From an uncultured Bacilli bacterium (GTDB lineage Bacteria; Bacillota_I; Bacilli_A; RFN20; CAG-449): a stretch of 64,000 nucleotides of DNA. Numbering within the stretch: position 1 is the first letter of the stretch; the number at the start of each line of letters is the position of its first letter. The stretch covers positions 11,290 to 75,289 of the forward strand of contig CANRDP010000001.1 of assembly GCA_947629415.1 (NCBI GenBank), read 5' to 3'. Of this stretch, positions 1 through 64,000 are shown piece after piece. A program made the position numbers and the translations under genes. The notes beneath the pieces were generated by a model that worked only from the letters and a program-made list of their open reading frames with translations, did no database searches and was not told the DNA's origin.

Positions 1-71
1 CCATTTCGACTATTTTCTTTGGAAGACCGACTTCTATCAATGTAAAATTTTCGGAAATCGAAAAAATTTAA
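1..71 (+). CDS. nusG: NusG C-terminal fragment, partial at the window edge
   Basis: Frame-3 translation reads ...ISTIFFGRPTSINVKFSEIEKI*. This resembles the conserved NusG KOW-domain C-terminus (SIFGRxTPVEL...), and the nusG-rplK-rplA gene order is conserved. Confidence 0.5.
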   Translation, partial: ISTIFFGRPTSINVKFSEIEKI

Positions 72-72
72 G

Positions 73-97
73 ATCGGATGTCCGATCTTTTTTATTA
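73..97 (+). terminator. Rho-independent terminator after nusG
   Basis: Stem-loop AGATCGG-ATGT-CCGATCT followed by TTTTTT. Confidence 0.6.
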
Positions 98-208
98 AAA
101 GGAAAGCGGAAATTGCTTTGTCAAGAAAGAAAATAGAAAAAAAGACTTTTCATTTTTTCTTCGTTAAATATCGGCATTTTTCATTCTTTTAAAAAACAAA
201 AAAAGTGC

Positions 209-237
209 TTGATTTTCGATAAGCAATCTTCTAGAAT
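209..237 (+). promoter_or_regulatory. Sigma-A-type promoter of the rplK-rplA operon
   Basis: TTGATT at 209-214, a 17-nt spacer, TAGAAT at 232-237. Confidence 0.4.
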
Positions 238-351
238 AGAAAAGCATGGTGTTTTGCGCCTATTTTTGAAATGCCATGGATTTGCGCAGTGGAAGGATCG
301 AAATATCCGTTTACCACAGCACGGACAAAAACTATATAGGAGGTGTGTCAC
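238..351 (+). promoter_or_regulatory. Long 5' leader of rplK-rplA, possibly an L1-binding autoregulatory leader
   Basis: About 110-nt untranslated leader between the putative promoter and the RBS AGGAGG at 338-343. Autoregulation of the L11-L1 operon through a leader is established knowledge; the structure was not verified here. Confidence 0.25.
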
Positions 352-765
352 GTGAAAAAGATTGCGAAAGTGGTGAAACTCGAATTAATCGGCGGACAGG
401 CAAAACCGGGACCAAAACTTGCTTCTGCAGGGGTCGTTATGCCGAAATTCTGTACGGAATTTAACGCGAAGACGAGTGACCGAATCGGCGATGTTGTGCC
501 GGTGATTATTACAGCTTACGAAGACAAAACATTTGATTTTGTCATTAAAACAACACCTGTGGCCTTACTTTTGAAAAAAGAAGCGGGAATTGCCAAAGGC
601 TCGGGGAATGCGAAAACGACCAAAGTCGGTCATATCAGCAAAGAGCAATTAAGAAAAATTGCGGAATACAAATTGCCTGATTTAAATGCGAATGATGTTG
701 AAGCGGCAATGAAAATTGTCGAAGGTTCTGCCCGGAATATGGGCATTACCATTGACGACAAATAG
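352..765 (+). CDS. rplK: 50S ribosomal protein L11
   Basis: Translation VKKIAKVVKLELIGGQAKPGP...VVMPKFCTEFNAKT... matches the L11 signature. A GTG start at 352 lies 8 nt after AGGAGG, so the track start at 343 is probably too early. Confidence 0.9.
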   Translation: MKKIAKVVKLELIGGQAKPGPKLASAGVVMPKFCTEFNAKTSDRIGDVVPVIITAYEDKTFDFVIKTTPVALLLKKEAGIAKGSGNAKTTKVGHISKEQLRKIAEYKLPDLNANDVEAAMKIVEGSARNMGITIDDK

Positions 766-803
766 TGGAAGGGAATACCCGTTAATACCACAAGGAGGAA
801 AAC

Positions 804-1493
804 ATGAAAAAGAGAGGAAAAAAATATCAAGAGATATTGAAAAAAATAGATCAAAAGAAACTCTATGCTCTTGATGAAGCTTGTGCATTGGTGAAAGAAA
901 CATCGACAGTAAAATTCGATTCGACAATTGATGCTTCGTTCCGTTTGAATGTCAATCCGAAATTGGCAGATCAACAAATTCGCGGAACTTTGACGCTTCC
1001 AAACGGAAATGGCAAAACAAAGAAAATTCTTGTTGTCACCAATAGTAAAGTAGAAGAAGCAAAAACTGCCGGTGCCGATTATGTCGGTGGTAAAGATATG
1101 TTGGAAAAAATTCAAAAAGAGAATTGGTTTGATTTTGATATCATCGTTGCCACGCCGGATATGATGGGCGAACTCGGAAAAATGGGACGTGTCTTGGGCC
1201 CGAAAGGCTTAATGCCGAATCCGAAAACCGGAACAGTGACTATGGAAATCGGAAAAGCAGTTTCCGAAATTAAAAAAGGTAAAGTGGAATATCGAGTCGA
1301 TAAAGAAGGAAATTTACACTTAACTATCGGAAAAGTTTCTTTCGATGCCGAAAAATTGGTGGAAAATTTGAAGGTCGTTTGTGACACGTTGGTGCGTGTG
1401 CGTCCTTCTTCCGTCAAAGGTACTTATATTAAAAATGCGGTTCTTCATACCGTTATGGGACCAGCCGTTCCTTTCACATTTGACGGCCGATAA
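804..1493 (+). CDS. rplA: 50S ribosomal protein L1
   Basis: The 229-aa protein has L1-typical motifs (..[11 protein letters not shown].., ..[28 protein letters not shown]..) and follows rplK. Confidence 0.9.
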
Positions 1494-1637
1494 ATATTTA
1501 CTTGAGTAGCTCAATATACCAAAGACAGTAACGGCGAAAGCTTAATAAGGTTACCGAGGTACTATTCATTAGCAAAATAATTTTATGAGTAGAACTAGTA
1601 TATTGTTGCCTATAAATTTTTAAAAAGGAGGTGCAAT
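1494..1637 (+). promoter_or_regulatory. rplJ leader, a candidate L10(L12)4-binding autoregulatory leader
   Basis: A 144-nt GC-richer untranslated region between rplA and rplJ ends in the RBS AAAGGAGG. L10-leader autoregulation in Firmicutes is established; the fold was not computed. Confidence 0.35.
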
Positions 1638-2123
1638 ATGAACGAAAATGTCTTGAAGTCTAAGCAAGAAACAGTTGCTCGTATCCGTGATGAAATGAAA
1701 GAAAATTGTTCCATTATCGTTGCGGAATATCGTGGCTTGACTGTGGCAGATGTATCGGAATTTCGTCGCCGACTTGCCAAAGACAAAGCAAAAATGACTG
1801 TTTACAAGAATTCTCTTGTCTCACGTGCCGCGGAAGAATTAGGGTACAAAGATTTAGAGCAATATCTTGCCGGCCCGAATGCCATTATTTTTTCAAATGA
1901 TGTCATTAAGGGAAGTAAAGCAGTTGTTTCCTTTGCCAAAGGACATGAGAATTTCGTGATTAAAGGCGGGCTTGCCGAAGGGAAACTCGTTTCAAAAAAT
2001 GAAATTCTGACGCTTTCAAAATTACCGGGGAGAGAAGGATTATTATCCATGCTTTGTTCGGTACTGCAAGCTCCGATCCGCAACATGGCGTATGCGGTGA
2101 AGTGCATTGCGGAAAAACAATAA
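1638..2123 (+). CDS. rplJ: 50S ribosomal protein L10
   Basis: 161-aa protein in the L10 family (..IVAEYRGLTVADVSEFRRRL..) upstream of rplL. Confidence 0.9.
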   Translation: MNENVLKSKQETVARIRDEMKENCSIIVAEYRGLTVADVSEFRRRLAKDKAKMTVYKNSLVSRAAEELGYKDLEQYLAGPNAIIFSNDVIKGSKAVVSFAKGHENFVIKGGLAEGKLVSKNEILTLSKLPGREGLLSMLCSVLQAPIRNMAYAVKCIAEKQ

Positions 2124-2155
2124 CCATAAGAATTATTTAAGGAGGAAAAAAGAAT

Positions 2156-2545
2156 ATGGCAAAATTAAGTAAAGAAGAAATGATTGCGGCCATTAAAGAA
2201 ATGTCCGTCATTGAACTCAATGATCTTGTAAAAGCAATTGAAGAAGAATTCGGTGTTACCGCTGCTGCCCCGGTTGCCGGTGGAGTTGCTGCTCCGGCTG
2301 CAGAGGAAGAAGCTGCGGCAAAAGGACCATCCGAAGTCACTTTGGTCCTTAAAGGACTTGCCGAAGGTGCGGCAAAAGTTAAAGTTATCAAAGCAGTTCA
2401 GGCCATCACCGGTCTCGGACTTATTGATGCAAAGAAACTTGTGGATAATGCACCGAGCAATATCAAAGAAAAAATTTCTCCGGCAGAAGCAGAAGGACAT
2501 AAAGCTACTCTTGTCGAAGCCGGCGCCGAAGTTGAAATTAAATAA
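2156..2545 (+). CDS. rplL: 50S ribosomal protein L7/L12
   Basis: 129 aa: N-terminal dimerisation helix, Ala/Glu-rich hinge ([21 protein letters not shown]) and the conserved C-terminal domain ...[25 protein letters not shown]... Confidence 0.92.
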
Positions 2546-2570
2546 CAAATTCTTTGAAAAAATTGATGGA

Positions 2571-2600
2571 ACCTGCCCCATTTTTTTGGGGTAGGTTTTT
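2571..2600 (+). terminator. Terminator or attenuator hairpin after rplL
   Basis: ACCTGCCCCA-TTTTTTT-GGGGTAGGT followed by TTTT. It abuts the start region of the downstream methyltransferase, so it probably gives partial termination. Confidence 0.5.
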
Positions 2601-2621
2601 GTGCATATAAGGAGAGGCAAA

Positions 2622-3260
2622 TTGAGCCAATATTTTATAAATGATCCGAAGGTTAAGGATCGACCGAGATCGATATCTTTTGAAATTCTTGGTAAAGCTT
2701 TTCATTTTGCCTCAAATGATGGTGTATTTTCAAAATCTTCCTTGGATGAAGGAAGTGCGATTTTGATAAAAACCTTACTGCAAACGAGAAAAATCAGCGG
2801 AAATGTGTTGGATTTGGGATGCGGATATGGCCCAATAGGCATTATTTTGGCCGCCTTTCATGAAGAAGCAAAATTTTTACTCGTTGATATTAATACGCGC
2901 GCATGTGCCCTTGCACGCGAGAACGCAAGAGCAATGAATTTATCTAATGTCGAAGTGCGTGTATCAAACTCTTTTTCCGGCGTAAAAGAAACATTTCAAA
3001 ATATTGTCACCAATCCACCGATTCGTGCGGGGAAAAAAGTGATGTATGCCATGTTTCAATCCGCCTATGAACATCTTACTTTCAACGGATCATTTTATTT
3101 TGTTATCAGAAAGAACCAAGGCGCGGAGACCGCATCAAACTATGTTCGCAGTGTATTTGGAAATTGTACAAGAATCGAACGATCAAAAGGTTATCATGTT
3201 TATGAAGCAAAAAAGGATATCCGTTTTGCAAATCAGGAAACGAAGGAGGACCTAGAATGA
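2622..3260 (+). CDS. Class I SAM-dependent methyltransferase, YbxB/RsmC-like with an NPPI motif
   Basis: Gly-rich SAM loop [12 protein letters not shown] and TNPPIRAG (the NPPF/I motif of N2-G/N6-A methyltransferases). Its position between rplL and rpoB matches B. subtilis ybxB. A TTG start at 2622 lies 5 nt after AAGGAGAGG, whereas the track start at GTG 2601 sits inside the terminator. The TGA stop overlaps the rpoB ATG. Confidence 0.7.
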
Positions 3261-6200
3261 GCAAAAAAGTAGAAGAAACGAAAGAATTAAAATATTTACA
3301 TAATCATCGAATTGATTATAGTCGAATTTCCGGGACATTACCCTTACCGAATCTTGTGGAAATTCAGACGGATTCTTTTCGATGGTTAATTGATAGTGGT
3401 TTGGATGAAGTTTTTAAGGATGTTTATCCGATTAAAAATCCATCGGAAACTTTAACGGTTCAATATGTTCGTTGCCGTCTGGATAAACCAAAATATGATT
3501 ATCTGGAGTGCAAAACAAGAGATTTGACCTATTCTGCACCTTTAAAAGTAACGCTTCGTCTGGTAAATTCTCTGACCGGAGAAGTAAAAGAAAATGAAGT
3601 CTTTATGGGAGATTTCCCTTTAATGACGGATTCCGGGACTTTTGTCATCAATGGTGCGGAAAGAGCGATTGTTTCTCAGATTGTTCGATCTCCGGGAGCA
3701 TATCTTTCTTCTGCTTTTGATAATAAATCCGGGAAATATTCTTATGGAGCGGATTTGATTCCGGCACGGGGAACTTGGCTCCAATTTGAAGCGGATTTAA
3801 AGGATACTTTATCCGTGCGTGTCGATCGTTTAAGAAAAATGCCTGCAACTATTCTTTTACGAGCACTCGGTTTTGTGGATTATGACAAAATGATGGATTA
3901 TTTCGGTGACGAAGTGTGCTTAGTCAATACCATCGAAAAAGAAAAAGAAACACATTTACCGGATCGTTTGACATCTGCGGATGCATTAAAAGAAATTTAT
4001 GATCGTTTACGACCGGGAGAACCTTCCACGGCAGAAGGAGCCGCGAGCTTTTTCCGGGCAAAGTTCTTTGAAGAACGTCATAAACAATATGATTTAGGCC
4101 CGGCAGGTCGTTTTAAATTCAATCGAAAATTAGGTATTTACAATCGTTTGGCCGGTCGTATTTTAGCAGAACCATTAGTATCAAATGAAGGGGAAATTGT
4201 TTACGAAGAAGGAACCCTTTTGACAAAAGAAATGGTTATGAATTTGGCCGAAGAAGGATTTTTTGAAAAAGGTGCTCATACCTTTGTTTTACCGATCAAT
4301 AAAGATTTGGATGATCACGATCGGGTTAATATTGTCAAAGTTTATGTCAATGACCGAAAAGAAAAAGTCGTGAATATTATCGGCACGGATTTAAATTTGG
4401 AATGTGATCATGTTACCATTCCGGATATTGCCGCGACCCTATCTTATTTCATGAATGTTATCGCCGGATTCGGTGAAACCGACGATATCGATCATTTGGG
4501 AAATCGTCGTATTCGTCGTGTGGGAGAATTAATTCAAAATCAATTCCGTATCGGACTTTCCCGTATGGAAAGAACCGTGCGAGATAAAATGTCCATTGCC
4601 ACGGAAGGAACGATTACTCCTCAATCTTTGACCAATATTCGTCCTTTGACAGCGGCAATTAAAGAATTCTTTAATTCATCGCAACTTTCTCAATATATGG
4701 ATCAAACCAATCCTTTGGCGGAACTTGCAAATAAAAGACGTTTATCGGCATTGGGTCCCGGTGGTCTTACACGGGATCGTGCTTCTTTTGCCGTTCGGGA
4801 TGTTCACTTTTCTCATTATGGTCGAATTTGTCCGATTGAAACACCAGAAGGTCAAAATATCGGCTTGATTAACAATTTGGCTTGTTATGCCAAAATCAAT
4901 GAATACGGTTTTATTGAAACACCTTATCGAAAGGTGAAAAAAGGAACCGGTATTGTTTCCGAAGAGACGGAATATTTATCCGCGGATAAAGAGAAAAATC
5001 ATGTGATTGCTCAAGCGAATGTACGCTTAGGCAAAAATCATGAAATTCTCGATGATCGTGTTGTTGCTCGTTATAATGGTGAAAACATTATTGTCAATAA
5101 AGAAGAAGTCGATTATATCGATGTTTCTCCAAAACAAATTGTTTCGATTGCGGCAGCATGTATTCCTTTCTTGGAAAATGATGATACGACAAGAGCTTTG
5201 ATGGGTGCCAACATGCAACGACAAGCCTTACCTTTATTAAAGCCGCATACACCTTATGTTGGAACGGGATTGGAATATAATATTGCCCGCGATTCCGGTG
5301 CTTCCGTTGTTGCTCTTTGTGACGGAGTGGTAAAAGAAGTGGATGCCAAACATATTTCCGTTGAAAATTCGGATGGCACGAGAAAAGATTATTATTTGCA
5401 AAAATTCTGTCGTAGTAACGGTGGTACTTGCATTAATCAAGTTCCGATTGTCTCTAAAGGTGACAAAGTAGAAAAAGGACAGATTATTGCCGATGGTCCC
5501 GCGATGGATCACGGAGATTTGGCTTTAGGTCAAAATGTTACCATTGCTTTTATGACCTGGAATGGTTATAACTACGAAGATGCCGTCATTATGTCGGAAA
5601 GATTAGTAAAAGATGATGTGTATACTTCCATTCATATTGAAGAACATACCATTGAATGTCGTTCTACAAAATTGGGTGATGAAGAAATTACCAGAGATAT
5701 TCCGAGTGTCGGAGAAGATGCCAAGGCCAATTTGGATGAAAATGGTATTATTATTCCCGGTGCGGAGGTTAAAGAAGGCGATATTTTGGTCGGAAAAATT
5801 ACTCCGAAAGGACAAACGGAACCGACTCCGGAAGAAAAATTATTGCAAGCCATTTTCTCGGAAAAAACAAAAGACGGAAAAGATTCTTCCTTGCGTGTCC
5901 CGCATGGCGGATCCGGTATTGTTTTGGATGTAAAACATTTTACAAGAAAAGATGGTGCCGAATTACCGCCTCTTGTGAATGAAGTCATTAAAGTTTATAT
6001 TGTTCAGAAAAGAAAAATTTCCGAAGGCGATAAGATGTCCGGGCGTCATGGAAATAAGGGTGTTATTTCCCGTATTTTGCCGGTAGAAGATATGCCGTTC
6101 TTACCGGATGGAACTCCGGTGGATATCATGTTGAATCCTTTAGGTGTTCCGAGCCGTATGAATATCGGTCAGGTTTTGGAAATGCACTTAGGTATGGCAT

Positions 6201-6835
6201 GCCAAAAATTGGGAATCAAGATTGCCACGCCTGTTTTTGATGGAATGACCAATGATGAAATTTATGAATTGATGGATCGTGCCGGAATGTCCAAAGACGG
6301 AAAAACCGTTCTTTACGATGGACGCACCGGAGAACGTTTTGATGAAAGAATTTCTGTCGGTGTCATGTATATGATCAAATTGGTACATATGGTGGATGAT
6401 AAACTTCATGCCCGTTCCACCGGACCTTATTCTTTAGTAACGCAACAACCGTTGGGAGGAAAAGCTCAGAATGGTGGACAGCGTTTCGGTGAAATGGAAG
6501 TTTGGGCATTGGAAGCTTATGGTGCCGCTCATATATTACAAGAAATTTTGACGATCAAATCCGATGATATGGTAGGTCGTGCAAAAACTTATGAAGCAAT
6601 CATCAAAGGAAAAGAAATACCAAAACCGGGAATGCCGGAATCCTTTAGAGTATTGCAAAAAGAATTACAATCTCTTGCTTTGGATGTAAAACTTCTCGAT
6701 AAAGATAATGTGGAAATTTCGACAGATAATCTTGCAGAAGAAAATGCTATGGAAGCAAGAAAGATTTCTTCTGCGGTTCGTGAAATGACAAGCGATATTC
6801 GACTTGTAAGTCCCGAAGAAGAAAATGAAGATTAA
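3257..6835 (+). CDS. rpoB: DNA-directed RNA polymerase subunit beta
   Basis: 1192 aa carrying the canonical beta-subunit motifs throughout (..[19 protein letters not shown]..), with RBS AGGAGG. Confidence 0.97.
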
Positions 6836-6851
6836 GGAGGATAGATGATCT

Positions 6852-9800
6852 ATGTTTGATGTTAATCGTTTAGCCGCTATTAAAATCGGTCTTGCTTCAC
6901 CGGAAAAAATCCGTCAATGGTCTCATGGTGAAGTAAAGAAACCGGAAACCATCAATTATCGTTCCCAAAAACCGGAACCGGATGGCTTATTTTGCGAGAA
7001 AATTTTTGGTCCTGCCAAAGATTACGAATGTCATTGTGGAAAGTATAAGAAAATTCGTTACAATGGCGTTGTTTGTGATAAATGTGGTGTTACCGTTACA
7101 ACCAAGGCTGTACGTCGGGAAAGAATGGGTCATATTGAACTTGCCTCTCCTTGCGCTCACATTTGGTATTTAAAAGGTATTCCGAGCAAAATGGGTTTGG
7201 TTTTGGATATTTTTCCGAAACAATTGGAAGATGTCATTTATTTCAAATCGCATATTTGCTTAAATCCGGGTTCTTCAACATTATTATTCAAAAGCGAAGT
7301 AATTGATGAACGTAACGGACGCCAAATTTTCAAATCCATTATTGAAAAAGAAATTCAACCGACATTGAATCCGGAAGTGTATGATTATCAGCTTTCCGTA
7401 GATTTGATTTCCAAATTGGATAATCCTGCGGAACCATTCAATTTCTTTGATACCGCAGCTTTTGTCAATCGTTATTTGCATTCCGAATTCGGAATTGGTG
7501 CGGAAGCGATTAAACGCTTACTTTCCGAAGTGAATATCGAAGAAGAATTTAATCGTGTTCGTGAAGAATTAAAAGCAACGCAAGGTCAAAAATCGCAAAA
7601 ACGTACGAAATTAATCAAACGTTTGGAAACTTTGGAAGCTTTTAAAAATTCCGATAATAAACCGGAATGGATGATTTTAGATGCATTACCGGTGATACCA
7701 CCGGATTTAAGACCGATGCTCGCTTTGGATGGCGGTCGATTTGCCACATCGGATTTGAATGATCTTTATCGGAGAGTGATTAATCGAAACAATCGATTGA
7801 AAAAATTGATTGAAATTAATTCCCCGGCCGTTATTTTAATGAATGAAAAACGTATGCTTCAAGAAGCGGTAGATTCGTTAATCGATAACGGAAGAAAAGG
7901 AAAACCGGTTCTTTCGGCATCCGGGAAACCATACAAATCGCTTTCCAGTTCCTTAAAAGGAAAACAAGGTCGTTTCCGTCAAAATCTTTTGGGTAAACGT
8001 GTGGACTTTTCCGGCCGTTCCGTTATTGCCGTCGGTCCCAGTCTTAAAATGTATCAATGTGGATTACCGCGAGAAATGGCCGTGCAATTATTCCGACCCT
8101 TTATTGCCAGTATTATGATTAAGGAAGGCTATGCGCAATCGCATAAACAAGCCAATAAAATGATTGATCATTATGATGAAAAAGTTTGGGATATCGTCGA
8201 AAGAGTGGTTGAAAAACATCCGGTTTTGTTGAATCGTGCTCCGACATTACATCGTTTGGGAATTCAAGCGTTCCGACCGGTATTGGTTCAAGGCCATGCG
8301 ATTCGTTTGCATCCGTTAGTTTGTACCGCATTCAATGCGGACTTCGATGGTGACCAGATGGCGGTTCACGTACCGCTTTCCAAAAAAGCACAGGAAGAAG
8401 CTGTGGCGTTGATGCTTGCAAGCAATAATATTCTCGGTCCGAAAGATGGAAATCCGATTGTTACACCATCACAGGATATGATTTTGGGAAATTATTATTT
8501 AACTTTGGAATCTTCCAAAAAAGAATTCTTGGATAAGGCTAAGAAATTCCGTGAATTCGGAGATGAAGAACAGGCACAATTATATGAAGACTTCGCCGAA
8601 AAAGAAGGAAAAGTTTTCAAGAGCTTTGATGAAGTGATGCTTGCCTATCAGACACAACAAATTCATTTGCACAATCGTATTGCCGTGAAAGCCAGTTCGT
8701 TAAATAAATTGGGCTTTACGGAAGAGATGAATGCTTCTTATTTAATTACAACTGTCGGAAAGTTGATCTTCAATCAAATTTTCCCGAATGATTTCCCGTA
8801 TTTAAATGATAATCCTACGGATTGTAAAGAAAATTTATCCAGAGATCAAATAAAATTCTTTGTTCCAAAAGGTACAAATATCAAAGAATATATTGCTTCT
8901 TTGCCTTTGAAAAAACCTTTCATCAAGAAACATATTTCTTTAATCATCGATGAAGTATTCCATCGTTATCAATCGGAAAAAACTTCTGTGGTTTTGGATA
9001 AATTGAAAGATCAAGGTTTCCAATATTCCACGGTTTCCGGATTAACGGTTTCTCTTGCGGATGTGGTAAAGATTTCCGGTAAAAAGGAAATTTTGGAAAA
9101 CGGAGATAAAAAAGTCGATGTGATTCAAAACTTGTACGAACGTGGTATTTTAACGGATGAAGAACGACATAATAAAGTTTGTGAAGTTTGGGAAGATGCC
9201 AAAAATCAAGTACAGGATATTTTGAGTAAAACACTTCAAAACGATACAAGAAATCCGATTTACATGATGTCCGATTCCGGTGCTCGTGGTAATATGTCGA
9301 ACTTTGTTCAATTGGCAGGTATGCGTGGTTTGATGGCAAATCCATCCGGAGAAACCATCGAATTACCGATTAAATCCTGTTTCCGAGAAGGGCTTTCGGT
9401 TTCCGAATTCTTTATTGCTACACATGGTGCCCGAAAAGGTGGTGCAGATACTGCTTTGAAAACCGCGGACTCCGGTTATTTAACGCGACGTCTTGTCGAT
9501 GTATCGCATGATGTTATCGTGCGTGAAGTCGATTGTGGCACGGATCATGGTACTTGGGTCGAAGAAATCAAAGAAAAGGGTGAAAAAACAGCCATTGTTT
9601 CCTTATATGATCGATTGGTAGGTCGTTATACTTTACGTGATGTGAAAGATCCTAAGACCGGCGAAGTGTTGGTCCCTGAAAATACTTTGATGGATGAAGC
9701 CATGGCAAAACGAATTGTTGATGCGGGAATTCAACGTGTTGAAATTCGTACACTCTTCGGTTGTGAAACAAAAGACGGTGTCTGTATCCATTGTTACGGT

Positions 9801-10760
9801 CGTAATTTAGCGACGGGAAAAGAAGTAAAATTGGGAGAGGCTATCGGTATTATGGCCGCGCAAAGTATCGGAGAACCGGGTACTCAATTAACTATGCGTA
9901 CTTTCCATACCGGTGGTGTTGCCGGAAGTGATATTACTCAAGGTTTACCACGGGTTCAAGAGTTATTTGAAGCAAGAAAACCGAAAGGTGAGGCCGTTAT
10001 TTCCGAAATTAAAGGAAAAGTCACTTCCATTAGTGTTGACGAAAAGAATAAATCTACCATTACCGTATCAAATGATTTGGAAAGCAAAACCTATACAACG
10101 GTTATCGGTGCAAGAGTCATTGTGCAAGAGGGAGATGAAGTCGTCAATGGTCAGGAATTGACCAAAGGTGCTATTAATCCGAAAGTATTATTAAATGTTT
10201 CCGATGTTGCCGCCGTAGAAAAATATATTGTTCAGGAAGTACAAAAAGTATATCGTATTCAAGGTATTGATATTTCCGACAAACATATTGAAGTAATTGT
10301 GCGTCAGATGCTTCGAAAAATGACGGTCATCGACGGCGGAGATACGGAAATGCTTCCGGGTACAAGAGTGGGCATTTTACAATTCACGCAAATGAATGAG
10401 AAAGCCATTAAAGAAGGAAAACGTCCCGCGGTAGCTTCTCCGATTATTTTGGGAATTACCAAAGCTGCTTTGGATACGGATTCTTTCTTATCCAGCGCTT
10501 CCTTCCAAGAAACGACAAAGGTACTTACCGATGCGGCATGCAAAGGAAAAGTGGACTATCTCCATGGTTTGAAAGAGAATGTCATGATTGGTAAACTCAT
10601 TCCTGCCGGAGCTCAATTCAATCGAAAAGAAGAAGTCGAAGAAGTGAAAAAAGAAGATTTCTTCCAAGAAAAAGACGAAATGTCTTTACCTCCTTTGCAG
10701 GATGAAGAAGAAAACAGTAATGTCATTAACTTCGTGACCGATGATCTCGATAATGAATAA
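6852..10760 (+). CDS. rpoC: DNA-directed RNA polymerase subunit beta'
   Basis: 1302 aa with a zinc-binding N-terminus ([21 protein letters not shown]), the catalytic NADFDGD motif, and an acidic C-terminal tail. Confidence 0.97.
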
Positions 10761-10780
10761 AAAAGTCGGTAGATAAAAAA

Positions 10781-10811
10781 ATAGCGAAAAGAAATTTTCG
10801 CTATTTTTTAT
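10781..10811. terminator. Bidirectional rho-independent terminator between the convergent rpoC and ATP-grasp genes
   Basis: ATAGCGAAAA-GAAA-TTTTCGCTAT has a T-tract downstream on the plus strand and an A-tract upstream, which is a T-tract on the minus strand. Confidence 0.6.
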
Positions 10812-10835
10812 TGTGAATACTTTAATTCTGTTTTT

Positions 10836-11738
10836 TTAAGAAGAAACGGAATAAATTTTTTGATAAATATATTCGGCATAAGCTTTGGCAATATTTTTTC
10901 CTGTGACTTTTTCGATACCTCCAAAAAAAGCATTGGAATTGACTTCGCATATTTTATATCCGTCTTTTTCAAAAAGAACATCGATTCCGCAATAATCAAG
11001 ATGAAGAATACGACTGACTTTTTCACAAAGATCCGTTAATTCTTTTGAAGGAGTAAAAGGTATTCCTTTTCCTCCGAGCTCAAGATTGGAGCGAAAATCT
11101 TTTTTGGATTCTCTTATCATGGAAGCGATCACTTTATTTCCGATGACGATAACGCGAATATCTCTTCCTTGACTGAAAGATATAAATTCCTGAAATAAAT
11201 GAGGTTTACATTTCACTTGTTCCATAAGTGTCATGAGTTGTTTTCGGTTTTCCACTTTATAAACGCCATTTCCCAAAGATCCGTAGCTGGTTTTCAGAAT
11301 CAAAGGGTAAGAAAGTTCTTTTTCAATATGTTGATATGTTTCCTCTTTTATGGGTGTTTCTTGATTGTAACATAATAATCCCGGGAGAGTTTTTGGCATG
11401 GGAATATTTTGATTTGCCAATAAAATAGAAGTAATCATTTTGTCATCACAAGCACGTATGGCAAAATGAGAATTAAATAATTTCATACCTTCTTTTTCTA
11501 AAAGAAAGGATATGTATTTATCTTTATCTAAATAAACGCAAAAATCATAAGATAACAAAGAACAGTCAATGGCTCCTTTGCTATTAATTGTGGCATAAAA
11601 AGAATCGTTTCTCAAAATATCCATGGAGACATCCAGTTTTTCAAATTCTTCTTTTAATCTTCTGGATTGATTTAAACTATGTTCTAAAGTGGTATAAGCA
11701 TGAATTAAAATAAGACCTTTTTTCATATTTCGATACAC
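10836..11738 (-). CDS. RimK-like ATP-grasp ligase (alpha-L-glutamate ligase family)
   Basis: The 300-aa protein has the ATP-grasp fold signature (..LSYPLILKTSYGSLGNGVYKV.., ..CGIDVLFEKDGYKICEVNSNAFFGG..). An alternative start is MKKGLILIH at 11724. Confidence 0.6.
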   Translation of the reverse strand: MYRNMKKGLILIHAYTTLEHSLNQSRRLKEEFEKLDVSMDILRNDSFYATINSKGAIDCSLLSYDFCVYLDKDKYISFLLEKEGMKLFNSHFAIRACDDKMITSILLANQNIPMPKTLPGLLCYNQETPIKEETYQHIEKELSYPLILKTSYGSLGNGVYKVENRKQLMTLMEQVKCKPHLFQEFISFSQGRDIRVIVIGNKVIASMIRESKKDFRSNLELGGKGIPFTPSKELTDLCEKVSRILHLDYCGIDVLFEKDGYKICEVNSNAFFGGIEKVTGKNIAKAYAEYIYQKIYSVSS

Positions 11739-11904
11739 CTATATATAAAATTTATCAAAATATTTTAAATTTTCAAGATGAGAAATAAAACAAAGGAAAA
11801 TCCGTTTGTATATTTTTTTATTTTTGGTAAGAAGAAAAAAATAATATCAAAAAAAATCGATGCTTTTATTGAAAGGGGACATGAAAAAAAATTAATCAAA
11901 AATA

Positions 11905-11933
11905 TTGACAATAAAAAACGAAAAGAATATGTT
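11905..11933 (+). promoter_or_regulatory. Promoter of the SGNH-lipoprotein operon
   Basis: TTGACA at 11905-11910, a 17-nt spacer, TATGTT at 11928-11933. Confidence 0.35.
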
Positions 11934-11939
11934 AGAAAT

Positions 11940-12000
11940 GTAAGTGAAAGCACTTACAATTAATTTTTAAGGATATTTATGAACTATGTTCGGATATACG
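11940..12000 (+). promoter_or_regulatory. Bipartite conserved operator or leader motif, copy 1
   Basis: GTAAGTGAAAGCACTTAC (7-bp inverted repeat with a 4-nt centre) lies at 11940-11957, 6 nt after the -10. TTATGAACTATGTTCGGATATACG lies at 11978-12000. Near-identical copies occur at 15090-15149 and 20012-20067. Confidence 0.55.
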
Positions 12001-12063
12001 GATTAATTGATATCTTTTTGTTCTGTTGTTCATAAATGCCATGAAAGGATTAGGAAAGAAAAA

Positions 12064-13161
12064 ATGAAAAAAAGATTATTAGTTTTATCGTTAGCAGGTG
12101 TCGTGCTTTTCGGATGCAATAATGAAATTGTTGATTCGCAATCTGCAACATCAACGGGGGGGGGTACTTCGTCGGTAGGTACCACTTCACAAAATGCATC
12201 TTCAAGCAGTAATTCAGTAGTATCGGAAGGAAATAGTACTTCATCAAGTTCTTCGGTGTCTTCAAGTTCTTCTGTATCTTCAAGTTCTTCGGAAAGTTCC
12301 TCTTCACAAAGTTCTTCAGAAGAAGCGAAACAACAAGCTACCACAGTTTATCTTTTAGGAGAACAAGTTGCGGCAAAAGTAGATATGAAACCAAGCTCTA
12401 CCAATTATAAGTATTATTATCCAGCTAAGGGATTTGGAGAAACTTTGCCGGATTATTTTAACGAAAATGTAACTTTTAAGAATTTATCTGCGAATCAAGG
12501 CAGCGTTAATTCATATACATTCCCAACTGATGCAAAAACTAGTGAAGGATATAATGATTATGTGGCAAATTTGAAACAAGGAGATTATGTCTTAATTTCA
12601 TTTGGTATTAATGATCGAAAAATAGATACGAGCAAAAATCTGAATGGTGTTGCGTTAGGAACGGAAGAAGGACAATTTCAATATAATTTAACAAAATATG
12701 TAAACGAAGCTAAAAGCAAAGGAGCAACTCCGATCTTATTAACACCTTATGTATCTTATGATAGTAGTAAAAAATATGAAGCAAATAGTAAATATCTTTA
12801 TAACAAAGCAGAAACCAAGGCACACGAAGGAAATTATCCTCAGGCCATTCGCGATTTGGCGGAAGAATTAGATGTTATGTGTATAGATAATACTACTTGG
12901 ACAGCGGATTTATTTAGAAGTGCTCCTTCCGATGAAGACGTTCAAAAGTGGTATTGTTGGAAAAACTCTGAGGCAGATGGAAAACTGATGACAAATACAT
13001 TTAATGCCTATGGCGCACAGAAAATTGGTTATCATATTGCTGATGTATTGAAAAATAGTCAAAATGCTCTAGGAAAGTACATTAAGGATGATATTGAAGA
13101 TCCGACAGAAGCAGAATATTTAATAGCAAATACAGAAAATTATGTTAAAAGTAATAGTTAA
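12064..13161 (+). CDS. SGNH/GDSL-fold lipoprotein, a catalytically inactive paralog (CE12 RGAE-like pseudoenzyme)
   Basis: Lipobox signal MKKRLLVLSLAGVVLFGC followed by a 60-aa Ser-rich linker. It is homologous to the downstream gene, but GDS is replaced by GEQ (VYLLGEQVAAK) and DGTH by DGKL, so the nucleophilic Ser and the His are both lost. The track start at 12007 was rejected because ATG 12064 has an RBS. Confidence 0.6.
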   Translation: MKKRLLVLSLAGVVLFGCNNEIVDSQSATSTGGGTSSVGTTSQNASSSSNSVVSEGNSTSSSSSVSSSSSVSSSSSESSSSQSSSEEAKQQATTVYLLGEQVAAKVDMKPSSTNYKYYYPAKGFGETLPDYFNENVTFKNLSANQGSVNSYTFPTDAKTSEGYNDYVANLKQGDYVLISFGINDRKIDTSKNLNGVALGTEEGQFQYNLTKYVNEAKSKGATPILLTPYVSYDSSKKYEANSKYLYNKAETKAHEGNYPQAIRDLAEELDVMCIDNTTWTADLFRSAPSDEDVQKWYCWKNSEADGKLMTNTFNAYGAQKIGYHIADVLKNSQNALGKYIKDDIEDPTEAEYLIANTENYVKSNS

Positions 13162-13179
13162 TAAAAACAAAGGAAAAAT

Positions 13180-14910
13180 ATGAAAAAAAAGAAATTACTT
13201 GTTTTATCATTGACGAGCTTTGCTCTATTCGCTTGTGGAAATACAGGAGAAACGAGTGCAACAACATCCTCTGTTGCATCATCTTCAGTTTCTTCAAATA
13301 GCGAAAATGACAGTAGTTCTCAAACGAGTTCATCCGTTGAACCATTAAAGGCTACGACATTGTATATGATTGGTGATTCCACTTGTGCGAATTATGACTT
13401 AGCGACAAAAAATACAACGTATTACTACCAAATTCAAGGTTTCGGAACAACAATCAAAGATTATTTCAAAAAAGAAGTAACGGTTAAAAATCTTGGTGTT
13501 GGTGGTGCTTCTACAAAGAGTTTCCCAACGGAAGATAAGTCGAAAGAAAATTATGCGGAATTTAAAAATAATGTAAAAGCAGGGGATTATGCGATTATTA
13601 CTTTTGGGCATAATGATGAAAAGAAAACAGCTGTTGGTACACAGCTAGGAACGATTGCAGATACAATTACAAGCGATACGTTCCAAGGATATCTTTATTC
13701 CAATTATATTAAGGTATGTCTTGATGCCGGTGCTACACCGATTCTTGCTACACCTATTGCGCGTTATGATAGCAAAGGAAATTGGGAAGAAGGCACTAAG
13801 TACTTACATGTAATGACGGAAGATTCAACTTTCAATGCAGGGGATTATGCTCAAGCTATTCGTGATGTGGCTGAAAAATATTCCCTAACTTGTATTGATA
13901 CAACCAAAATGACAGGAGATGCTTTAAGAGCCCTAGGAGCGGAAGAGGGTAAAAAATGGTATGGTTGGCCAACTTCCACATCTTATGATGGTACGCATGT
14001 CAATATTTATGGAGCACAACAAGTGGGTTATATGATGGCAAAAACATTGAAGGAATCCACAAATAATTTAGGAAAGTATGTCGTAGATGATTTAAAAGCA
14101 CCGACAGAAGCAGAATATTTAAAACAAAATCCTTCATATGTTGAACCGACATATATAGCACCGGGAGAAGGAACATGGTCTAGCCATTGGAATACGACAA
14201 ATAATTGGCATGGATCTGTTTTCGGAGGAATGAAAAAAAGTAGTTTTGCCAAAGAACTCGATAAATACTCTATCACGGAAAATGGTGGAACATCCGCGGA
14301 TGGAACATTAAGTGTCACTTTAGCAGATACGGATCCTAATTACTCGGGAAGATTGAATTCGACTGCCGACGGAATGGTGATGTATTTCCAACAAATCAAC
14401 AAAAATGATTCATTTACTTTGGAAGCAAGCGTGAAAATCGATGACTTGACGAGTGATGCGGTACGACAACAGCAGAATGCTGTGGGTATTATGGTTCGTG
14501 ATGATATGTATATTGATCAATACATTTCTGGTTTGACTTCTCGTTATGCCGCGGCAGGATATTACGGAACAGCTTTTGATGAAGCCGGATCGTATACATA
14601 TTGTGCTTGGGCAAGAAGATATGATGATACGAATACAACCGAAGGAAAAAAAGATAGAATTAAAGAATCGTATTATCCTAAAGAAAATAGCACGATTGAT
14701 GTAAAGATTGTAAAAAATGATACTTCTGTTCAAACATATTACAAACTAGCTACGGATTCTCAATATCAAGAAGGACAATCTTTTGATACCGATTTAGAAT
14801 TAACAGCTGTGGATTCGGATTATGTCTATGCAGGTCTCTTCCTCTGCGGAGGAGCAGGAATGACGGCAACCTTTACGAATGTGAAGTTAACAATCAATCC
14901 TGTTGAGTAA
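13180..14910 (+). CDS. SGNH/GDSL esterase lipoprotein (rhamnogalacturonan acetylesterase/CE12-like) with a C-terminal beta-sandwich extension
   Basis: Lipobox LFAC. The SGNH blocks are intact: I MIGDSTCANY, II LGVGGAST, III FGHNDEK, V DGTHVN. A C-terminal domain of about 250 aa has unknown function and could be a carbohydrate-binding module (CBM). Confidence 0.6.
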   Translation: MKKKKLLVLSLTSFALFACGNTGETSATTSSVASSSVSSNSENDSSSQTSSSVEPLKATTLYMIGDSTCANYDLATKNTTYYYQIQGFGTTIKDYFKKEVTVKNLGVGGASTKSFPTEDKSKENYAEFKNNVKAGDYAIITFGHNDEKKTAVGTQLGTIADTITSDTFQGYLYSNYIKVCLDAGATPILATPIARYDSKGNWEEGTKYLHVMTEDSTFNAGDYAQAIRDVAEKYSLTCIDTTKMTGDALRALGAEEGKKWYGWPTSTSYDGTHVNIYGAQQVGYMMAKTLKESTNNLGKYVVDDLKAPTEAEYLKQNPSYVEPTYIAPGEGTWSSHWNTTNNWHGSVFGGMKKSSFAKELDKYSITENGGTSADGTLSVTLADTDPNYSGRLNSTADGMVMYFQQINKNDSFTLEASVKIDDLTSDAVRQQQNAVGIMVRDDMYIDQYISGLTSRYAAAGYYGTAFDEAGSYTYCAWARRYDDTNTTEGKKDRIKESYYPKENSTIDVKIVKNDTSVQTYYKLATDSQYQEGQSFDTDLELTAVDSDYVYAGLFLCGGAGMTATFTNVKLTINPVE

Positions 14911-14952
14911 AAAATAAATTAAATCGTAAAAGAAGATGAGAATTTTATGAAT

Positions 14953-14995
14953 AGGCGGTTTACCAATGGGCTAAACCGCTTATTCATTTTTTTCA
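14953..14995 (+). terminator. Rho-independent terminator
   Basis: GCGGTTTA-ccaatgggc-TAAACCGC followed by the T-rich stretch ttattcattttttt. Confidence 0.5.
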
Positions 14996-15028
14996 TTATT
15001 ATTTGTTGCACTTAGATTATAATTAACG
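14984..15028. repeat. 45-nt intergenic element, copy A
   Basis: TCATTTTTTTCATTATTATTTGTTGCACTTAGATTATAATTAACG matches 43930-43974 at about 38 of 45 positions. Confidence 0.5.
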
Positions 15029-15054
15029 CAATTACCACAAAAGAGGATAATTAT

Positions 15055-15083
15055 TTGACTTTCAACCGAATTTGCTTTAAGAT
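15055..15083 (+). promoter_or_regulatory. Promoter of the GH105-like operon
   Basis: TTGACT at 15055-15060, a 17-nt spacer, TAAGAT at 15078-15083. Confidence 0.4.
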
Positions 15084-15089
15084 AAGAAT

Positions 15090-15149
15090 GTAAGTGTAAG
15101 CACTTACAAATTTATTTATACAAACTTATGAACAATGTTCGGATATACG
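15090..15149 (+). promoter_or_regulatory. Bipartite conserved operator or leader motif, copy 2
   Basis: GTAAGTGTAAGCACTTAC at 15090-15107 lies 6 nt after the -10. TTATGAACAATGTTCGGATATACG lies at 15126-15149. Confidence 0.55.
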
Positions 15150-15173
15150 AATTTGTGCAAAAGAGGAGAGTAG

Positions 15174-16373
15174 ATGAAATTCTTGGAAAAAGAAATTGAA
15201 ATGAACCTGGAATCATATATTACGGATTTATGTATTCGTTCTACTTATGAAAGACCTCTTTGGAATCAGGAAATATTGATGGGATTAAAAAAACCCGGTT
15301 GGAATTATATTGATGGTTGCATGTTCAATGGGTTATTAAGTCTTTATGAGGAGAATCATAATGATAAAATTATCGAATATATTGATCATTATATATCTCC
15401 ATTGATTGATGAAAACGGATATATAAAGATTTATTATTACAATAATTATAATCAATATACTGAAGAAGGACATGATTCGGATCCATGCAATGAAGGAAAA
15501 GTTCTTTTTACTTTATATGAAAAAACGCATAAAGAAAAATATCGTAAGGCAATTGAATTTCTTCATAAACAAATCGAAGAATTACCGAGAATCCAAGGAA
15601 ATTTTTGGCATAAAGAAAAATATCCCAATCAAATCTGGCTGGATGGATTATATATGATTCAACCTTTTTATGCTATGTATGAAAAGAAGTTTAATTGTGA
15701 AAGAAATTTCAATGATATTGTTTATCAATTAGAAAATTGTTTTGATTTGACCTTTGATAAAAAAACTTCTTTAATGATGCATGGATATGATGGAAATTAT
15801 TTAGATAGCAAAGAAAAGATGATATGGTCTAAAGAAAAAAACGGGCAATCAAAGATTGCTTGGCTCAGAGCTTGCGGATGGTATGAAATGGCTCTTGTGG
15901 ATACTTATGAATATATCAATCAACCAAGATTACAAAGTAAATTAAAAAATCTGTTACAAATTACAATCGATGGATTGATGAAGTATAAAGTAAAAAATAC
16001 GGATATGTTCTATCAAGTCATTGATAAAAAGAAAAAAGCAGGAAATTATTTTGAAACTTCCGGATCACTCATGATTGCATATGCGATTTTAAAAGGGTGT
16101 CGACTTAAGATGCTGACGAAGCGATATCAAGAAATGGGATTACGTATCTTCCGCGGAGTACTGAAAAAATATTTTTATAGGGGAAAAGATGATAAATTTC
16201 ATTTGGGAGGTATATGCATTGGGGCAGGGCTATCGGCGTCGAAAACCGATCGGAATGTTGGAACATATCGAATGTATATTTCTCGAAAAGTGGTTCAAGA
16301 TGATGGAAAAGCCATTGGACCTCTGATGATGGTATTATCAGAAATACATAGAATGGAAAAGGAGAGTGTATGA
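15174..16373 (+). CDS. Glycoside hydrolase family 105/88-like (unsaturated rhamnogalacturonyl/glucuronyl hydrolase), cytoplasmic
   Basis: 399 aa with no signal peptide. The (alpha/alpha)6 Glyco_hydro_88-type motifs WNYIDGCMFNGLL, IWLDGLYMIQPFYAMY, HGYD and AWLRACGWYEMALVDTYEY resemble YteR/YesR and UGL. Confidence 0.55.
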   Translation: MKFLEKEIEMNLESYITDLCIRSTYERPLWNQEILMGLKKPGWNYIDGCMFNGLLSLYEENHNDKIIEYIDHYISPLIDENGYIKIYYYNNYNQYTEEGHDSDPCNEGKVLFTLYEKTHKEKYRKAIEFLHKQIEELPRIQGNFWHKEKYPNQIWLDGLYMIQPFYAMYEKKFNCERNFNDIVYQLENCFDLTFDKKTSLMMHGYDGNYLDSKEKMIWSKEKNGQSKIAWLRACGWYEMALVDTYEYINQPRLQSKLKNLLQITIDGLMKYKVKNTDMFYQVIDKKKKAGNYFETSGSLMIAYAILKGCRLKMLTKRYQEMGLRIFRGVLKKYFYRGKDDKFHLGGICIGAGLSASKTDRNVGTYRMYISRKVVQDDGKAIGPLMMVLSEIHRMEKESV

Positions 16374-17890
16374 TGAAAAAACGATTCTTATTTTTAACGG
16401 GAGTATTGTTATCTCTTTGTGCCTGTGGGGGAACGAATTCCGAGATCCCCGAATCGCATCTTCGATTTAATAATATTGCAATCCGCGAATCCAAACTTGT
16501 AGCCGGTGCCATTGATGTTTTTGTTGAAACACTGGATAAAGATGTCGATATCTATTATCTTTTTGTGGATCATGAGGCAAAAGCACCTGCAGTTTCTCAA
16601 ATCATAGAGGGAAAAGACTATGATGGGGTGAAAGTATTGAGTTATGGTTCCGAAAAAGATATGGTTTATAAAACAGTCACCGGTTTTGATGAATTGGCAT
16701 GGATTGATTTTTATTGTGTACTTCAACAGGAAAATAAAATTTCGGATATCTATTCGACAAGCGTTATGACATTAGATGCTAAAGGCGTAGAAGATAAAGG
16801 AGATGGTACATTAGAAAATCCTTATCGTATATACACTGTAGAAGATTTAGAACAGGTAGGAGCAGAAAGTAGTACATTAAGTGCTTATTATGAACTTCAA
16901 AATGATCTGGATTTGAGTGCTTTTTACGGAGAAGAAAAAAAATCCTTTACACCTATAGGGACGCAAACGGGATCTGCGAAGGCATTTAATGGATCGTTTA
17001 ACGGAAAAGGATATACGATTTCCAATCTTTATATTAATTCAACTTCCGAATCTACAGGATTGTTTGGACAATTAGGTGCAGACGGAGTAATTTCTAATCT
17101 AAATATTGAAAATGCAAAAGTATATTCCACACAACAACGTACGGGTATTGTTGTAGGATACTCCAAGGGTACTGTGGCTAATATCAATGTAATCAACGGA
17201 ACGATTCATGGAACAAGAAAAGTCGGCGGTGCCATCGGAGATGTTTATGAAACAGGTCTTTGCAATCGTATTTTTGTAAAAGATACTTATGTCAAAGGAA
17301 CCGGTGATGATGTCGGTGGTTTAATCGGATGTGTTGATGCTACGGCAGGAGATACAAATCCTATTGAAGTTAAAAATAGTTATGCTATAGCTACGGTAGA
17401 AGGAACTAAGTATGCCGGGGGATTCATCGGATATGCCCGATGCATGCTTATTGATGGTTGCTATGCAATGGTAAATATTACCGGTACAGAAGGTGTCGGT
17501 GCTTTTATTGGAATGGCTCAACATCGTAGCGGTTCTCCGGTTCAACCGAAAGTTTCGAATTGCTTTGCTTTAAAAGGGCATGCCGAAGGAACATCGAATG
17601 CGGGAAAATTCTTTGGTAATTTTTCAACTTCCAATGGAGGTGTAGATACTTCAAAGATTTATTATAGTCAGATTACTCTTACTGCACCAACGGATAAAAC
17701 GGGTAATTATGGCCAGGAAATCACTTGGTTTAATTCTAGTAATGAATTGAAAGCATGGATAGAAAATACACAAAATATTCAACTGGATTTTGAATATTCT
17801 TGGGAAATTCAGGAAAATGCTTTGCGACCTACTCTGAAAAATTCGAAAGCATATGATGACGGAGTCACGATGAGCATAGGAGGAGAATAA
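16370..17890 (+). CDS. GLUG-motif right-handed beta-helix lipoprotein
   Basis: Lipobox LSLCAC. Conserved module GDGTLENPYRIYTVEDLEQVG...FNGSFNGKGYTISNLYINS, followed by repeated GG(L/I)(I/A)G turns (VGGAIGDV, VGGLIGCV, AGGFIGYA, VGAFIGMA). A paralog lies at 35246-37018. Confidence 0.5.
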   Translation: MMKKRFLFLTGVLLSLCACGGTNSEIPESHLRFNNIAIRESKLVAGAIDVFVETLDKDVDIYYLFVDHEAKAPAVSQIIEGKDYDGVKVLSYGSEKDMVYKTVTGFDELAWIDFYCVLQQENKISDIYSTSVMTLDAKGVEDKGDGTLENPYRIYTVEDLEQVGAESSTLSAYYELQNDLDLSAFYGEEKKSFTPIGTQTGSAKAFNGSFNGKGYTISNLYINSTSESTGLFGQLGADGVISNLNIENAKVYSTQQRTGIVVGYSKGTVANINVINGTIHGTRKVGGAIGDVYETGLCNRIFVKDTYVKGTGDDVGGLIGCVDATAGDTNPIEVKNSYAIATVEGTKYAGGFIGYARCMLIDGCYAMVNITGTEGVGAFIGMAQHRSGSPVQPKVSNCFALKGHAEGTSNAGKFFGNFSTSNGGVDTSKIYYSQITLTAPTDKTGNYGQEITWFNSSNELKAWIENTQNIQLDFEYSWEIQENALRPTLKNSKAYDDGVTMSIGGE

Positions 17891-17891
17891 A

Positions 17892-19904
17892 ATGAAAAAG
17901 ATATGGAAAAAAGGTTTAATTATTGTTTCATTGACAACGATACTTCCTTTCGTGTCTTGTAACGCAAATCAAGAAAATTCGAATGCTTCTACTTCGGAGA
18001 ATACAAGTGAATCAACGGAAGTAAAAACAAATTTTGAAATTGTTAAAGAATTTATGGATTCATTTTCCATTGATAATTCGGATGCGATTATTCAAAATAT
18101 TTATTTGCCGAAAAAATTTGCTTTGGAAGGAGTTGTCACATGGCAAAGCAGTGAACCGAAAGTTATCACCAGTGAAGGTCATGTGACACGAAATAAGGAA
18201 AAAGATGTTCCGGTTACTTTAACGGCTATTGCTATGTTAGGATCTACAAGAGAACAACGAGTGTATCATGTAGTAGTAAAAAAAGTAAATGAAACTGCCG
18301 AAGGCAAAATTGATGAAGCGATGTCTCAGTTTACTTTACTGGAAAACAACACGATTGACCGCGATATTATGGTTCTTCCTCGTGTCACAGATATTAATGG
18401 CGTTTATATTACTTGGGAAACTTCCGATGCTTCCATTATTGATTTAAAGGGAAATGTTTATCGGGGGAATGAAGAAAAGAAAGTGACTTTGACTGGAACT
18501 TTCTCTTATGGAGAATATCGTAAGAAAAAATCCTTTGAAATCGTTGTACAGACAAAGGCCGACGACAGTATTCCTGTGATCGATGAAAATGATTCTCGAA
18601 TTTTAAATAAAGTGTATGTCGCCAGTGTCGTGGATATTGTTACCGCGGGATTGGATGCTAGACCAGGTGATGCTATTATCTTAAGAGATGGTACTTATAT
18701 GAATGTGGAGTTTAATATTGAACGCTCCGGCACAGCAGAACATCCTATTTTCATTTTTGCCGAACATCCTGGAAAAGTGATTTTAAGTGGAGAATCAAGA
18801 ATCAATATTCTGGCAGATTATGTTATTGTCGCAAATTTCCGATTTGAAAACGGCTATCCTTCTAAAGATAGTGGTGTGGTTAATCTTGAAGGAAATCATC
18901 TGCGCTTTACAAACAATGTTATCAAAGAATACGAAATCCATGAAAATGATTACAAATGGTTATCTTTAAGAGGAAGATTTCATGAGATCGATCGAAATAC
19001 TTTTGATGGCAAAACGACCGGAGGATCTTTGTTAACCATTTGGAGAGATGATATGTTCTCTCAGGATCACCACATTCATCATAATCAATTCTTGAATTAC
19101 CAAGAAGCCGGAGGTGCCAATGGATATGAAACCATTCGTGTCGGCACATCTACTTATTCACAAACGGATTCCAATGTTTTGATCGAAAATAATCTATTTG
19201 AAAATATTTCCGGAGAAATTGAAATTATTTCCATTAAATCAGGAAGAACGATTGTACGTAATAATACCTTTAAAACCTGTAAGGGTCTTGTTACCGCACG
19301 TCATGGAAAAAATGATTTGATTGAAAACAATGTCTTTCTTTGTGGGCGTGAAAAAAGTGATGGTTCCATTGAACGTATTGATGATACCGGAGGCATTCGT
19401 ATGTATGATGCCGGACATGTTGTCCGTAATAATTACATGCAGGATGTCGAAACTTCTTCCAACACCCGTGCGGGAATTGTCGTACATTCGGGAGTGAACG
19501 ATTATGGTGATACAACCGTCATGAATCTCCAGTGGACTCCGTTTAATGTCTTGATTCAGGATAATACGATTATTAATAGCCGCAACAGCATTTTGATTGG
19601 AGGAAAATATAGTATTCCGTGCAAAGATGTTACTTTTGATAATAATCTTGTTGTTTCACCAACCTATGGTGCGATACGCTATGATAAAAATCCTGTAAAT
19701 CCCACTTGGATCAATAATCATTTCTATGCACCTACTTACTTAGAAAGTAATAGTGCGTTTAAAGATGTAATAGCTCCCGATTGGTTTTCAACGGCGATAC
19801 CGCAACTGATTAAAGGAGAAAACGGATTATATAAAATAGCAGAAAATTACGGCGCTTCTAATCTCACGGTTCAAACCAGTGAGACTACAGGAACAAATTA
19901 TTAA
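17892..19904 (+). CDS. Polysaccharide lyase lipoprotein with a PL6-like parallel beta-helix and two N-terminal Ig-like repeats
   Basis: Lipobox PFVSC. The motif GEIEIISIKSGRTIVRNNTFKTCKGLVTARHGKNDLIENNVF matches the PL6 (chondroitinase B/AlyP) catalytic region, with the Lys of IKS and the Arg of RHG conserved. Two roughly 90-aa repeats precede the helix. Confidence 0.5.
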   Translation: MKKIWKKGLIIVSLTTILPFVSCNANQENSNASTSENTSESTEVKTNFEIVKEFMDSFSIDNSDAIIQNIYLPKKFALEGVVTWQSSEPKVITSEGHVTRNKEKDVPVTLTAIAMLGSTREQRVYHVVVKKVNETAEGKIDEAMSQFTLLENNTIDRDIMVLPRVTDINGVYITWETSDASIIDLKGNVYRGNEEKKVTLTGTFSYGEYRKKKSFEIVVQTKADDSIPVIDENDSRILNKVYVASVVDIVTAGLDARPGDAIILRDGTYMNVEFNIERSGTAEHPIFIFAEHPGKVILSGESRINILADYVIVANFRFENGYPSKDSGVVNLEGNHLRFTNNVIKEYEIHENDYKWLSLRGRFHEIDRNTFDGKTTGGSLLTIWRDDMFSQDHHIHHNQFLNYQEAGGANGYETIRVGTSTYSQTDSNVLIENNLFENISGEIEIISIKSGRTIVRNNTFKTCKGLVTARHGKNDLIENNVFLCGREKSDGSIERIDDTGGIRMYDAGHVVRNNYMQDVETSSNTRAGIVVHSGVNDYGDTTVMNLQWTPFNVLIQDNTIINSRNSILIGGKYSIPCKDVTFDNNLVVSPTYGAIRYDKNPVNPTWINNHFYAPTYLESNSAFKDVIAPDWFSTAIPQLIKGENGLYKIAENYGASNLTVQTSETTGTNY

Positions 19905-19914
19905 CTCACCTTTT

Positions 19915-19934
19915 CCCTCTTGAAAAATAGAGGG
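19915..19934 (+). terminator. Weak terminator-like hairpin
   Basis: CCCTCT-tgaaaaat-AGAGGG with a poor U-tract. Confidence 0.25.
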
Positions 19935-19977
19935 ACCTCCTTTCTAGTTTACCAAACCCTTTTTGAAGATAGGATAA

Positions 19978-20005
19978 TTGACAAAAATGGTGGATATGCT
20001 AGAAT
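19978..20005 (+). promoter_or_regulatory. Promoter of the transporter and lyase operon
   Basis: TTGACA at 19978-19983, a 16-nt spacer, TAGAAT at 20000-20005. Confidence 0.45.
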
Positions 20006-20011
20006 GGAAGC

Positions 20012-20067
20012 GTAAGTGAAAGCACTTACAAATTTTTTAAAGATATATCCGAACTTTGTTCGGATAT
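20012..20067 (+). promoter_or_regulatory. Bipartite conserved operator or leader motif, copy 3
   Basis: GTAAGTGAAAGCACTTAC at 20012-20029 lies 6 nt after the -10. A perfect 10-3-10 palindrome ATATCCGAAC-TTT-GTTCGGATAT lies at 20045-20067. Confidence 0.6.
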
Positions 20068-20102
20068 ATGGAAAAGTATTCAGAATTTCTTGAGGAGGAT
20101 GG

Positions 20103-20657
20103 ATGGATTTAAAAAAAGCAGACTTGATTATCTTTTCGTTTTTATCAATATTATTTGAATTTTTATCAAGCTATTTCTTCAATTTTCTGAATAGTGGATT
20201 TATCTTAAGCTTTTCCTTGTTGATTTTTCTTATTATGGCTCTTCGATGGGGAATAATGGGAATTGTACCTTTCTTACTTTCTGCGCTTCCATTAATTGCA
20301 ATGGAAAAGTCCATGGAATTATGGCAAAGCATTCTCTATTATCTTGTTGCGAATGTTTTCGCGGTAATTCCCATAGGTTGCTATACTCTTTTTTGCAAAG
20401 GGAAGAGTAGAAATGTGATGATTCAATCACCGGTATATCTTATTTTATTTTCTTTAGCGACATTTCTCAGTTTAGCTATTGGAAAATGGATTGCATGCAT
20501 CATCATAAATCAAGATGTTGCATCAATTGGAGGATATTTTATTTCTATGATATTTACGTATATTTTGACCATTCTTGTTTTATACGCATTATCAAGATTA
20601 AAAAATTCTATTGTAGCGGATATGGATTCTTATAGAAATGATGGAGAGGAGGTGTAA
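20103..20657 (+). CDS. Integral membrane protein, possibly a YesL/DUF624-like accessory to the CUT1 ABC transporter
   Basis: 184 aa with about 5 TM helices, first gene of the operon directly upstream of LplB/LplC-type permeases. The family assignment is a context-based guess. Confidence 0.3.
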   Translation: MDLKKADLIIFSFLSILFEFLSSYFFNFLNSGFILSFSLLIFLIMALRWGIMGIVPFLLSALPLIAMEKSMELWQSILYYLVANVFAVIPIGCYTLFCKGKSRNVMIQSPVYLILFSLATFLSLAIGKWIACIIINQDVASIGGYFISMIFTYILTILVLYALSRLKNSIVADMDSYRNDGEEV

Positions 20658-20659
20658 TC

Positions 20660-21625
20660 ATGAATGATATGATAAAGATGAGAGAACCCAAAGGTAAAAA
20701 AATTCTTAAAGGAATCAAAAAGGAATGGCAGTTATATCTTTTACTTATTCCCATTATTCTTTGGTTTTTGTTCTTTGCTTATAAACCCATGATTGGTTTA
20801 ATTGTCGCTTTTGAGCGTTTTGAACCTGCAGAAGGAATTTTCGGCAGTGATATGCGAGGTCTTTCGAACTTTGTCAACATTGTTACAGGTGTTAACCGAG
20901 AAGCATTTTGGGGAGCCTTTAGAAATACATTCATCATTAGTTTATATGGATTGGTTTTTGGATTTCCCATACCAATAATTTTGGCGCTTTTATTCAGCGA
21001 AATCAGAAGTGACGGATATCGAAAGATTTTGCAAACCATTACTTATCTTCCTCATTTTCTTTCTGAAGTTACCATTACGGGTATTGTCATTACCTTGGTC
21101 TATAGTGGAGTGAGTTCTACAGGTATTGTTGCTCAACTGCTTTATTCCCTGAATCTCGTACCTGCGGGAACGAAAATCATTGAAACGCCAAACTATTTTC
21201 GACCAATGTATATCATTACCGGTATCTGGAAAGAATCGGGATATAATTCTATCGTCTATTTTGCGGCAATCATGGGAATTTCCCCTGTCATGTATGAAGC
21301 CTTAAAAGTAGATGGTGGAAATAAATGGCAGGAAATCCGTTATGTTACGCTTCCTGGAATGGCCCCTACACTCATCATCATGATTATTATGAGAATAGGT
21401 CGTATGTTATCTGTCGGTTATGAACGAGTGTTGTTGCTCTATCATCCGAATACCTATGTTACCGCGGATGTTTTGTCTACTTTAGAGCAAAGAATCGGTA
21501 TTGGTACCGGTTCAAATCAAGGTCTTGGTTCGGCTATCGGTATTTTTAATTCCGTCATTGGTTTTGCTTTGGTTATCAGTGCCAACAAAATCTCACGACA
21601 GATTTCAAAGACCTCACTATGGTAA
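20660..21625 (+). CDS. Carbohydrate ABC transporter permease, LplB/YtcP/YesP family (CUT1)
   Basis: N-terminal ..YLLLIPIILWFLFFAYKPMIGLIVAFERF.. is typical of LplB. The EAA-like loop is EALKVDGGNKWQ. Confidence 0.75.
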   Translation: MNDMIKMREPKGKKILKGIKKEWQLYLLLIPIILWFLFFAYKPMIGLIVAFERFEPAEGIFGSDMRGLSNFVNIVTGVNREAFWGAFRNTFIISLYGLVFGFPIPIILALLFSEIRSDGYRKILQTITYLPHFLSEVTITGIVITLVYSGVSSTGIVAQLLYSLNLVPAGTKIIETPNYFRPMYIITGIWKESGYNSIVYFAAIMGISPVMYEALKVDGGNKWQEIRYVTLPGMAPTLIIMIIMRIGRMLSVGYERVLLLYHPNTYVTADVLSTLEQRIGIGTGSNQGLGSAIGIFNSVIGFALVISANKISRQISKTSLW

Positions 21626-21646
21626 GTTGAAAGATTGGAGGAAATT

Positions 21647-22516
21647 ATGGAAAGATCAAGTAAAAGTGAAATCGTATTCCGCGTTTTTTCGTACTTTTTT
21701 GTAACTATTTTTGCCATTTTATGTCTTTATCCCATCATCTATGCTTTCAGCGTATCTATCAGTGGAAAACTTGCCTATGAATCAGGACAGATTGTCTTTT
21801 TCCCAAAGGATTTGCAAATAGAGGCCTATCGAATTGTATTATTTGATAAAGGGTTCTGGATTTCTTATACGAACACACTATTCTATACCATTTTCGGTAC
21901 TGCATGGAGCATGTTCATCTCATTAACCGGTGCATATGTTCTTTCGAAAGACAAATTGTTAGGTAAAAGAACATGGAACTTTTTGCTCGTCTTTACAATG
22001 TGGTTCAGTGCAGGTATGATACCTCTTTATTTAAATTACATGGAATTGGGTGTGGATAACAAATGGGGTATGGTTATTGCTTTTGGTGTACAAGCTTATA
22101 ACATTATTCTTTTAAGAAATGCATTTTCGTCTGTACCGAAAGATATTGAAGAAGCGGCAAGGATGGATGGATCCAGTGAAATACAGATTTTTACAAAAAT
22201 TTATATGCCTATGTCGAAAGCGGCAATTGCCACTGTGACCTTGTTTTATGCAATTAGCCGTTGGAATGGTTATTATTGGTCCAGAATGCTGCTCAGAAAT
22301 TCACAAGAACAGCCACTTCAAGTGTATCTGAGAACGTTAATAGAAAATTATCAAAAACTTTATGATGAATCCGTTGTGGCTGGAAACCTGACTTATGCAG
22401 CCGATAGTTTGGTTTATGCGATCATCATCTGCTCTATCATTCCCGTGCTTGTAGTATATCCTTACATTCAAAAATACTTCACACGTGGCGTGAATTTAGG
22501 CGGAGTCAAAGGCTAG
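21647..22516 (+). CDS. Carbohydrate ABC transporter permease, LplC/YesQ family (CUT1)
   Basis: EAARMDGSSEIQIFTKIYMPMSKAAIATVTLFYAISRWNGYYW parallels the LplC EAA region. ATG 21647 lies 5 nt after GGAGG. Confidence 0.75.
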   Translation: MERSSKSEIVFRVFSYFFVTIFAILCLYPIIYAFSVSISGKLAYESGQIVFFPKDLQIEAYRIVLFDKGFWISYTNTLFYTIFGTAWSMFISLTGAYVLSKDKLLGKRTWNFLLVFTMWFSAGMIPLYLNYMELGVDNKWGMVIAFGVQAYNIILLRNAFSSVPKDIEEAARMDGSSEIQIFTKIYMPMSKAAIATVTLFYAISRWNGYYWSRMLLRNSQEQPLQVYLRTLIENYQKLYDESVVAGNLTYAADSLVYAIIICSIIPVLVVYPYIQKYFTRGVNLGGVKG

Positions 22517-22527
22517 AAAGGAAAACT

Positions 22528-24603
22528 ATGAAAAAAATATTTTTAGGAGCAATTGTTGCAGCATCGACTTTTATTTCGTTAGCATCCTGTAACAATTCCG
22601 AAACACCAAATAGTTCTACATCTATAAGTGTTGATCTTACAACAAATATTGAATTGAAACTAAATATGGCCTACGGTAATAAGGATCAAACCGTGACATA
22701 TCAAAAATCCAATCCATTAACATTACCAGATAATACAGTTATCACTCAGGGTAGTTTGAAACCCTTCTGGAGTTATCTTGGGAAACAAACCAATACGACG
22801 TTTAAAGATATTACCATTCAATCTCAAAAAGCTTCTGAAATGATTACGACCTCTGCTGCAACCGGATTTACCGATGCAGATATTTACGGAGGAAATAGTA
22901 TTGCAGAATCTTTAATGAGCTATGGTGTGCAAAAAAAATTCGCTAACTTAACCGAAATGATGAATCAAGGATTGATGCCTCATGTGAAGGCATATTTAGA
23001 TGCAAATCCAAGTTTCAAATCGGCTATTACAGCTTATGATGGAAATATCTATCATCTTCCGTATATTGCCGAAGTCGGTGAATTTGCTCGTGATTATCAC
23101 ATGCGTGAAAGCTGGGTAACCAGTTTATTAGATAATACGGGTGGAAAATCATATGATACCGATACAACGCTTACGACATATTATAAAGGATTTTGGGTTG
23201 GAAATAATGCACGTACAGGAAATAACGGCGGAACCGTCACTCCAAAAGAAGGCGTGAATATCACTAAAAAGACAAATCAGAATATCATTACTTTGATGAA
23301 TGCTTTGCCAAGTAAAAATGGACAAGCCTTGGCCGAATGTTTAAAAACATATATTCAGAATAATTATGATTATACAAAGGCAAGCGAACTCTATTTAGGA
23401 GAAAAAGCGGCTTACGATATCGATGAACTTGTCGCTTTATTCCGTGTTATCAAAGCAAATCCAAAATTCTTAACAAGTGGAAAAGCAGATACGGTATGGC
23501 CCTACTTTACAAGACAATCTTCTTATCGAGAAGAATTATTACGATTTGCCACATATTTCGGTGGCGTTCGAGTTCATGGATCCGACTCATATTCTGCACG
23601 ATGGGAAATCGATGCAAATGGTCAAATTCAATATACATATACAAAAGAAGAACTCTACAATATATTGAATTATTTATCCGATTGGAATGCCGAAGGATTG
23701 ATTTTTACCGATACTTATGATTCCAACAATAAGAATAATTTCCGTAATCAACTATATTTTGCCGACAATGCGGAAAATGCGAAATTTGGATTTATGACAT
23801 TTGATTTTACGGCTTCAACTACTGCGGATGGCGGAGCAAATGAACCGGCAAGAGATATCGTTGGTGTTTTGCCTCCTGTATCTAAAGTCAATGGTGTATG
23901 GCAGTATTACATTGATAATTCTCGTGTTATCAAACCGGATGGTTGGGCAATTTCCAATCAATCTAGCGATGCTAAGAAACAAAGAGCTGCCGTAATCTTT
24001 GATTACTTCTTCACAGAAGAGGGTGCGGTTTTACAAAATTATGGTCTACCTCAAATGTTGAAAACAGATGAAAAATTCACCGGTCCTGATGGGAAAGAAG
24101 TACCTGCATATAATGACTGGACCTTACAAACAACAAAAGAAATGGCCAATGGTGACTTATCTACGTTCCTTCGTAATTTTATCGGTGCATTGATGCCTGT
24201 GGGTTATGCTAAAGAAATCGGATTTGAATATCAATATACTTCAGAACGTGGATTCAATGCTTGGAAATTATTGCAAAATTCCACTACGAATATACCTTCT
24301 TATGCCGGTACCGGACTTCAAGGAGATAATCCGAATTACTATAAACTCATTCCACCTGTTTTCTCTTTAACGGAAAGACAAACGGAAACATTACAAAATG
24401 ATACGACAATCAATTCAGATAACTCCTTGTTTGAAGTAATCTTTAACATTATTCGATACAAAACTCGAAATGATGCTCCAGCAAGTGTCAAATTACCTGC
24501 AGATTACAATGCATACTATAAGTTATTCCAAGATGCCGGAATTGAAACTTATATCTCAACGTATCAAGCAGCATATCAAACAATGCAGGCATTAAATAAA
24601 TAA
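22528..24603 (+). CDS. Extracellular solute-binding lipoprotein of the ABC transporter (LplA/YesO-like, enlarged)
   Basis: Lipobox SLASC. The 691-aa family-1 sugar-binding protein follows the two permeases. Confidence 0.6.
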   Translation: MKKIFLGAIVAASTFISLASCNNSETPNSSTSISVDLTTNIELKLNMAYGNKDQTVTYQKSNPLTLPDNTVITQGSLKPFWSYLGKQTNTTFKDITIQSQKASEMITTSAATGFTDADIYGGNSIAESLMSYGVQKKFANLTEMMNQGLMPHVKAYLDANPSFKSAITAYDGNIYHLPYIAEVGEFARDYHMRESWVTSLLDNTGGKSYDTDTTLTTYYKGFWVGNNARTGNNGGTVTPKEGVNITKKTNQNIITLMNALPSKNGQALAECLKTYIQNNYDYTKASELYLGEKAAYDIDELVALFRVIKANPKFLTSGKADTVWPYFTRQSSYREELLRFATYFGGVRVHGSDSYSARWEIDANGQIQYTYTKEELYNILNYLSDWNAEGLIFTDTYDSNNKNNFRNQLYFADNAENAKFGFMTFDFTASTTADGGANEPARDIVGVLPPVSKVNGVWQYYIDNSRVIKPDGWAISNQSSDAKKQRAAVIFDYFFTEEGAVLQNYGLPQMLKTDEKFTGPDGKEVPAYNDWTLQTTKEMANGDLSTFLRNFIGALMPVGYAKEIGFEYQYTSERGFNAWKLLQNSTTNIPSYAGTGLQGDNPNYYKLIPPVFSLTERQTETLQNDTTINSDNSLFEVIFNIIRYKTRNDAPASVKLPADYNAYYKLFQDAGIETYISTYQAAYQTMQALNK

Positions 24604-24614
24604 AAAAGGATTGT

Positions 24615-24638
24615 GGTAGGGGGAGTTTTCTCCCTACC
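24615..24638 (+). other. Intra-operon hairpin without a U-tract
   Basis: GGTAGGGGGAG-tttt-CTCCCTACC. It could be a processing or stability element; it is not a clear terminator. Confidence 0.3.
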
Positions 24639-24666
24639 AATTCCTCATTGATAGTGAGATGATTAT

Positions 24667-25221
24667 ATGAAAAAATTAGTAAAATGTTTCAAATTTCAAA
24701 AAGTGATGTTTGTTGTCCAAATTTTGATGATCGTAATAACTTTTATTTCGGCCTTATCTTTCATGACACAATATGCCAATCTTTTTGGGCTCGAACTTCC
24801 ATTAAATCAAAGTATTATTGACTTTCATAATCATATGCAAAACTTCAATAAAACATGGGTATACCTTTCCATTGTAAGTCTTGTTTCTATTATTGCGATG
24901 TTTTTCTTAGAAACACAAAAAAGAGTTGCTGATCGTTTTGCTTTGATTGTTATGGGTATCTTTATTGCCATTGCTATTGCAACGGCTGTTTATGTTATTG
25001 TCAATACGATGAGTTTATTGCAAGAATATCAACAGGTAGATTTTACTTATATTTATTTGGAAGCTCCGGAATTGGCCGATTATCAATTGCAATTTGAAAC
25101 CTTTTATCTTGTTTTCATCGTTCATATCGTCGCCATTATAACTTTTATAGGATATTTTGTAAGTCTGTTACTTTCTCATATCCTTTATGTAAAAGAGAAA
25201 GGAGAACAAAATGCTCAGTAA
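24667..25221 (+). CDS. Hypothetical polytopic membrane protein
   Basis: 184 aa with 4-5 predicted TM helices and no recognisable motif. Confidence 0.4.
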   Translation: MKKLVKCFKFQKVMFVVQILMIVITFISALSFMTQYANLFGLELPLNQSIIDFHNHMQNFNKTWVYLSIVSLVSIIAMFFLETQKRVADRFALIVMGIFIAIAIATAVYVIVNTMSLLQEYQQVDFTYIYLEAPELADYQLQFETFYLVFIVHIVAIITFIGYFVSLLLSHILYVKEKGEQNAQ

Positions 25222-26008
25222 TCAAGCATTGGAGGAAAAGATCCTTAAGTGTCAGAAAACGATGGACGAAGCCAAAAAAACGGATGATGCCATTGCTTCT
25301 TCTTCTATAGAACATATAGATGAAACACTTCCCAGTCGGATTCAAAAAACTTTAAAGAAAATTCAAGAAAAATATGTATCTGCTAAAAGCGATAAACAAA
25401 AAGAGCAGGCTATGAGCACTTTTCAAATCTATAAGGATAAAGTGGCTTATCAGACAAAAAAAATTTTGGTAAATGCTCGATTTGATATGCATCGTTATGA
25501 AAGCATGAAGGAATGGAATCAACAAGAGGATGATGTTAAAGAAGAACAAAAAATAAATTTGACCTTTTATAAGGCCAATGTATCCAGTTATTGGCTTACT
25601 TTATCTGTTATCCTAGTTACTTTAGTTTATTTGGTTGAAATGTTATCCATGATGGAAAGAACTTTTTGGATTGGTATATTCATTCTCATCAATATCGCCT
25701 TTTTGCTCTTCTTATTTACAGCAGCGATTAAATTAAAGAATTATATTAAACTTTTCAGTTATCTTATATTTGCTTTTGGTATTTATACCATTCTGAGAAT
25801 AGGAGTCATTGTTCCTTTTATCTTGAATGTATCTCTTTTACCAACTGCGGATGATGCGAATTTTATGGCTAAAATAGTAATCATTCTGGTCAATATTTAT
25901 TCTTGTATTGTTTCTTTTTATATAGGTATTTCCTCTTTAAGAAAAGTGAAAAAACAAGAGCAATATATCAAAGAAGGTAAAATTACCTTCCATCAATTGT
26001 CAAAGTAG
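25211..26008 (+). CDS. Hypothetical membrane protein with a charged N-terminal cytoplasmic domain
   Basis: 265 aa: about 110 aa of K/E-rich soluble sequence, then about 4 TM helices. It overlaps the upstream gene by 11 nt. Confidence 0.4.
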   Translation: MLSNQALEEKILKCQKTMDEAKKTDDAIASSSIEHIDETLPSRIQKTLKKIQEKYVSAKSDKQKEQAMSTFQIYKDKVAYQTKKILVNARFDMHRYESMKEWNQQEDDVKEEQKINLTFYKANVSSYWLTLSVILVTLVYLVEMLSMMERTFWIGIFILINIAFLLFLFTAAIKLKNYIKLFSYLIFAFGIYTILRIGVIVPFILNVSLLPTADDANFMAKIVIILVNIYSCIVSFYIGISSLRKVKKQEQYIKEGKITFHQLSK

Positions 26009-26016
26009 GTAATCAT

Positions 26017-27111
26017 ATGGCAGAGATTATTTTAAAAAATGTAAATAAAATTTATCCGAATGGAGCACATGCTGTTTATGACTTCAATTTGGAAATCAAA
26101 GATGGTGAATTTATCGTTTTAGTCGGTCCTTCCGGGTGTGGTAAATCAACGACGCTTCGCATGATTGCCGGTTTAGAGGGAATCACGTCCGGAGATCTTT
26201 ATATTGATGGAGAAAGAGTCAATTTGTTGGCACCTATGGATCGCGATATCGCTATGGTCTTCCAAAACTATGCTCTTTATTACAATATGTCGGTTTACGA
26301 TAATATGGGCATTTCTTTGAAATTGCGTCATGAACAGAAGAATATTATTCATAAAACCGTCAAAGATATGGCGATGCGTTTTGATTTGACGGATTATTTG
26401 AATCGGTTGCCATCCAATTTATCCGGTGGTCAAAAACAGCGCGTAGCTTTAGGTCGTGCGGTCGTTCGCAATCCGAAAGTTTTCCTCATGGATGAGCCTT
26501 TAAGCAATTTGGATGCAAAACTTCGTGAAAAAACTAGAAGTGAAATTGTTAAACTGCAAAAAGAATTAAAGACTACAACGATTTATGTCACACATGATCA
26601 GGTGGAAGCTATGACAATGGCCGATCGCATTGTCGTGATGAATGAAGGATATATTCAGCAGATTGCTACGCCTTTTGATCTTTATAATTATCCGGACAAT
26701 ATGTTTGTTGCGGGATTTATCGGAATGCCCAATATTAATTTTATTGAAGGAACAGTTCACGATAATTATTTCCATTTTGATGGCATGAAAGTGGCTATTG
26801 ACGAAGCTTCCATTCCAAAATTAAAGGCCTATGAAAATAAAGAAGTCATCATGGGAATTCGTCCGGAGTATATCGAATTCGGCGAAAAGGCTTATGAATC
26901 TTTCCCGGATGCAATACTGGATCTTCCGATGATTCATAAAGAATTTCTCGGGGATGAATACTATGTGGAATTGAAACTTCCGTCACAGGAAATTACCGCG
27001 CGTATCAGCAGTGAATTTCATCTGACTTCCCAAAACTTAAAAGTGGTATTCAATATGAAGAAAGTTCACTTCTTTGATAAAGAAACAACGAAGAGAATTG
27101 TGGAGGAGTAA
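26017..27111 (+). CDS. Sugar ABC transporter ATP-binding protein, MsmK/MsmX/MalK type (copy 1)
   Basis: Walker A GPSGCGKST, signature LSGGQKQRVALGRA, Walker B FLMDEPLSNLD, and a C-terminal MalK-like regulatory/TOBE domain. Confidence 0.85.
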   Translation: MAEIILKNVNKIYPNGAHAVYDFNLEIKDGEFIVLVGPSGCGKSTTLRMIAGLEGITSGDLYIDGERVNLLAPMDRDIAMVFQNYALYYNMSVYDNMGISLKLRHEQKNIIHKTVKDMAMRFDLTDYLNRLPSNLSGGQKQRVALGRAVVRNPKVFLMDEPLSNLDAKLREKTRSEIVKLQKELKTTTIYVTHDQVEAMTMADRIVVMNEGYIQQIATPFDLYNYPDNMFVAGFIGMPNINFIEGTVHDNYFHFDGMKVAIDEASIPKLKAYENKEVIMGIRPEYIEFGEKAYESFPDAILDLPMIHKEFLGDEYYVELKLPSQEITARISSEFHLTSQNLKVVFNMKKVHFFDKETTKRIVEE

Positions 27112-27113
27112 GT

Positions 27114-27635
27114 ATGGGAAATAAATTTTTAATTACATTGAAAAAAGTGTTGAAAACTCCAAGACTCATGTCAAAATATATCATTTGTTTTACTGCGGTT
27201 ATGCACCTTGTGATTTCTCACATTCAGATTCAATCCATTGCTCTTTTGAACGATCAAATTTGTGGTTTTACTATGTTTTTTTTCATACTTTTTGGATTTG
27301 CTTGTTTATTCAATGCTATACGAATGAATCAAATCACTTTGAAAAAATGGATTATTTCTCTTTTAATGCTTTGTATCACCATGGGATTTGGAATCTGGTT
27401 AGTGATAATTTATTTTTCTTCTTTGGGCACGCAAGTGAATCTTGAACTCAATGAAATTCTTCCGGGAATTGTAGTTTCCATTATAGTACTTGTACTCTAT
27501 TTGATTGGCATGATTGAGCTTATTGTCGGTTATTTTGTGGAAAGAAAACAAGTAAAAGAAGTTCTTTATATCGAAGATGAAATCGATTCGGAAGAAGAAT
27601 TCGAATCAGAGGAAAAAACGCAAGGAGAAAATTAA
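27114..27635 (+). CDS. Hypothetical membrane protein with an acidic C-terminal tail
   Basis: 173 aa with about 4 TM helices, ending in EDEIDSEEEFESEEK. Confidence 0.4.
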   Translation: MGNKFLITLKKVLKTPRLMSKYIICFTAVMHLVISHIQIQSIALLNDQICGFTMFFFILFGFACLFNAIRMNQITLKKWIISLLMLCITMGFGIWLVIIYFSSLGTQVNLELNEILPGIVVSIIVLVLYLIGMIELIVGYFVERKQVKEVLYIEDEIDSEEEFESEEKTQGEN

Positions 27636-27638
27636 TTC

Positions 27639-28169
27639 ATGGAGAAAAAAGATGAAAATAAGAAACCGTTTTTATCTCGATTCAGCGATCGTACAAAGAT
27701 AGCTTTTTTAAGGTTTTGGTTTGTTGGTCTCATTTATTATTTGGTCGGATGGGGTACCGATTTGGGTTTAAATGAAGATCCGGTGGATTTCATCTTTGTT
27801 TTAGCTCTCATCAGCAGTGCGGCAATAATTATTATTTTCAATCCCATCTGCCATTATATGTTTGATATTGAAAGAAATGGTATCATTATGAATAAAGAAA
27901 TTCAAAACAGAAAAATCTATCAGGGAGTTCTTTTTAATCTATTTGAGTTTGTTCGTTGTCTTCTGGTAACCGTACTCATTTATCTCACCTATGAATTAAT
28001 CAATATGGCTTTTATTCATTTGACCAATGCGGATTATCTCATTTTACAGGGAGAGCCGATTTTATATGGTGTATTCTTTACTTTATATTATGAAATATTT
28101 ACATCGATAAGAAATAAGATTTTGTTCTTATTTCAATCAAAAGTAAAACAAAAAAAGGAAAAGAAATGA
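27639..28169 (+). CDS. Hypothetical membrane protein
   Basis: 176 aa with about 4 TM helices. Confidence 0.4.
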   Translation: MEKKDENKKPFLSRFSDRTKIAFLRFWFVGLIYYLVGWGTDLGLNEDPVDFIFVLALISSAAIIIIFNPICHYMFDIERNGIIMNKEIQNRKIYQGVLFNLFEFVRCLLVTVLIYLTYELINMAFIHLTNADYLILQGEPILYGVFFTLYYEIFTSIRNKILFLFQSKVKQKKEKK

Positions 28170-28170
28170 T

Positions 28171-30228
28171 ATGGATCAATATATCTTTATTCCATCATTA
28201 ACGAAATTAAAAAAAGAGATTCGTTTAGAAAAAAAAGCACAATATCGCGCTTTGCTTGAAGAAGCAAATCGCTTGTTTTGTTTACCTTTATACGTAGAAC
28301 CTCCTAAAAAGTCAACGACATATATTGCTCAGGCTATGTGTAATTTGACTTTATGCTATCGATTGAGTGAAGATGAAAAATATCTTCAAGAGGCTTTGAG
28401 AATTATTGAAACCGTCCTTTCTTATCCTTACTGGGGAAACGCGCATTTGGTAAATGTTGATTTGAGTGCTTCCTTTCTGCTTTTCGGATTGTCCTTAAGC
28501 TATCATTATATAAAAGAAGATTTATCCGAGAAACAACAGAAAAGAATCGAAGAAAAATTACTTTATCAGGCACAATTGATGTTTGATTACAGCAAGGAAC
28601 ATGAGGATTCCTGGCCTCGTCACTATTTTCAAAATCACAACTGGATTAATTTTACGGGATTAGCTATGGTCGGTTATGTTCTGCAAGAAAAATATCCAAA
28701 AGTAGCCATTTATAAAGAAGCTGCCAAAGAAAATTTTCATAAAGTATTTTCTTATTTACCGGAAGATGGTTCCGATTATGAAGGAGCAACTTATTGGAGA
28801 TATGGTGTATTATGGCTATATATTTATGCTTATCTTTTAAAGGAACAAGAGGGAATTGATTATTTTAAAACATCTGGATTTTTAAAAAATACCTTCGATT
28901 ATCGTTTGTACCAAAGTGCTTCGAATCTTAACAAGCAATTGAATTTTGGCGATTGTCATGATTTATATAGTTCTCATAGTGTTGCGATGTATTATTTGAT
29001 TGCCGGAATATATCATAACGGATACGCACAAAAATTGGGTAATGAAATTTTCACACATTATCTTTATGAAGAACAATATAATAGTAAAATCAAACCGGGT
29101 ATTCTTCCCGAAGCTTATTTGACTTTACTTTGGTATCAACCAAGAATTCAAGAAAAGGATTTGGATGCATTACCAAAAGTGAAATATTTCAAAGATTTAG
29201 GTCTTATTTGTGTTCGGGAAGGATTTAAAAAGCAAGATAAAGTGTTTTCCATTAAATGTTCGTATCCCGGAGGTAAAAAACAATGGTACAAAGGAATAGA
29301 ACATTATCAAAAAACAGGGCAATGGATTCTTTCCTTAGCACATCATCATCCGGATAATTTATCTTATATTTTCACGGGTGGGGACGATTATTACGCTTGT
29401 GATGAAGGTTATAATCGTATGATTGAACCAAGCGATCATAATGTGCTTTTAGTAGATCATCTTTATAGCGATGTCATGCAAACAAATGATGTTTACATGC
29501 GAAGTATTCAAAAGCGCTTAGAAGAAACACCTTTTTATGATGCAAAAAAATATCGTGGAACAATAAGATATTTCTTTATGCACGAAGATATCGTCGCTTT
29601 TCAAATGGAAAATCATGCTATTTATCCGTTATCTTTAAAAATGAAAGAAGTTTCTCGGACGGTTCTTTTAAAAGGACTTCATTGGATTGTAATGATGGAT
29701 ACGTTTGATAGTTTCTGTCCTCATATTTATGAAAGCGTTTTAAATCAATTCCATCCTATGAAAGAAGTAGGGGAAGGATATCAAATTTTCACTTTGGATG
29801 AAGAAATGTATTATTATGTTTTCTCTTCCGATGCATTGGAAATGAATCATACCATTCAAGAAATTAAAAGTATTATGACAACACAAGAACCAGATGTATT
29901 CACAAGAAATATGTTTCATCGATACATCGCTTCTACAAAAGAAAAAAAGAAAAAACATATGAGAATAGAGGTTTTTTCTACCGAAAAACTTCAACCGCGA
30001 TGGCAGAAAAACACCTTCATACTTACGGAAAATGAAAGAATTCTATTTAAGAAGAATTATGACTTCGATTTTGACGGAAAGATGCTATATCTCCGTTATG
30101 AATCAAATTATCTCAAGGAATTGGTTTTACTTGAAGGAACATTTGTTTCATATAAAGGTCAGGAACTGATTCGTCTACCTAAAAAAGGAAGTGCTAAGAA
30201 AGGAGATTTTTATGCAATACTTAAATGA
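28171..30228 (+). CDS. Heparinase II/III-like polysaccharide lyase (PL12/15/17/21 superfamily), cytoplasmic
   Basis: 685 aa with no signal peptide. It has alpha/alpha-toroid N-H and aromatic motifs (QNHNWINF, GATYWRYG) and a C-terminal Hepar_II_III-type H-x-H-x-D motif (LAHHHPDNLSYIF). Confidence 0.5.
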   Translation: MDQYIFIPSLTKLKKEIRLEKKAQYRALLEEANRLFCLPLYVEPPKKSTTYIAQAMCNLTLCYRLSEDEKYLQEALRIIETVLSYPYWGNAHLVNVDLSASFLLFGLSLSYHYIKEDLSEKQQKRIEEKLLYQAQLMFDYSKEHEDSWPRHYFQNHNWINFTGLAMVGYVLQEKYPKVAIYKEAAKENFHKVFSYLPEDGSDYEGATYWRYGVLWLYIYAYLLKEQEGIDYFKTSGFLKNTFDYRLYQSASNLNKQLNFGDCHDLYSSHSVAMYYLIAGIYHNGYAQKLGNEIFTHYLYEEQYNSKIKPGILPEAYLTLLWYQPRIQEKDLDALPKVKYFKDLGLICVREGFKKQDKVFSIKCSYPGGKKQWYKGIEHYQKTGQWILSLAHHHPDNLSYIFTGGDDYYACDEGYNRMIEPSDHNVLLVDHLYSDVMQTNDVYMRSIQKRLEETPFYDAKKYRGTIRYFFMHEDIVAFQMENHAIYPLSLKMKEVSRTVLLKGLHWIVMMDTFDSFCPHIYESVLNQFHPMKEVGEGYQIFTLDEEMYYYVFSSDALEMNHTIQEIKSIMTTQEPDVFTRNMFHRYIASTKEKKKKHMRIEVFSTEKLQPRWQKNTFILTENERILFKKNYDFDFDGKMLYLRYESNYLKELVLLEGTFVSYKGQELIRLPKKGSAKKGDFYAILK

Positions 30229-32113
30229 ACATTATAAGGAAGCTATCTTAAAAAATCCAAAATATCTTCAGGCAATTGAAAAAATGAAAAAGGAAGTTCG
30301 TGAATTTTATGATACATTTTACGATGATCCGAAGGTTATCAGTGTCTGGGGACATAATTATTTTTGTGATTATGATGGGGGACGTTTGATTTTCGATATT
30401 CATAAACCTCATGAACATAAATGTTCTGTCTGTGGAAAAGTTTTTTCTAATGAAATTTATGATGGAGTTTGGGTGTACTTTTATCGTAATCAAGCGATTT
30501 TAAGTGCGTGGAAGGCTGCAGGAATTTATGCTTTTACTCATGAGACACTTTATCTTACGATTGCGAAACATCTTCTTTCTTTCTATGCGGATCATTATAA
30601 AGAATTCGTTTTGCACAACAAAGAAGGAAAAATATATTCTTCTTATGAAGAAATGAAATGGGGATGTGGAAGAATCCTGCCTCAGGGATTAAATGAATCC
30701 ATTATTTGTATTCGCATGATTCAGGCATTGGAAATCATTAAAAATGATGTAAGTCCGGAATTTCTCAATGAATTATATGAAAAAATGTTTTCCGAAATGG
30801 TACTCTTGTTCAAACCTCAGATTGATCAAATTCACAATATCCGATGTTGGAACAACTGTGCTTTAGGCCTTATTGGTTTATTTTTCCATAAAGAAGAGGT
30901 CATCCATTTTGTCTTTCATGGTCCTTACAATATCCGTCGTCAAATAGACGAAGGAGTAACGGAAGATGGTTTCTGGTATGAAGGATCCATTCATTATAAT
31001 TTTTTCACTTTAGAAGGTATTACTCCTCTTTTGCTTTTCAGTGAAATTTATCATTATGATTTTGGTGCAAAGGAAAAAGAAATAGTACATAAAATGTTTA
31101 TCCATGCTTATCATTATGCCTTTGATAATCAGGTTCTTCCCAATCCGAATGACGGGTGGCCAAATATCAATTTAAAGACATATAGTTATATCTATCATAT
31201 GGCAAGTCGTGTTTTCGGAGAATATAGCGATGTGGGAAATCTTTTGAAAAACATTGAAAATCACCCGTTGCCACGAACAACATTACCTCTTTCCAAACCT
31301 TATTATATCGATAATGAAATTGCTTATGAAAGATTACTTTTGAATACAGATTATGATTTTGACGTATATGAAAAAGTCATTCCCGTGGCGAAGAATTTTC
31401 CCAAATCGAATTTTGCTACATTGCGAAACGATAACATCAATGTCTTTGTCAAATACGGACTCAATGGTCCTTCTCATTCACACCCCGATTTGATTAATAT
31501 GGAAATTATGTATAAAAATCGGATGATCAGTCGGGATTTATCCAATTGCGGTTATCGTGCAAAATTATGTGATGAATGGCATCGTACATCTTTAGCTCAC
31601 AATGTTGTCATTCGAAACGGAGAGAATATTCCTTCTGTTTCGCCTGGAAAAACACTTGAATTTCAGCCGACAAAAATATGTGCAAAAGCTGAGAATGTTT
31701 ATCCTCAGGTAGATGCCATCCGTACGATTGAAATTGATTCCTGTCATATCATGGATTGCTATGAAATTCATGCAGCAGAAGAAGCTACATTTGATTATGT
31801 TTTTCATTTGGAAAGTGATTTTGAAATCAGTTCCTTACCTTTGGAAAAAGCAACATTGGGTTATGAAAAGAACGGATATCAACATGTTTTGGAAACTTAT
31901 AGAGTCAAAGATTGTCCTTCCAAACTCACTTTTTTTGCCCGAGCAAAAGATCTCGTATTGACTTTGGAATTTGAAACTCAAAATAAAGAGGTCTTTATAT
32001 TGAAAACTATGGATAATCCCGTCAATAAGACGAGAACAACTATTTTATTAAGAGAAAAAGGAACAACCATTCTATATCAAATGAAATTAACTATAAAGGA
32101 GGAAAAAGAATGA
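30212..32113 (+). CDS. Heparinase II/III-like polysaccharide lyase, second cytoplasmic paralog
   Basis: 633 aa with ..NIRCWNNCALGL.., ..GFWYEGSIHYNFF.. and ..GPSHSHPDLINMEI... The N-terminus has a Cys/His cluster (CDYDGG...HKPHEHKCSVCGK). ATG 30212 has the RBS AAAGGAG. Confidence 0.5.
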   Translation: MQYLNEHYKEAILKNPKYLQAIEKMKKEVREFYDTFYDDPKVISVWGHNYFCDYDGGRLIFDIHKPHEHKCSVCGKVFSNEIYDGVWVYFYRNQAILSAWKAAGIYAFTHETLYLTIAKHLLSFYADHYKEFVLHNKEGKIYSSYEEMKWGCGRILPQGLNESIICIRMIQALEIIKNDVSPEFLNELYEKMFSEMVLLFKPQIDQIHNIRCWNNCALGLIGLFFHKEEVIHFVFHGPYNIRRQIDEGVTEDGFWYEGSIHYNFFTLEGITPLLLFSEIYHYDFGAKEKEIVHKMFIHAYHYAFDNQVLPNPNDGWPNINLKTYSYIYHMASRVFGEYSDVGNLLKNIENHPLPRTTLPLSKPYYIDNEIAYERLLLNTDYDFDVYEKVIPVAKNFPKSNFATLRNDNINVFVKYGLNGPSHSHPDLINMEIMYKNRMISRDLSNCGYRAKLCDEWHRTSLAHNVVIRNGENIPSVSPGKTLEFQPTKICAKAENVYPQVDAIRTIEIDSCHIMDCYEIHAAEEATFDYVFHLESDFEISSLPLEKATLGYEKNGYQHVLETYRVKDCPSKLTFFARAKDLVLTLEFETQNKEVFILKTMDNPVNKTRTTILLREKGTTILYQMKLTIKEEKE

Positions 32114-32448
32114 AAGAAATTCAAAATTACTTTTTAGACAAAGATATTGTCTTTAAAGATGCTGATCCGGGTGTGCAAAGAAAAATCTTGGCACATAACG
32201 AATCTTTAATGGTTTGCCGTTTGCATTTTGAAAAGGGAGCTGTCGGTGCTTTGCATCAGCATCCTCATACACAATGCACCTATATTATTTCGGGGAAATT
32301 CGAATTCAATATTGGAGGCAAAAAAATGATTTTGGGGCCTGGCGATTCTACTTATAAAGAACCCGACGTGATTCACGGCGCCGTTTGTCTTGAAGAGGGA
32401 GAATTGTTAGATATATTTACACCAGAAAGAAAAGACTTTTTGAAATAG
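32110..32448 (+). CDS. Cupin-2 protein, KdgF-like unsaturated-uronate linearising enzyme
   Basis: 112 aa with the cupin metal motifs HQHPHTQ and PDVIHGAV. Its size and its context among lyases and an SDR match KdgF. Confidence 0.5.
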   Translation: MKEIQNYFLDKDIVFKDADPGVQRKILAHNESLMVCRLHFEKGAVGALHQHPHTQCTYIISGKFEFNIGGKKMILGPGDSTYKEPDVIHGAVCLEEGELLDIFTPERKDFLK

Positions 32449-32459
32449 GAGGAGATGAA

Positions 32460-33209
32460 ATGAAAAAAGTTGTAATTATTACCGGTGGGACCGGCGGCAT
32501 CGGTTCGGCGACTGCTTTGGAATTGGCAAAACAGGGATATTCCATTGCATTAAACGGAATCGATGATGAAGCAGCAGTTCAAGTGATGAATGACTTGAAA
32601 AACATGGGTGCGGATGCCAAGTATTATCATTTTGATGTCACGGATGAAGCAGCTGTGAATGAAAATGTTAATCAAATTGCAAAAGATTTTGGCCAGATCG
32701 ATGCATTGATTAATTGTGCAGGTGGATTAGGAGGAAGATCGCGTTTTGAAGTGATGACGACAGAATTCTATCGTAAAGTGATGGCTTTGAACTTAGATAG
32801 TGCTTTCTTTATGTCACGTGCTTGTATTCCGTATCTGAAAAAAAGCGAGAATCCTTCCATTATCAATTTTTCATCGAATGCCGGATGGAATGCTGGTGGT
32901 CCGGGAGCGGGAATGTACGGAACAAGTAAAGGTGCAATTATCACTTTCACAAGAGCGTTAGCGAAAGATTTAGCGGAATATCACATCCGTTGCAATGCGG
33001 TCGCTCCGGGAACGATTGATACACCTTTTCATGATGCCACGAAGAAAAATAATCCTGCATTATTTGAATCTTGGAAAAACAACATCTTACTAAAGCGCTT
33101 TGGAAAACCTTCGGAAGTGGCTACGGTTATTGCCTTCTTATTAAGTGAAAACGCATCTTTCATTACCGGAGAGATTGTGCAAATTAATGGAGGACAGGAT
33201 TTACTCTAA
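32460..33209 (+). CDS. SDR-family oxidoreductase (KduD/DehR-like 2-keto-3-deoxy sugar acid reductase)
   Basis: NAD(P)-binding motif TGGTGGIGSA, catalytic YGTSK (YxxxK) and NCAGG. Confidence 0.6.
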   Translation: MKKVVIITGGTGGIGSATALELAKQGYSIALNGIDDEAAVQVMNDLKNMGADAKYYHFDVTDEAAVNENVNQIAKDFGQIDALINCAGGLGGRSRFEVMTTEFYRKVMALNLDSAFFMSRACIPYLKKSENPSIINFSSNAGWNAGGPGAGMYGTSKGAIITFTRALAKDLAEYHIRCNAVAPGTIDTPFHDATKKNNPALFESWKNNILLKRFGKPSEVATVIAFLLSENASFITGEIVQINGGQDLL

Positions 33210-33210
33210 A

Positions 33211-34377
33211 ATGGATGTCTTTGATATCGTAAAATTGGATCCGGTGAACTATTACATTCTTTATTCCTTAAAAGAATTAAAAGCGATAAAGGCAAAGATT
33301 TCTTCTAAAGAATTAAAAGAATTTCAAGATATTTTTCAACCTTATGAAGTTCTTTATGAAAAGGAAAAAAGAAGTGTGGTGGAAAAAAAGATTTTCTTAA
33401 AAGGTATCGATAAAAAAGATTATGTTTCTTTAGCAACATATTTTTGGCCAAATAAAGAAACAGTGGATGGATTGCCTTATGTGTCCTATGATGGTAAGGC
33501 AAATCCTGAAGGCGATCTCTATGACAAACAGAATTTAAGACGATTGGCATTTATTACTTATTATCAGGCAATTTTATATTTTCTCAGCGAAGACGAAAAA
33601 TATCTTCGGATGATTGAAAAGAATTGGACATACTACTTCTTCGATGATATTACGGGAATGAATCCGAATATGGATCATGCACAACTGATTCGGGGAGTAA
33701 ACCTGGGACGAGGCATAGGAATGATTGATTTTACAGCGAATGTTTCATATGCCTTATATATGCTGAATCTCTTAAAGAAAGAAAAGAAATTATCGGAGAG
33801 TTTTCTTACAAAACTCACCGCCTGGTTAGAAAAATTCTATCACTGGTATCAATATTCACGAATTGCTCTGGAAGAAAAATATGCGGAAAATAATCATGGT
33901 ATCTTTTATGATTTCGGGTTATGTGTACTGATTGATTTTCTGGAGAAAAAAGACGAAATGTATCCATTAGTTATCCAGATGATTGAACTGAGGATGAAAC
34001 ATCAGATAAAAAAAGATCGGATGCCTTTGGAACTTCAAAGAACAAAAGCAAAAAGTTACGCTTTGATGGGAATTAAAGGTATCTATGATTTCTCTTTCAT
34101 CAGTTCATCGTATGGGTATAATCTTTATACCTTAAATGAATGGTATGATAAAAAAGCGGATATTGACATTCGCTTAGTAGAAGATTTGCTTTATCGACAG
34201 TTGGTGTCACAAGAAGTAACTTTTCCATATGAACAGATAACACCATTTGATGTTGCGACCCTATTACCATTGCTCTATGAAAAGAATAAATGGGATGTAA
34301 ATTCATTGAAAAACATGATAAAATTAAAATGTTTAATGAAAATGGATTGGCAATATCGCTTGCTGAAACATTTGTAG
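33211..34377 (+). CDS. Alginate-lyase-family (AlgL/PL5- or PL17 N-domain-like) alpha/alpha-toroid protein, cytoplasmic
   Basis: 389 aa. AENNHGIFY resembles the PL5 NNHSYW motif and the protein is aromatic-rich. ATG 33211 has the RBS GGAGGA, so the track start at 33145 was rejected. Confidence 0.35.
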   Translation: MDVFDIVKLDPVNYYILYSLKELKAIKAKISSKELKEFQDIFQPYEVLYEKEKRSVVEKKIFLKGIDKKDYVSLATYFWPNKETVDGLPYVSYDGKANPEGDLYDKQNLRRLAFITYYQAILYFLSEDEKYLRMIEKNWTYYFFDDITGMNPNMDHAQLIRGVNLGRGIGMIDFTANVSYALYMLNLLKKEKKLSESFLTKLTAWLEKFYHWYQYSRIALEEKYAENNHGIFYDFGLCVLIDFLEKKDEMYPLVIQMIELRMKHQIKKDRMPLELQRTKAKSYALMGIKGIYDFSFISSSYGYNLYTLNEWYDKKADIDIRLVEDLLYRQLVSQEVTFPYEQITPFDVATLLPLLYEKNKWDVNSLKNMIKLKCLMKMDWQYRLLKHL

Positions 34378-34385
34378 GAGGAGTT

Positions 34386-35171
34386 ATGAATAATACCATA
34401 CGAAAAACATATGAAATTTTAGGATTAATCGGTGAGTCGAAAGAAAGAGGATTATCTTTATCAGAAATTGTCTTGCAGACAGGACTTCCTAAAAGCAGTG
34501 TTTTCGATATCGTAAAGTCACTTTATGAATTGAATTTGTTATCTGTAAATCAATATAACGATAAGAAATACGTTTTGGGCATTGCCACCTTTGAACTGGG
34601 TTCCAAATTTACACAGGACAAAACTTTAGTGGCTACTTGTCAACAATATCTTCTACCCATTGCGGATCGTTTAGGCCAAACGGCATTTATTGCTATGCTC
34701 AACGGAGGAAATATCATCTACATTTATAAGTATCAAGCGGAAAATGCAACACTTGCCTCTTGTAAAGTAGGTAGCTCTCATTTGGCCTATACTACTGCCT
34801 TAGGAAAAAGTTTATTATCCTACATTGATGAAGAAAGCTTGAATGCTATTATTCAACAGTACACTTTTGATTTTTCCGGAGGAAATACCATTCATTCCAA
34901 AGAAGAACTATTGGCACAAATTGCTGATTGTCGTAAAAATGGATACGCAATTGACTTACAAGAAAACGAGATTACTCGTGTGTGCTATGGAGCACCTATT
35001 TTCAATGCCCAGGGAAAACCGATTGCAGCGATATCGATTTCCGATTTGAAACGCAAGGATGTGGATCATAATAGTTATGGTGAAATCATCCGAGATTGTG
35101 CTATTAAAATATCGCATGAATTAGGCTATCCTGAGAAACAATATTGGGCAAAACAAAACATATTGATTTGA
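34386..35171 (+). CDS. IclR-family transcriptional regulator (KdgR-like)
   Basis: N-terminal winged-HTH (GLSLSEIVLQTGLPKSSVFDIVKSL) plus a C-terminal IclR effector domain. RBS GGAGGAG. Confidence 0.7.
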   Translation: MNNTIRKTYEILGLIGESKERGLSLSEIVLQTGLPKSSVFDIVKSLYELNLLSVNQYNDKKYVLGIATFELGSKFTQDKTLVATCQQYLLPIADRLGQTAFIAMLNGGNIIYIYKYQAENATLASCKVGSSHLAYTTALGKSLLSYIDEESLNAIIQQYTFDFSGGNTIHSKEELLAQIADCRKNGYAIDLQENEITRVCYGAPIFNAQGKPIAAISISDLKRKDVDHNSYGEIIRDCAIKISHELGYPEKQYWAKQNILI

Positions 35172-35245
35172 TAAAATTGAATGGATTGAGCTAATAAAAG
35201 ACGAAATATCCTATTAGATTTTATTAAATCTAAAAAGGAGAAAAA

Positions 35246-37018
35246 ATGTCAAAAAAGAAAAATATACTGATGGGCATTCTTGCATTATCTGCAGCAATGC
35301 TTCTTGGTGCATGTACAAATAATAATGAAAATACTACTTCTTCGGTAGGAACAAGTAAGGATACTACTTCTTTAAATAGTCAGGTAAATGACATTACGTT
35401 AAAGAGTGCAACCTTATCCAGTGATTCAAGTACACCGGGTAAATTAATTGTTAAAGCAAGCAAAAAAGAGGGAGAAACAGGCACAATTTATTATGCCATT
35501 ACAAAATTAGAAAATAAAGAATGCACAAATGCCGAGATCATGAATCCAGATAGCACTGTTTTTGTAAAAAGTGGTCATTCGGATGAAGATGTGGATACAT
35601 CATTTGATTTAGAGGCAGGTGTGACATATTATGGTTATTTCCTTTTGAAAAGAGGAGATAATTACAGTAATATCGTGAAAAGAAACGCTACAACATATAT
35701 TAATTCATCCGATATGGGTGATGGTAGCGAAGAGACACCATTTAAGATTTCCACTTTAGAAGATTTAGAAGCAATAGGCGGAACTTATGCAAAATATGAT
35801 TTGGAGTTCAAGACAACGTCTCATTATATTTTAATGGATGATATTGATTTATCTTCCAAATATAATGCAACAAGTCAAACGAGTTGGACACCTATCGAAT
35901 CATTTGATGGTGTTTTTGACGGAAATGGTCATAAGATTTCTAACCTTTACATCAATAGTCCCGAAACTACAGGTAGATTAGGGTTATTTTCACAAGTAAA
36001 TACCAAAGGTATCGTAAAAAATCTGACAATTGAAGACGTTACCATCACGGCCAAAGGTGCTTCGGAAAACGCAAGAGGTGTTGATAGTAATGGCAACCCA
36101 ACCACCTCGGATGTGAAAAATTTAGCTTACTATACTCCGAATACCGATATTTCTATTGGTGTGCTTACGGGTGATGTCAAAGGACAAGTAGATAATGTTC
36201 ACATTAAAAAGGCCAATATAACAGTTGATGGAAGTCGTGTGGGTGGTTTGACCGGGAGATTTTATTCCGATGAAGGAACAAGTGCCAAAATTTCCAATAG
36301 TTCCGTGGAAGAAACAACGATTCAAGCAACTAATCGTGTTGGAGGAATCGCAGGACTTGTTGATTCAAAGTCTAAAGTAACGCATACCCAGGCTTTGATT
36401 GAAAATTGCACATTTCAAGGAACAATTCAAAGTGCGAATAAAGAATTGAAAGATCCGGATACAAGCAAAAATCCGAATCAAAGTGTTACGGCAATTGTTG
36501 CTGCCGAATACATTGGAGGAATTGCGGGATATTATCGTGGCTGTGATATGAAAAATGTTGTATCTGAAGCTAATATCACAGGATATCGCCATATCGGAGG
36601 AGTCATTGGTTTCCAACAATTCAATGGTAAAACCAATGTTGGAGAACATTATTCTACTTTGGATGGTGCTATGGCTAATGTTGAATTGCATGTAGGTGAA
36701 AATATAAAGAATATGGGTCCCATCGTTGGTAATAAATCAACGAGTTATACAAGCTCTGGATCTGGAGATAAACTAGATGCAAGTGTGACAATGGATACGG
36801 CTGTTTCAACAAATAATGCATATTTTGTCAGTACTTCAAAATTCTATTCGGGTACAGGGGAAATAGGATTTGATGCTTTACCTTCCAGTGCAAAATACGG
36901 GACTTCAGTTGAGGCAAGTGCTTTAACAAGTGAATGGTATAACACCTATTTGGTGAGTTTTGATTTTGATAAAGTATTTCAACTCGATGACACAACAAAA
37001 TTGCCGGTTTTAAAATAA
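35246..37018 (+). CDS. GLUG-motif right-handed beta-helix lipoprotein, paralog of the 16370 gene
   Basis: Lipobox LLGAC. The same module is present: GDGSEETPFKISTLEDLEAIGG...FDGVFDGNGHKISNLYINS, then VGGLTGRF, VGGIAGLV, IGGIAGYY and IGGVIGFQ. Confidence 0.5.
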   Translation: MSKKKNILMGILALSAAMLLGACTNNNENTTSSVGTSKDTTSLNSQVNDITLKSATLSSDSSTPGKLIVKASKKEGETGTIYYAITKLENKECTNAEIMNPDSTVFVKSGHSDEDVDTSFDLEAGVTYYGYFLLKRGDNYSNIVKRNATTYINSSDMGDGSEETPFKISTLEDLEAIGGTYAKYDLEFKTTSHYILMDDIDLSSKYNATSQTSWTPIESFDGVFDGNGHKISNLYINSPETTGRLGLFSQVNTKGIVKNLTIEDVTITAKGASENARGVDSNGNPTTSDVKNLAYYTPNTDISIGVLTGDVKGQVDNVHIKKANITVDGSRVGGLTGRFYSDEGTSAKISNSSVEETTIQATNRVGGIAGLVDSKSKVTHTQALIENCTFQGTIQSANKELKDPDTSKNPNQSVTAIVAAEYIGGIAGYYRGCDMKNVVSEANITGYRHIGGVIGFQQFNGKTNVGEHYSTLDGAMANVELHVGENIKNMGPIVGNKSTSYTSSGSGDKLDASVTMDTAVSTNNAYFVSTSKFYSGTGEIGFDALPSSAKYGTSVEASALTSEWYNTYLVSFDFDKVFQLDDTTKLPVLK

Positions 37019-37029
37019 GAGGATAAAAA

Positions 37030-39135
37030 ATGAAAAAGAGATATTTATTTTTGATTTCATTTCTTTTTCTGGGCCTAGTTTCGTGTAATACGACTGGTAA
37101 CACCGATAATACATCAGGAAATTCGGGACAATCATCCATTGATTTAGGGGATATTGGCAATTTGCCATTTTCCTCTAAATTTATCGGAGATTGGAATCGA
37201 CCGGGTTTATATGAGAAGGATGGTTCAGAGCATACCATGCCTGAAACACAAAAAGAAACGGGTATGGAAATCAGTGTCGCGGATTATGGTGCAAAAGCAA
37301 ATAACCCGGCGGCGGATAATTACAGTGCTTTTAAAAATGCCATTTCCAATGCGAATTCTGGAGATACGATATTTGTCCCCAATGGAACATATTATTTTTC
37401 TAGTGGAGGTAACATTGTAGGTGGAGCATATAAAGCCAACATAATCATAAATAAGGATAATATTACCTTTAAAGGAGAATCCAAAGAGGGAGTTATTCTC
37501 GTTTCCAATTTCAATGAAGCTGCCAATCGTGATGATTCAACGACTGTCATCGGTGCAGTTAATGTGAAAAATGTAACGATTAAAAATCTGACAGTAACAT
37601 CCAATACTTCGGATGATGTCTTGCCGGATCCGGATAATTCGAACTTGCAAACGACAACATATACTGCACCAAAGTATGGTATTACTGCCGCGAGTGCGGG
37701 AACGATTTCAAGTGCAGAAAAACAAGCAAGAAACATTCTTATTGAAAACTGTATGGTAGAAAAGTTCCAAAGAATGGGCGTCCGTGTCGCACAGGCACAG
37801 GAAGTCGTCGTTCGATCTTGTTCTTTCCAAAAAGCCACATGTCTTGGAGGAGGCGGCATGGGATATGGTGTCAATATTCAAGGATTCGGTCATGATTTCG
37901 ATAGTACGGATACCTTCGTAGATACTCGATTCAATGCCGTAGAAAACTGCAAATTTATTGGTCCTTATCTCCGTCATGGTGCTTTAATTCAATATTATGC
38001 ACACAATAATGTCATTCGGAATAACCAATTTGATGATTTGTTATTAGATTCTATTGATATGCATGGGGAAGATGAATATTCCAATGAAATTTATGAAAAT
38101 AAAGTAAATAATTCACGACGTGGTGCAGGAATCGGTTTGGGAAATACAGGAGCAACTCATGATGCTTCTGGAAGAAATAATTATATTCATGATAATATCA
38201 TTACGGGTGGACAAAGAGGTATTGATGTTCTTCTCGGTACACCGGATACGATTATTTATAATAATGAAATTAAAAACGTTTCTTCTACGGGAATCAAATG
38301 TACGAATGCCAATGGAACGAATATTATCAAAAATAAATTGTCCAATGTTGCAAGCGATGCTGTTACAGTAATGTATTCCTTTGTTTTCTCTGATCCAGCT
38401 TTGGGAATTCCCAATCATTATCGTATTTCTGACAATACTTTTACTTCGTGTAATCGTGGTATTTATTTTGATTCCAAAGAATCGGATTTTGTTGTTGAAA
38501 ATAACGAATTCAATGATATTGATGAAAATCTGAAAATTGTGGATGAATCCGCTGATTTTGTTTTACCACCAAAATCTACTTTAATGGATCCTGTTGAAGG
38601 AATAGATGTTTATCCGCAAGAAAATATGTTCATCACTATGGAAAGCCAAGATCAACCCGCGGTATATCAGAAAAATCTGAAATTGAAGACGAGTAATTTA
38701 GAACCCTTATTTAATCGTATTATTTATGCCTTATGGGATAAATCTACGATGCCGGCAAGTTATGAACATGTATATCTTTGTATGACGGCAAAAGCACAAG
38801 ATGGTGCTCCAACCATCAATATCTTTACGAATACAACGTATACCGATTGGAAAACGGAGACGATTTATTGGAATAATTCCAAATTGCATCATGAGACTTT
38901 AGCGCTCATTAAGAATACAACAGAGGATCCTGTCACTTCATTCGCGGATTTTACTTTCCCGATTGTTGAATACGAATTCCATACTTATTATCTAGATGTT
39001 ACCGAGGCATTTAAGACATTGCCTAATGGATTATTCACTATGGTATTTACCAATGAATCCATTGATGAATCTTATATGGAAATCTATTCAAATCAACAGG
39101 CCAATAATCAAGGTTTACGATTTATTTTTAGTTAA
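37030..39135 (+). CDS. Lipoprotein with a Pectate_lyase_3-type beta-helix CAZyme domain plus a conserved C-terminal domain of unknown function
   Basis: Lipobox LGLVSCN. The N-terminus DYGAKANNPAADNYSAFKNAISNANSGDTIFVPNGTYYF is the Pectate_lyase_3 signature. The helix carries GGGGMGYG and DSIDMHGEDEYSNEI. The C-terminal 150 aa are conserved with the next gene. Confidence 0.5.
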   Translation: MKKRYLFLISFLFLGLVSCNTTGNTDNTSGNSGQSSIDLGDIGNLPFSSKFIGDWNRPGLYEKDGSEHTMPETQKETGMEISVADYGAKANNPAADNYSAFKNAISNANSGDTIFVPNGTYYFSSGGNIVGGAYKANIIINKDNITFKGESKEGVILVSNFNEAANRDDSTTVIGAVNVKNVTIKNLTVTSNTSDDVLPDPDNSNLQTTTYTAPKYGITAASAGTISSAEKQARNILIENCMVEKFQRMGVRVAQAQEVVVRSCSFQKATCLGGGGMGYGVNIQGFGHDFDSTDTFVDTRFNAVENCKFIGPYLRHGALIQYYAHNNVIRNNQFDDLLLDSIDMHGEDEYSNEIYENKVNNSRRGAGIGLGNTGATHDASGRNNYIHDNIITGGQRGIDVLLGTPDTIIYNNEIKNVSSTGIKCTNANGTNIIKNKLSNVASDAVTVMYSFVFSDPALGIPNHYRISDNTFTSCNRGIYFDSKESDFVVENNEFNDIDENLKIVDESADFVLPPKSTLMDPVEGIDVYPQENMFITMESQDQPAVYQKNLKLKTSNLEPLFNRIIYALWDKSTMPASYEHVYLCMTAKAQDGAPTINIFTNTTYTDWKTETIYWNNSKLHHETLALIKNTTEDPVTSFADFTFPIVEYEFHTYYLDVTEAFKTLPNGLFTMVFTNESIDESYMEIYSNQQANNQGLRFIFS

Positions 39136-39147
39136 ATTAGAAAGTCA

Positions 39148-39178
39148 TATCCGGATGGATATTTTGTTCATCCGGATA
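39148..39178 (+). terminator. Hairpin after the 37030 gene
   Basis: TATCCGGATG-gatattttgtt-CATCCGGATA with a weak U-tract. Confidence 0.35.
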
Positions 39179-39259
39179 GACTTTTCCATATGGAATATCT
39201 TTCTATGTTACTAAACATTTGCTTGACATAGAAAGATATGTACAGGAAAGGAAAATTGC

Positions 39260-41719
39260 ATGAAAAAGAAAAAATATATATTACATATGTTCTTGACTCT
39301 CGGCTTATTTTCTTGTGCTTCTATGAATTTATCTGGAAATTCTACATCACAATATCAAGATTCGATAGTCTCAACAGGAGAAACAAGTATGGAAAATAGC
39401 AAGGATAGTTTAGATTCTTCCTCGATGTCTTCAACTTCTATGGTTACAGATGAATTCTCAAGTAGCAAGAGTTCTTCTAGTGAAATATCATCTTCTACTA
39501 AATCTTCCGATGGATCAAAAGTTTCTTCAAAGGATTCCACTTCCTCTTCCCGTAATACTTCCGATACCAGTGGATTAAGTTCGTCGCACAATTCTTCGAC
39601 TTCTCATAATTCAAGTGATAGTTCCATGAATTCAACAGAAAGTCTTACACCTCCGGCAGAAGATGAAACGGATTTATATCACCAAAAAAAAGATTATAGC
39701 AATTTATCTTTTGCCAATATGTTTCAGGGAAAATGGAATCGTCCGGGCCTTTATAATGAAGATGGAAGTATTCATAATATGCCTATCCCCGTAAAACAAA
39801 CGGGGAAAAAAATCGATGTAACTTCTTCCTCTTATGGAGCTATAGCAAATAATCCGGATAAAGATAATTACGAAGCTTTTAAAAAAGCTATTGAGGCCGC
39901 AAAAAGTGGAGATACTATCTATATTCCCAAAGGAAAATATTATTTTAAAAATTCTTTGAACAAATATGGATTTTATTCACAAATTTCTATTTTGAAAGAT
40001 AATATTACACTTCAAGGAGAATCGAAAGAAGAGACGATACTTATTTCTAATTTTGAAGAAAATTATAATCAATCAAAGAACACTACACTTATAGGAATTT
40101 TAAATGCTCATCAAGTAGCGATAAAAGATGTAACGATATCTTCTGTAGTAACCGATGATTTGTTACCGGATATCGATGATAGTAAAGCCAATCCAAAAAC
40201 ATATTTAGCTCCAAGATATGGTATTGTGGTTTCCACAAATAAAGAGGCTACAAAGGCCAGTGAACAGACAAAAAATGTTTTAATTGAAAATTGCATTATT
40301 GAAAAATTTCTCAGATCCGGAGTTCGTATTGATTGTGCTCAGGAAACTATTGTTTCATCTTGTACTGTTCAAAAAGCCACCGGTCTTGGCGGTGGAGGTG
40401 CCGGATATGGTATAGATATTCAGGGATATAAAAATAATTATAATGATTTAGTTGATGGAAAAGGTTATCTGGATACGTGCTTTAATGTTGTCACAGAGTG
40501 TCAATTTGTCGGCCCTTATATTCGGCATGGTGCATTGATTCAATATCATGCCCATAATAATCTCATACATAAAAATACATTCAAGGGAACGTTACTGGAT
40601 TCTATTGATATGCATGGGGAAGATGAATATTCCAATGAAATCTGCCATAATGATATTGACAATTCTCGGAATGGTGCCTGCATCGGTTTGGGAAATACCG
40701 GTGGTGGAGACGAAGGTGCTGCTATCGGAGGGAATCGTCATGACGCTTCGGGAAGAAATCATTTTATTCACGATAATGTTTTAAAAAATTCGAAACGGGC
40801 TATTGACATTATGCTGGATACTCCGAATACATTTATTTACAATAACATCATCGATAACATACAAACGACAGGAATTAAAATCACGAGTTCGCAAGGGGTA
40901 TATATTTTGCAAAATCAAATATCAAATATCATGAAGAATGAAACCATTTTAATTGATTATGATGAAATTAAATCCTATACATTAAAGAATTATGATATTT
41001 CCGAAAATACATTCACCAATTGTAAAACGGGAATTTATTCGCAGCAAAATATTACGGATATTACCGTAAAGAATAATAAATTCACGAATGTAACGACACC
41101 TGTCGGGGGAACGATTCCTCAAAATCAGATAGGGGAGACTACTCTTCCCGAAAGTGATGATTTTTTAAATCCTGTCTTTGGAAAAGAAGTATTACCTATC
41201 GATAATTCTTATATTGAATATAAATCTTTAGACACTGTTGTCACTTTAAATAGTACTTTAAAATTAAGATCGGGAAATGCCAGAAGTGATGCCAATCGAA
41301 TTCCATATCTTTTATGGAATAAATCAAATATGCCATCAAATTATCAAAAAGTTTATTTAAGTTTCACTATAAAAGTACAAAATGCAACGCCGACGATAAA
41401 TATTTTTACAAATACAACCTACACCAGTTGGTCCGGTTCGACGTTAACTTGGAATAATTCTAAATTACACCAGAGTGAATTTGCCACTATAAAAAACACG
41501 AGTGATGATCCGATAAATTCTTTGATTGATTTTACAATTCCCGAAGGATATGGTGATTATTCATTTCATACCTTCTATATAAATGTGACTGAAGCATTTC
41601 AAAAGATACCGAATAGTTTATTTACCATGATTATAACGAATGAGGCAAAAGAAAATGTTTATATGGAAATCCAAAATCTTAAATCCGAGAATTCCATGAA
41701 ATTTATCTTTGTAAATTAA
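39260..41719 (+). CDS. Paralogous Pectate_lyase_3-type beta-helix lipoprotein with a Ser-rich linker of about 110 aa
   Basis: Lipobox LGLFSCAS. Motifs SYGAIANNPDKDNYEAFKKAIEAAKSGDTIYIPKGKYYF, GGGGAGYG and DSIDMHGEDEYSNEI are shared with the upstream gene, as is the C-terminal domain. Confidence 0.5.
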   Translation: MKKKKYILHMFLTLGLFSCASMNLSGNSTSQYQDSIVSTGETSMENSKDSLDSSSMSSTSMVTDEFSSSKSSSSEISSSTKSSDGSKVSSKDSTSSSRNTSDTSGLSSSHNSSTSHNSSDSSMNSTESLTPPAEDETDLYHQKKDYSNLSFANMFQGKWNRPGLYNEDGSIHNMPIPVKQTGKKIDVTSSSYGAIANNPDKDNYEAFKKAIEAAKSGDTIYIPKGKYYFKNSLNKYGFYSQISILKDNITLQGESKEETILISNFEENYNQSKNTTLIGILNAHQVAIKDVTISSVVTDDLLPDIDDSKANPKTYLAPRYGIVVSTNKEATKASEQTKNVLIENCIIEKFLRSGVRIDCAQETIVSSCTVQKATGLGGGGAGYGIDIQGYKNNYNDLVDGKGYLDTCFNVVTECQFVGPYIRHGALIQYHAHNNLIHKNTFKGTLLDSIDMHGEDEYSNEICHNDIDNSRNGACIGLGNTGGGDEGAAIGGNRHDASGRNHFIHDNVLKNSKRAIDIMLDTPNTFIYNNIIDNIQTTGIKITSSQGVYILQNQISNIMKNETILIDYDEIKSYTLKNYDISENTFTNCKTGIYSQQNITDITVKNNKFTNVTTPVGGTIPQNQIGETTLPESDDFLNPVFGKEVLPIDNSYIEYKSLDTVVTLNSTLKLRSGNARSDANRIPYLLWNKSNMPSNYQKVYLSFTIKVQNATPTINIFTNTTYTSWSGSTLTWNNSKLHQSEFATIKNTSDDPINSLIDFTIPEGYGDYSFHTFYINVTEAFQKIPNSLFTMIITNEAKENVYMEIQNLKSENSMKFIFVN

Positions 41720-41728
41720 GGAGAGTAT

Positions 41729-42727
41729 ATGAAAAAAATTGCATTTTTCAATGTTGCCGAATTAAAAAAATATCAAGATGGATATATATTATATCGCTAT
41801 CCGTCGGATGTAATCCGTACGCTGGGATATCACGAAAATGTCAAAGGAAGAGTAAAGGCCAAACTTCCTACAATGTGTGAGATGCGTTTTCATACGGAAG
41901 AAACATCTTTTCAAATGACTTTCAAAGCTTTGGATGCGGATAGTCATATACATCTTTATGTCGAAGGATTTCAATCAAGTTCAATACCTTTGAAAAAAGG
42001 AAAAAAAGAGAAAATTACTTTTACTCTTCACCCACGATTTGTAGAACATCATAAAGATGTCTCTGATCAAGATGGATATGATATTCGATTCATCTTTGAT
42101 AATTCTTCTCGGATTGTTTGTTATGATGTAGATCAAGAGGATATTGTAGAGGAAAAAAACCTACCTTATGTTCTTTACGGAAGTTCAATTTCTCAAGGTA
42201 TAGGAGCTCATGACATATTTCATTCTTATGCTTTCCAATTACAACAGAGACTGAATGTAGATATTTTAAATAAAGGATTATCGGGATCGTGTCTTTTGGA
42301 AAGAAAAGCAATCCGATATCTTTCATCGCTTCCTTGTAAAGGATATATTTTGGAAATTGGATGCAATGTTCGGGGAGTTATGGAAACGGAAGAATTTGAA
42401 AAGCGTTTCTCTTATCTTATAAATACTTTAGTAAAAGCACATCCAAAGGAACCAATCTTTGTCATTAATATATTGGATATGTTTGAAAACTTATATAAAG
42501 ATTTTAAAGATATTCCTTATCATCAAAAAAATTTGGAAATTATTCGGATAATTCAAGAAAAGATACATAAAAAAAGAAAAAAGAATTTGTATTTGATTTC
42601 AGGAAAAAATTTAATAGAAAATATTTATGGAATCAGTGGAGATTTATTGCACCCATCGGATATCGGACATGAAGAAATGAGTATAAAACTTGCTAAAATA
42701 ATTAAAGAAATATTAAAGGAGGATTAG
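41729..42727 (+). CDS. Cytoplasmic SGNH-hydrolase-type esterase with an N-terminal beta-sandwich
   Basis: GSSISQG (block I, Ser nucleophile) and DLLHPSDIGH (block V DxxH). There is no signal peptide. Confidence 0.45.
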   Translation: MKKIAFFNVAELKKYQDGYILYRYPSDVIRTLGYHENVKGRVKAKLPTMCEMRFHTEETSFQMTFKALDADSHIHLYVEGFQSSSIPLKKGKKEKITFTLHPRFVEHHKDVSDQDGYDIRFIFDNSSRIVCYDVDQEDIVEEKNLPYVLYGSSISQGIGAHDIFHSYAFQLQQRLNVDILNKGLSGSCLLERKAIRYLSSLPCKGYILEIGCNVRGVMETEEFEKRFSYLINTLVKAHPKEPIFVINILDMFENLYKDFKDIPYHQKNLEIIRIIQEKIHKKRKKNLYLISGKNLIENIYGISGDLLHPSDIGHEEMSIKLAKIIKEILKED

Positions 42728-42730
42728 CAA

Positions 42731-43873
42731 ATGAAAGAAGTAAAAGAGGTAAATCAAATAGTAGAGAAAGAAGAGGAAACATCCTTTATTTCTTTACGCC
42801 ATATCAATAAGATTTATGATAATAAAGTTCAGGCGGTATTTGATTTTAATTTGGAAATCAAACCATACGAATTCATCGTATTTGTCGGCCCTTCCGGATG
42901 TGGTAAATCGACGACGCTTCGTATGATCGCGGGACTTGAAGAAATCACTAGTGGTGAGCTCTATATCAATGGAGTTTTATCCAATCATGTTCCCCCGAAA
43001 GATCGGGATATTGCCATGGTCTTTCAATCTTATGCTTTATATCCTCATATGACTGTTTATGAAAATATGGCATATGGTTTAAAAATAAAAAGAATCCCCG
43101 AAGAAGAAATTCGCAAAAGAGTACTTAGAGCAGCGAAAATATTAAAACTTGGAGAATATTTAGATCGTAAACCGGGACAATTGTCCGGAGGACAATGTCA
43201 ACGAGTAGCTTTAGGAAGAGCTATTGTGAGAAATGCCAAGGCCTTTTTGATGGATGAACCGCTTTCTAATTTAGATGCTAAATTGAGAGTTCAAATGCGA
43301 GGTGAACTGGCAAAACTTCATAAAAGATTAAAGGCTACGACGATTTATGTTACTCACGACCAAATAGAAGCAATGACCATGGCTTCAAGAATTGTCATTA
43401 TGAAAGATGGTAGAATTCAACAGATTGGTACACCAGAAGAAATTTACAGCAATCCGAATAATTTATTTGTGGCTACTTTTATCGGGAGTCCGGCAATGAA
43501 TATTTTAAAGTGCAAATATCATAAAGGAATACTTACTTTACCTAACGGTTTTGAAATCAAATTAAAAAAACCATTCATAGATGCGTGCAAAACTTATTAT
43601 AATGATAAGGATGATAGTGAAAGAGAAATCTACTTTGGTATACGTCCTGAATGTATTTTAGAAGAAAAGAGTGCTCATTCTTTTAAAGGAAAGATTGTAG
43701 TAGCAGAACTTTTGGGACATGAATATTATATTCATATTGCTATGCAAGATCAGATTATGATTGCCAAACTTCCATCGACAAAAGAAATCAAAGTAGGAGA
43801 AGAGATTGATCTTTCATTTAATTTAGATAAAATGCATCTTTTTGATGTCGAAACAACCAAACGAATTCTTTAA
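42731..43873 (+). CDS. Sugar ABC transporter ATP-binding protein, MsmK/MalK type (copy 2)
   Basis: Walker A GPSGCGKST, LSGGQCQRVALGRA and FLMDEPLSNLD. It is a paralog of 26017-27111 with a 25-aa N-terminal extension. Confidence 0.85.
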   Translation: MKEVKEVNQIVEKEEETSFISLRHINKIYDNKVQAVFDFNLEIKPYEFIVFVGPSGCGKSTTLRMIAGLEEITSGELYINGVLSNHVPPKDRDIAMVFQSYALYPHMTVYENMAYGLKIKRIPEEEIRKRVLRAAKILKLGEYLDRKPGQLSGGQCQRVALGRAIVRNAKAFLMDEPLSNLDAKLRVQMRGELAKLHKRLKATTIYVTHDQIEAMTMASRIVIMKDGRIQQIGTPEEIYSNPNNLFVATFIGSPAMNILKCKYHKGILTLPNGFEIKLKKPFIDACKTYYNDKDDSEREIYFGIRPECILEEKSAHSFKGKIVVAELLGHEYYIHIAMQDQIMIAKLPSTKEIKVGEEIDLSFNLDKMHLFDVETTKRIL

Positions 43874-43915
43874 AGATAAGAAAATACGATATCGGATAAG
43901 TTATTTAAATAAATA

Positions 43916-43958
43916 AGTGCAACAATTTATCATTTTTTTGATTTATATTGTTGCACTT
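43916..43958. repeat. 12-bp inverted repeat AAGTGCAACAAT/ATTGTTGCACTT with a 19-nt loop
   Basis: A perfect inverted repeat. It overlaps copy B of the 45-nt element and may act as a terminator for the upstream operon. Confidence 0.4.
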
Positions 43959-43974
43959 GCTTTTATAATTAACG
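43930..43974. repeat. 45-nt intergenic element, copy B
   Basis: TCATTTTTTTGATTTATATTGTTGCACTTGCTTTTATAATTAACG, versus copy A at 14984-15028. Confidence 0.5.
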
Positions 43975-44003
43975 GTTTAATTATTTAATTATGACAAAGA
44001 TTA

Positions 44004-44184
44004 GCATGAAGAAAAAAATTTAAAGTGATAACAAACATTTTTATAGAAGAAAGAAAAAAATAATATCAAAAAAATCGACTTTTTTCGACATTTATTTTTT
44101 AATTTTTTAATTTTTAAAACTTGACATGAAAAAAAATTTTTTTTAGAATAATAGCAAATATTTTTATAGAAGGGAGAAAACAAA
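44004..44184 (+). repeat. Duplicated A-rich promoter/leader module, two imperfect direct copies of about 60 nt
   Basis: 44004-44063 (CATGAAGAAAAAAATTTAAAGTGATAACAAACATTTTTATAGAAGAAAGAAAAAAA) and 44113-44184 (CATGAAAAAAAATTTTTTTTAGAATAATAGCAAATATTTTTATAGAAGGGAGAAAACAAA) are the two copies. The segment 44048-44078 also matches 11823-11853. Confidence 0.45.
44121..44150 (+). promoter_or_regulatory. Promoter of the 44185 operon
   Basis: TTGACA at 44121-44126, an 18-nt spacer, TAGAAT at 44145-44150. The RBS GGGAG lies 7 nt before ATG 44185. Confidence 0.45.
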
Positions 44185-44943
44185 ATGAAAATTAAAATTA
44201 TTATAACTTTATTATCGATGAATTTTTCGGTTTTATTACCTCCGACCACGGGAAATTCGGGTGCATCGGTTGTTGCCGATGGAAATACCGTTACGACTTA
44301 TATTGCGGGTCGTAGTTTTCAAACGAGTGGTTCGAATATCAGTTACGATAAGGAGCAAAATATCATTCGGGTTTATGGCGAACGATATCGCGTTTATGCG
44401 GTAGAAAAAAACTATGTTGCAGAGATTAACGTTTCCAGTCTTTCTTATCTTGCCGATCAAATTGTTAATTTATATAGTACTTATACGAATCCCAGCGGAA
44501 TATCGAAAATAAATTACACGATAACGAATGGCTTTACTCAGGATTATTCTTTATCTTTGCAATATGAAGTTACCGTAGGCTTAGCTTCAACCGTCGCTTT
44601 AGGAATTGAAATGCATGGTGTGGAAGGTACCACGGACATGAAAATGACAACCTCTTACACTTATGGAGGCGAGAAACGATATAGTTTAAGTTATTCTACG
44701 GAAATATCAAAAAGTGTGGAATTGCAATTAGATCAATTTCCATCCGATTATTATGTTAATTATGGTGAAGTCGCCGATATTTTGTCGGGAAAGGTAAGGA
44801 CATATGTACAGGAACATTGGTTTTTCGGTGTAGTTATTTCCGAAGATGAAACAAATAAGGACTTTCAATATTTATCCAATATCCGTGACTCTGTAATTTT
44901 GAAAGATGCGAATACCGGAGAAGAATATATTTATAATAATTAA
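44185..44943 (+). CDS. Secreted hypothetical protein, beta-rich
   Basis: N-terminal signal MKIKIIITLLSMNFSVLLPP... without a lipobox Cys. The 252-aa sequence is Tyr/Ser/Thr-rich. Confidence 0.4.
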   Translation: MKIKIIITLLSMNFSVLLPPTTGNSGASVVADGNTVTTYIAGRSFQTSGSNISYDKEQNIIRVYGERYRVYAVEKNYVAEINVSSLSYLADQIVNLYSTYTNPSGISKINYTITNGFTQDYSLSLQYEVTVGLASTVALGIEMHGVEGTTDMKMTTSYTYGGEKRYSLSYSTEISKSVELQLDQFPSDYYVNYGEVADILSGKVRTYVQEHWFFGVVISEDETNKDFQYLSNIRDSVILKDANTGEEYIYNN

Positions 44944-45061
44944 AAGAATATTTTCCGTTTTTTAAATTTTAAGAATATAAAATATCTTATCCAGGGCAAT
45001 TTTTGAAGATAAAAATCCCATAAAATAATTTTTGAAAATTATTTTTTGCATAAGAGGAAAA

Positions 45062-46078
45062 ATGAAACTTGTTTGGAAAAGAATAAAATATTATCGCTTA
45101 GAAAAAATATTGATGTTGCTCTATTTTGTTTTTAATTCGTGCTTTATTTTTATTATGTCCAATACTTTTTATGAAAAAGCAATAGGACCGGCGACACTAT
45201 ATGATAATTTGATAAATGAAGTTTATTATGGAAATTTTTTATACGACGATACCATTCAAGCGTTTCATTTTCCCTTAATTCATTGCCAAAAAGAAAATAT
45301 CGTCATTAATGGGGATGTCTATGAAGTTTATATTACAAATGGAGATTTGACTCCTTATGGAATACCGATAGGGAATGATATTTATTTTCCGGTTTCTTTC
45401 CCAAATAAAGCAGAAAATCACCATGTCTATCTGGAAAAACCCATTGCAGGATTTGAAGAATATATTTCTTTGAATTACAGCGATTTTACCATTGGTTCTT
45501 TTTCGGTATCTTGGAAAAATTATCAAAGTTTTTTTAGTTCTTACACACCGAATAATAGTTTTATTTTATTTTATGATGAAGATTATTCTTTCACGTATCC
45601 GGATTTCACCATTATAAATCCTGATGGTCAGGAATTAACCGAGAAAGAAAAGGAAATTATACATAATTTATCCACGAAAATAGAACCGAAGTTATCCACA
45701 GGGGAAAAAATTAAAGCAGATCATTTTGCACAAAATTCAATTTTTCTTATTCTTTTGAGTGTAGCTCTTGTTTTACCGACAATAACTTCCATCATTTTAT
45801 TTTTTCAAATACAAAAAAGTATGACCTATGCACATCAATCCAATTGGAAGTTGTTTGATTTATTGGGGATTTCTTCCGCGAAATTATATGGAATTATTCT
45901 TTTGGAAAATTCCATTACGATTTTATCCGGTTTTGTTATAGGAATAGGTATCGGTCTTGTGATTTTATCTTTCCTTTCCATTCTCCCGAATTTTCTTTTA
46001 ATTTTAAGTATTTTCTTATTTTATGTTCTAACCATTTTATATGTAACACGACGAAGCGAAAAAAAGTGTTTAAAATAA
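45062..46078 (+). CDS. FtsX/MacB-type ABC permease (1 TM, large extracytoplasmic domain, 3 C-terminal TM)
   Basis: The topology matches FtsX-like permeases. ATG 45062 follows the RBS AAGAGGAAAA. Confidence 0.5.
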   Translation: MKLVWKRIKYYRLEKILMLLYFVFNSCFIFIMSNTFYEKAIGPATLYDNLINEVYYGNFLYDDTIQAFHFPLIHCQKENIVINGDVYEVYITNGDLTPYGIPIGNDIYFPVSFPNKAENHHVYLEKPIAGFEEYISLNYSDFTIGSFSVSWKNYQSFFSSYTPNNSFILFYDEDYSFTYPDFTIINPDGQELTEKEKEIIHNLSTKIEPKLSTGEKIKADHFAQNSIFLILLSVALVLPTITSIILFFQIQKSMTYAHQSNWKLFDLLGISSAKLYGIILLENSITILSGFVIGIGIGLVILSFLSILPNFLLILSIFLFYVLTILYVTRRSEKKCLK

Positions 46079-46096
46079 CAAGGAGAGAAAAGCAAC

Positions 46097-46753
46097 ATGA
46101 TAAAATTAGATGTTTATAAAAAGTATGATAATCAACATAAATTTCATTATGATATGGAAATAGGCGATGGTTCTATGATTTGTATTCAGGGAAAATCGGG
46201 AAGCGGAAAAACAACTTTATTAAATATTATTGGACTGATTGATTTGAATTACCAAGGTGAATACTTTTTTTCGACTGAGGAAAAAACATTTAAAATTCAT
46301 GAATTAAAAGGAAAACAAATCCGAAAAATACGTAATCAGGAAATCGGTTTTGTTTTTCAAGATAATAATTTGCTTGATTATTTAAATGTTTATGAAAATA
46401 TTTTATTACCATTCTCTTTTCAAAAAAGAAATCCGAATTATGAAGAAGTCGATGAAATCATGAATTATTTGGGAATAGCATCGTTAAAAGAAAGAAAAGT
46501 ATCCACGTTATCGGGAGGAGAAAAACAAAGGGTTGCTATTGCTCGTGCTTTGGCATTAAAAGAAAAAATCATTTTGGCAGACGAACCAACAGGTTCTTTA
46601 GATGAATACAATGCGGATCTGGTGATGAATCTTTTTAAAAATATTAACGAAACATATAAGATTACGATCATTATTGTGACGCATAGTACTCGTTATAATC
46701 ATCTGTTTCAAAAATGTTATTTGTTGGAAGAAGGAAAATTATGCAATCTTTAA
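46097..46753 (+). CDS. ABC transporter ATP-binding protein, MacB/LolD type
   Basis: Walker A GKSGSGKTTLLN, signature LSGGEKQRVAIARAL, Walker B IILADEPTGSLD. Confidence 0.8.
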   Translation: MIKLDVYKKYDNQHKFHYDMEIGDGSMICIQGKSGSGKTTLLNIIGLIDLNYQGEYFFSTEEKTFKIHELKGKQIRKIRNQEIGFVFQDNNLLDYLNVYENILLPFSFQKRNPNYEEVDEIMNYLGIASLKERKVSTLSGGEKQRVAIARALALKEKIILADEPTGSLDEYNADLVMNLFKNINETYKITIIIVTHSTRYNHLFQKCYLLEEGKLCNL

Positions 46754-47952
46754 AAGATATCTCGTCTTATGCTCGATATCCTCGTTTTAAAATGCATACG
46801 CTTTATCTGCATTTATTTTTTATTTTTTTATTGTACTTTCTTTTAATCGGATTACGTTCGGTACTGTTTTTAAATGTTGAAGCGGTATATCATGATATGG
46901 GTCCGAATTCTTTTTATATATCCATGGAACAAGAACAAATAGAACCCTGTAATGATTTCATTCATCAATTATATCCGGATGTTGAAACATCGGAATTTGT
47001 GCAACAAAATATTCAAATACCATGGTATATGTATTCTAATAGCGATGATTTTTACGAATACGAAGAACAGCATCCTTATAGCGGTAGGATCGATGACATC
47101 ATTCATACGGATGATGTGTCCAATTTTTATCGCCAAGAATATTATTGTTCCTTAGATATATTTACGAATCTGGAAAATGGTGCCATTTTGTATGATAAAG
47201 TAGCCGAAGAAATCTTCGGTTATTCCGATGAACGATTGCTTTCGCAAAAAATCAGTGTGCGCATCGACCCCCTAGGATTTGAAAAAGCTTTTATTGAAGA
47301 ATATCCGATTTCTGGCGTTTATCACTTAAAAAAAGTGGATACCATTTTTACCACCTCCAAATATAATGCCGGGCGAGCTATATTGCACTATACAAAAAAT
47401 TATAATAATTATAATGGCACTCATTATGTTAAATATACTTCGACGCATTTTGATTCTTTGACAGAGTATGACAAAGTAAATCGATTATTAAGTGCACAAC
47501 ATTTACCCTTGATTGATGATGCTTATATTTATGATTCGAGTTTTCATATGAAAACATGCGAGCTTATCAATATAGTTATTGATTTTAGTTTTACTTTTAC
47601 GATGTTCGTATTAGCAACCAAAACCATCATTTTATATTTATTGAAATTTAATCAAGAAAAGAATTTATTCCATATACGCAGATTATTGGGAGAAACACCG
47701 AAGCATTTCTTTTTCTTTCTTTTTCTTTCCATGCTGTTTGTGGCTTTGCCGTTTCTTATCTTTGGCTTTTCTTTCTCCTTGCTTTTGAAAGCACTTTTGG
47801 AACAATTTACTTTCCTTCTGTTCCCGAGTTATGCGACCTATTTTATGCATTTTGGAATAGTAACTGCCGTGATGATCGTTATTTTCTTACTTTTAACGAT
47901 TTTCACCATGCTTTTATTAAAAAATAAAAAAGAAAAAGAAAAAATATCTTAA
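46741..47952 (+). CDS. Second FtsX/MacB-type ABC permease
   Basis: TM1 (LFFIFLLYFLLIGL), then an extracytoplasmic domain of about 230 aa, then 3 TM helices at the C-terminus. ATG 46741 follows the RBS GAAGGAAAA. Confidence 0.5.
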   Translation: MQSLKDISSYARYPRFKMHTLYLHLFFIFLLYFLLIGLRSVLFLNVEAVYHDMGPNSFYISMEQEQIEPCNDFIHQLYPDVETSEFVQQNIQIPWYMYSNSDDFYEYEEQHPYSGRIDDIIHTDDVSNFYRQEYYCSLDIFTNLENGAILYDKVAEEIFGYSDERLLSQKISVRIDPLGFEKAFIEEYPISGVYHLKKVDTIFTTSKYNAGRAILHYTKNYNNYNGTHYVKYTSTHFDSLTEYDKVNRLLSAQHLPLIDDAYIYDSSFHMKTCELINIVIDFSFTFTMFVLATKTIILYLLKFNQEKNLFHIRRLLGETPKHFFFFLFLSMLFVALPFLIFGFSFSLLLKALLEQFTFLLFPSYATYFMHFGIVTAVMIVIFLLLTIFTMLLLKNKKEKEKIS

Positions 47953-48040
47953 AAATTATTCTTGTTGAAATGGATATTTCACATAGAATTTTTTCTTTTG
48001 TTTTTGTATAATGAACAAGGATAATCAAGGAGAGTTTTTT

Positions 48041-48637
48041 ATGGTACCTGAATATAACAAAAAACCGGGATGGATTGAAATTATTTGTGGGCCGATGTTT
48101 GCCGGGAAAAGCGAAGAATTGATTCGACGGGTCAAACGGATGGAATACGCAAAACAAACATTTGTATGTTTTAAACCGAAAATCGATAATCGTTATTCGG
48201 AAAATGAAATTGTTTCTCATAATTTGCATAAGACAAAATCCATCAATATTAATTCTTCTACGGAAATTTTATCTTTAATTCCGGAACATTGCGATGCTGT
48301 TGTTATTGATGAAGTTCAATTTTTGGATGAAGGTATTGTGGAAGTATGCCGCCGTCTTGCGGATTCGGGATATCGCGTTATTTGTGCCGGATTGGATATG
48401 GATTTCCGAGGTATTCCGTTTCATAATGTGGCTTTACTTATGGCCAGCGCGGAATATGTACAAAAATTAACGGCAATTTGTGTTAAATGCGGATCGCCGG
48501 CAACAAGAACGCAACGAATTGTGAATGGAGTACCTGCCGATTATGATGATCCGATTATTATTGTCGGTGCCGCACAGACATATGAACCGCGATGCCGACA
48601 TTGCCATGATGTTCCGAAAAAGGGACAAAAAAAATAA
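48041..48637 (+). CDS. tdk: Thymidine kinase
   Basis: P-loop [11 protein letters not shown] and a Zn-ribbon CVKCGS...CRHC. ATG 48041 follows AAGGAG. Confidence 0.85.
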
Positions 48638-48719
48638 AAAAACAAAAAAAACGTATTCTTCTTTGCTTATAAAGAAAAATAGTGTATGATAATAAAGCGC
48701 ATTCAGGAGGTCTGGAACT

Positions 48720-48938
48720 ATGGATATTGTTCTTGTCATCATCTCAATTATGTTAATCGTTCTGACACTCTTGCAGGGCGGTAAATCCAACGGAGCATCC
48801 GGTGCTATTACCGGGGGTAGTAAAATGAATATTTTCGCTCGGACAAAAGAAAGAGGTTCGGAGCGGGTTGTTTCGATTATGACCTTAGCAATGGGAATTC
48901 TGTTTTTTATCGTTACGCTTTTGGTAAAATATTTCTAA
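48720..48938 (+). CDS. secG: Preprotein translocase subunit SecG
   Basis: 72 aa with two TM helices, the motif LLQGGKSNGASGAITGG, and the conserved secG-rnr-smpB neighbourhood. Confidence 0.75.
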   Translation: MDIVLVIISIMLIVLTLLQGGKSNGASGAITGGSKMNIFARTKERGSERVVSIMTLAMGILFFIVTLLVKYF

Positions 48939-48971
48939 GGGTCAGCAATGACTCTTTTTTTATAGGTACTT

Positions 48972-51023
48972 ATGGGAAAAGAATGGTTGGATTTTATTAA
49001 GAAAAAGCCTTGTACAAAAGAAGAATTACTGCGGTATACTTCTTTAGAAGCAATACAAGAAAGTTGTGACAAGGGTGAAATCGTTTGGGATAAAGGCAAG
49101 TATTTTTGGATAAAAAATTTACATTGGAAATTGGGGAAAATCATTTCTGTCAAAAAACATTATGCTTTTGTTTCTTTTGATGAAACAGAGGGATATATTG
49201 ATAAAAAAAATCTGCATGGAGCTTTGTGGAATGATGAAGTGTTCATCAAAGGATTTCATGATGGAAGAAGAATACAATATGAAGTAATGAAAATTTTCAA
49301 AAGGAATCCAAATCCTTTGGTGGGGACATTGATTTTTTCCAATAAGCATTGGTATTTGGAAGTCGAAGATGTGGCACCCATTCATTATCGTTTTCTCGTA
49401 AACGAAGAAGAGATACCTCTTTATTCCCATCACGTGGTTTTATTTCAAATTCTTTCGTATTCTCTTTTTTCTTGTCAATGTCAAATTTTGAAAGATCTCG
49501 GTTCTTCTTTTGATGAAGATATGGATTTGAAAAAAGTATTGTATAAAAATCAAATTGATCTTTCTTTCCCCGAAGAAGTGGAAGAAGAATTGAAGAACAT
49601 TCCAAAGGATGTGCAAAAAGAAGATTATGAAAAACGTATGGATTTCAGGGAACATCTTATTTTTACCATTGATGGAGAAAAGGCAAAAGATTTTGATGAT
49701 GCCGTGGAAGTATTGAAAGAAAACGAAAATATTAAAATCGGAGTTCATATTGCCGATGTTTCTTATTATATAAAAGAAAATTCCAAGATAGATTTGGAAG
49801 CCAGAAAAAGATCCACTTCCATTTATTATGCGAACAAGGTAATTCCCATGTTGCCTTTTGAAATCAGCAACGGCATTTGTTCTTTAAATCCGGATGTCGA
49901 TCGTTTGACACAATCGGTTTATTTTGAAATTACACCTCAAGGGGAAATCGTTTCGGCACAACTTTTCAAAGGTATTATTCATTCCAAGGCAAGATTAACT
50001 TATGAAAAGGTAAACGAATATTTCAAAACAAAAAAGAAATCTCTTTTTTCTAAAGAAATCATCGATGCTTTGGAATTATTACAAAAAGCCACCATCCTGA
50101 TAAAGAAAAAAAGAGAAAAAGAAGGTAGACTCAATATTTCAAGTGAAGAGTTGGAATTTCAAATGGATGAAAACGGAAAGATTCTTGACGTAAAAAGAAA
50201 AGAAGCCGGAATTGGAGAAGCGATGATTGAAGAATGCATGATTTGTGCCAATGAAATCATAGCCAAAATATTGCATGAAAATCATTTTCCTGCCATCTAT
50301 CGGATTCATGAGCGGCCTCAGGCAAAAAAGATAGAAGAGTGGATGGATTTATCTTCTCTTCTTTCTTATCCTTGTTCTTTTTCTTCATTAACGATTACTT
50401 CAAAGCAGATACAAAAACATTTGCAAAAAATAAAAGATCCTGTCCGTTATAAGATTTTGTCTTATTTTTTGTTAAGGTCTTTATCCAAAGCAAAATATGA
50501 TATCACTCCCATCGGTCATTTCGGTTTGGCCTTACAGGATTATACGCATTTTACTTCTCCGATTCGTCGTTATCCCGATTTAATGGTTCATCGTATTTTG
50601 GACATTTATTTTTTCAAAGGTGAAAAGCAAAAAAAGATTACGGAAGAATATCTTTCGGAAATCAGTGAAGTTTCTTCCGTCCACGAAAGAAGAGCGCAAA
50701 ATATTGAGCGGGAAATGGATACGATTCTCAGTGCAAAATATATGGAAAGATTCATCGGTTCTTCTTTTCAGGGTATTGTGATGAATATGAATTCCAACGG
50801 AATGTTTTTGGAATTGGAAAATGGTATTATCGGTTTTTTGCCTTTTAGTTTTGTCGGACATAATATTTATTATGACGAAGAAGAAAAAATTGCCTTAAGC
50901 AGAAGAGGCGTGGTGCAAAAATTAGGGGATCAAATTGAAGTCATATTAGAATTCAGTGATCCGAGCACGGGACAAATCATATTTTCTTTGCCAATGAAGA
51001 AGAAAAAGAATAAAATAAAATAA
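48972..51023 (+). CDS. rnr: Ribonuclease R
   Basis: 683-aa RNB-family exoribonuclease (..HIADVSYYI.., ..YFTSPIRRYPDLMVHR..) with a C-terminal S1-like region. It lies between secG and smpB. Confidence 0.85.
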   Translation: MGKEWLDFIKKKPCTKEELLRYTSLEAIQESCDKGEIVWDKGKYFWIKNLHWKLGKIISVKKHYAFVSFDETEGYIDKKNLHGALWNDEVFIKGFHDGRRIQYEVMKIFKRNPNPLVGTLIFSNKHWYLEVEDVAPIHYRFLVNEEEIPLYSHHVVLFQILSYSLFSCQCQILKDLGSSFDEDMDLKKVLYKNQIDLSFPEEVEEELKNIPKDVQKEDYEKRMDFREHLIFTIDGEKAKDFDDAVEVLKENENIKIGVHIADVSYYIKENSKIDLEARKRSTSIYYANKVIPMLPFEISNGICSLNPDVDRLTQSVYFEITPQGEIVSAQLFKGIIHSKARLTYEKVNEYFKTKKKSLFSKEIIDALELLQKATILIKKKREKEGRLNISSEELEFQMDENGKILDVKRKEAGIGEAMIEECMICANEIIAKILHENHFPAIYRIHERPQAKKIEEWMDLSSLLSYPCSFSSLTITSKQIQKHLQKIKDPVRYKILSYFLLRSLSKAKYDITPIGHFGLALQDYTHFTSPIRRYPDLMVHRILDIYFFKGEKQKKITEEYLSEISEVSSVHERRAQNIEREMDTILSAKYMERFIGSSFQGIVMNMNSNGMFLELENGIIGFLPFSFVGHNIYYDEEEKIALSRRGVVQKLGDQIEVILEFSDPSTGQIIFSLPMKKKKNKIK

Positions 51024-51038
51024 GAAAGGGCTTGACGA

Positions 51039-51494
51039 ATGGATTCAACTTCAAAAACAATCGCCACAAACCGAAAAGCATATTTTGAATATTTTCTTTC
51101 GGATGCTTTGGAAGCCGGAATTGTTTTATCCGGCAGCGAAATAAAATCAATTCGTCAAAACGGATGCTCTTTGCAGGATTCTTATGTCGTTATCCGCAAT
51201 CAAGAAGTATATCTTTTGGGGATGCATATTGCTCCTTATGCTCAGGCAAATTTATTCAATCATGATCCGACAAGAACCAGAAAATTATTATTACATGAAA
51301 AAGAAATTCGAAAGTATGCACAAAAAGTAAAAGAAAAAGGATTTACGATTATTGCTACGAAAGTATATTTTTCAAGGGGAAAGGTAAAAGTGGAAATTGC
51401 GCTTGCCAAAGGAAAAAAACTTTACGATAAAAGAGAAACGCAAAAGAAAAAAGATCTGGCACGAGAAAATGAAAAGATCGGGAGAATAAAATGA
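51039..51494 (+). CDS. smpB: SsrA-binding protein SmpB
   Basis: 151 aa: ..NRKAYFEYFL...GIVLSGSEIKSIR...LHEKEIRK.. and a basic C-terminal tail. Confidence 0.9.
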   Translation: MDSTSKTIATNRKAYFEYFLSDALEAGIVLSGSEIKSIRQNGCSLQDSYVVIRNQEVYLLGMHIAPYAQANLFNHDPTRTRKLLLHEKEIRKYAQKVKEKGFTIIATKVYFSRGKVKVEIALAKGKKLYDKRETQKKKDLARENEKIGRIK

Positions 51495-52183
51495 AGACAA
51501 GTGATTTCAAAAAACTTGCTGCTTTTGTGGATATAGATGAAACGGAAACAAAAGAAATTATCGAAGATTATTTATTTGCCGGCCGTGATTGCAGTTTTAT
51601 TTATCCTACGGAATTGGAAGAAGATATTTTATTACTTTATTCTTCACGTTCTGTTTCAAAGAAAAAGGCTTTAAAATTAAAAACTCAACTTCCGTTTCAA
51701 TTAGCGGATATTGATTCTTTTTTCTTTTTTGCCAAATTATTGAAAGATTCTTATCGCTTTGCCGATGGAATTTTTAGTGATGGTTCCCGACCGGTGACAC
51801 AAAAAAAACTTTTTACGCGAATGGAAAGTAAAAAAGAAATCCTTTCTTCTTTGATATTAAAAGATAGTGATTTTTTTCATCGGGTTATCGGGGATAAGAA
51901 AGTTCTTTATATAACTGCATTCGGAGAAGATCCGATGTTTACTTCTTTTCCGAACATAGAAGTTTTCCCGGTTCCTTTTGAAACATCGTTACCTTTTGAT
52001 ACTTGGCTCGAATGGTTTGATTTTTTGAAAATGAAAGTGATGACCATAGATTTTGATATTGCCTTTATAAGTCTTGATATATTAAGTGACCCTTTAAATC
52101 AATTTATCGCTCAAACTTTACATAAAATTGCTTTTACTAAAGGAGATAGAAATGAAAAAAATAACATTATCCATGTGGATTGA
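51491..52183 (+). CDS. Hypothetical cytoplasmic protein
   Basis: 230 aa with no recognisable motif. The ATG overlaps the smpB stop (ATGA). Confidence 0.4.
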   Translation: MKTSDFKKLAAFVDIDETETKEIIEDYLFAGRDCSFIYPTELEEDILLLYSSRSVSKKKALKLKTQLPFQLADIDSFFFFAKLLKDSYRFADGIFSDGSRPVTQKKLFTRMESKKEILSSLILKDSDFFHRVIGDKKVLYITAFGEDPMFTSFPNIEVFPVPFETSLPFDTWLEWFDFLKMKVMTIDFDIAFISLDILSDPLNQFIAQTLHKIAFTKGDRNEKNNIIHVD

Positions 52184-52481
52184 ATTCATAATTCTTACCG
52201 GTATTGCTTTAATTTTCGGCCTTATTTTTTATTTTTTGAATTTTGCCGATGTTTTAGATTTTGAAGGATCATTTTTGGTCACCTTATATGGATTTGTTCT
52301 TTTATTTTTGGGTTGGATTTTGGGTAACCATATCGATTATAGTTATCGAAGAAGTTCCAAACAATATAGCGGAAAATTACCGGATGAAATGAAGCAAAAG
52401 ATATTTTCTTTGCGATTTCCTCTTTTCACTTCCGGAGGTATAGCACTCCTTCTGAGTATTTTATTTTATTATTTGCCTTAA
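52152..52481 (+). CDS. Small hypothetical membrane protein
   Basis: 109 aa with 3 TM helices. The RBS AAAGGAG lies 6 nt before ATG 52152. Confidence 0.4.
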   Translation: MKKITLSMWIEFIILTGIALIFGLIFYFLNFADVLDFEGSFLVTLYGFVLLFLGWILGNHIDYSYRRSSKQYSGKLPDEMKQKIFSLRFPLFTSGGIALLLSILFYYLP

Positions 52482-52572
52482 AATGGAAATTCGAACTTTT
52501 ATGCTTGATTTCATTTTTTACATATAATAATATAGTTCATAAGCATTTTTATTTGCTTATTGGAGGATAGTC

Positions 52573-54882
52573 ATGAAAAAGAAAAAATATCTTGCTCTTT
52601 TAGGTGCATTGGCACTGATGACAGCTTGTAATCCCGCGGCAAATAGCAGTAGTAGTTTTGAACCATGGGTTCCGCCTGTTTGCGACGAGAGTTTCAATTA
52701 TGCCAGTTTAGCAAATCGGGCACGAAAAGATACATATACAACCTATACTACTTATTTACCTTCTACATTGAATTATACCAAAACAATGCAATCCGAGAAT
52801 GCTCAGCATATTGCTAATTTTATTGATGGATTAGTGGAACATGATCGCTTTGGAAATTTGGTTCCTTGTCTTGCTACCGATACCGGAACACCAAGTGATA
52901 ATTTCAAGACATGGACGTTTACTATTGATGCAAGCAAAAATGCACAATGGGTAAAACAAGATGGTACACCTTATACCAGTGCGACCAGAAGAAGTGCTCT
53001 TGTTATGGCGAAGGATTTTAAAGATAATTTAAAAATTGTTTTAAATTCTACCACCGCATCGGAATCCGCTTATTTACCGACGCTTATCATCGAAGGAGCA
53101 GAACAATATAATGTCGTTACGTACGAATGGAATTCTGTGAACCAAAGTAATCCGGATAAATCCGATTTAGCAAAATGGGATATAGTTCGTAGAAATTTAT
53201 TGGATACTAAGGATAGTTTGGGAAATTTTTTACTTCCGACAGGTTGTACTGCAGAGGATATCCGAGACATTTTGAATTTTGAACATGTCGGTGTTGATGT
53301 CGATAATGTCAGCAATACGATTACGTATCATTTAACAAATTCTGCAGATTATTTTCCGACGATGCTTACCTATCTTCCGTTTTTACCGATTTGTTATGAA
53401 TATTATGAAGAAAAAGGCGGCGCAGGAGATGAAGCTTTTGGATCGAAAAACAATATTTTATTCAATGGCGCTTATCTTTTAGATGAACGTACCAGTAACA
53501 AAATTTCCTATAAGAAAAATCCATTGTATTGGGATGCGGATAGTGTAAAAACCGAAAAAGTGGAATATTTGAAATTACCCGAACAATTAGGATATGATTA
53601 TGCCCGTGTTCAGTATGAAATGGGAAATATTGATGCTTTCGGAGTAAATTCTTTTGATGTTGATGGATGGAATAAATATGTCGTTGGTTCCGATGGAGCA
53701 GGTACAATCCTCGATCCTCATAACGAATTGACGTATTCTCAAGAATCGACAGGAGTTGATTCTACTTTCTTCTTTTATTTAAATCTCAATCGAAATGCGG
53801 AGACAACAAATACATTATCTCCTTTAACCACAAATCAAATTGCAAATGCAAATAAAGCATTTAAGTATTCTTATGTTCGGGATGCTATTTTCTCGGCATT
53901 GGATTTAGAAGCTTATAATGCTCGAAATGGTGTGGAGCTTTTGGAGCAACAACAGCAACAATTAAATACCTATATTCCGAAAAACTTCATTAGTGATGAT
54001 AGCGGAAAAGATTATTTCGAGTATCTTTTAGATGCTTATCAGGAAAAACATACCGGAACATCAAGAGAAGATGCCGAAAAAGCTTTAGGTCCGGGACAAG
54101 TCCATCAAATTTCTTTAGAAGATTCTGTTGCAAAAACAGCATCGGCATTAGCGAAATTAAAAGAAGACGACCCGAGTGTCACTTATCCGATTGTCGTGGA
54201 ATATACAACTTTCTATGGCGATGTGGAATTACGTTATTATGATGATCTTTTCATTGAATACACCAATCGAAGATTAAACGGATGTATCACCAATACGCAA
54301 TATCCCGATGAAAATAATTTGAAAGTATGCGGAGATGGTGAAGCGAAAATTTTAATTAAAGCAAATGAAAAAATTCAGACATCGCAAAACTATATTACGG
54401 TTTCCAATACGGGAGATTATTCGTTATTTATTTCCGGTTGGGGACCTGACTATGGTGACCCGATGACTTATGCACATACCATGGTAAAAGGTGGAGATAT
54501 GGCAAAACATTTGGGTATTAGATTAAAAGACGAGTTATCAAATGAAACCGATGAATTACTTGAAACTTATGGAGAAATGGTCCAAAAAGCAAATAATATC
54601 GTTTCTTCTACACCGGAACAAAAATCCTTACGATATAAGAGTTTTGCGGAAGCCGAAATTTATTTACTTGAAGAAACACAACTCATAAAACCATTATATC
54701 AACCGGGACAAGGATATTCTTGTACCGTATCGAAATTTATTCCTTATCGTTCACCAAGATCCGGATACGGATTATCCGGAGATAAGTTAAAGGGAATGGA
54801 AATTTTAACCGAACCTTTGACCAGTTGTGAAAGACAACGATTACGAACCGAATGGATTAATGAGCGTCAAGCAAGTATTTAA
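52573..54882 (+). CDS. oppA: Oligopeptide ABC transporter substrate-binding lipoprotein (family-5 binding protein, enlarged)
   Basis: Lipobox ALMTAC. The 769-aa protein is followed by oppBCDF. Confidence 0.65.
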   Translation: MKKKKYLALLGALALMTACNPAANSSSSFEPWVPPVCDESFNYASLANRARKDTYTTYTTYLPSTLNYTKTMQSENAQHIANFIDGLVEHDRFGNLVPCLATDTGTPSDNFKTWTFTIDASKNAQWVKQDGTPYTSATRRSALVMAKDFKDNLKIVLNSTTASESAYLPTLIIEGAEQYNVVTYEWNSVNQSNPDKSDLAKWDIVRRNLLDTKDSLGNFLLPTGCTAEDIRDILNFEHVGVDVDNVSNTITYHLTNSADYFPTMLTYLPFLPICYEYYEEKGGAGDEAFGSKNNILFNGAYLLDERTSNKISYKKNPLYWDADSVKTEKVEYLKLPEQLGYDYARVQYEMGNIDAFGVNSFDVDGWNKYVVGSDGAGTILDPHNELTYSQESTGVDSTFFFYLNLNRNAETTNTLSPLTTNQIANANKAFKYSYVRDAIFSALDLEAYNARNGVELLEQQQQQLNTYIPKNFISDDSGKDYFEYLLDAYQEKHTGTSREDAEKALGPGQVHQISLEDSVAKTASALAKLKEDDPSVTYPIVVEYTTFYGDVELRYYDDLFIEYTNRRLNGCITNTQYPDENNLKVCGDGEAKILIKANEKIQTSQNYITVSNTGDYSLFISGWGPDYGDPMTYAHTMVKGGDMAKHLGIRLKDELSNETDELLETYGEMVQKANNIVSSTPEQKSLRYKSFAEAEIYLLEETQLIKPLYQPGQGYSCTVSKFIPYRSPRSGYGLSGDKLKGMEILTEPLTSCERQRLRTEWINERQASI

Positions 54883-55041
54883 GAAGAGGAAGATAGTTTT
54901 CTATCTTCTTTTTTCTTTTTGAAGTTGAAAAAAGAATTTGTGTAATTATATAAAAATATTTGAAACAAAAATAGAAATTAGCTAAAATAGTACAAAGTAT
55001 TAGTTGAATACTTTTTGTTTTTATGTACGAAGGAGATATGT

Positions 55042-56250
55042 ATGGATTTTACCAAACTACTCACTTTTATGGCAGAGGATGCAACCGATTATCAAACCCA
55101 AATTATTATCAGTTATATTGTTATTGCTTTCCTCGTACTTGCAATTATATTTATTGTTTTGGTGAATCATAATCTTATTTTGAAAAAAGATACAAAATTT
55201 CGTCGTTTTTTGACACATCCGTTATTTTATTATTCTTTAAAACGTATCGGAAGTGCCTGTGTTTCTATTTTTTTGGCATTGGCCATTACTTTCTGCTTAA
55301 TAAGAATGCAAGACCTCCGCAGCGTATATTGTCCCGCAAATGACCACTTGACAGCGGAACAATTTGAGCGATGGTGTGATGCAAAAATGCGAAGTATCGG
55401 TCTTTCGGGATCTTTGATTGAACAATTTTTGACTTATTTTTATAATATTTTACCTATACCGAAAGAAATTTGTACTTCAATTAATGAATTAACTGCAGAA
55501 TGTGCGCAGACTCGATTCTTTACGATGTATTTAGGATCATCTGCTCGGGATGATACGATTCCTTTTATTGCCGAAGCTATTTTTACAAAACTTCCGAATT
55601 CTTTCCGATGGGGGGCTATTGATATTGCCATTCAATTGATTATCGGTTATCCTCTTGGTATTTTTATGGCAAAATATCAAGATAGATTAGTGGATAAAAT
55701 CGGAAAGACTTATATTATTTTAATCGATGCTATTCCGGGACTTTTATATTTCTATTTAATCTTTTCATTCTTCCAACAGTTATTGATTTGGAATATAAAT
55801 ATTTTCCCAATGCGATTTGATCCGGATGATTTTTCATCTTGGCTTGCCCCTGCCATTACTTCTTCTTTTGCGGGTATTGCGGGTATTGCCTATTGGGTAC
55901 GAAGATATATGTTGAATGAAATCAATTCCGATTATGTGAAGTTTGCAAGAGCCAAAGGATTATCGGAGAATCGCATTATGTTTACGCATGTGTTGCGTAA
56001 TGCCATTGTTCCGTTATCTCGATCATTATCTACGGCATTTATTTCTTGCTTGTTTGGTTCCTATTTTATTGAAGCCCTTTTCTCTATCGACGGATTCGGA
56101 GGAATGCTTATGAATGCCGTGCAAACTAAAGATTTCATGATTGTACAAGGTGTTGTTGTTTTCAGTGCTATTTTATCGGTTATTTCGTATTTGATTGCCG
56201 ATATTGCTATGGCTATTGCTGATCCACGGATTAGCTTTGAAGCACAATAA
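55042..56250 (+). CDS. oppB: Oligopeptide ABC transporter permease
   Basis: Binding-protein-dependent permease with an extended N-terminus. ATG 55042 lies 6 nt after AAGGAG. Confidence 0.7.
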   Translation: MDFTKLLTFMAEDATDYQTQIIISYIVIAFLVLAIIFIVLVNHNLILKKDTKFRRFLTHPLFYYSLKRIGSACVSIFLALAITFCLIRMQDLRSVYCPANDHLTAEQFERWCDAKMRSIGLSGSLIEQFLTYFYNILPIPKEICTSINELTAECAQTRFFTMYLGSSARDDTIPFIAEAIFTKLPNSFRWGAIDIAIQLIIGYPLGIFMAKYQDRLVDKIGKTYIILIDAIPGLLYFYLIFSFFQQLLIWNINIFPMRFDPDDFSSWLAPAITSSFAGIAGIAYWVRRYMLNEINSDYVKFARAKGLSENRIMFTHVLRNAIVPLSRSLSTAFISCLFGSYFIEALFSIDGFGGMLMNAVQTKDFMIVQGVVVFSAILSVISYLIADIAMAIADPRISFEAQ

Positions 56251-56263
56251 GGAGGGAGAAAAA

Positions 56264-57265
56264 ATGGTCAAAGATTTAAATCAATTACCGGAAATGAATG
56301 ATATCCTTGATTTTGATGAATCTCTCTTTGAAGTCGTGGGTATCAGCTCGGAAGAAGACGATCAAATTACAACGGCTCCTTATTCTTATTGGAAATCGGT
56401 TTGGAAACAATTATTCAAAAATAAAGTTGCTCTGTTATGTATCTTTATTGTTATTGTTTTATTGTTCTTTACCATTTTCGGACCAATGATGGGAAGTTCT
56501 ACAACATTTACCACGATGCCCGGATTACACGGACGTCCGATTTCCGAAGCTCCTTCTTCGGAACACTGGTTTGGTACTTCAATGGTTGGTCGTGATTTGT
56601 GGCATGATATTTGGGAAGGGGCACAATTCTCTTTGCGATTGGCTTTGGTTGTGTCGCTGATTAATGTTTTCTTGGGATTACTCATCGGTGGTTTCTGGGG
56701 ATATATTCGAGCCTTAGATCCGATTATGATTGAAATTTCGAATGTTATTTCCAATATTCCGACATTATTGATTTATATTATGATTTTGGAAGTATTACCG
56801 AATTCTGCGGGAAATGAAGCAGCAGCTTTCTGGAACTCCGTTTTCATTATGTCCCTTTTCGGATGGATGGGTTTAGCTTCTACCATGCGTAATCAAATTA
56901 TTATTATTCGGAATCGAGAATTCAATATTGCTTCCGAAGCATTGGGAAGTCGTTCTTATACGATAATTCTTCACAACTTATTACCGAATTTGGTTTCAAT
57001 TATTTCTCAGGTTGTCATCAGTTATATACCTTCATGTATTTCCTCGGAAGTAAGTTTGATTTACTTTGGTGCTTTCCCCATTACGCAAATATCGTTAGGT
57101 CAAGTTTTAAATACAGCATTCAGTGCGAAAAATATTGCGAGTGCATTACAGTCTTATCCTCATACGCTTTTTATACCTGCGATTGTGATGATTCTTTTGA
57201 CGGTAGCATTCTTTTACTTTGGTATGGCAGTGGCAGACGCGACGGATCCAAAGAAACATCGATAG
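56264..57265 (+). CDS. oppC: Oligopeptide ABC transporter permease
   Basis: OppC-like permease. ATG 56264 follows AAGGAGGGAG. Confidence 0.7.
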   Translation: MVKDLNQLPEMNDILDFDESLFEVVGISSEEDDQITTAPYSYWKSVWKQLFKNKVALLCIFIVIVLLFFTIFGPMMGSSTTFTTMPGLHGRPISEAPSSEHWFGTSMVGRDLWHDIWEGAQFSLRLALVVSLINVFLGLLIGGFWGYIRALDPIMIEISNVISNIPTLLIYIMILEVLPNSAGNEAAAFWNSVFIMSLFGWMGLASTMRNQIIIIRNREFNIASEALGSRSYTIILHNLLPNLVSIISQVVISYIPSCISSEVSLIYFGAFPITQISLGQVLNTAFSAKNIASALQSYPHTLFIPAIVMILLTVAFFYFGMAVADATDPKKHR

Positions 57266-57277
57266 GAGAAAGAGATT

Positions 57278-58381
57278 ATGGAAACAAAAAGAGAAGTTGA
57301 AATTTCTGTAAAAAATCTTTCCGTCGGATTTATTTCGCATGGAAATAAAATGCATGTTATTCGCGATATTACCATGGATATTTATAAAGGAGAAACATTT
57401 GCCATTGTCGGTGAATCCGGGAGCGGAAAATCGGTTTTTACAAAAACTTTTACCGGAATGTTGGAAGAAAATGGTTTTATTTCCTCCGGCGAAATTCTTT
57501 TCCAGGGACAGGATTTAGCAAAATTTAAAACAAATAAAGAATGGTTACCGATTCGCGGAAAAAAGATTGCTACAATCTTCCAGGATCCAATGACTTCATT
57601 AAATCCATTGTTCCGAATCGGTCGTCAAATTGAAGAAGTTCTTCGTTTACATCGGGGAATGAATAAAAAAGAAGCAAAGGCGGAAGCAATTGAATTGTTG
57701 CGCCGGGTCAAAATACCGAATCCCGAAAAAAGAGTACATGATTTTCCTTTTATGTATTCCGGTGGTATGCGACAAAGAGTGGTTATCGCTATTGCTTTGG
57801 CTTGTAAACCGGATGTGTTGATTTGTGATGAACCGACAACCGCTTTGGATGTTACGGTTCAATCGCAGATTTTAAGTCTTATTCGTGATTTACAAAAAGA
57901 AGAACATTTTACTACGATTTTTATTACACACGATTTAGGTGTTGTGGCTGGAATTGCCGACCGTGTTGCCGTCATGTACGGGGGACAAATCATTGAATAT
58001 GGTACGGTAGAAGATATTTATTATCATCCCGCGCATCCTTATACTTGGGCACTTCTTTCTTCACTTCCCCAATTGGCAGAAGACGGATCCGATTTAACCT
58101 ATATTCATGGAAATCCACCTTCTTTTATCGGAGAAATCGATGGCGATGCATTTGCACCGAGAAATAAATATGCCATGAAGATTGATTTTATAAAAGAAGC
58201 ACCGATGTTCAAAATTTCCGATTCTCATTATGCAAAAACATGGTTATTGGATCCACGTGCTCCCAAAGTAAAACCACCGAGAATCATTCAAAATCTTTCC
58301 AATAAGATTGCTGCGACAATTGTAAAAGATCCAATCAATACACAGAATGAGGAAACAAAGGCAGGTGATTCTCATGATTAA
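57278..58381 (+). CDS. oppD: Oligopeptide ABC transporter ATP-binding protein
   Basis: Walker A GESGSGKS, signature YSGGMRQR and an OppD C-terminal extension. Confidence 0.85.
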   Translation: METKREVEISVKNLSVGFISHGNKMHVIRDITMDIYKGETFAIVGESGSGKSVFTKTFTGMLEENGFISSGEILFQGQDLAKFKTNKEWLPIRGKKIATIFQDPMTSLNPLFRIGRQIEEVLRLHRGMNKKEAKAEAIELLRRVKIPNPEKRVHDFPFMYSGGMRQRVVIAIALACKPDVLICDEPTTALDVTVQSQILSLIRDLQKEEHFTTIFITHDLGVVAGIADRVAVMYGGQIIEYGTVEDIYYHPAHPYTWALLSSLPQLAEDGSDLTYIHGNPPSFIGEIDGDAFAPRNKYAMKIDFIKEAPMFKISDSHYAKTWLLDPRAPKVKPPRIIQNLSNKIAATIVKDPINTQNEETKAGDSHD

Positions 58382-59420
58382 GGTAAAACGAACACCTGAA
58401 AAAGAAGAACAATTACGAAAAGAAAAACAATATCGAACGGAAAAGAAATTTGAATTTGAGCCTTTGGAAAAGAATACGGACAAAAAGATTCTGGTTTCCT
58501 GTCGGGATGTAAAAATAGGATTTTATAATCACAATCTTTTTACACCGATTGTAAAAAAATTGAATTTGGATATATACGAAGGCGAAGTTCTCGGATTGGT
58601 GGGTGAGTCCGGATCCGGAAAAACAACGATTGGACGTGCCATTATGCGAATGATTCCGATTCAAGGTGGAGTAATAACCTATAAAGGGGATCGAATTTCC
58701 GGACGTTTAAAACAGAATGAAAAAAGAGAATTAAAGAAAAAAGTTCAAATGATATTTCAAGATCCTTCCGCATGTTTGAATGATCGGAGTAATGTAGATT
58801 ATATTGTTTCCGAAGGATTAAGAGCTTTTCATCTTTACGATTCGGAAGAAGATCGTTTGGAAAAGGTTTCCACGGCAATTAAAGAAGTCGGATTAAGAAC
58901 CGAGCATCTTTCTCGTTATCCTCATGAATTTTCCGGAGGTCAACGGCAAAGAATCGGTATTGCTCGTGCGGTAATTATGAATCCGGAATTGATTATTGCG
59001 GATGAACCAATCAGTGCTTTGGATGTTTCCATTCGTGCTCAAGTATTGAATTTGATTCGTAAATTTCAGATTGAAAAGAAAATGACCGTTTTGTTTATTG
59101 CTCATGATTTATCCGTAGTTCATTATATTTCGGATCGTATTGCGGTGATTTATCATGGAAATATCGTGGAAATTGCACCGAGCAATCGTTTATTTGAAAA
59201 ACCTTTGCATCCTTATACAAAGGCTTTGCTTACGGCAATACCTATTCCTGATCCGAAAATGGAAAGAGAAAAGGAAATTGTAACTTATGATGAGAGCGTT
59301 CATGATTATTCCATAGAAAAACCGGAATTCGTGGAAATTGAAAAAGGACATTTTGTTCTTGGCTCTCCAAGTGAAATTAAAAAATATAAGAAAATTTTAA
59401 AAGAAGATAAAAAGATGTGA
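58374..59420 (+). CDS. oppF: Oligopeptide ABC transporter ATP-binding protein
   Basis: Walker A GESGSGKTT and signature FSGGQRQR. The ATG overlaps the oppD stop (ATGATTAA). Confidence 0.85.
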   Translation: MIKVKRTPEKEEQLRKEKQYRTEKKFEFEPLEKNTDKKILVSCRDVKIGFYNHNLFTPIVKKLNLDIYEGEVLGLVGESGSGKTTIGRAIMRMIPIQGGVITYKGDRISGRLKQNEKRELKKKVQMIFQDPSACLNDRSNVDYIVSEGLRAFHLYDSEEDRLEKVSTAIKEVGLRTEHLSRYPHEFSGGQRQRIGIARAVIMNPELIIADEPISALDVSIRAQVLNLIRKFQIEKKMTVLFIAHDLSVVHYISDRIAVIYHGNIVEIAPSNRLFEKPLHPYTKALLTAIPIPDPKMEREKEIVTYDESVHDYSIEKPEFVEIEKGHFVLGSPSEIKKYKKILKEDKKM

Positions 59421-59438
59421 AAGCATCTTTTTATTTTG
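59411..59438 (+). terminator. Rho-independent terminator of the opp operon
   Basis: AAAGATG-tgaaag-CATCTTT followed by TTATTTT. Confidence 0.5.
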
Positions 59439-59523
59439 TCGAAATTCATCTGAAAAAGATAGTTTTTAAAAGAAATTGTTTTCATCTTCTTTTCTTTTTT
59501 CGTGTTACATAAAATGAAATAAC

Positions 59524-59751
59524 ATGAAAATGACGGAATTGAAAAAATATCAAGAGGCAAAAATTGTTTCGTTAAATTGCCCGCAATTTTTAAAATTAAG
59601 ATTGTTGGAACTCGGGTTTACACCGGATACAACCATTGTTCTTTTAAGAAAGGCATTATTTCATGGCCCGATTGAAATTTCCATTCGCGGTTCTATTTTG
59701 GCTTTACGGCAAAAAGAAGCGGAAAATATAGAGGTTGAACCATGTCTTTAA
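59524..59751 (+). CDS. feoA: Ferrous iron transport protein A
   Basis: 75-aa SH3-like FeoA directly upstream of feoB. Confidence 0.75.
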   Translation: MKMTELKKYQEAKIVSLNCPQFLKLRLLELGFTPDTTIVLLRKALFHGPIEISIRGSILALRQKEAENIEVEPCL

Positions 59752-61466
59752 TTGCCTTTGTCGGTAATCAGAATTCCGGGAAATCAACATTATTTAATCG
59801 ATTATTTCATCAAAATGCGCATACCGGGAATTATCCCGGAGTAACAATAGATGTGAAAGAAATCGAAGAAAACGGAAATACCTATATCGATTTACCGGGA
59901 ATATATTCTTTGACTCCTTTTTCCGGAGAAGAAAAAATTACTTGTTCTTTTTTGAAAGAAAAACCCTTGGATTGTATTTTAAATATTATCGATGCTTCTT
60001 CACCGATAAGAGGATTGCATTTGACTTTACAATTGAAAGAAAGAAATTTGCCGGTTTTTGTCGTGTTTAATATGGTGGATCGAATTTCAAAAGAAGAAAG
60101 AAGCCATTGGGAACAAATTTTAAAACAATGGGATATTCCTTATTGTTTTGTATCGGCAAAAACAAAAGAAAATATGGAAACTTTAAAAAAGAAAATGCTG
60201 GAAATTCCGCGAAAAGGAAAAATTCTTTCTTATTTTGATCAAGAATTTCAAAAATGTTCTCCCGAGCAACAAATCGAAAAAAGATATCGTTATATCGATT
60301 CTTTTATAAAGAAAAAAAACATCGGGGATTATCATTATGATCGAATCTTCTTACATCCCTTTTTTTCTTATATTATTTTTTTCTTGCTTTTCGGTCTTAT
60401 TTTTTATTTGACTTTTGGTTCTCTTGGCCCTTTTTTACAAGATCAATTGAATTCTTTTATGGATTTTCTCGGAAGTAAAATTCAAAATGCTCTTTTGCAG
60501 CTTCATACTTCCGAATCGCTTGTTCTTTTCATAACCGATGGAATATGGAAAGGAGTAACCAGTGTTTTTTCGTTTTTTCCTTTTGTCTTTTTCTTGTTCT
60601 TTTTTCTATCGCTTCTTGAAGATAGTGGATATTTGGCACGCATGACCTTTCTTATCGATCGTCCTATGGAGCTCATGGGTCTCAGTGGGCGATGTTTTAT
60701 GCCTTTATTGCTAGGATTCGGCTGCAGTGTTCCGGCCATTATGGCAACAAAAAACTTAGTGGAAGAAAAGGCAAGAAGAAAAACGATTCAATGGATTTTT
60801 TTTATTTCTTGCAGCGCTAAAATTGTTGTTTTCAGTTCTATTGTTCCACTTTTTTTTACTCCGGCTTGGTTTTATATTTTTCTTTTTTATCTTTTCAGTA
60901 TTTTTCTTGGAATACTTTTGATTCCAAGAAAAAATCAAAAAAAAGAACAGGAACTTTTTATTATGGAAATACCTTCTTATAAAATGCCTTTACCGATGAA
61001 TACTTTTCGCTATATAAAAACAAAAATGAAAGATTTCCTGTTAAAAGTATTTCTTTGGGTTTTTCTTTCTTCGGTAGTTTTTTATCTTTGCAAAAATATT
61101 TATCTCCCTTTTCATCCTTCGGTTTCTCTTTTACAATTTCTTTCGGAAGGATTAACTTTTCTTTTTGCACCTCTGGGATTAAACGACTGGAGAATTGTTT
61201 CTTCCTTGATAAGTGGTTTAACGGCAAAAGAAACGATTTTATCTTCATTAGAAATTTTAATCGGTTTAGAAAATATTCAAGATGTTTTTACTTTTCAAAG
61301 TGCTTGTTCTTTTTTGATATTTGTTTTGCTATATACGCCTTGTCTTTCTACTTGTTCTTTGGTATTAAAAGAAATACGACCAAAGAGAAAGGCCGTCTTT
61401 CTTTTACTTAAACAATTTGTTATTGCATGGACCATAAGTTTTCTTTTTTATCAGGTGATTCTATGA
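59742..61466 (+). CDS. feoB: Ferrous iron transport protein B
   Basis: N-terminal G-domain with G1 GNQNSGKST and G3/G4 motifs, followed by a polytopic membrane domain. Confidence 0.8.
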   Translation: MSLIAFVGNQNSGKSTLFNRLFHQNAHTGNYPGVTIDVKEIEENGNTYIDLPGIYSLTPFSGEEKITCSFLKEKPLDCILNIIDASSPIRGLHLTLQLKERNLPVFVVFNMVDRISKEERSHWEQILKQWDIPYCFVSAKTKENMETLKKKMLEIPRKGKILSYFDQEFQKCSPEQQIEKRYRYIDSFIKKKNIGDYHYDRIFLHPFFSYIIFFLLFGLIFYLTFGSLGPFLQDQLNSFMDFLGSKIQNALLQLHTSESLVLFITDGIWKGVTSVFSFFPFVFFLFFFLSLLEDSGYLARMTFLIDRPMELMGLSGRCFMPLLLGFGCSVPAIMATKNLVEEKARRKTIQWIFFISCSAKIVVFSSIVPLFFTPAWFYIFLFYLFSIFLGILLIPRKNQKKEQELFIMEIPSYKMPLPMNTFRYIKTKMKDFLLKVFLWVFLSSVVFYLCKNIYLPFHPSVSLLQFLSEGLTFLFAPLGLNDWRIVSSLISGLTAKETILSSLEILIGLENIQDVFTFQSACSFLIFVLLYTPCLSTCSLVLKEIRPKRKAVFLLLKQFVIAWTISFLFYQVIL

Positions 61467-61606
61467 TCGATATTTTTTTATGGGGAATTCTTTTTGCTTT
61501 TGTTGGGGTGGCATTATTTCATATTTTCTTTCGTAACACTTCATGTGCGATGTGTTTTTATAAGAAAAAATGTCAAAAAAAGCATACGGATGACAGAAAA
61601 GAATGA
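61463..61606 (+). CDS. FeoB-associated Cys-rich small membrane protein
   Basis: A 47-aa ORF (MIDIFLWGILFAFVGVALFHIFFRNTSCAMCFYKKKCQKKHTDDRKE) overlaps the feoB stop (ATGA). It is one TM helix plus CxxC...C and is absent from the ORF track because it is shorter than 60 aa. Confidence 0.45.
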   Translation: MIDIFLWGILFAFVGVALFHIFFRNTSCAMCFYKKKCQKKHTDDRKE

Positions 61607-61718
61607 AAAATGTTTTCAAGAGCCAACTGATTAAATATTAAAAAGTTGTTTCTTTTTTTATATTTGTTTGTTGCCGTTAGTGATGTCGTTGTGATATACT
61701 TTAAAAGAGGCAAAAAAA

Positions 61719-63518
61719 ATGAAACGAAATTTGATACTTATTTTCTTATATCTTATTGAAATAATCTTTGTTACTTTGTTCTTGATTCCGAGCAGTAAAG
61801 AAGCGATTTTGGGCCAGATGCCTGCACTTGAAACGGTTTGGAATGGATACAAAGATTTTATGATGAATTTTTTAAATTGGATTCATCTTCGTGATTTTTT
61901 AGTAGATTATTCTTCAAGAATTAATATAGGTATTGCCGCGATTCTTTTTAATCTTCTCTTTCTTATTGTTTATGAATTGATTGCATGGATTTGTGCTTTG
62001 ATTTATCAAAGAATTCATAAAAAAACATTGGAAAAAAATGGGTTGCAAAGTTATGCTTTGAGTGAAGAAGAAAAAGCAAAATTTGAATGGAAACTCTATG
62101 TAAAGAAATTTTCTTGGTTGGGACTTATCTCGTTCCTTATACCGCTTTTTTTCGTAACCCTTTTTATCTTTATCCGTTTTGATAAAGAATTATGCCTGCA
62201 AGATCCTTTACATGAAGGATTCTTTACCATATATCAATACCAGATTGCACCTTTCTTAGGTTCAATCGATGGTGGTATTCTTGTTTTTATCGAAAATACC
62301 ATGAACACTTATTATCAACTGATGAAGCAAGTCATCGATATTTTAGGTATGCAATGGGTGGAATATGCTATTGTTGCTGTCGGAATTATCTTTATTTTCT
62401 TGATTTGGTGGTTCTTCGTTTCTATTTTCAAAAGAATTTTCCGTTCACACAATGCGAAAAAAAGAGCCAAGAAAGCCAAAAGAAAATATATTGCCCGAAT
62501 GGAGCAGGAAGAATTAAAGGCTCGTAAAAATTCCGAGAAAAGAATTTCATCGAAAGCCGAAGAAATTTTGGGTGTAGAACAGGAAAATATCGCTTTGGAA
62601 GATGCTTCGATGATTGCCAATGTCGAATCCAGTGGAGGAGCATTGATTCATGTGAATGAAAAGGAAGCTTCTTATATTGATGATATTTCTACAGGTGTCG
62701 TGGATTTGGGTGTAGCGATTCAAGACGAAGAGCAAGAGCCTATTGCGGAAAGAATACCTATTTTTGTCGGTGATGAAGAAGTGGATATTCAATTGGAAAA
62801 TGAACAAGTCATCGAAGTCGTGGAAGAAGAAGAACAAGAAGATGTCGATGAAGAAGCTGATCCCTTCTTTGAAAGATATCGTCCGGAGAATATCGATACA
62901 TCTTATTTGGATGAATCTCTTTTGAATACGCAGATAGAAGTTTATGAAGAAGATGAAATGGAAGTTCAAGAGGATGATTTTATCGGAATTAAAGATTATG
63001 AAGAGAAAGAAACGACTTTGGAAAAAGAAGAAAAAATCGAAGTAGTTCCAGAAGAAAATAAAGAAGAAACGGCAATAGTTCTTCAAGAAGAAAAAGAACC
63101 TGTGGAAACTTCGGAAATTCCGGTTCCTGAAGAAAAAGAAGATGTTGCGGCAATAAAAGAAGAATTGGAAGAAGAAAAAGAAGAAGTTAAGGAAGAAACA
63201 ACGGTTGTGGTGGAAGAAAAACCTAAAGAAGTCAAAAAAATTGTGCCGATTGCAATTAAAAAGACCGAACCTCTTCCAACAAAAGAAGAGAAAGAAGAAG
63301 CACCGATCATCAAACCGATTCGTGTTTCTATGGAGAACAAGAAAAAGATTCGACCGCTTGGACCGATTACGATTAATCATAAATATAATGATAAGAATCG
63401 CTTTCAAAATGCGAAATCGAAATATCTTGATGTTATGATCTCGAAACAAGAAGAATTAAAGAAACGGGATGAAGAAAAAAAGAGACAAAAAATACGTCGC
63501 AGTAAGAATAAAGCATGA
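61719..63518 (+). CDS. Membrane protein with a long acidic E/K-rich low-complexity C-terminal region
   Basis: 599 aa: about 6 TM helices in the first 250 aa, then about 350 aa of EEKE/VEE repeats. Confidence 0.5.
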   Translation: MKRNLILIFLYLIEIIFVTLFLIPSSKEAILGQMPALETVWNGYKDFMMNFLNWIHLRDFLVDYSSRINIGIAAILFNLLFLIVYELIAWICALIYQRIHKKTLEKNGLQSYALSEEEKAKFEWKLYVKKFSWLGLISFLIPLFFVTLFIFIRFDKELCLQDPLHEGFFTIYQYQIAPFLGSIDGGILVFIENTMNTYYQLMKQVIDILGMQWVEYAIVAVGIIFIFLIWWFFVSIFKRIFRSHNAKKRAKKAKRKYIARMEQEELKARKNSEKRISSKAEEILGVEQENIALEDASMIANVESSGGALIHVNEKEASYIDDISTGVVDLGVAIQDEEQEPIAERIPIFVGDEEVDIQLENEQVIEVVEEEEQEDVDEEADPFFERYRPENIDTSYLDESLLNTQIEVYEEDEMEVQEDDFIGIKDYEEKETTLEKEEKIEVVPEENKEETAIVLQEEKEPVETSEIPVPEEKEDVAAIKEELEEEKEEVKEETTVVVEEKPKEVKKIVPIAIKKTEPLPTKEEKEEAPIIKPIRVSMENKKKIRPLGPITINHKYNDKNRFQNAKSKYLDVMISKQEELKKRDEEKKRQKIRRSKNKA

Positions 63519-64000
63519 TGTTTTGGAAAGATTTTTTTGAACAAGAAAAACAACGGGATTATTATAAAAAACTCCACGCTTTTGTCGAACAAGAATATAA
63601 AACGAAAACGATTTTTCCTCCGTATTCTTTAATTTTAAATGCTTTTCGATTAACGCCTTTTGAAAAAACCAAAGTGATTATCATCGGTCAGGATCCCTAT
63701 TATCGAAAAGGACAAGCCATGGGTTTATGCTTTTCTGTTCCTCCCGGGGTAGATGTTCCACCTTCTTTGGTAAATATTTTCAAAGAAATTGCCATGGAAT
63801 ATAAGGAAAATATTGTTCAGGATGGTGATCTTACCTATCTTGCGGAGCAAGGTGTATTGTTATTGAATGCCTCTTTGACGGTAGAAGAAGGAAAACCGAT
63901 GTCGCATTCTTCGATTGGTTACGATCAATTATTGAGTCATGTTCTTTACGAATTAAATAAAGATTCCCGACCAAAAGTATTTTTGCTATGGGGAGGATTT
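63515..64000 (+). CDS. ung: Uracil-DNA glycosylase, N-terminal part, truncated by the window end
   Basis: UDG family-1 motifs GQDPYY..GQAMGLCFSV and PPSLVN. The ATG overlaps the upstream stop (ATGA). Confidence 0.8.
   Translation, partial: MMFWKDFFEQEKQRDYYKKLHAFVEQEYKTKTIFPPYSLILNAFRLTPFEKTKVIIIGQDPYYRKGQAMGLCFSVPPGVDVPPSLVNIFKEIAMEYKENIVQDGDLTYLAEQGVLLLNASLTVEEGKPMSHSSIGYDQLLSHVLYELNKDSRPKVFLLWGGF

Follow-up and report, generated by a model that had tools for sequence, protein, structure and literature searches.

Dual control by a local repressor and a cre site is known from sugar operons of Firmicutes, for example xyl, ara and kdg of B. subtilis. Over 50 cre sites of B. subtilis have only the central CpG and G3/C14 in common as invariant, essential bases (PMC3074128). 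A CcpA homologue and an HPr kinase have been reported in Acholeplasmatales (PMC5138195), and TTGTAAGNNCTTACAA, a motif predicted computationally from three operons, has been proposed as the site of the A. laidlawii CcpA homologue (PMC5138195, Suppl. Table 4). Transcription in A. laidlawii starts at a G or an A, usually 6 nt past the -10 box (PMC5138195). A flexible CcpA site, crevar (NxTGTAAA-Yx-TTTACAMx), has been described in C. acetobutylicum from EMSA and reporter data of one study by one laboratory, in a different class of bacteria; its least critical position is L6/R1, where slight binding is retained on mutation, and one of its examples, sol-20, consists of 6-nt arms and an 8-nt spacer (PMC5263246). 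As for IclR-family regulators, the consensus of group 1 is NGTYCRAW4TYGRACN, or GTNCG-N5-6-CGNAC; sites with three boxes that alternate in direction are documented for 32 orthologous groups of the family, and tandem sites with a centre-to-centre distance of 18-22 nt for 94 (PMC8222616).

The window, that is, the whole 64-kb stretch of DNA analysed here, comes, to judge from named homologues and from contigs that include an A. bactoclasticum MAG, from an uncultured Anaeroplasmataceae gut bacterium. It contains a uronate-polysaccharide locus whose Pfam content comprises esterases, a GH88 hydrolase, lyases and an ABC transporter. By aligning repeat families, we found a block of about 75 nt in three copies within the window (~11905-12003, 15055-15152 and 19978-20073), all of them with a sigma-70-type promoter directly 5' and an operon of the locus 3'. 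This repetition is far above chance and supports a shared promoter-operator module. The earlier note had described the second copy as a bipartite motif, and both of its parts, TGTAAGCACTTACA (15095-15108, no mismatches) and TTATGAACAATGTTCGGATATACG (15126-15149), were located as described. The range assigned to that motif (15055-15149) also contains the promoter, and element 2 runs on to 15152.

The promoter of copy 2 (15055-15083, + strand; 9/12 match in a consensus scan) is composed of the -35 box TTGACT (15055-15060), a 17-nt spacer and the -10 box TAAGAT (15078-15083). Downstream lies element 1, a 20-bp palindrome TGTAAGTG-TAAG-CACTTACA retrieved by a pattern scan (15089-15108, + strand; predicted +1 at G15090). 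Element 2 follows (15130-15152, + strand) and reads GAAC (15130-15133), AAT, GTTCG (15137-15141), G-ATAT-A and CGAA (15148-15151). An SD sequence, GAGGAG (15163-15168), precedes the ATG at 15174 of the first gene after copy 2, which encodes a GH88/GH105-type unsaturated uronyl hydrolase (15174-16373, + strand; PF07470, E = 6e-65). This operon extends to 19904 and also encodes a 506-aa protein without assignment and a PL6/chondroitinase-B-like lyase; a terminator-like hairpin (19914-19935) is located past its end. Copy 1 (11905-12003, + strand; -35 TTGACA at 11905, -10 TATGTT ending at 11933) carries element 1 as TGTAAGTGAAAGCACTTACA (11939-11958, + strand) and the boxes of element 2 at 11981-12002. 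It precedes a GDSL-esterase operon, the likely ATG of which is at 12064, according to the gene call on the identical contig L001 and the presence of an ATG in the sequence. Copy 3 (19978-20073, + strand; -35 TTGACA at 19978, -10 TAGAAT ending at 20005) carries element 1 as cGTAAGTGAAAGCACTTACA (20011-20030, + strand) and the 16-mer of element 2 at 20058-20073, and precedes an ABC-transporter operon (ATG at 20103). This operon appears to run on to an IclR-family regulator gene (34290-35171, + strand; Pfam HTH_IclR and IclR_C). No further promoter modules were found between 20103 and 35171, an interval that was not covered by a dedicated promoter scan.

Copies 1 and 3 repeat the promoter-to-element geometry of copy 2, as do the relatives L008, L017, L018 and L019. 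An alignment of 10 leaders from at least six related genomes, spanning the -10 box to the end of element 2, shows almost fixed spacing. The analysis establishes the sequences of the module and shows that they recur, keep a fixed place with respect to the promoter, are conserved in relatives and agree with published motifs. With moderate confidence, we interpret the flagged stretch as one of three paralogous modules that would co-regulate the uronate-polysaccharide locus through a CcpA-type site and an IclR-type site. Searching genome contigs with an alignment of the first gene of the ABC operon retrieved nothing beyond the A. bactoclasticum MAG. A metagenome protein scan for further examples gave no matches, and a metagenome DNA-pattern scan gave a single unrelated chance match (L020).

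Element 1 has the general form TGTAAGTG-NAAG-CACTTACA, and the unit conserved at its three positions is a palindrome of 18-20 nt, (T)GTAAGTG-NAAG-CACTTAC(A). The pattern GTAAGTGNAAGCACTTAC has three exact sites in the window (six matches over both strands) against 0.04 expected. In copy 2, T15097 is the sole difference from copy 1 within this element; it makes the loop TAAG instead of AAAG, as had been noted before. The 14-mer TGTAAGCACTTACA, which the earlier note called a near-perfect cre, begins 11 nt past the -10 box, and sites of this type precede the GH88 operon, the esterase operon and the ABC-transporter operon. It is indeed only one mismatch away from TGTAAGCGCTTACA, and the window contains three sites within two mismatches of that sequence, compared with 0.09 expected. 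Nevertheless, the mismatch hits the central CpG, which is essential in B. subtilis, and the 14-mer is an off-centre part of the 20-bp palindrome. Element 1 includes a second, inner left half-site, TGWAAG, which yields the 14-mer with canonical spacing; T15097 turns the inner 14-mer of copy 2 into a perfect half-site pair and is otherwise a minor variant of element 1. Of the two left half-sites, the outer one (TGTAAG, with 8-nt spacing) is the better conserved across the 10 leaders, so the 14-mer, which uses the inner one, is probably not the whole site. A standard LacI-type dimer is not expected to span an arm spacing of 8 nt.

The suggestion that CcpA acts on element 1 found partial support. 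Copy 2 has the half-sites TGTAAG...CTTACA and the other two copies have TGAAAG...CTTACA, with G3/C14 and T2/A15 present, and gTGTAAGCACTTACAa of copy 2 agrees with TTGTAAGNNCTTACAA at 15 of 16 positions (14 of 16 in copies 1 and 3). The close relatives L007 and L019 have a CpG-centred version, TGAAAACGCTTACA, at the same position. Cre-like sequences also occur in the orthologous promoters of distant relatives, fitting the consensus in L016 and lacking the invariant C14 in L013-L015. Considering that the half-sites fit the A. laidlawii motif and that relatives carry CpG-centred or canonical cre sites, a CcpA-type reading is reasonable. The better conservation of the outer arm speaks against it, as does the centre of the site: instead of the CpG required in B. 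subtilis (C8 G9 of WTGNNARCGNWWWCAW), all three copies have CA (C15101 A15102 in copy 2), and an exact-consensus cre scan with WTGNAANCGNWNNCW matched none of them. No genes for CcpA, HPr or HPr kinase were detected in the 64-kb window. The further idea that copy 2 is a special, more cre-like copy was rejected as a functional distinction, since the Bacillus consensus TGWAANCGNTNWCA has W at position 3 and thus gives copy 2 no advantage over the other two; the idea holds only relative to the predicted Acholeplasma motif.

Alternatively, element 1 could be the operator of a pathway-specific regulator, either a dedicated LacI-family protein or another dimeric helix-turn-helix repressor, which would be encoded outside the window and be unrelated to global catabolite control. 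In about 206 kb of related sequence, intergenic matches to the cre consensus were found only at promoters of the polysaccharide locus, and in all the sequence available the same applies to the palindrome. With such a distribution, in a sample too small to tell a local from a global regulator, a dedicated LacI-family regulator fits the data as well as a global CcpA does. Symmetry between the 8-bp arms is perfect, the arms are conserved and, to our knowledge, cre-like half-sites are common to all LacI-family operators. However, neither the locus nor the 10-kb flanks in relatives contained a second regulator gene, the arm spacing of 8 nt seen here changes to 6 nt in leader L007-2 and 9 nt in L008-1, and the half-sites fit the motif predicted for the Acholeplasma CcpA homologue. 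A dedicated repressor seems to us quite unlikely.

Since element 1 begins 5 nt past the -10 box, it covers the predicted start site, and its conservation might reflect a function in RNA. Transcription would then start at the G of tGTAAG, placing a 7-bp hairpin, GUAAGUG-NAAG-CACUUAC, at the very 5' end of the mRNA, where it would act as a 5' stabilizer or as the target of an RNA-binding regulator, and the likeness to cre would be ancestral or coincidental. Stabilizers at the 5' end that protect from 5'-end-dependent decay are known for some Bacillus mRNAs. All 10 leaders keep the hairpin, although the length of stem plus loop varies (18, 20 or 21 nt), as does the sequence of the loop (CUUC in L018). 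In the alignment, 97.5% of cells are paired; one change is compensatory, and the sense strand has four G.U pairs. The predicted stability is -6.3 kcal/mol (z = -3.3). Pair 20-28 is U-A in six leaders, U.G in three and C-G in one, but never C.A, a pattern that would explain the toggling between G and A at the cre centre. The constant 5-nt offset from the -10 box agrees with the usual Acholeplasma start (PMC5138195), and the outermost pair varies in a single way, by a T-to-C change in copy 3 and L017 that falls at -1, outside the predicted RNA. Against this, covariation was not above that of a shuffled control (202/500), and five of the eight pairs are invariant, which indicates that the arm sequence itself is conserved and points to sequence-specific recognition. 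Moreover, the arms are exact CcpA-type half-sites, and a perfect DNA palindrome gives identical pairing counts. The hairpin had no match in Rfam, and distant relatives have non-hairpin cre-like sequences in the same place. We regard a 5'-terminal RNA hairpin as an unlikely, though not negligible, account of element 1. An intrinsic terminator or attenuator at this position was rejected: the stem is weak (-6.3 kcal/mol), A residues come before the T-run and the structure starts at the predicted +1.

Element 2 had been left unexplained, an assessment that no longer holds. It fits, by its sequence, a three-box IclR-family operator, GAAC-N3-GTTCG-N-ATAT-N-CGRA, with boxes alternating in direction, and an IclR gene is present in the locus. 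A second copy of TTATGAACAATGTTCGGATATACG, with one mismatch, was found at 11977-12000 (expected 0.00). The 16-mer of copy 2, GTTCGGATATACGAAT (15137-15152), is one mismatch from GTYCRNWWWWNYGRAC and is centred about 30 nt upstream of the ATG at 15174. Element 2 of copy 3 contains a perfect palindrome with 12-bp arms, ATATATCCGAAC-TTT-GTTCGGATATAT. Each copy fits GTYCR-N-W4-N-YGRAC with one mismatch, and the perfect form, GTTCGTATATACGAAC, occurs in L007 and L018. In the whole window, the generic IclR consensus had four matches against 3.06 expected, that is, chance level; the support for the assignment consequently comes from placement and conservation. The third box, in the form (Y)GAAC-N3-GTTCG, gives a group-2-like pair, and an exact GAAC-N3-GTTC pair lies 5' of the 16-mer in 8 of the 10 leaders; L008-2 has CGGAA-N3-TTCCG instead, and the spacing is disrupted in L019. 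This inner pair was discarded as the main unit because relatives have the 16-mer GTTCG-N6-CGAAC on its own, and in L019 and L008-2, where the inner pair is shifted, the 16-mer is perfect. Tandem 16-mers 19 nt apart were found in L013 (1814 and 1833), L009 and L014, and copy 3 has a degenerate upstream 16-mer at the same distance from its main one.

The IclR-family protein encoded at 34290-35171 is a candidate binder of element 2 on grounds of family and location. The true start of its gene is probably near 34398. Its best NCBIfam matches are BhcR and KdgR, both under the curated cutoffs, and its orthologues, of 254-261 aa, are confined to a small clade.

The block of about 75 nt might instead be, as a whole, a structured leader RNA (riboswitch or attenuator), made up of the first hairpin, a U-rich tract and alternative hairpins formed from the three GAAC/GTTC segments. 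A scan for terminator-like structures flagged element 1 and its T-rich tail in 3/3 copies, and two hairpins that exclude each other could form from the three boxes of element 2. Compared with shuffled sequences, the leaders fold better (z = -3.0 to -4.4), and RNAalifold recovered both palindromes. Nevertheless, in L009 and L013-L016 the same 16-mers occur at near-consensus promoters, on the 5' side of the -35 box, which points to a DNA site and is incompatible with an RNA element. The fold of element 2 differs in each of the three paralogous leaders, the covariation term of RNAalifold amounts to just -0.63 kcal/mol, and the T-run is split from the stem by 2-4 A residues. A scan of the window at Rfam gathering thresholds retrieved only an L10 leader (1501-1613), and a scan of 11850-20200 at E <= 5 gave only chance matches. 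With no Rfam match, no significant covariation and no common fold of element 2, the riboswitch or leader RNA was rejected, and we consider it highly improbable.

Under the preferred interpretation, a module with a CcpA-type and an IclR-type site, a CcpA-like LacI-family repressor encoded elsewhere would occupy element 1 when a preferred sugar is available and block initiation. The IclR-type repressor of the locus would bind element 2, some 40-60 nt downstream of the start, and act as a roadblock or as a tetramer, until a breakdown product, for example a KDG-like keto-deoxy-uronate, frees it from the site. The binding proteins, the direction of regulation and the effectors are what we infer from the sequences. 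A more specific proposal for element 1, which we hold to be rather improbable, is that it constitutes a lineage-specific, CpG-less 'split' catabolite site, in which two tandem left half-sites and one right half-site form the 20-bp palindrome at +1. Such a site would be both a DNA operator with non-canonical spacing and an RNA 5' hairpin setting mRNA stability. If true, it would show a drift of CcpA recognition in wall-less relatives of Firmicutes and lend independent support to the contested flexible-spacer (crevar) binding of CcpA. More generally, the locus provides a testable regulatory model for polysaccharide use in Anaeroplasmataceae, a group with almost no experimental genetics, and its natural variants (a centre of CpG or CpA, a 6-, 8- or 9-nt spacer, an inverted loop) could serve to probe how strictly CcpA-type proteins outside Bacillus require the CpG and the spacing. 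Beyond this model and these variants, this is ordinary operon regulation and has no bearing on a major open question.

Compared with the systems described so far, the regulation proposed here is ordinary in kind, and what is unusual is the layout of the sites. Element 1 shares with cre the half-sites TGTAAG/CTTACA and, at a sugar-catabolic operon, a position on the predicted transcription start, which resembles that of the amyE cre (PMC3074128). It differs in the change from CpG to CA in all three copies and in the nesting of the 14-mer within a perfect 20-bp palindrome. With crevar, it has in common the 6-nt inverted half-sites and the variable spacer, and sol-20 has the same 6+8+6 geometry. 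However, the crevar core is TGTAAA/TTTACA, as opposed to TGTAAG/CTTACA here, a difference at the innermost position, L6/R1, and the palindrome extends inward in element 1 and outward in crevar. Element 2 resembles IclR operators (the three-box sites of PcaU, PobR and HmgR, and those of group 1) in its 16-mer GTTCG-N-ATAT-N-CGRA(C) and in the opposite box 3 nt upstream. The placement is also similar, the site being centred 30-70 nt upstream of the start codon and the regulator gene lying inside the regulated locus. The pathway, uronate-polysaccharide utilization, recalls the uronate and pectin catabolism of KdgR, whereas the half-site GTTCG is unlike the A/T-rich TGAAAC of enterobacterial KdgR. 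The regulator encoded here is only a generic member of the IclR family, with KdgR and BhcR scores below the cutoffs. Finally, Firmicute dual-control promoters likewise combine a pathway-specific operator with a catabolite site on one promoter, but in this locus the two sites form a cassette of fixed spacing that has been copied before three operons.

A block of about 75 nt occurs three times in the window, at 11928-12003, 15078-15152 and 20000-20073 (alignment; repeat families D6 and D11), and the bipartite motif it carries is a promoter-operator cassette copied ahead of three operons within a single catabolic locus. As the earlier note stated, TGTAAGCACTTACA and TTATGAACAATGTTCGGATATACG are found in copy 2, at 15095-15108 and 15126-15149, respectively. 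The 18-mer GTAAGTGNAAGCACTTAC has three exact occurrences in the window (six matches over both strands) where 0.04 would be expected; for the 24-mer of element 2, the downstream box array, there are two sites within one mismatch (0.00 expected), and for the ideal cre TGTAAGCGCTTACA three within two mismatches (0.09 expected). This repetition is not due to chance.

Directly 5' of each block lies a sigma-70-like promoter: TTGACA-17-TATGTT (11905-11933) for copy 1, TTGACT-17-TAAGAT (15055-15083) for copy 2, whose promoter thus falls within the range first noticed, 15055-15149, and TTGACA-16-TAGAAT (19978-20005) for copy 3. In every copy, exactly 5 nt separate the -10 hexamer from element 1, the upstream palindrome. 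The nearest relative to have been studied, Acholeplasma laidlawii, mostly starts transcription 6 nt after the -10 box at G or A (PMC5138195), which places the predicted +1 at the G of tGTAAG (11940, 15090 and 20012). GC-rich hairpins followed by T-runs at 14953-14995 and 19914-19935, just before copies 2 and 3, form the ends of two upstream operons and support three separate transcription units. AGGATAATT, at 15044-15052 and 19971-19979, lies immediately upstream of the -35 box, or overlaps it, in copies 2 and 3. Copy 1 lacks this sequence and relatives do not conserve it; it could be a UP-like element or merely reflect common ancestry of these two copies.

The surrounding polysaccharide-utilisation locus (~12,000 to 43,900) encodes GDSL esterases, a GH88/GH105 unsaturated-uronyl hydrolase directly downstream of copy 2 (15174-16373), a PL6/chondroitinase-B-like lyase, an ABC transporter, heparinase-II/III-like and alginate-lyase-like proteins, a short-chain dehydrogenase, beta-helix proteins and, as sole regulator, an IclR-family protein (34290-35171). 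The closest named homologues belong to Anaeroplasmataceae and Anaeroplasma bactoclasticum MAGs, and gut-type metagenome contigs match the window. The true start of the esterase ORF 12007-13161 is most likely ATG 12064, where the gene is called on the identical contig L001. A small cupin-like ORF (32110-32450, + strand, 112 aa, below the 120-aa ORF listing threshold) lies between the heparinase-like and dehydrogenase genes; its NCBIfam match is weak, and it could be a candidate KduI-like uronate isomerase. The locus also holds tandem paralogous NosD/Beta_helix genes (37030-39135 and 39260-41719; repeat families D2, D3 and D10, ~73% identical as DNA) and a pair of genes for MalK-type ABC ATPases (26017-27111 and 42731-43873; D1, 70%). 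A 57-nt direct repeat (44019-44075 and 44142-44198; copies 74% identical, 123 nt apart) occupies the AT-rich region ahead of the gene at 44185; because its second copy extends as far as the ribosome-binding site and start codon ATG, the repeat resembles a promoter-leader segment that has been duplicated. The window starts with rplA, rplJ, rplL, rpoB and rpoC; rpoB and rpoC are assigned by Pfam on L001, and the three rpl names are our reading from ORF sizes and an L10 leader. This ribosomal protein L10 leader (Rfam RF00557, 1501-1613, + strand, 45 bits, barely above the gathering score) sits between the L1 and L10 genes.

Element 1 is a 20-bp palindrome, TGTAAGTG-NAAG-CACTTACA, with C as first base in copy 3. 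The 14-mer described earlier as a near-perfect cre takes in the whole right arm and the 4-nt centre but just the final 2 nt of the left arm, and is thus an off-centre sub-reading of this palindrome. Its sequence is as described: copy 2 departs from the ideal cre only at the central CpG, a difference common to all three copies. In more than 50 Bacillus subtilis cre sites, invariance is confined to the central CpG, where the hinge helix inserts, and to G3/C14, and both are essential (PMC3074128). Position 3 of the Bacillus consensus is W, so T15097 makes copy 2 no more cre-like by that standard.

Orthologous loci were gathered from two entry points, the GH88 protein and the gene that opens the ABC operon. 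The whole module is kept in a close clade (contigs L007, L008, L017, L018 and L019), where it can be aligned with the window's three copies all the way from the -10 box to the end of element 2, and the spacing hardly varies. Element 1 reads TGTAAGTG-AAAA-CGCTTACA, with a true CpG centre, in L007-1 and L019, TGTAAGT-CTAG-GCTTACA (18 nt) in L007-2, TGTAGGCG-TAAAG-CGCTTACA (21 nt) in L008-1, TGTAAGTG-TAAC-CACTTACA in L008-2, cGTAAGTG-AAAG-CACTTACA, as in copy 3, in L017, and TGTAAGTG-CTTC-CACTTACA in L018. The arms are 8 nt apart, or 6 or 9 nt in two relatives. In the L018 ABC-operon leader (84-103) the centre is inverted, CTTC against AAAG in the window, so that the 14-mer of canonical spacing reads from the opposite arm; the sequence suggests a flip by recombination between the arms.

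Several observations favour a CcpA-type site for element 1, on which the earlier note was partly right. In contrast to the remaining Mollicutes, Acholeplasmatales reportedly possess both a CcpA homologue and HPr kinase, and the site predicted for the A. laidlawii CcpA homologue, TTGTAAGNNCTTACAA, leaves the centre unspecified (PMC5138195, Suppl. Table 4); copy 2 (gTGTAAGCACTTACAa) matches it at 15 of 16 positions, copies 1 and 3 at 14. A location on the predicted start site is classical for repression. The extended palindrome is absent in the more distant relatives L009, L010 and L013-L016, whose same promoters, read directly, carry CpG-centred cre-like 14-mers at varying positions. Those of L015 (TGGAAGCGCTATTT), L014 (TGAAAGCGTTATTA) and L013 (TGGAAGCGCTATTA) lie 8-10 nt after the -10 box and fail a strict consensus scan because they lack the invariant C14; the divergent promoters of L016 have consensus-matching sites over their -35 boxes (TGAAAGCGTTGTCA and TGACAACGTTTTCA), and GTAAAGCGTTTTAC abuts the -35 box in L009. 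We counted the CpG-centred versions and cre-like sequences of relatives in favour of a CcpA-type site. Against a canonical cre stands the missing CpG in all three copies. A complication is that, among the ten leaders (three window copies plus close relatives), the outer left arm is better conserved than the inner left half-site. No LacI-family gene was found within the 64-kb window.

The main rival, which we consider improbable, is that element 1 acts as RNA: transcription from the predicted G would give an mRNA whose very 5' end forms a 7-bp hairpin (-6.3 kcal/mol). All ten leaders retain the stem despite length changes, the pair toggling at the cre centre is U-A (6), U.G (3) or C-G (1) and never C.A, and the sole change in the outermost pair falls at -1; this pattern is predicted by an RNA or palindrome constraint, not by a strict CpG requirement. 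However, a perfect DNA palindrome would yield identical pairing counts, five of the eight pairs never vary, covariation is no higher than in the shuffled control (202/500) and an Rfam match was not found. An RNA role could also coexist with a DNA function.

Element 2, which the earlier note left as unexplained by cre and which now has a specific explanation, consists of three short boxes in alternating direction, (Y)GAAC, 3 nt, GTTCG, N-ATAT-N and CGRA. The 24-mer spans boxes 1 and 2 and ends two bases before the end of box 3 (15148-15151). Published IclR-family consensuses are GKTYCRYW3-4RYGRAMC for group 1 (subgroup NGTYCRAW4TYGRACN; older form GTNCG-N5-6-CGNAC) and TGRAACAN1-2TGTTYCA for group 2; three-box sites of alternating direction, one pair group 1 and the other group 2, are known in 32 orthologous groups, with PcaU, PobR and HmgR as precedents, tandem sites 18-22 nt apart occur in 94 groups, and site centres mostly lie 20-80 nt upstream of the start codon (PMC8222616). 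In each window copy GTTCG-G-ATAT-A-CGAA(T) has one mismatch to GTYCRNWWWWNYGRAC, whereas L007 and L018 carry a perfect 16-mer; boxes 1 and 2 form a GAAC-N3-GTTC pair. The 16-mer centres lie 30, 38 and 68 nt ahead of the start codons. GTTCGTATATACGAAC-type 16-mers cluster in promoter regions of every relative examined, and in L009 and L013-L016 they form tandem pairs at 19-nt spacing, placed ahead of the -35 box of near-consensus GH88 promoters. Such tandems at L009 9911-9945, L013 1814-1848 and L014 9912-9946, where leaders are very short, show that the operator type is shared, whereas its position differs from that in the window leaders. The three window leaders fold differently around element 2, and the occurrence of the same sites upstream of promoters in relatives argues for a DNA operator rather than an RNA structure. 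The generic IclR consensus is not enriched window-wide (4 matches against 3.06 expected). By placement, repetition and conservation, element 2 fits an IclR-family three-box operator, presumably that of the locus's own regulator. Orthologues of this protein form a small clade (seven clusters at 55-76% identity, then a fall to 38%) and are 254-261 aa long; the window ORF shares 88 nt with the gene before it, and its start at 34290 is probably too far upstream, the gene most likely starting near 34398.

The cassette would thus combine a CcpA-type palindrome at +1 with an IclR-type three-box operator within the leader. ABC-operon promoters across the family pair a cre-like site near the promoter with IclR-type 16-mers, a two-part logic that supports dual control, with catabolite repression on one side and pathway-specific induction on the other. 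The analysis shows the sequences, their repetition, geometry, conservation and fit to published motifs; which proteins bind, that they repress, and what their effectors are we infer. For element 1 a lead by analogy comes from a single study of crevar, a flexible-spacer CcpA site (NxTGTAAA-Yx-TTTACAMx) with a 6+8+6 example, sol-20, in which the innermost arm position is least critical (PMC5263246); the geometry is the same, but the innermost position is G/C here. The absent CpG, the nested or split half-sites and the potential 5' hairpin are unusual in this cassette, while the kinds of regulation themselves are known.

Follow-up and report, generated by a model that had tools for sequence, protein, structure and literature searches.

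A 64-kb stretch of DNA from the metagenome assembly of an uncultured Bacilli bacterium, referred to here as the window, carries a polyuronate (alginate-type) locus in which three operons are each preceded by the same pair of short sequence elements. What recognizes these elements, and do the two of them make up a single site? A sequence-only reading had treated the pair as one bipartite motif, with its most symmetric copy in front of the operon encoding an IclR-family regulator. Here we analyse both elements in the window and in related loci, and weigh the proteins and RNA structures that could account for them.

Three operons share a promoter-proximal pair of elements

The window (G+C 35%) runs from rpoB and rpoC through a divergent ATP-grasp gene into operons 1–3, all three encoded on the forward strand. 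Operon 1 (12064–14910), downstream of copy 1 of the elements, encodes two GDSL-type esterase lipoproteins. The mechanical open reading frame of its first gene starts at TTG 12007, which is probably wrong; we place the true start at ATG 12064, which is preceded by a ribosome-binding site and is where a lipoprotein signal peptide (MKKRLLVLSLAGVVLFGC) begins. Operon 2 (15174–19904), downstream of copy 2, encodes a GH88 protein, an unknown 506-aa protein and a PL6 (Chondroitinase_B family) lyase.

Operon 3, downstream of copy 3, holds polyuronate/alginate-type genes. It opens with a membrane protein, two ABC permeases, a 691-aa lipoprotein, MalK-like ATPases and a DSE-like protein, continues with a heparinase II/III-like lyase, a KdgF-like cupin, an SDR, an alginate-lyase-domain protein and the IclR-family regulator, and ends with GLUG and beta-helix proteins, a GDSL esterase and a second MalK. 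A promoter/terminator scan found no convincing promoter or terminator between 20.1 kb and 43.9 kb; operon 3 is therefore probably ~24 kb long (20103–43873), with iclR inside it. The regulator gene had been placed correctly within this operon, and the length of 15 kb suggested for it is probably too short.

Neither Pfam nor NCBIfam offers a family for several of the locus's conserved genes (16370–17890, 20103–20657, 22528–24603, 24667–26008 and 27114–28169). These family-less genes include a 184-aa membrane protein that always stands first in the transporter operon, and the 691-aa lipoprotein, which stands where a solute-binding protein would be expected. Operon 3 also contains paralogous pairs: the beta-helix genes 37030–39135 and 39260–41719 share ~73% DNA identity over several blocks, and the MalK-like ATPase genes 26017–27111 and 42731–43873 share ~70%.

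All three copies of the element pair sit downstream of a promoter-like −10 box, a feature overlooked in the sequence-only reading. On the forward strand, P1 (11905–11933) has a TTGACA −35, a 17-nt spacer and a TATGTT −10; P2 (15055–15083) has TTGACT, a 17-nt spacer and TAAGAT; and P3 (19978–20005) has TTGACA (19978–83), a 16-nt spacer with a TG, and TAGAAT (20000–05). The sigma-70-like P3 (TTGACA-16-TGcTAGAAT) is the top promoter match within 10.7–20.3 kb, agreeing at 11/12 positions plus the extended TG. Position 19978, reported as the start of the third motif copy, is the −35 hexamer of P3. These promoters are consensus matches, and the transcription starts used below are deduced from them.

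A perfect palindrome before operon 3

The palindrome at copy 3 is confirmed: ATATCCGAACTTTGTTCGGATAT has an exact match at 20045–20067 and none in 100 shuffles, and forms a 23-bp palindrome of 10-3-10 layout (ATATCCGAAC-TTT-GTTCGGATAT). Its symmetry extends two bases further on each side than had been reported. An inverted-repeat scan returned a perfect 12-3-12 palindrome (ATATATCCGAAC-TTT-GTTCGGATATAT, 20043–20069) enclosing the 10-3-10 core. This is the third-longest perfect inverted repeat of the window, and 0.07 inverted repeats with arms of at least 12 nt are expected in shuffled sequence.

The core of the palindrome recurs as GAAC-N3-GTTCGGATAT (element 2) at 11981–97, 15130–46 and 20051–67. 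Copies 1 and 2 retain the right arm and the GAAC core, just as had been described; their left arms agree with that of copy 3, judged by eye, at 9/12 and 7/12 positions, respectively. The sequence GAACNNNGTTCGNNNNNNYGRAW has three matches in the window, exactly the three copies, against 0.01 expected.

To the right of the inner pair lies a conserved third box, which the first reading also overlooked: GTTCG-GATATA is followed by CGGAT, CGAAT or TGGAA. Read in three boxes on the forward strand, element 2 spans 11980–12003 in copy 1 (TGAAC-tat-GTTCG-gatata-CGGAT, 12/14), 15129–15152 in copy 2 (TGAAC-aat-GTTCG-gatata-CGAAT, 13/14) and 20050–20073 in copy 3 (CGAAC 20050–54, GTTCG 20058–62 and a weak TGGAA 20069–73; 11/14). 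The third boxes of the window are imperfect relative to CGAAC (CGAAT 4/5, CGGAT 3/5, TGGAA 2/5), and for this reason the three-box reading draws largely on the relatives described below. Copy 3 is atypical. Its box 1 and flank perfectly mirror box 2 and the spacer, so that the 12-3-12 palindrome is made of the inner box pair plus mirrored AT-rich spacers, and its box 3 is the weakest.

In each leader the boxes fall at about +39 to +62 of the inferred start, upstream of the ribosome-binding site. The three regions have diverged outside the promoter hexamers and the two elements; the shared blocks are therefore conserved islands and not the product of a recent duplication.

The conserved unit is three boxes rather than the palindrome

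Relatives were gathered as contigs with permease homologues (71–87% identity), giving eleven further syntenic loci from distinct genomes. A scan of the genome collection with the IclR protein returned only two loci, one in an uncultured Bacilli MAG from rabbit and one in an Anaeroplasma bactoclasticum MAG; the 10-kb flank taken for the Anaeroplasma locus stopped short of the promoter.

In 11 of the 12 genomes, conserved copies of element 2 precede the orthologous operons. What is conserved is a set of three 5-bp boxes, yGAAC-N3-GTTCG-N6(AT-rich)-CGrAw, rather than the 23-bp palindrome; the consensus over 25 sites is tGAAC-N3-GTTCG-nATATA-CGAAc. Scanning the 12 syntenic loci at a threshold of at least 12/14 gave 18 three-box matches, against 0.82 in shuffles. 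Every one of the 18 falls in a regulatory gap of the locus, and 17 point the same way as the gene downstream. Perfect GTTCG-N6-CGAAC sites occur in the relatives L005 (1727), L013 (9202, 9313 and 9408) and L016 (6675). Five loci (L007, L009, L011, L016 and L017) carry four-box tandems, in which two 16-bp palindromes are separated by 3 bp and have centres 19 bp apart. Changes to the boxes among relatives are symmetric (GTTCA/TGAAC, ATTCG/CGAAT). L012 and L014 each have an IclR orthologue directly beside the boxes; IclR and boxes of the Anaeroplasma MAG (L003/L008) share a contig and belong to the same operon.

This comparison changes the relationship between the three copies. The outer left arm of the palindrome, ATATCC, is conserved in no relative, and the right-hand third box is conserved; on these grounds we rejected a view of copies 1 and 2 as decayed forms of copy 3. 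They had been called degenerate, yet they fit the cross-species consensus better than copy 3 does (12/14 and 13/14 versus 11/14). The graded affinity that had been read from their left arms is accordingly not supported as stated. An order of affinity does not follow from the left arm alone, because the predicted ranking depends on the binding mode: it would reverse between binding set by the inner pair alone and binding set by all three boxes. Nor is a simple dimeric protein, as earlier proposed, the natural partner for such a site; the conserved three-box or tandem four-box unit points to a tetramer or an alternative-dimer mode.

The genome without element 2 is that of L015. Its permease is 81% identical, and its promoter region lacks IclR-type boxes at a threshold of at least 10/14. 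Two overlapping cre-like 14-mers lie on the −35 box and spacer there (8996–9330), and two LacI-family genes adjoin the locus (4667–6713). L015 may represent a regulator replacement. We considered the LacI-family genes as candidates for CcpA itself and rejected this on score (153 bits against a cut-off of 442). In L005, a group II intron-type reverse transcriptase gene (RVT_1 + GIIM; 250–1518) lies directly upstream of the polysaccharide locus.

Element 2 follows published IclR-family architecture

Suvorova and Gelfand (2021, PMC8222616) divide IclR-family motifs into a group 1 (GKTYCRYW3-4RYGRAMC, earlier given as GTNCG-N5-6-CGNAC) and a group 2 (TGRAACAN1-2TGTTYCA, with AAC-N3-4-GTT at its core). 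They describe three-box sites, of alternating direction and with one pair per geometry, in 32 orthologous groups, for which PcaU, PobR and HmgR are the experimental precedents; tandem sites 18–22 nt apart in 94 groups, interpreted as tetramer binding; and a proposal of two dimerization registers (PMC8222616).

Element 2 displays all four of the published features, namely group 1 geometry, group 2 geometry, three boxes and tandem spacing. Perfect group 1 sites are present in the relatives, and in the window the right box of this pair is partial. For group 2, each window copy has GAAC-N3-GTTC, which in copy 3 is perfect and extended; the published TG and CA flanks are only partly matched in the window. 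The likeness to known three-box operators thus covers the GTTCG/CGAAC half-sites, a group 1 pair (5-6-5, with an AT-rich centre) combined with a group 2 pair (N3), optional tandems at ~19 bp, and a regulator encoded in or beside the catabolic locus that it would regulate.

There are also differences. The regulon here is of the polyuronate/alginate type, and its host is an Anaeroplasma-like gut bacterium, uncultured and low in G+C. Within the accessible part of the supplements to the survey (PMC8222616), Acholeplasma was not found and alginate occurs once, as a lyase-family row label whose displayed entries are all 0. Copy 3 is unusual in that its group-2-type palindrome is perfect over 27 bp and its third box has decayed. 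Furthermore, PcaU and PobR are activators that bind upstream, whereas the window sites lie downstream of the −10 box.

Two other systems invite comparison. KdgR of Enterobacteria and Thermotoga TM0065 are likewise IclR-family proteins of uronate/pectin catabolism that follow a logic of repressor and uronate-derived inducer. Their motifs are A/T-rich group 2 palindromes (RWWGAAACGNCGTTTCAKKA; TGAAAAT-G-GTTTTCT), as opposed to the GAAC/GTTCG three-box sites of the window. AusR, a GntR-family repressor of the alginate system of Zobellia galactanivorans, is similar in reportedly being a local repressor with operators before alginate-utilization operons, including its own (PMC7641319); regulator family, motif and phylum all differ, making it a functional analogue only.

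The IclR-family regulator of operon 3

The candidate binder of element 2 is the 261-aa product of the forward-strand gene at 34386–35171, which contains HTH_IclR (PF09339, 2e-7) and IclR_C (PF01614, 3e-34) domains. We moved its start to an ATG following an AGGAGG ribosome-binding site, most likely 34386 rather than 34290. A search of the 64-kb window for a second transcription-factor gene found none. As the sole regulator gene of the window, and with sites that match the consensus of its family, it is the best candidate for the protein binding element 2, in agreement with the earlier suggestion.

The closest solved relative of this protein is Thermotoga TM0065 (PDB 1mkm, E = 3e-30). The KdgR NCBIfam model is its second-best match; the score does not reach the cut-off of the equivalog NF011671 (127.4 versus 275 bits). 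On these scores it classes as a KdgR/BhcR-like family member that falls well below equivalog cut-offs, and not as a KdgR orthologue.

The recognition helix has a K-S-S core that is invariant in five IclR orthologues. At a variable position of the helix, Lys (window and L002) or His (L003) accompanies GTTCG/CGAAx boxes, and Gln (L012 and L014) accompanies GTTCA/TGAAC boxes; this covariation is a hint, drawn from only four site-bearing genomes in which the IclR sequence is known.

Element 1 resembles a catabolite-control site

Element 1 (TGTAAG-N8-CTTACA) begins 5 nt after each −10 box, that is, at about +1. Its pattern TGTAAGTGaAAGCACTTACA has three matches in the window against 0.01 expected, all on the forward strand: copy 1 at 11939–11958 (TGTAAGTG-AAAG-CACTTACA), copy 2 at 15089–15108 (TGTAAGTG-TAAG-CACTTACA) and copy 3 at 20011–20030 (CGTAAGTG-AAAG-CACTTACA). 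Copy 2 holds TGTAAGCACTTACA, one mismatch from cre, and copy 3 holds the cre-like 14-mer TGAAAGCACTTACA at 20017–30. Relative to the cre 14-mer TGWAANCGNTNWCA, each of the three copies has a single mismatch, at the central G (GCAC), which turns CG into CA. CcpA also recognizes variable-spacer sites, cre_var, of the form TGTAAA-Yx-TTTACA (Yang et al. 2017, PMC5263246). TGTAAG/CTTACA agrees with that core at 5/6 positions per arm, with spacers of 8 nt in the window and of 7 and 10 nt in L004.

Searched at up to five mismatches, element 1 is absent from all relatives. In L004 its arms reappear as TGTAAG-N10-CTTACA and TGTAAG-N7-CTTACA, again 5 nt past the −10 box; they are missing at the third L004 promoter and in L005. 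Cre-like 14-mers (TGWAANCGNTNWCA, 0–1 mismatch) do occur in the same promoter regions of the relatives, at varying positions. Counted over all loci, about 13 of 20 such 14-mers fall in these promoter gaps, which make up roughly 1–2% of the sequence. The looser pattern TGTAAR-N0-20-YTTACA is not enriched overall (9 observed versus 6.2 in shuffles), and a metagenome scan for TGTAAG-N6-11-CTTACA-N14-26-GAACNNNGTTCG returned 11 loci, all of them chance matches in high-G+C or unrelated contexts.

We tentatively read element 1 as a LacI/CcpA-type catabolite-control site, an assignment that falls a little short of probable. Its TGTAAG/CTTACA arms are classic cre half-sites with the 14-mer one mismatch off, its spacer varies as in cre_var (PMC5263246), and it overlaps the inferred start of sugar-catabolic operons. 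It differs from both in the central CA and in a core of TGTAAG in place of TGTAAA, and a hairpin at the 5′ end of the RNA would account for the same features. Such a 5′-terminal stem-loop, acting as an mRNA stabilizer or as an early pause or terminator, is the less likely reading, though one with appreciable weight. In each of the five examples the element starts exactly 5 nt past the −10 hexamer, close to +1; its stem persists where the loop varies in length; the inner T-A pair becomes C-G or a U.G wobble in L004; and the hairpin (−8 kcal/mol, z = −4.2) precedes a T-rich run and was flagged by the terminator scan. However, the outer 6 bp are identical in sequence and do not covary, the cre-like 14-mers of the relatives also lie upstream of or over the −35 box, where they would not be transcribed, and the five examples come from two genomes, the metagenome search having given chance matches only.

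Element 2 as DNA operator, RNA leader or composite site

Could element 2 itself act as RNA? In that case the palindrome would be the stem of a leader hairpin governing termination, the stability of the mRNA or the access of ribosomes. In favour of this, each copy is placed after the inferred start and before the ribosome-binding site, sites nearly always share the orientation of the gene, the symmetric box changes in relatives would preserve pairing too, and copy 3 folds into a 12-bp stem (−14.8 kcal/mol, z = −5.0). Copies 1 and 2, however, reach only −3.7 and −4.2 kcal/mol (z = −1.0 and −1.5), and a structure common to the three leaders was rejected, the stable hairpin being confined to copy 3. 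The L009 site lies upstream of the −35 box, others fall within divergent promoter gaps (L007, L014, L016 and L017), the interval 11700–20300 has no credible Rfam match at E ≤ 5, and the sequence agrees with a DNA motif published for the IclR family, that of the locus regulator. We therefore consider a leader RNA highly improbable, and element 2 likely a DNA operator. Less credible still is that the three copies are left over from the duplication of a promoter cassette, or from a small mobile repeat, and have no specific regulator. It would explain three similar ~75-bp blocks within 8 kb, but the divergence of the regions outside the hexamers and elements speaks against it, as do boxes that keep orthologous positions despite unalignable flanks and that are strongly enriched over shuffles.

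There remains the question of whether elements 1 and 2 constitute one composite operator for a single protein or complex, as the term bipartite motif implied. Where a promoter has both elements (three cases in the window, two in L004), the gap from the end of element 1 to box 1 is nearly constant, at 19–21 nt, although these promoters, which come from two close genomes, may owe it to shared ancestry. The elements are nonetheless separable: element 2 occurs without element 1 in most relatives that keep it (L005, L007, L009, L011–L014, L016, L017 and one L004 promoter), the half-sites are unrelated (TGTAAG versus CGAAC), and the internal spacing of element 1 varies between 7, 8 and 10 nt. The composite reading is accordingly improbable, by a measure little different from that of the leader RNA, and the name bipartite motif does not hold.

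A model for the regulon

We favour two independent operators in each leader, of which element 2 is probably the site of the operon-encoded IclR repressor. The inner pair of boxes fits group 2 geometry and the right-hand pair group 1, and IclR would bind them as a dimer of dimers or in two alternative dimer registers. Lying between the start site and the ribosome-binding site, the boxes are so placed that binding would block transcription, and we infer that IclR represses all three operons until a uronate-derived metabolite frees it, a release modelled on KdgR-type IclR regulators. Operon 3 includes iclR and would be transcribed from P3, which would make the circuit negatively autoregulated; autoregulation had been suggested before and is plausible given the position of iclR and the uninterrupted stretch from 20.1 to 43.9 kb. 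Copy 3 would be a variant site, in which box 1 and its flank became a mirror of box 2 and its spacer while box 3 decayed to TGGAA. It is doubtful that one IclR protein faces two distinct site types, the palindrome of copy 3 and the three-box copies 1 and 2. Much less certainly, the cre-like element 1 over the start, bound by CcpA or another LacI-family protein, would add global carbon control.

The outcome is a regulon model for a polyuronate (alginate-type) locus, consisting of an operator consensus, three operons and a putatively autoregulated IclR. Regulatory knowledge is almost absent for uncultured Anaeroplasma-like gut bacteria, and the model is concrete and testable. It adds a clean natural example of the known three-box IclR site architecture and is otherwise ordinary, a local repressor with palindromic operators before its own catabolic operons. 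To our knowledge, nobody has demonstrated two dimerization registers in the IclR family, and copy 3, having shifted to a perfect inner palindrome, could offer a way of testing whether IclR proteins bind in two registers. If the two registers are real, copy 3 would lock IclR in one of them, the response of operon 3 would differ in affinity or inducer sensitivity from that of the two secreted-enzyme operons, and the locus would be a natural test bed for alternative dimerization in this family.

Other repeats in the window

The inverted-repeat data hold two further structures. A hairpin with perfect 10-bp arms (TATCCGGATG-N11-CATCCGGATA, 39148–39178) lies inside the 124-nt gap separating the paralogous beta-helix genes 37030–39135 and 39260–41719. 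Its arms are similar to the flank of element 2 (ATATCCG / CGGATAT). The hairpin could serve in processing or attenuation within the operon, or be what is left of an operator. The longest perfect inverted repeat of the window is a hairpin with perfect 15-bp arms (AAAAAATAGCGAAAA-GAAA-TTTTCGCTATTTTTT, 10776–10809) between the convergent rpoC and ATP-grasp genes, where it probably serves as a bidirectional terminator. Beyond operon 3, a 57-nt direct repeat (44019–44198; two copies, 74% identical, 123 nt apart) flanks a strong promoter-like site (44121); the gene downstream, of 252 aa and unannotated, is followed by an FtsX/ABC system.

What the first reader, a model, noticed from the sequence alone, without database searches (positions are those of the whole stretch)
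24667..28169. Four tightly packed unknown small membrane proteins bracketing the MsmK ATPase
Between the binding-protein gene and the first cytoplasmic lyase lie five genes with 2-10 nt spacing or overlaps: TM protein (184 aa), TM protein with a 110-aa charged N-domain (265 aa), the MsmK ATPase, TM protein with an acidic tail (173 aa) and TM protein (176 aa). None shows a transporter, kinase or protease motif, and they are not similar to each other. The orphan ATPase is normally placed next to its permeases or elsewhere in the genome, so its insertion among four unknown membrane proteins suggests an uncharacterised membrane-embedded accessory module. It could be a sensing, gating or ECF-like subcomplex that uses or regulates MsmK.
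Basis: inference. Interest (0 to 1): 0.5.

Follow-up and report, generated by a model that had tools for sequence, protein, structure and literature searches.

The report
Extra membrane subunits of uronate importer
Four small membrane proteins with no match in any library searched are always encoded with an alginate-type sugar-uptake pump in gut bacteria, and in one cultured species one of them is fused to the pump's motor protein, so this well-studied kind of pump probably has extra, unstudied parts.

Summary
At 24667-28169 four tightly packed genes for 4-helix membrane proteins (184, 265, 173 and 176 aa) bracket an MsmK/MsmX-type ABC ATPase. None matches Pfam, NCBIfam or any PDB sequence or fold, and they are unrelated to each other. 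A fifth unknown membrane protein (20103-20657) opens the operon.

The surrounding transporter is a close relative of the Sphingomonas alginate importer AlgM1M2SS/AlgQ. It sits in a locus for cleaving and metabolising uronate oligosaccharides.

In every informative locus fetched, the four families lie with this permease/binding-protein set. The loci come from Acholeplasmatales, other Bacilli, probable Clostridia from human gut and a Sphaerochaetaceae genome, with G+C from 27 to 53%, and include alginate-type and pectin-type loci.

Two variants are telling:
- In cultured Acholeplasma granularum the second protein is fused to the ATPase.
- In another lineage the four genes interleave with the permease and binding-protein genes, with no ATPase nearby.

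Best reading (about 0.5): they are auxiliary membrane subunits of this type I ABC importer, one of them tethered to the ATPase. An ECF-like module is rejected. A separate second translocator or a regulatory role is not excluded. Function is inferred, not shown. New variant of a known kind; interest about 0.6.

The parts
19978..20005 (+). Promoter-like site (TTGACA-16 nt-TAGAAT with TG), just after a terminator-like hairpin at 19914-19935. Probable start of the operon.
   Evidence: Consensus match only (11 of 12).
20103..20657 (+). TM0: fifth unknown polytopic membrane protein (184 aa), first gene of the operon. Invariant RWG motif.
   Evidence: No Pfam or NCBIfam hit. Homologues occupy the same position in L007, L009, L014, L016, L017, L097, L098, L101 and L103. 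Absent in the human-gut type (MatE instead) and in L096.
20660..21625 (+). Permease 1 (LplB-like), homologue of AlgM1.
   Evidence: BPD_transp_1. PDB 4tqu_M AlgM1, E 9.5e-85.
21635..22516 (+). Permease 2 (LplC-like). Gene callers start it at 21647.
   Evidence: BPD_transp_1.
22528..24603 (+). Large lipoprotein substrate-binding protein (691 aa), AlgQ1/AlgQ2-like.
   Evidence: Lipobox-like N-terminus. PDB AlgQ1 E 4e-32, AlgQ2 E 4e-31. No Pfam hit.
24667..25221 (+). TM1: 184-aa, 4-TM, N-in/C-in protein with two conserved ~30-aa outward-facing loops (motifs FMT.Y..LFG, FH..Q.FN, Y..lDF).
   Evidence: No family match.
25211..26008 (+). TM2: 265 aa. Variable helical cytoplasmic N-domain (1-~120) plus a conserved 4-TM bundle (124-254), with near-invariant N161, F169, Y178 and R196.
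   Evidence: AF2 model pLDDT 97. 75 clusters in 1.84 billion representatives. Fused to the ATPase in A. granularum.
26017..27111 (+). MsmK/MsmX/UgpC-type ABC ATPase with a C-terminal OB/TOBE regulatory domain.
   Evidence: PDB MsmX E 1e-114, AlgS E 4e-89.
27114..27635 (+). TM4: 173-aa, 4-TM protein (motifs HL, DQICG.MF, LF...R). The acidic C-tail is lineage-specific.
   Evidence: No family match.
27639..28169 (+). TM5: 176-aa, 4-TM protein. The most conserved stretch is the cytoplasmic loop MFDIERNG..N, which has low confidence in the monomer model.
28171..30228 (+). Cytoplasmic DSE-like_N (DUF4962) lyase-like protein. Always follows TM5 in alginate-type loci.
   Evidence: PDB PL35, DUF4962 and PL15 relatives.
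30212..32113 (+). Heparinase II/III-like protein, PL17-like oligoalginate-lyase relative.
32110..35171 (+). Rest of the pathway: KdgF-like cupin (32110-32448), SDR (32460-33209), Alginate_lyase-domain protein (33211-34377) and IclR regulator (34386-35171).
42731..43873 (+). Second, stand-alone MsmK-like ATPase (380 aa, 53% identical to the nested one).

Best explanation
The four small proteins (TM1, TM2, TM4, TM5; often with TM0) are dedicated auxiliary membrane subunits of a type I ABC importer. That importer takes up uronate-containing oligosaccharides and is homologous to the Sphingomonas alginate importer AlgM1M2SS/AlgQ.

Shown:
- The core (two permeases, a lipoprotein binding protein, an MsmK-type ATPase) is AlgM1/AlgQ/AlgS-like.
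- In every informative locus fetched via one of the small proteins, the four families lie with that core, across orders and two phyla, in alginate-type and pectin-type loci.
- TM2 is covalently fused to the ATPase in Acholeplasma granularum.
- All four are N-in/C-in 4-helix proteins with conserved cytoplasmic and outward-facing loops.

Inferred:
- They form a membrane scaffold around the permease dimer.
- TM2 holds the ATPase at the membrane through its cytoplasmic C-terminal tail.
- The conserved cytoplasmic loop of TM5 contacts the ATPase or the permeases.
- The outward-facing loops of TM1 contact the unusually large, lipid-anchored binding protein.

In this reading they assemble, stabilise or tune the importer and are not the substrate path itself.
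For: Core identity: LplB vs AlgM1 E 9.5e-85, binding protein vs AlgQ1/2 E ~1e-32, ATPase vs MsmX/AlgS, and downstream PL17-, PL15- and PL35-like enzymes, cupin and SDR.

Synteny: the order permease-permease-SBP-TM1-TM2-ATPase-TM4-TM5 is the same in:
- L007/L013, L009, L012, L014 and L015;
- 41 of the 48 metagenome loci that are long enough. The other 7 are explained by merged ORFs in two loci (L066, a low-coverage contig, and L092) or by contigs whose homology breaks off inside the block;
- a Sphaerochaetaceae genome, L096;
- Acholeplasmatales genomes L097 and L098;
- two more divergent loci: the pectin-type L101, and L100, whose enzyme genes are not held.

G+C ranges from 27 to 53%.

Fusion: P0127 (WP_245587882.1, A. 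granularum, 645 aa) is the TM2 domain plus a ~40-aa linker plus the full ATPase, in an otherwise identical locus.

Linkage to the importer, not only to the ATPase: L103 has TM0-LplB-LplC-TM1-TM2-TM4-SBP-TM5 and no ATPase gene in 14.2 kb.

Translational coupling: overlaps or gaps of 1-8 nt.

Topology and conserved loops.

Internal control: the Opp ABC operon in the same window has no such small genes.
Against: - No physical interaction is shown for the window's proteins. The only direct link is one fusion in one species.
- Every related locus was fetched with a TM protein as query. This shows that the TM genes come with the importer, not that such importers always need them.
- The Sphingomonas core is a heterotetramer that transports oligoalginates in proteoliposomes with AlgQ2 and ATP alone (PMC9751261), so the extra proteins are not intrinsically required for this transporter type.
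- The window carries a second MsmK paralogue, which leaves room for the nested ATPase to serve something else.
- Fold searches give only generic four-helix bundles.
- No multimer prediction could be run.
Confidence: 0.5

Rival explanations
1. The four proteins and the nested ATPase form a second, binding-protein-independent ABC-type translocator. TM1+TM2 and TM4+TM5 would act as unconventional split membrane domains, for example for a monomeric uronate, a counter-ion or an exported product. The AlgM-like permeases would then be energised by the generic MsmK paralogue.
For: - The ATPase gene is nested between the two pairs, not next to the permeases.
- The TM2::ATPase fusion has the layout of an ABC half-transporter.
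- The window holds a second MsmK-like ATPase that could serve the permeases.
- There are near-invariant polar residues: R196 lies about two-thirds of the way along the third membrane helix and N161 in the second helix of TM2, and E139 lies at the outward-facing start of the fourth helix of TM5.
Against: - In L103 the TM genes are interleaved with the permease and SBP genes and no ATPase is nearby.
- The compact cassettes in Sphaerochaetaceae and in human-gut contigs carry a single ATPase next to permeases that need one.
- There is no similarity to any ABC membrane-domain fold and no coupling-helix motif.
- The two pairs are not homologous to each other, unlike the usual ABC membrane domains.
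Confidence: 0.15
2. They are functionally tied to uronate-oligosaccharide use but are not stoichiometric transporter subunits. They could be membrane regulators of the ATPase (acting on it in the way EIIA-Glc or MalT act on MalK), membrane sensors feeding into the locus regulator, or organisers that hold the lipoprotein binding protein and surface lyases near the importer in wall-less cells.
For: - TM2 has a variable helical cytoplasmic N-domain that comes and goes between lineages.
- MsmK-type ATPases carry a C-terminal regulatory domain.
- Many carriers are wall-less Acholeplasmatales whose binding protein and lyases are lipoproteins.
- TM1 has conserved outward-facing loops.
Against: - The loci already have a soluble regulator: IclR in the alginate-type loci, AraC in the pectin-type locus.
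- The module is kept in cassettes that lack surface lyases.
- It is also kept in a Sphaerochaetaceae genome and in human-gut loci of 51-53% G+C, which are unlikely to be Acholeplasmatales.
- There is no sensor, kinase or signalling domain.
Confidence: 0.2
3. They are hitch-hiking or decaying ORFs with no role in the locus.
For: No recognisable domains. They are less conserved than the transporter core: 39-60% versus 73-91% identity among three relatives.
Against: All four families keep length, topology and specific motifs from 27 to 53% G+C and across two phyla. Start and stop coupling is tight. One of them is fused in frame to an essential transporter component.
Confidence: 0.03

Closest known systems
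AlgM1M2SS/AlgQ1-AlgQ2 alginate ABC importer of Sphingomonas sp. A1 (PDB 4TQU; CUT1-type, type I importer)
   Same: The permease, binding protein and ATPase are clear sequence homologues. Both sit next to cytoplasmic oligoalginate-lyase-type enzymes. The substrate class is the same (acidic uronate oligosaccharides).
   Different: The Sphingomonas transporter is a heterotetramer plus a soluble periplasmic binding protein and works in proteoliposomes without other subunits (PMC9751261). Here four to five extra membrane proteins are co-inherited, and the binding protein is a 660-776-aa protein, lipoprotein-like in the window.
DUF624 membrane proteins (YesL, YesV, YteU) in Bacillus subtilis rhamnogalacturonan ABC clusters. 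This is recalled from general knowledge and was not retrieved here.
   Same: Small polytopic membrane proteins of unknown function, encoded inside Firmicute sugar ABC operons for uronate-containing oligosaccharides.
   Different: No member of the five families hits the Pfam DUF624 model even at E<=10. DUF624 is a single family, whereas this is a fixed set of four unrelated families.
TMD0 domains of eukaryotic ABC transporters (TAP1/TAP2, TAPL, SUR1, MRP1). General knowledge.
   Different: There is no homology. TMD0 is fused to the membrane domain of exporters, not to the ATPase of a type I importer. In the window the bundle is a separate protein, and there are four different ones.
ECF transporters (EcfT scaffold, S-component, small CbiN-type subunits)
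   Same: Several small membrane subunits that depend on an ABC ATPase and are encoded around it.
   Different: There is no EcfT/CbiQ or S-component match. The ATPase is MsmK-type with an OB/TOBE domain: it scores 154 bits against a 315-bit cut-off for ECF_ATPase_1. Canonical permeases and a binding protein are present.
Tetraspan auxiliary subunits of eukaryotic membrane complexes (TARP gamma, sarcospan, MS4A/FceRI-beta, claudin fold)
   Different: The resemblance is generic to up-down four-helix bundles; soluble bundles score as high or higher, and Foldseek finds nothing significant.

Membership tests
Type I ABC importer, CUT1 / AlgM1M2SS-like (the core of the locus) | Two BPD_transp_1 permeases homologous to AlgM1/AlgM2 | tested here: met
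   PF00528 on both. AlgM1 E 9.5e-85.
Type I ABC importer, CUT1 / AlgM1M2SS-like (the core of the locus) | MalK/MsmK-type ATPase with a C-terminal OB/TOBE regulatory domain | tested here: met
   ABC_tran + OB_MalK. UgpC subfamily 440 bits against a 432-bit cut-off. MsmX E 1e-114, AlgS E 4e-89.
Type I ABC importer, CUT1 / AlgM1M2SS-like (the core of the locus) | Extracytoplasmic substrate-binding protein of the AlgQ type | tested here: met
   AlgQ1/AlgQ2 E ~1e-32 over residues 293-605. Lipoprotein-like N-terminus.
Type I ABC importer, CUT1 / AlgM1M2SS-like (the core of the locus) | Canonical composition: two permeases, two ATPases and a binding protein, with no further membrane subunits | tested here: not met
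   Four (often five) extra conserved membrane-protein genes are co-inherited with the core in all informative loci. That they are physical subunits is inferred, not shown.
ECF transporter module | EcfT/CbiQ scaffold subunit and a recognisable S-component | tested here: not met
   No such Pfam or NCBIfam hit for any of the five families, even at E<=10 over divergent members. There is one isolated ECF_trnsprt hit at E 0.035 in 1 of 13 TM4 members.
ECF transporter module | EcfA-type ATPase (~280 aa, no OB/TOBE domain) | tested here: not met
   ECF_ATPase_1 scores 154 bits against a 315-bit cut-off. The protein has an OB_MalK domain.
DUF624 (YesL/YteU-type) membrane proteins | Match to Pfam PF04854 | tested here: not met
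   Not among the hits at E<=10 for 56 sequences of the five families.
Type VII ABC (MacB/FtsX/LolCE) four-helix membrane domains | FtsX domain, with a large extracytoplasmic domain between helices 1 and 2 | tested here: not met
   No FtsX hit. Loops are at most about 35 aa. A genuine FtsX protein elsewhere in the window (46714-47952) is detected by the same search.
TMD0-like accessory bundle covalently attached to an ABC component | Extra membrane bundle fused to a core ABC polypeptide | tested here: inconclusive
   Separate genes in the window. Fused to the ATPase in A. granularum. This is an analogy only; homology to TMD0 is not detectable.
New families TM1, TM2, TM4, TM5 (defined here) | Profile match plus a position within an AlgM-like permease/SBP locus | tested here: met
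   HMM E-values from 1e-8 to 1e-66 in all loci. The gene in the TM4 position of the two most divergent loci (L100, L101) is only weakly TM4-like: hhalign probability 21%.

The most novel reading that the evidence does not exclude
The four proteins are obligatory parts of a previously unrecognised architecture of type I ABC importer. A 16-helix hetero-oligomeric membrane assembly would be tethered to the MsmK-type ATPase (through TM2) and dock the lipid-anchored binding protein. Alternatively, it would provide a second, binding-protein-independent translocation path powered by the same ATPase. Either case would be a new structural class of ABC importer, found so far in Acholeplasmatales and other Bacilli, human-gut metagenome loci and a Sphaerochaetaceae genome.
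Probability: 0.2. Interest if true: 0.85.

Novelty: new variant of a known kind. Interest (0 to 1): 0.6.

Why it matters
Type I ABC importers are textbook machines made of two permeases, two ATPases and a binding protein. A 2026 review of bacterial glycoside transporters does not use the word 'accessory' at all and uses 'auxiliary' only for SusE/SusF (PMC13543919).

A fixed set of four unrelated small membrane proteins that travels with an alginate/pectin-oligosaccharide importer across phyla, and that is once fused to its ATPase, implies an unstudied layer of assembly, regulation or transport in this family.

It also matters for the gut:
- The module is common in metagenomes. 80 loci were kept out of 106 hits, mostly from human-gut samples.
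- One Acholeplasmatales TM5 variant was seen on at least 1000 contigs.
- It therefore bears on how little-studied wall-less gut bacteria feed on dietary uronate polysaccharides.

A cultured carrier, Acholeplasma granularum, makes it directly testable.

Tried and rejected
- A concatenated query of the four proteins in the word-indexed protein search returned nothing, not even the proteins themselves. The candidate list was saturated, and one search was wasted.
- Single-sequence and multi-member scans against Pfam and NCBIfam gave only scattered sub-threshold hits: Bestrophin-like in 3 of 11 TM1 members, DUF6057 in 5 of 13 TM4 members, Acyl_transf_3 in 3 of 13, DUF373 in 3 of 11 TM2 members. None is consistent or near its cut-off, so all were rejected.
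- PDB profile searches gave nothing below E 0.05.
The DNA reference contains the stop codon, and paired alignments with locus-derived sequences are not accepted. No interface prediction was therefore possible.
- Within-species SNPs (contigs 99.6-100% identical) were too few for dN/dS.
- The idea that TM1/TM2 and TM4/TM5 are duplicated halves was rejected (hhalign below 3%).
- Seven metagenome loci that seemed to lack some TM genes are merged ORFs (two loci) or contigs whose homology breaks off inside the block at different points, not real variants.
- Literature searches for accessory subunits of MsmK/CUT1 systems, for the assembly accession, and for Acholeplasmatales alginate use found nothing relevant.


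Full report
**1. What is in the sequence**

| Name used here | Coordinates | Length |
|---|---|---|
| TM1 | 24667-25221 | 184 aa |
| TM2 | 25211-26008 | 265 aa |
| ABC ATPase | 26017-27111 | 364 aa |
| TM4 | 27114-27635 | 173 aa |
| TM5 | 27639-28169 | 176 aa |

A cytoplasmic lyase-like gene follows at 28171. The junctions are an 11-nt overlap, then gaps of 8, 2, 3 and 1 nt. Most genes have an AG-rich ribosome-binding sequence.

A strong promoter-like site (19978-20005) and a terminator-like hairpin just before it suggest that the operon starts upstream of a fifth small membrane protein.

Each of TM1, TM2, TM4 and TM5 has four hydrophobic helices. Lys+Arg is concentrated in the N-terminus, the second loop and the C-terminus, and nearly absent from loops 1 and 3. 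All four are therefore N-in/C-in.

**2. Are they known families, or related to each other?**

No to both.

- Pfam and NCBIfam give nothing near threshold for the window proteins.
- Scans of 7-14 divergent members of each of the five families at E<=10 show no consistent family.
- Family profiles find no PDB sequence below E 0.05.
- Profile-profile comparison among the five families gives probabilities below 3%.

**3. What surrounds them**

The ATPase is MsmK/MsmX/UgpC-type with an OB/TOBE tail. The rest of the transporter is a close relative of the Sphingomonas alginate importer:

- Upstream permease vs AlgM1: E 9.5e-85.
- The 691-aa lipoprotein vs AlgQ1/AlgQ2: E ~1e-32. It has no Pfam hit.

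Downstream come the following:
- a DUF4962/DSE-like protein (PL35/PL15 relatives);
- a PL17-like heparinase II/III protein;
- a KdgF-like cupin and an SDR;
- an Alginate_lyase-domain protein;
- an IclR regulator.

Upstream lie a GH88 and a PL6-like (chondroitinase B domain) lipoprotein. This is a locus for taking up and cleaving unsaturated uronate oligosaccharides, most likely alginate-type.

The window also holds a second, stand-alone MsmK paralogue at 42731-43873, 53% identical to the nested one.

**4. Conservation and synteny**

*Homologue counts.*
- TM5 alone found 7 homologues; a profile found 33.
- An exhaustive phmmer of TM2 against 1.84 billion cluster representatives found only 75 clusters. 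The families are real but small.

*Gene order.* Every context that could be read shows the same order: permease-permease-SBP-TM1-TM2-ATPase-TM4-TM5-lyases.
- Three close relatives, in which the small proteins are 39-60% identical while permeases are 82-91% and the ATPase 73-82%.
- L012, L014 and the distant L015.
- 80 metagenome loci fetched with a TM4 profile, mostly from human gut.
- A Sphaerochaetaceae genome (L096).
- Acholeplasmatales genomes.

*The metagenome loci in detail.* My HMM annotation finds all four families in 41 of the 48 loci that are long enough. The other 7 are not real variants. Two have merged ORFs (L066, a low-coverage contig, and L092). Five are contigs whose homology to a reference breaks off at different points inside the block.

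*Range.* G+C runs from 27 to 53%. The human-gut type carries IclR and a MatE gene in place of TM0, no surface lyases, and has a relaxase gene nearby. The cassette looks self-contained and possibly mobile.

**5. Three informative variants**

(a) *Fusion in a cultured species.* Acholeplasma granularum is a cultured Mollicute (assembly GCA_000526235.1). There TM2 is fused in frame through a ~40-aa linker to the ATPase, giving one 645-aa protein (WP_245587882.1) with a duplicated C-terminal regulatory domain. TM0, TM1, TM4 and TM5 sit in their usual places. This is Rosetta-stone evidence that TM2 works physically with the ATPase, and it fits the predicted cytoplasmic C-terminus of TM2.

(b) *No ATPase nearby.* In L103 the order is TM0-LplB-LplC-TM1-TM2-TM4-SBP-TM5, with no ATPase gene anywhere in the 14.2 kb held. 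The small genes therefore travel with the permeases and binding protein, not only with the ATPase.

(c) *Pectin-type locus.* L101 has TM0, TM1, TM2, the ATPase and TM5 in a pectin-type locus (UxaA, UxaC, pectinesterase, GH28, GH88/105). L100 is a similarly divergent locus, but no enzyme genes are held for it. In both, a larger protein that is only weakly TM4-like occupies the fourth position. The module thus goes with a subfamily of importers for acidic oligosaccharides, not with particular lyases.

**6. Sequence features**

The N-terminal charged domain of TM2 and the acidic tail of TM4 are lineage-specific. The conserved features are:

- *TM1:* motifs in both outward-facing loops.
- *TM2:* near-invariant N161, F169, Y178 and R196 in the bundle, over 66 sequences.
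- *TM4:* HL, DQICG.MF and LF...R.
- *TM5:* a basic amphipathic N-terminus, the cytoplasmic loop MFDIERNG..N and GEP. That loop is its most conserved stretch and the least confident part of the monomer model.

**7. Interpretation**

The best-supported reading is that these are auxiliary membrane subunits of an AlgM1M2SS-like importer. TM2 tethers the ATPase, and the others pack around the permeases and possibly contact the unusually large, lipid-anchored binding protein.

Shown:
- homology of the core to AlgM1M2SS/AlgQ;
- strict co-inheritance of the four families with that core;
- topology;
- the fusion.

Inferred:
- that a complex exists;
- what each subunit does in it.

The model Sphingomonas transporter is a heterotetramer. 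It transports oligoalginates in proteoliposomes with only AlgQ2 and ATP (PMC9751261). The extra proteins are therefore an add-on of these lineages, not a requirement of the fold.

Rivals not excluded:
- a second translocator powered by the nested ATPase; the second MsmK paralogue and the half-transporter-like fusion speak for it, and L103 and the lack of any ABC membrane-domain resemblance speak against it;
- a regulatory or organising role.

An ECF-like module is rejected on every defining feature tested.

**8. Limits**

- All related loci were fetched with a small protein as query. The converse question, how many AlgM-like importers lack the small proteins, is untested.
- No multimer prediction was possible.
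- The organism of the window is inferred from relatives to be an uncultured gut member of the Acholeplasmatales/Bacilli lineage. UGA is used as a stop codon.

**9. Verdict**

- Observation: confirmed.
- Interpretation: partly supported.
- Novelty: a new variant of a known kind of system, with five protein families absent from Pfam, NCBIfam and the PDB.
- Interest: about 0.6. The function is unknown, but the pattern is robust and unexpected for type I ABC importers, and it is testable in a cultured organism.

Noticed in passing
window 20103-20657: A fifth unknown polytopic membrane protein (TM0, 184 aa, invariant RWG motif) opens the operon, directly upstream of the permeases. It is conserved in most Bacilli/Acholeplasmatales-type loci, including the pectin-type one. 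A MatE gene replaces it in the human-gut type, and it is absent in the Sphaerochaetaceae locus.
   Followed up: partly
window 42731-43873: A second, stand-alone MsmK-like ATPase (380 aa, 53% identical to the nested one) lies at the far end of the polysaccharide locus, after beta-helix proteins and a GDSL esterase.
   Followed up: partly
L098 10001-11938 (Acholeplasma granularum, JAFR01000006.1): Natural in-frame fusion of the TM2 membrane domain to the ATPase, plus a duplicated C-terminal regulatory domain (645 aa, WP_245587882.1).
   Followed up: yes
L103 804-7291: Permuted module TM0-LplB-LplC-TM1-TM2-TM4-SBP-TM5 with no ATPase gene in 14.2 kb. An SSF-family transporter and a single DSE/heparinase fusion protein lie downstream.
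   Followed up: partly
L101 1-19035 (GCA_965353495.1): The same small-protein module sits in a pectin-type locus (UxaA, UxaC, pectinesterase, GH28, GH88/105, AraC regulator). A 345-aa multi-helix protein stands where TM4 normally is.
   Followed up: partly
L021 1078-19591 and L069 (human gut metagenome contigs, G+C 51-52%): Compact cassette: IclR, MatE, importer + four TM genes, two lyase-like genes, SDR and cupin, with no surface lyases. In L021 a MobA/VirD2-type relaxase gene lies a few kb downstream, so the cassette is possibly on a mobile element.
   Followed up: partly
window 22528-24603: The 691-aa binding protein has no Pfam hit at all, although it is clearly AlgQ1/AlgQ2-like over residues 293-605. 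It and its relatives (660-776 aa) are about 200 aa longer than AlgQ.
   Followed up: partly
window 16370-17890: A 506-aa protein with no Pfam match, translationally coupled between the GH88 gene and the PL6-like lipoprotein gene. It is conserved in L002, L007 and L009.
   Followed up: no
window 12007-14910, 35246-42727: The locus is flanked by two GDSL-type esterases, a GLUG-motif protein, two large right-handed beta-helix proteins and another GDSL esterase. It may therefore target an esterified (for example acetylated) uronan.
   Followed up: no
window 52573-59420: An Opp-type ABC importer operon (SBP_bac_5, two permeases, two ATPases) in the same window has no small membrane genes. It serves as an internal control.
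   Followed up: yes
window 28167-28169 and 30226-30228: TGA is used as a stop codon for TM5 and for the DSE-like gene, so the organism uses the standard code. This fits Acholeplasmatales, not Mycoplasma-type Mollicutes, despite Mollicute-like lipoprotein features (aBig_2 domain).
   Followed up: partly
L026, L068, L080, L081, L084, L090: These are human-gut contigs 97-99.97% identical to a reference locus. Their homology stops at different points inside TM2, the ATPase or TM4. They are probably chimeric assemblies or insertions.
   Followed up: partly

What the first reader, a model, noticed from the sequence alone, without database searches (positions are those of the whole stretch)
37030..41719. 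Paralogous Pectate_lyase_3-type beta-helix lipoproteins sharing an uncharacterised C-terminal domain
Both start with the DYGA..NNP..DNY.AF..AI..A.SGDTI.IP.G.YYF signature and share GGGG(M/A)GYG and DSIDMHGEDEYSNEI helix turns. They lack the GH28 catalytic NTDG/G(D/H)G/RIK motifs, so the activity (lyase or hydrolase) and the CAZy family are unclear. Both end with a conserved, Trp/Asn-rich domain of about 150 aa (..PTINIFTNTTYT.W...T..WNNSKLH.. ..FTM..TNE...YMEI) that I cannot assign. It could be a new CBM-like module. The second copy inserts a linker of about 110 aa made almost only of Ser/Thr/Asp (a glycosylation-type spacer).
Basis: seen in the sequence. Interest (0 to 1): 0.5.

Follow-up and report, generated by a model that had tools for sequence, protein, structure and literature searches.

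The report
Two surface-anchored PL44–CBM96 alginate-lyase paralogues
The two neighbouring genes encode membrane-anchored enzymes of a recently named alginate-cutting family (PL44), each with a recently named alginate-binding module (CBM96), inside a gut bacterium's gene cluster for eating acidic polysaccharides; both "unassignable" parts already have a family name, so the finding is real but fairly ordinary.

Summary
Genes 37030-39135 (701 aa, A) and 39260-41719 (819 aa, B) are tandem paralogues, 49% identical. Each has a lipoprotein signal, a right-handed beta-helix and a shared C-terminal beta-sandwich. B also has a Ser/Thr-rich stretch of about 120-140 aa.

The interpretation that the parts are unassignable or new does not hold.
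- **C-terminal domain: CBM96.** The family profile matches the founding structure 7VBO (E 2.7e-21) and the model matches it by fold (TM 0.79). The key alginate-binding residues Arg36, Lys25, Lys27 and Tyr159 are kept.
- **Beta-helix: PL44.** It is homologous to Aly44A (WP_213137828), the characterised founder of CAZy family PL44, an endo-acting, polyM-preferring alginate lyase. A shares 31% identity over 686 aa (E 1e-60); B shares 35% over 453 aa (E 8e-52). Every invariant polar residue of the family is shared with Aly44A.

The genes lie in a conserved polyuronate-utilisation locus (PL6, PL17-like, PL35-like, a homologue of alginate-lyase-family protein 8BDQ, GH88, KdgF, SDR, IclR, ABC importer, GDSL esterases). 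The same locus occurs in gut Acholeplasmatales-type MAGs.

Most likely function: cell-surface endo-lyases that bind and cut alginate-like polyuronate for import. They are new members of known families. Activity and exact substrate are untested.

The parts
37030..39135 (+). Gene A: 701-aa lipoprotein, [lipobox - short tether - PL44-type beta-helix - CBM96]
   Evidence: ORF. 31% identity over 686 aa to Aly44A (P0160 = WP_213137828.1), E 1e-60. AF2 model has mean pLDDT 92.3.
37030..37086 (+). A: lipoprotein signal peptide, lipobox L-V-S-C with Cys19
   Evidence: Sequence MKKRYLFLISFLFLGLVSC. Cys19 is invariant in the 58-sequence family alignment.
37162..38559 (+). A: catalytic module (aa ~45-510): conserved N-terminal extension (WNRPGLY...), N-cap DYGA... 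and a right-handed parallel beta-helix. Invariant residues: Y279, D298, R315, H316, H325, D343, H345, E349, N352, N372, H377
38602..39132 (+). A: CBM96 beta-sandwich (aa ~525-701) with basic groove K548/K551/K553/R563, Y682, W607 and W614
   Evidence: Pfam PF24517 at 18.1 bits, sub-threshold. Family profile vs 7VBO E 2.7e-21. Foldseek to 7vbo TM 0.79. Ligand residues mapped from PMC9971899.
39260..41719 (+). Gene B: 819-aa lipoprotein paralogue, [lipobox - long Ser/Thr tether - PL44-type beta-helix - CBM96]
   Evidence: ORF. 49% identical to A. 35% identity over 453 aa to Aly44A, E 8e-52.
39260..39316 (+). B: lipoprotein signal peptide, lipobox L-F-S-C with Cys19
   Evidence: Sequence MKKKKYILHMFLTLGLFSC.
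39317..39694 (+). B: low-complexity Ser/Thr/Asp-rich tether (aa 20 to ~145) between the lipid anchor and the enzyme
   Evidence: Residues 20-140 are 40% Ser and 11% Thr; S+T+D+N+E make up 70%. The tether is 139 aa, against 21-68 aa in the 30 of 56 other family members the script could measure.
39695..41170 (+). B: PL44-type catalytic beta-helix module (aa ~146-637)
   Evidence: BLASTP to A and to Aly44A. The same invariant residues are present. Pfam Beta_helix at 23.5 bits.
41171..41716 (+). B: CBM96 (aa ~638-819)
   Evidence: Pfam PF24517 at 20.9 bits, E 3.3e-4. Aligned with A's CBM96. K25, K27 (as Arg), K31 (as Arg), R36 and Y159 equivalents are present.
39148..39239 (+). Two strong hairpins in the A-B spacer: 39148-39178 directly after A's stop, and 39195-39239 just upstream of B's ribosome-binding site. 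They suggest partial termination or separate control of B.
   Evidence: Perfect inverted repeats of 10 and 14 nt. RNA fold -46.5 kcal/mol, z = -8.05. Function not shown.
35246..37018 (+). Context: 590-aa GLUG-motif lipoprotein, always directly upstream of the PL44 gene in syntenic loci
   Evidence: Pfam Glug. Synteny in L001 and L004-L007. Lipobox LGAC.
41729..42727 (+). Context: cytoplasmic GDSL_3 esterase, always directly downstream
   Evidence: Pfam PF14606, E 1.7e-25. Synteny.
28171..35171 (+). Context: cytoplasmic uronate-processing block. It holds a PL35/DSE-like protein (28171), a PL17-like protein (30191), a KdgF-like cupin (32110-32448), an SDR (32460), a homologue of the alginate-lyase-family protein 8BDQ (33145) and an IclR regulator (34290).
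   Evidence: Pfam. PDB sequence matches 9o3q PL35, 7bm6 PL17 and 8bdq/3nfv. Cupin ORF. No signal peptides.
12007..27111 (+). Context: upstream half of the locus. It holds two GDSL esterase lipoproteins, GH88, a 506-aa lipoprotein, a PL6 lipoprotein (17892-19904), ABC permeases, a 691-aa lipoprotein (putative solute-binding protein) and a MalK-type ATPase.
   Evidence: Pfam. Lipoboxes.

Best explanation
A and B are cell-surface lipoproteins of a wall-less, Acholeplasmatales-type gut bacterium. Each consists of a PL44-family polysaccharide-lyase beta-helix followed by a CBM96 carbohydrate-binding module.

Proposed mechanism:
1. After signal peptidase II processing, Cys19 is lipid-modified and holds the protein on the outer face of the membrane (inferred from the lipobox).
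2. The CBM96 basic groove (K551, K553, R563, Y682) binds an internal stretch of an anionic polyuronate chain, most likely alginate or polymannuronate (inferred from conservation of residues shown by mutagenesis in the CBM96 founder).
3. The beta-helix groove, lined by the invariant Y279, R315, H316, H325, D343, H345, E349, N352 and H377, cleaves the chain endolytically by beta-elimination, as shown biochemically for the PL44 founder Aly44A (inferred by homology; which residues act as base and acid is not known to me).
4. The unsaturated oligosaccharides are taken up by the locus-encoded ABC importer. In the cytoplasm they are degraded by the PL17-like, PL35-like and 8BDQ-like lyases and GH88. 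KdgF and the SDR convert the unsaturated monomer to KDG, under IclR control (inferred from gene content).

The two paralogues probably divide the labour. A sits close to the membrane on a 35-aa tether, and B is held out on a 139-aa Ser/Thr-rich stalk. They may also differ in block specificity.
For: - Paralogy and architecture.
- PL44: P0160 carries accession WP_213137828.1. PMC11890756 names that accession as Aly44A, the founder of PL44. PMC12193947 describes Aly44A as a polyM-preferring, random endo-acting alginate lyase.
- BLASTP of A against Aly44A gives E 1e-60, 31% identity over 686 aa, spanning helix and CBM. B gives E 8e-52, 35% over 453 aa.
- All 20 or so invariant or near-invariant polar residues of the helix are identical in Aly44A, and they stay invariant across 66 homologues down to about 28% identity.
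- CBM96: family profile vs 7VBO E 2.7e-21, Foldseek TM 0.79, Pfam PF24517 just below threshold while close homologues pass. R36 is kept in 58/58 sequences, K27 in 57/58, Y159 in 57/58 and K25 in 52/58.
- Distant homologues fuse the same helix to PL7 alginate lyase domains and to CBM32.
- The locus content is typical of alginate or uronate catabolism, and it is syntenic in many gut MAGs.
- The lipobox is present in 57 of the 58 aligned members (Cys19 is an invariant alignment column), and other locus proteins split into exported and cytoplasmic sets.
Against: - No biochemical data exist for these proteins or for any member of the Mollicute clade.
- Identity to the one characterised PL44 enzyme is only 31-35%, so substrate specificity may differ.
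- I could not run the dbCAN/CAZy PL44 model or read the founding paper, so the published catalytic residues of PL44 are unknown to me.
- Two of the seven alginate-binding residues of the CBM96 founder (K10, K31) are Glu in most members of this clade, including A. CBM96/DNRLRE domains also occur on hyaluronate and pectate lyases, so the module does not prove alginate specificity.
- Relatives are abundant in murine and rabbit gut MAGs, where dietary alginate is not an obvious substrate. The locus also has GH88 and several esterases, which fit other acidic or acetylated glycans.
- The window CBM96 domains alone fall below Pfam's gathering score.
Confidence: 0.7

Rival explanations
1. Same families (PL44-like helix plus CBM96-like module), but the true substrate is a different anionic glycan, not algal alginate. 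Candidates are O-acetylated bacterial alginate or exopolysaccharide, beta-1,4-glucuronan, or a host glycosaminoglycan. The enzymes would still be surface endo-lyases feeding the same importer.
For: - The locus contains GH88, a PL35/DSE-like protein, a PL6/chondroitinase-B-type protein and four GDSL esterases.
- Relatives are abundant in murine-gut Acholeplasmatales MAGs.
- CBM96/DNRLRE modules also occur on hyaluronate and pectate lyases.
- K10 and K31 of the CBM96 founder are replaced by Glu.
- Identity to Aly44A is only 31-35%.
Against: - The only characterised PL44 enzyme and the only characterised CBM96 are both alginate-specific.
- Homologues are fused to PL7 alginate lyase domains.
- The closest solved folds act on mannuronan.
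- By my recollection, the PL6 + PL17 + PL38 combination is the known gut Bacteroides alginate set; only paper titles and abstracts were seen.
Confidence: 0.2
2. The helix is a mannuronan C5-epimerase (AlgE/AlgG-like), not a lyase. It would remodel M/G content at the cell surface.
Against: - The defining YG(F/I)DPH(D/E) motif and the AlgG DPHD motif are absent. In the profile alignment the motif falls on QRMGVRVA.
- The characterised homologue Aly44A is a lyase.
- The gene context is catabolic (KdgF, SDR, exo-lyase-like proteins), not biosynthetic.
Confidence: 0.05
3. The helix is a glycoside hydrolase (GH28/GH87/GH110-like) or a non-catalytic surface adhesin that only binds glycans.
Against: - GH28 motifs are absent.
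- Similarity to the characterised lyase Aly44A is full-length and far stronger, E 1e-60.
- A strictly invariant His/Tyr/Arg/Asp constellation across 66 homologues argues for catalysis.
- E347 and D348 are Gln and Gly in the active enzyme Aly44A.
Confidence: 0.05

Closest known systems
Aly44A (WP_213137828) from Bacillus sp. FJAT-50079, founding member of CAZy family PL44 (Zhou et al. 2024, Carbohydr. Polym. 343:122474, as cited in PMC11890756 and PMC12193947)
   Same: Homologous over the whole catalytic beta-helix, including the N-terminal extension and N-cap, and followed by a CBM96 in the same order. All invariant polar residues are shared: Y279, R315, H316, H325, D343, H345, E349, N352, N372, H377.
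   Different: - Only 31-35% identical.
- Aly44A has an N-terminal CBM32 (F5/8 type C) domain, whereas the window proteins have a lipoprotein anchor plus tether.
- E347, D348 and D378 are Gln, Gly and Ser in Aly44A.
- In the CBM96 part, Y682 is Asn in Aly44A, the K553 column is a gap and K548 is Phe.
- The host is a gut Mollicute-type bacterium, not a Bacillus.
CBM96 founder TM6-N4 of the PL39 alginate lyase Dp0100, Defluviitalea phaphyphila (PDB 7VBO; PMC9971899)
   Same: Beta-sandwich of about 180 aa with full-length profile and fold matches. The W..TWNN core, the essential Arg36, and Lys25, Lys27 and Tyr159 are conserved.
   Different: About 20% identity. K10 and K31 are Glu in protein A and in most members of this clade; in B, K31 is Arg, and its K10 position was not mapped with confidence. 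The Ca2+ ligand Asp82 is Ser in B. The module is attached to a PL44 helix rather than a PL39 toroid. The window domains score below Pfam's gathering cut-off.
AlgE4/AlgE6 A-modules and the bifunctional epimerase/lyase 8JA4 (Azotobacter-type mannuronan C5-epimerases; PDB 2PYG, 5LW3, 8JA4)
   Different: The catalytic YGFDPHE motif and D178 are not conserved. The invariant constellation lies 1-3 rungs further towards the C-terminus. There are no Ca-binding R-modules. The context is catabolic rather than biosynthetic.
Other beta-helix alginate lyase families: PL6 (e.g. 6QPS, 7O79, 7DMK) and PL31 (PsAly, 6KFN)
   Same: Right-handed parallel beta-helix lyases acting on alginate. A separate PL6 gene lies in the same locus.

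Membership tests
CAZy PL44 (alginate lyase, beta-helix) | Significant sequence similarity of the catalytic module to the biochemically characterised founder Aly44A (WP_213137828) | tested here: met
   P0160 = WP_213137828.1. A: E 1e-60, 31% identity over 686 aa. B: E 8e-52, 35% identity over 453 aa.
CAZy PL44 (alginate lyase, beta-helix) | Conservation of the family's invariant groove residues (candidate catalytic residues) | tested here: met
   Y279, D298, R315, H316, H325, D340, D343, H345, E349, N352, N372 and H377 are identical in A, B, Aly44A and three further Bacillales members. They are invariant across 66 homologues. Which of them PL44's authors identified as catalytic is not known to me, because the paper is not held.
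CAZy PL44 (alginate lyase, beta-helix) | Hit to the curated dbCAN/CAZy PL44 HMM above threshold | not testable with these tools
   No dbCAN library is available. Pfam and NCBIfam have no PL44-specific model.
CAZy PL44 (alginate lyase, beta-helix) | Beta-eliminative cleavage of alginate (polyM-preferring, endo) | not testable with these tools
   Needs an enzyme assay. Only context and homology support it.
CBM96 (Pfam PF24517; DNRLRE-type beta-sandwich) | Sequence match to the family model or founder | tested here: met
   Single-sequence Pfam scores are 18.1 and 20.9 bits against a gathering score of 26, so sub-threshold (E 2.5e-3 and 3.3e-4). The homologue P0016 (61% identical to A) scores 26.3. 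The 58-sequence family profile matches 7VBO at E 2.7e-21 over residues 13-195 of 203, and the DNRLRE protein 8WAB at E 6.6e-8.
CBM96 (Pfam PF24517; DNRLRE-type beta-sandwich) | Beta-sandwich fold superposable on 7VBO | tested here: met
   Foldseek of the AF2 model vs 7vbo: E 5.7e-9, TM (target) 0.79, rmsd 2.8 A over 188 columns.
CBM96 (Pfam PF24517; DNRLRE-type beta-sandwich) | Alginate-binding groove residues of TM6-N4 (K10, K22, K25, K27, K31, R36, Y159) | tested here: inconclusive
   R36, K27, K25 and Y159 are conserved in 52-58 of 58 sequences, and K22 in 39 of 58. K10 and K31 are mostly Glu. The essential Arg is kept, but the groove is not identical.
CBM96 (Pfam PF24517; DNRLRE-type beta-sandwich) | Binding to internal alginate chains | not testable with these tools
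   Needs affinity electrophoresis or ITC.
AlgE/AlgG mannuronan C5-epimerases | YG(F/I)DPH(D/E) catalytic motif (Y149, D152, H154) plus D178 (PMC8824271) | tested here: not met
   The motif is absent from A and B. hhalign places it on QRMGVRVA (M249, R252, A254), with low column confidence.
AlgE/AlgG mannuronan C5-epimerases | A-module beta-helix fold | tested here: met
   [not shown]
Pfam Pectate_lyase_3 / Pect-lyase_RHGA_epim (PF12708) | Pfam model hit above gathering score | tested here: not met
   No PF12708 hit at E <= 0.1 for A or B. The model does hit distant homologues such as P0064 (54.4 bits), and it is recorded for Aly44A. Only the N-cap signature is shared.
GH28 polygalacturonases | NTD / G(D/Q)D / G(H/D)G / RIK catalytic motifs | tested here: not met
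   None of the four motifs is present. Only the N-cap aligns to GH28 structures.
Bacterial lipoproteins (SPase II substrates) | N-terminal basic/hydrophobic signal followed by a lipobox [LVI][ASTVI][GAS]C | tested here: met
   LVSC and LFSC with Cys19. The Cys is invariant in the family alignment. Lipidation itself is not testable here.

The most novel reading that the evidence does not exclude
The gut-Mollicute clade of PL44-like lipoproteins may not be an algal-alginate lyase at all. It could be a functionally shifted subfamily acting on an O-acetylated bacterial or host-derived polyuronate in the mammalian gut. On this reading, PL44 as a whole is an evolutionary offshoot of AlgE-type C5-epimerases in which the catalytic centre has moved 1-3 rungs along the helix. 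Paralogue B's 139-aa Ser/Thr stalk would then be an adaptation of wall-less bacteria for reaching polymer away from the membrane.
Probability: 0.15. Interest if true: 0.55.

Novelty: new member of a known kind. Interest (0 to 1): 0.3.

Why it matters
Both modules that could not be assigned belong to recently founded CAZy families, PL44 and CBM96.

Its modest value is threefold:
- It extends PL44, currently known from one characterised Bacillus enzyme, to a well-populated clade of lipoproteins in gut Acholeplasmatales-type bacteria, embedded in a conserved multi-lyase utilisation locus.
- It shows that PL44's nearest structural relatives are the AlgE mannuronan epimerases, not PL6 or PL31, while the epimerase motif is missing. 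This gives a defined set of invariant residues to test for the PL44 mechanism.
- It suggests that wall-less gut bacteria forage alginate-like polyuronates with surface-tethered enzymes.

None of this would greatly surprise a CAZyme specialist.

Tried and rejected
- **Direct PDB sequence search with protein A.** It found only a marginal N-cap match to iota-carrageenase GH82 (E 0.007), which is uninformative.
- **RbmB VPS lyase (9OZD).** It was the second-best profile hit, but almost only through the N-cap. Its catalytic Lys227 has no invariant counterpart that I could identify in the family alignments, though no residue-level alignment to RbmB was made. Rejected as the family.
- **Mapping the AlgE catalytic tetrad onto the family.** I tried hhalign and manual rung-register analysis. 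The YGFDPHE motif is not conserved, and only the RHG rung aligns. A residue-level structural superposition could not be made, because the fold tools return no alignments or coordinates.
- **GH28 or Pectate_lyase_3 as the family.** Rejected.
- **The founding PL44 paper.** It is not held, and no supplements are held for PMC11890756. PL44's published catalytic residues therefore remain unknown to me.
- **The ruminant alginate-foraging paper (PMC13377030).** It does not mention this protein type.
- **The 14-nt palindrome upstream of B as an operator.** It does not recur in the window beyond chance.
- **Promoter and terminator consensus scans.** They gave no enrichment over shuffles.

Full report
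**1. Observation**

The window contains two adjacent + strand ORFs exactly at the reported coordinates: A (37030-39135, 701 aa) and B (39260-41719, 819 aa). They are 49% identical over 681 aligned columns.

Both proteins begin with a lipoprotein signal, LVSC and LFSC, with Cys19. That Cys is an invariant column in a 58-sequence family alignment.

The Ser/Thr/Asp-rich segment of B is real: 40% Ser and 11% Thr, with S+T+D+N+E making up 70% of it. It lies directly after the lipobox Cys, so it is a 139-aa tether between the lipid anchor and the enzyme. The tether is 35 aa in A and 21-68 aa in the 30 other family members the script could measure.

**2. The C-terminal domain is CBM96**

- Scanned alone, the two C-terminal pieces hit Pfam PF24517 (CBM96) at 18.1 and 20.9 bits, just under the 26-bit gathering score. 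Close homologues pass it: P0016, 61% identical to A, scores 26.3, and P0065 scores 61.7. Many homologues are named 'CBM96 family' or 'DNRLRE domain-containing' by NCBI.
- A profile of the 58-member family matches PDB 7VBO at E 2.7e-21 over essentially its whole length. It also matches a DNRLRE-domain structure, 8WAB, at E 6.6e-8. 7VBO is the TM6-N4 module of the alginate lyase Dp0100, which founded CBM96 (PMC9971899).
- The AlphaFold2 model of A (mean pLDDT 92.3) matches 7VBO with TM 0.79 and rmsd 2.8 A.
- I mapped the mutagenesis-defined alginate-binding residues of TM6-N4 through the profile alignment. Arg36, the essential residue, corresponds to R563 and is kept in 58/58 sequences. Lys27 corresponds to K553 (57/58), Tyr159 to Y682 (57/58), Lys25 to K551 (52/58) and Lys22 to K548 (39/58). 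Lys10 and Lys31 are mostly Glu.

The domain is therefore a somewhat divergent CBM96, not a new module.

**3. The beta-helix belongs to PL44**

Pfam sees only generic Beta_helix and NosD repeats.

The defining AlgE motif YG(F/I)DPH(D/E) (PMC8824271) is absent, however. It is aligned, with low column confidence, to QRMGVRVA. Only AlgE's R195-H196-G197 rung matches, falling on the invariant R315-H316-G317.

The literature then gave the decisive lead. PMC11890756 lists PL44 as a new beta-helix alginate lyase family founded on Aly44A of Bacillus sp. FJAT-50079, accession WP_213137828. PMC12193947 describes Aly44A as a polyM-preferring, random endo-acting lyase.

A database search seeded with the Bacillus homologue P0065 returned P0160 from Bacillus sp. 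FJAT-50079. Its accession is WP_213137828.1, so it is Aly44A itself. A aligns to it at 31% identity over 686 aa (E 1e-60), through both the helix and the CBM96. B aligns at 35% over 453 aa (E 8e-52).

The residues that are invariant over 66 homologues down to about 28% identity are Y279, R315, H316, D343, H345, G346, E349, N352, N372 and H377, with D298 and H325 nearly invariant. All are identical in Aly44A.

The helix therefore maps to an existing PL family. Aly44A's architecture is CBM32-PL44-CBM96. The window proteins replace the CBM32 with a lipid anchor and tether.

**4. Context**

The genes sit in a long co-directional locus.

- Exported lipoproteins: two GDSL esterases, a 506-aa unknown, a PL6 (Chondroitinase_B) protein, a 691-aa putative solute-binding protein, a GLUG-motif protein, and A and B.
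- ABC importer components: two permeases and two MalK-type ATPases.
- Cytoplasmic proteins without signal peptides: GH88, a PL35/DSE-like protein, a PL17-like protein, a KdgF-type cupin, an SDR, a homologue of the alginate-lyase-family protein 8BDQ (E 3e-43), an IclR regulator and a GDSL_3 esterase.

This rests.

The same gene order occurs with a single PL44 gene in a rabbit-gut 'Bacilli' MAG (L001). It also occurs in widespread contigs carrying P0009 (327 collection blocks). Named cluster members of P0009 and P0014 come from Acholeplasmatales and Anaeroplasmataceae MAGs.

B is a long-branch paralogue. It is at most 50% identical to any family member, whereas A is 64-70% identical to the same proteins.

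The 124-bp A-B spacer folds into two strong hairpins (z = -8.05), so B may be partly uncoupled from A transcriptionally. This was not shown.

**5. Mechanism**

What is shown: the architecture, the homology to a characterised endo-alginate lyase and to a characterised alginate-binding module, the conservation of the groove residues, and the split of the locus into exported and cytoplasmic proteins.

What is inferred:
- The proteins are lipid-anchored on the surface of a wall-less cell.
- The CBM96 captures an internal segment of the polyuronate.
- The PL44 groove cleaves it by beta-elimination.
- The oligosaccharides are imported by the ABC system and degraded in the cytoplasm to the unsaturated monomer. 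KdgF and the SDR then convert it to KDG under IclR control.
- The short tether of A and the long stalk of B suggest complementary reach, specificity or both.

**6. Rivals**

- A different polyuronate substrate is the serious alternative (about 0.2). GH88, the esterases, the PL35-like protein and the murine or rabbit gut habitat all fit it. Identity to Aly44A is only 31-35%, and the CBM groove is altered.
- An epimerase function (about 0.05) is suggested only by fold similarity. The missing motif, the lyase founder and the catabolic context all argue against it.
- A hydrolase or adhesin function (about 0.05) has little support.

**7. Verdict**

These are new members of known families (PL44 and CBM96) in a new host group, with a lipoprotein architecture. 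Interest is modest, because neither the activity nor the substrate has been tested.

The one mildly surprising point is structural. PL44 is closest to the AlgE epimerases while lacking their catalytic motif. I could not check whether the founding paper already reports this.

Noticed in passing
window 39136-39259: The 124-bp spacer between genes A and B folds into two very stable hairpins (RNA MFE -46.5 kcal/mol, z = -8.05). One has 10-nt perfect arms (39148-39157 / 39169-39178) right after A's stop. The other has 14-nt perfect arms (39195-39208 / 39226-39239), overlaps a TTGACA and lies just upstream of B's RBS. They may act as an attenuator, a terminator or a regulatory site. The arm sequence does not recur elsewhere in the window beyond chance.
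   Followed up: partly
window 35246-37018: A 590-aa lipoprotein whose only Pfam hit above threshold is GLUG motifs lies immediately upstream of the PL44 gene (11-bp gap). It is conserved in that position in all syntenic loci (L001, L004-L007). Its function is unknown; it may be an accessory surface glycan-binding or glycan-processing partner.
   Followed up: partly
window 16370-17890; 22528-24603; 20103-20657; 24667-26008; 27114-28169: Several locus ORFs have no Pfam match. They are a 506-aa lipoprotein between GH88 and PL6, a 691-aa lipoprotein next to the ABC permeases (probably the solute-binding protein), and five small ORFs of 173-265 aa, several with hydrophobic, membrane-like N-termini, interleaved with the transporter genes. 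Two of the small ORFs are conserved in syntenic loci (175 and 191 aa in L004).
   Followed up: no
window 12007-14910 and 41729-42727: Three GDSL-type esterases, two of them exported lipoproteins and one cytoplasmic, lie in a lyase-rich locus. Relatives carry yet another (Flg_new+GDSL, L004 13336-15153). This hints that the target polyuronate is O-acetylated, as in bacterial alginate or glucuronan, rather than plain algal alginate.
   Followed up: no
L004-L007, 15174-20738: In the murine-gut Acholeplasmatales relatives, an 1854-aa NosD/beta-helix protein lies between the esterase and the PL6 gene. No counterpart was seen at the corresponding position in the window (downstream of B).
   Followed up: no
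window 28171-30228: A 685-aa cytoplasmic protein has no Pfam hit in my scan. By sequence it matches a PL35 chondroitinase (9O3Q, E 1.6e-12), DUF4962 proteins and dermatan-sulfate epimerase. The precomputed annotation of its orthologue is DSE-like_N. It may be a broad-spectrum GAG/alginate lyase.
   Followed up: partly
[not shown]
   Followed up: partly
window 3257-10760: Two very long ORFs (1192 and 1302 aa) upstream of the locus have the sizes expected of rpoB and rpoC. They were not analysed, but could be used to place the organism taxonomically.
   Followed up: no
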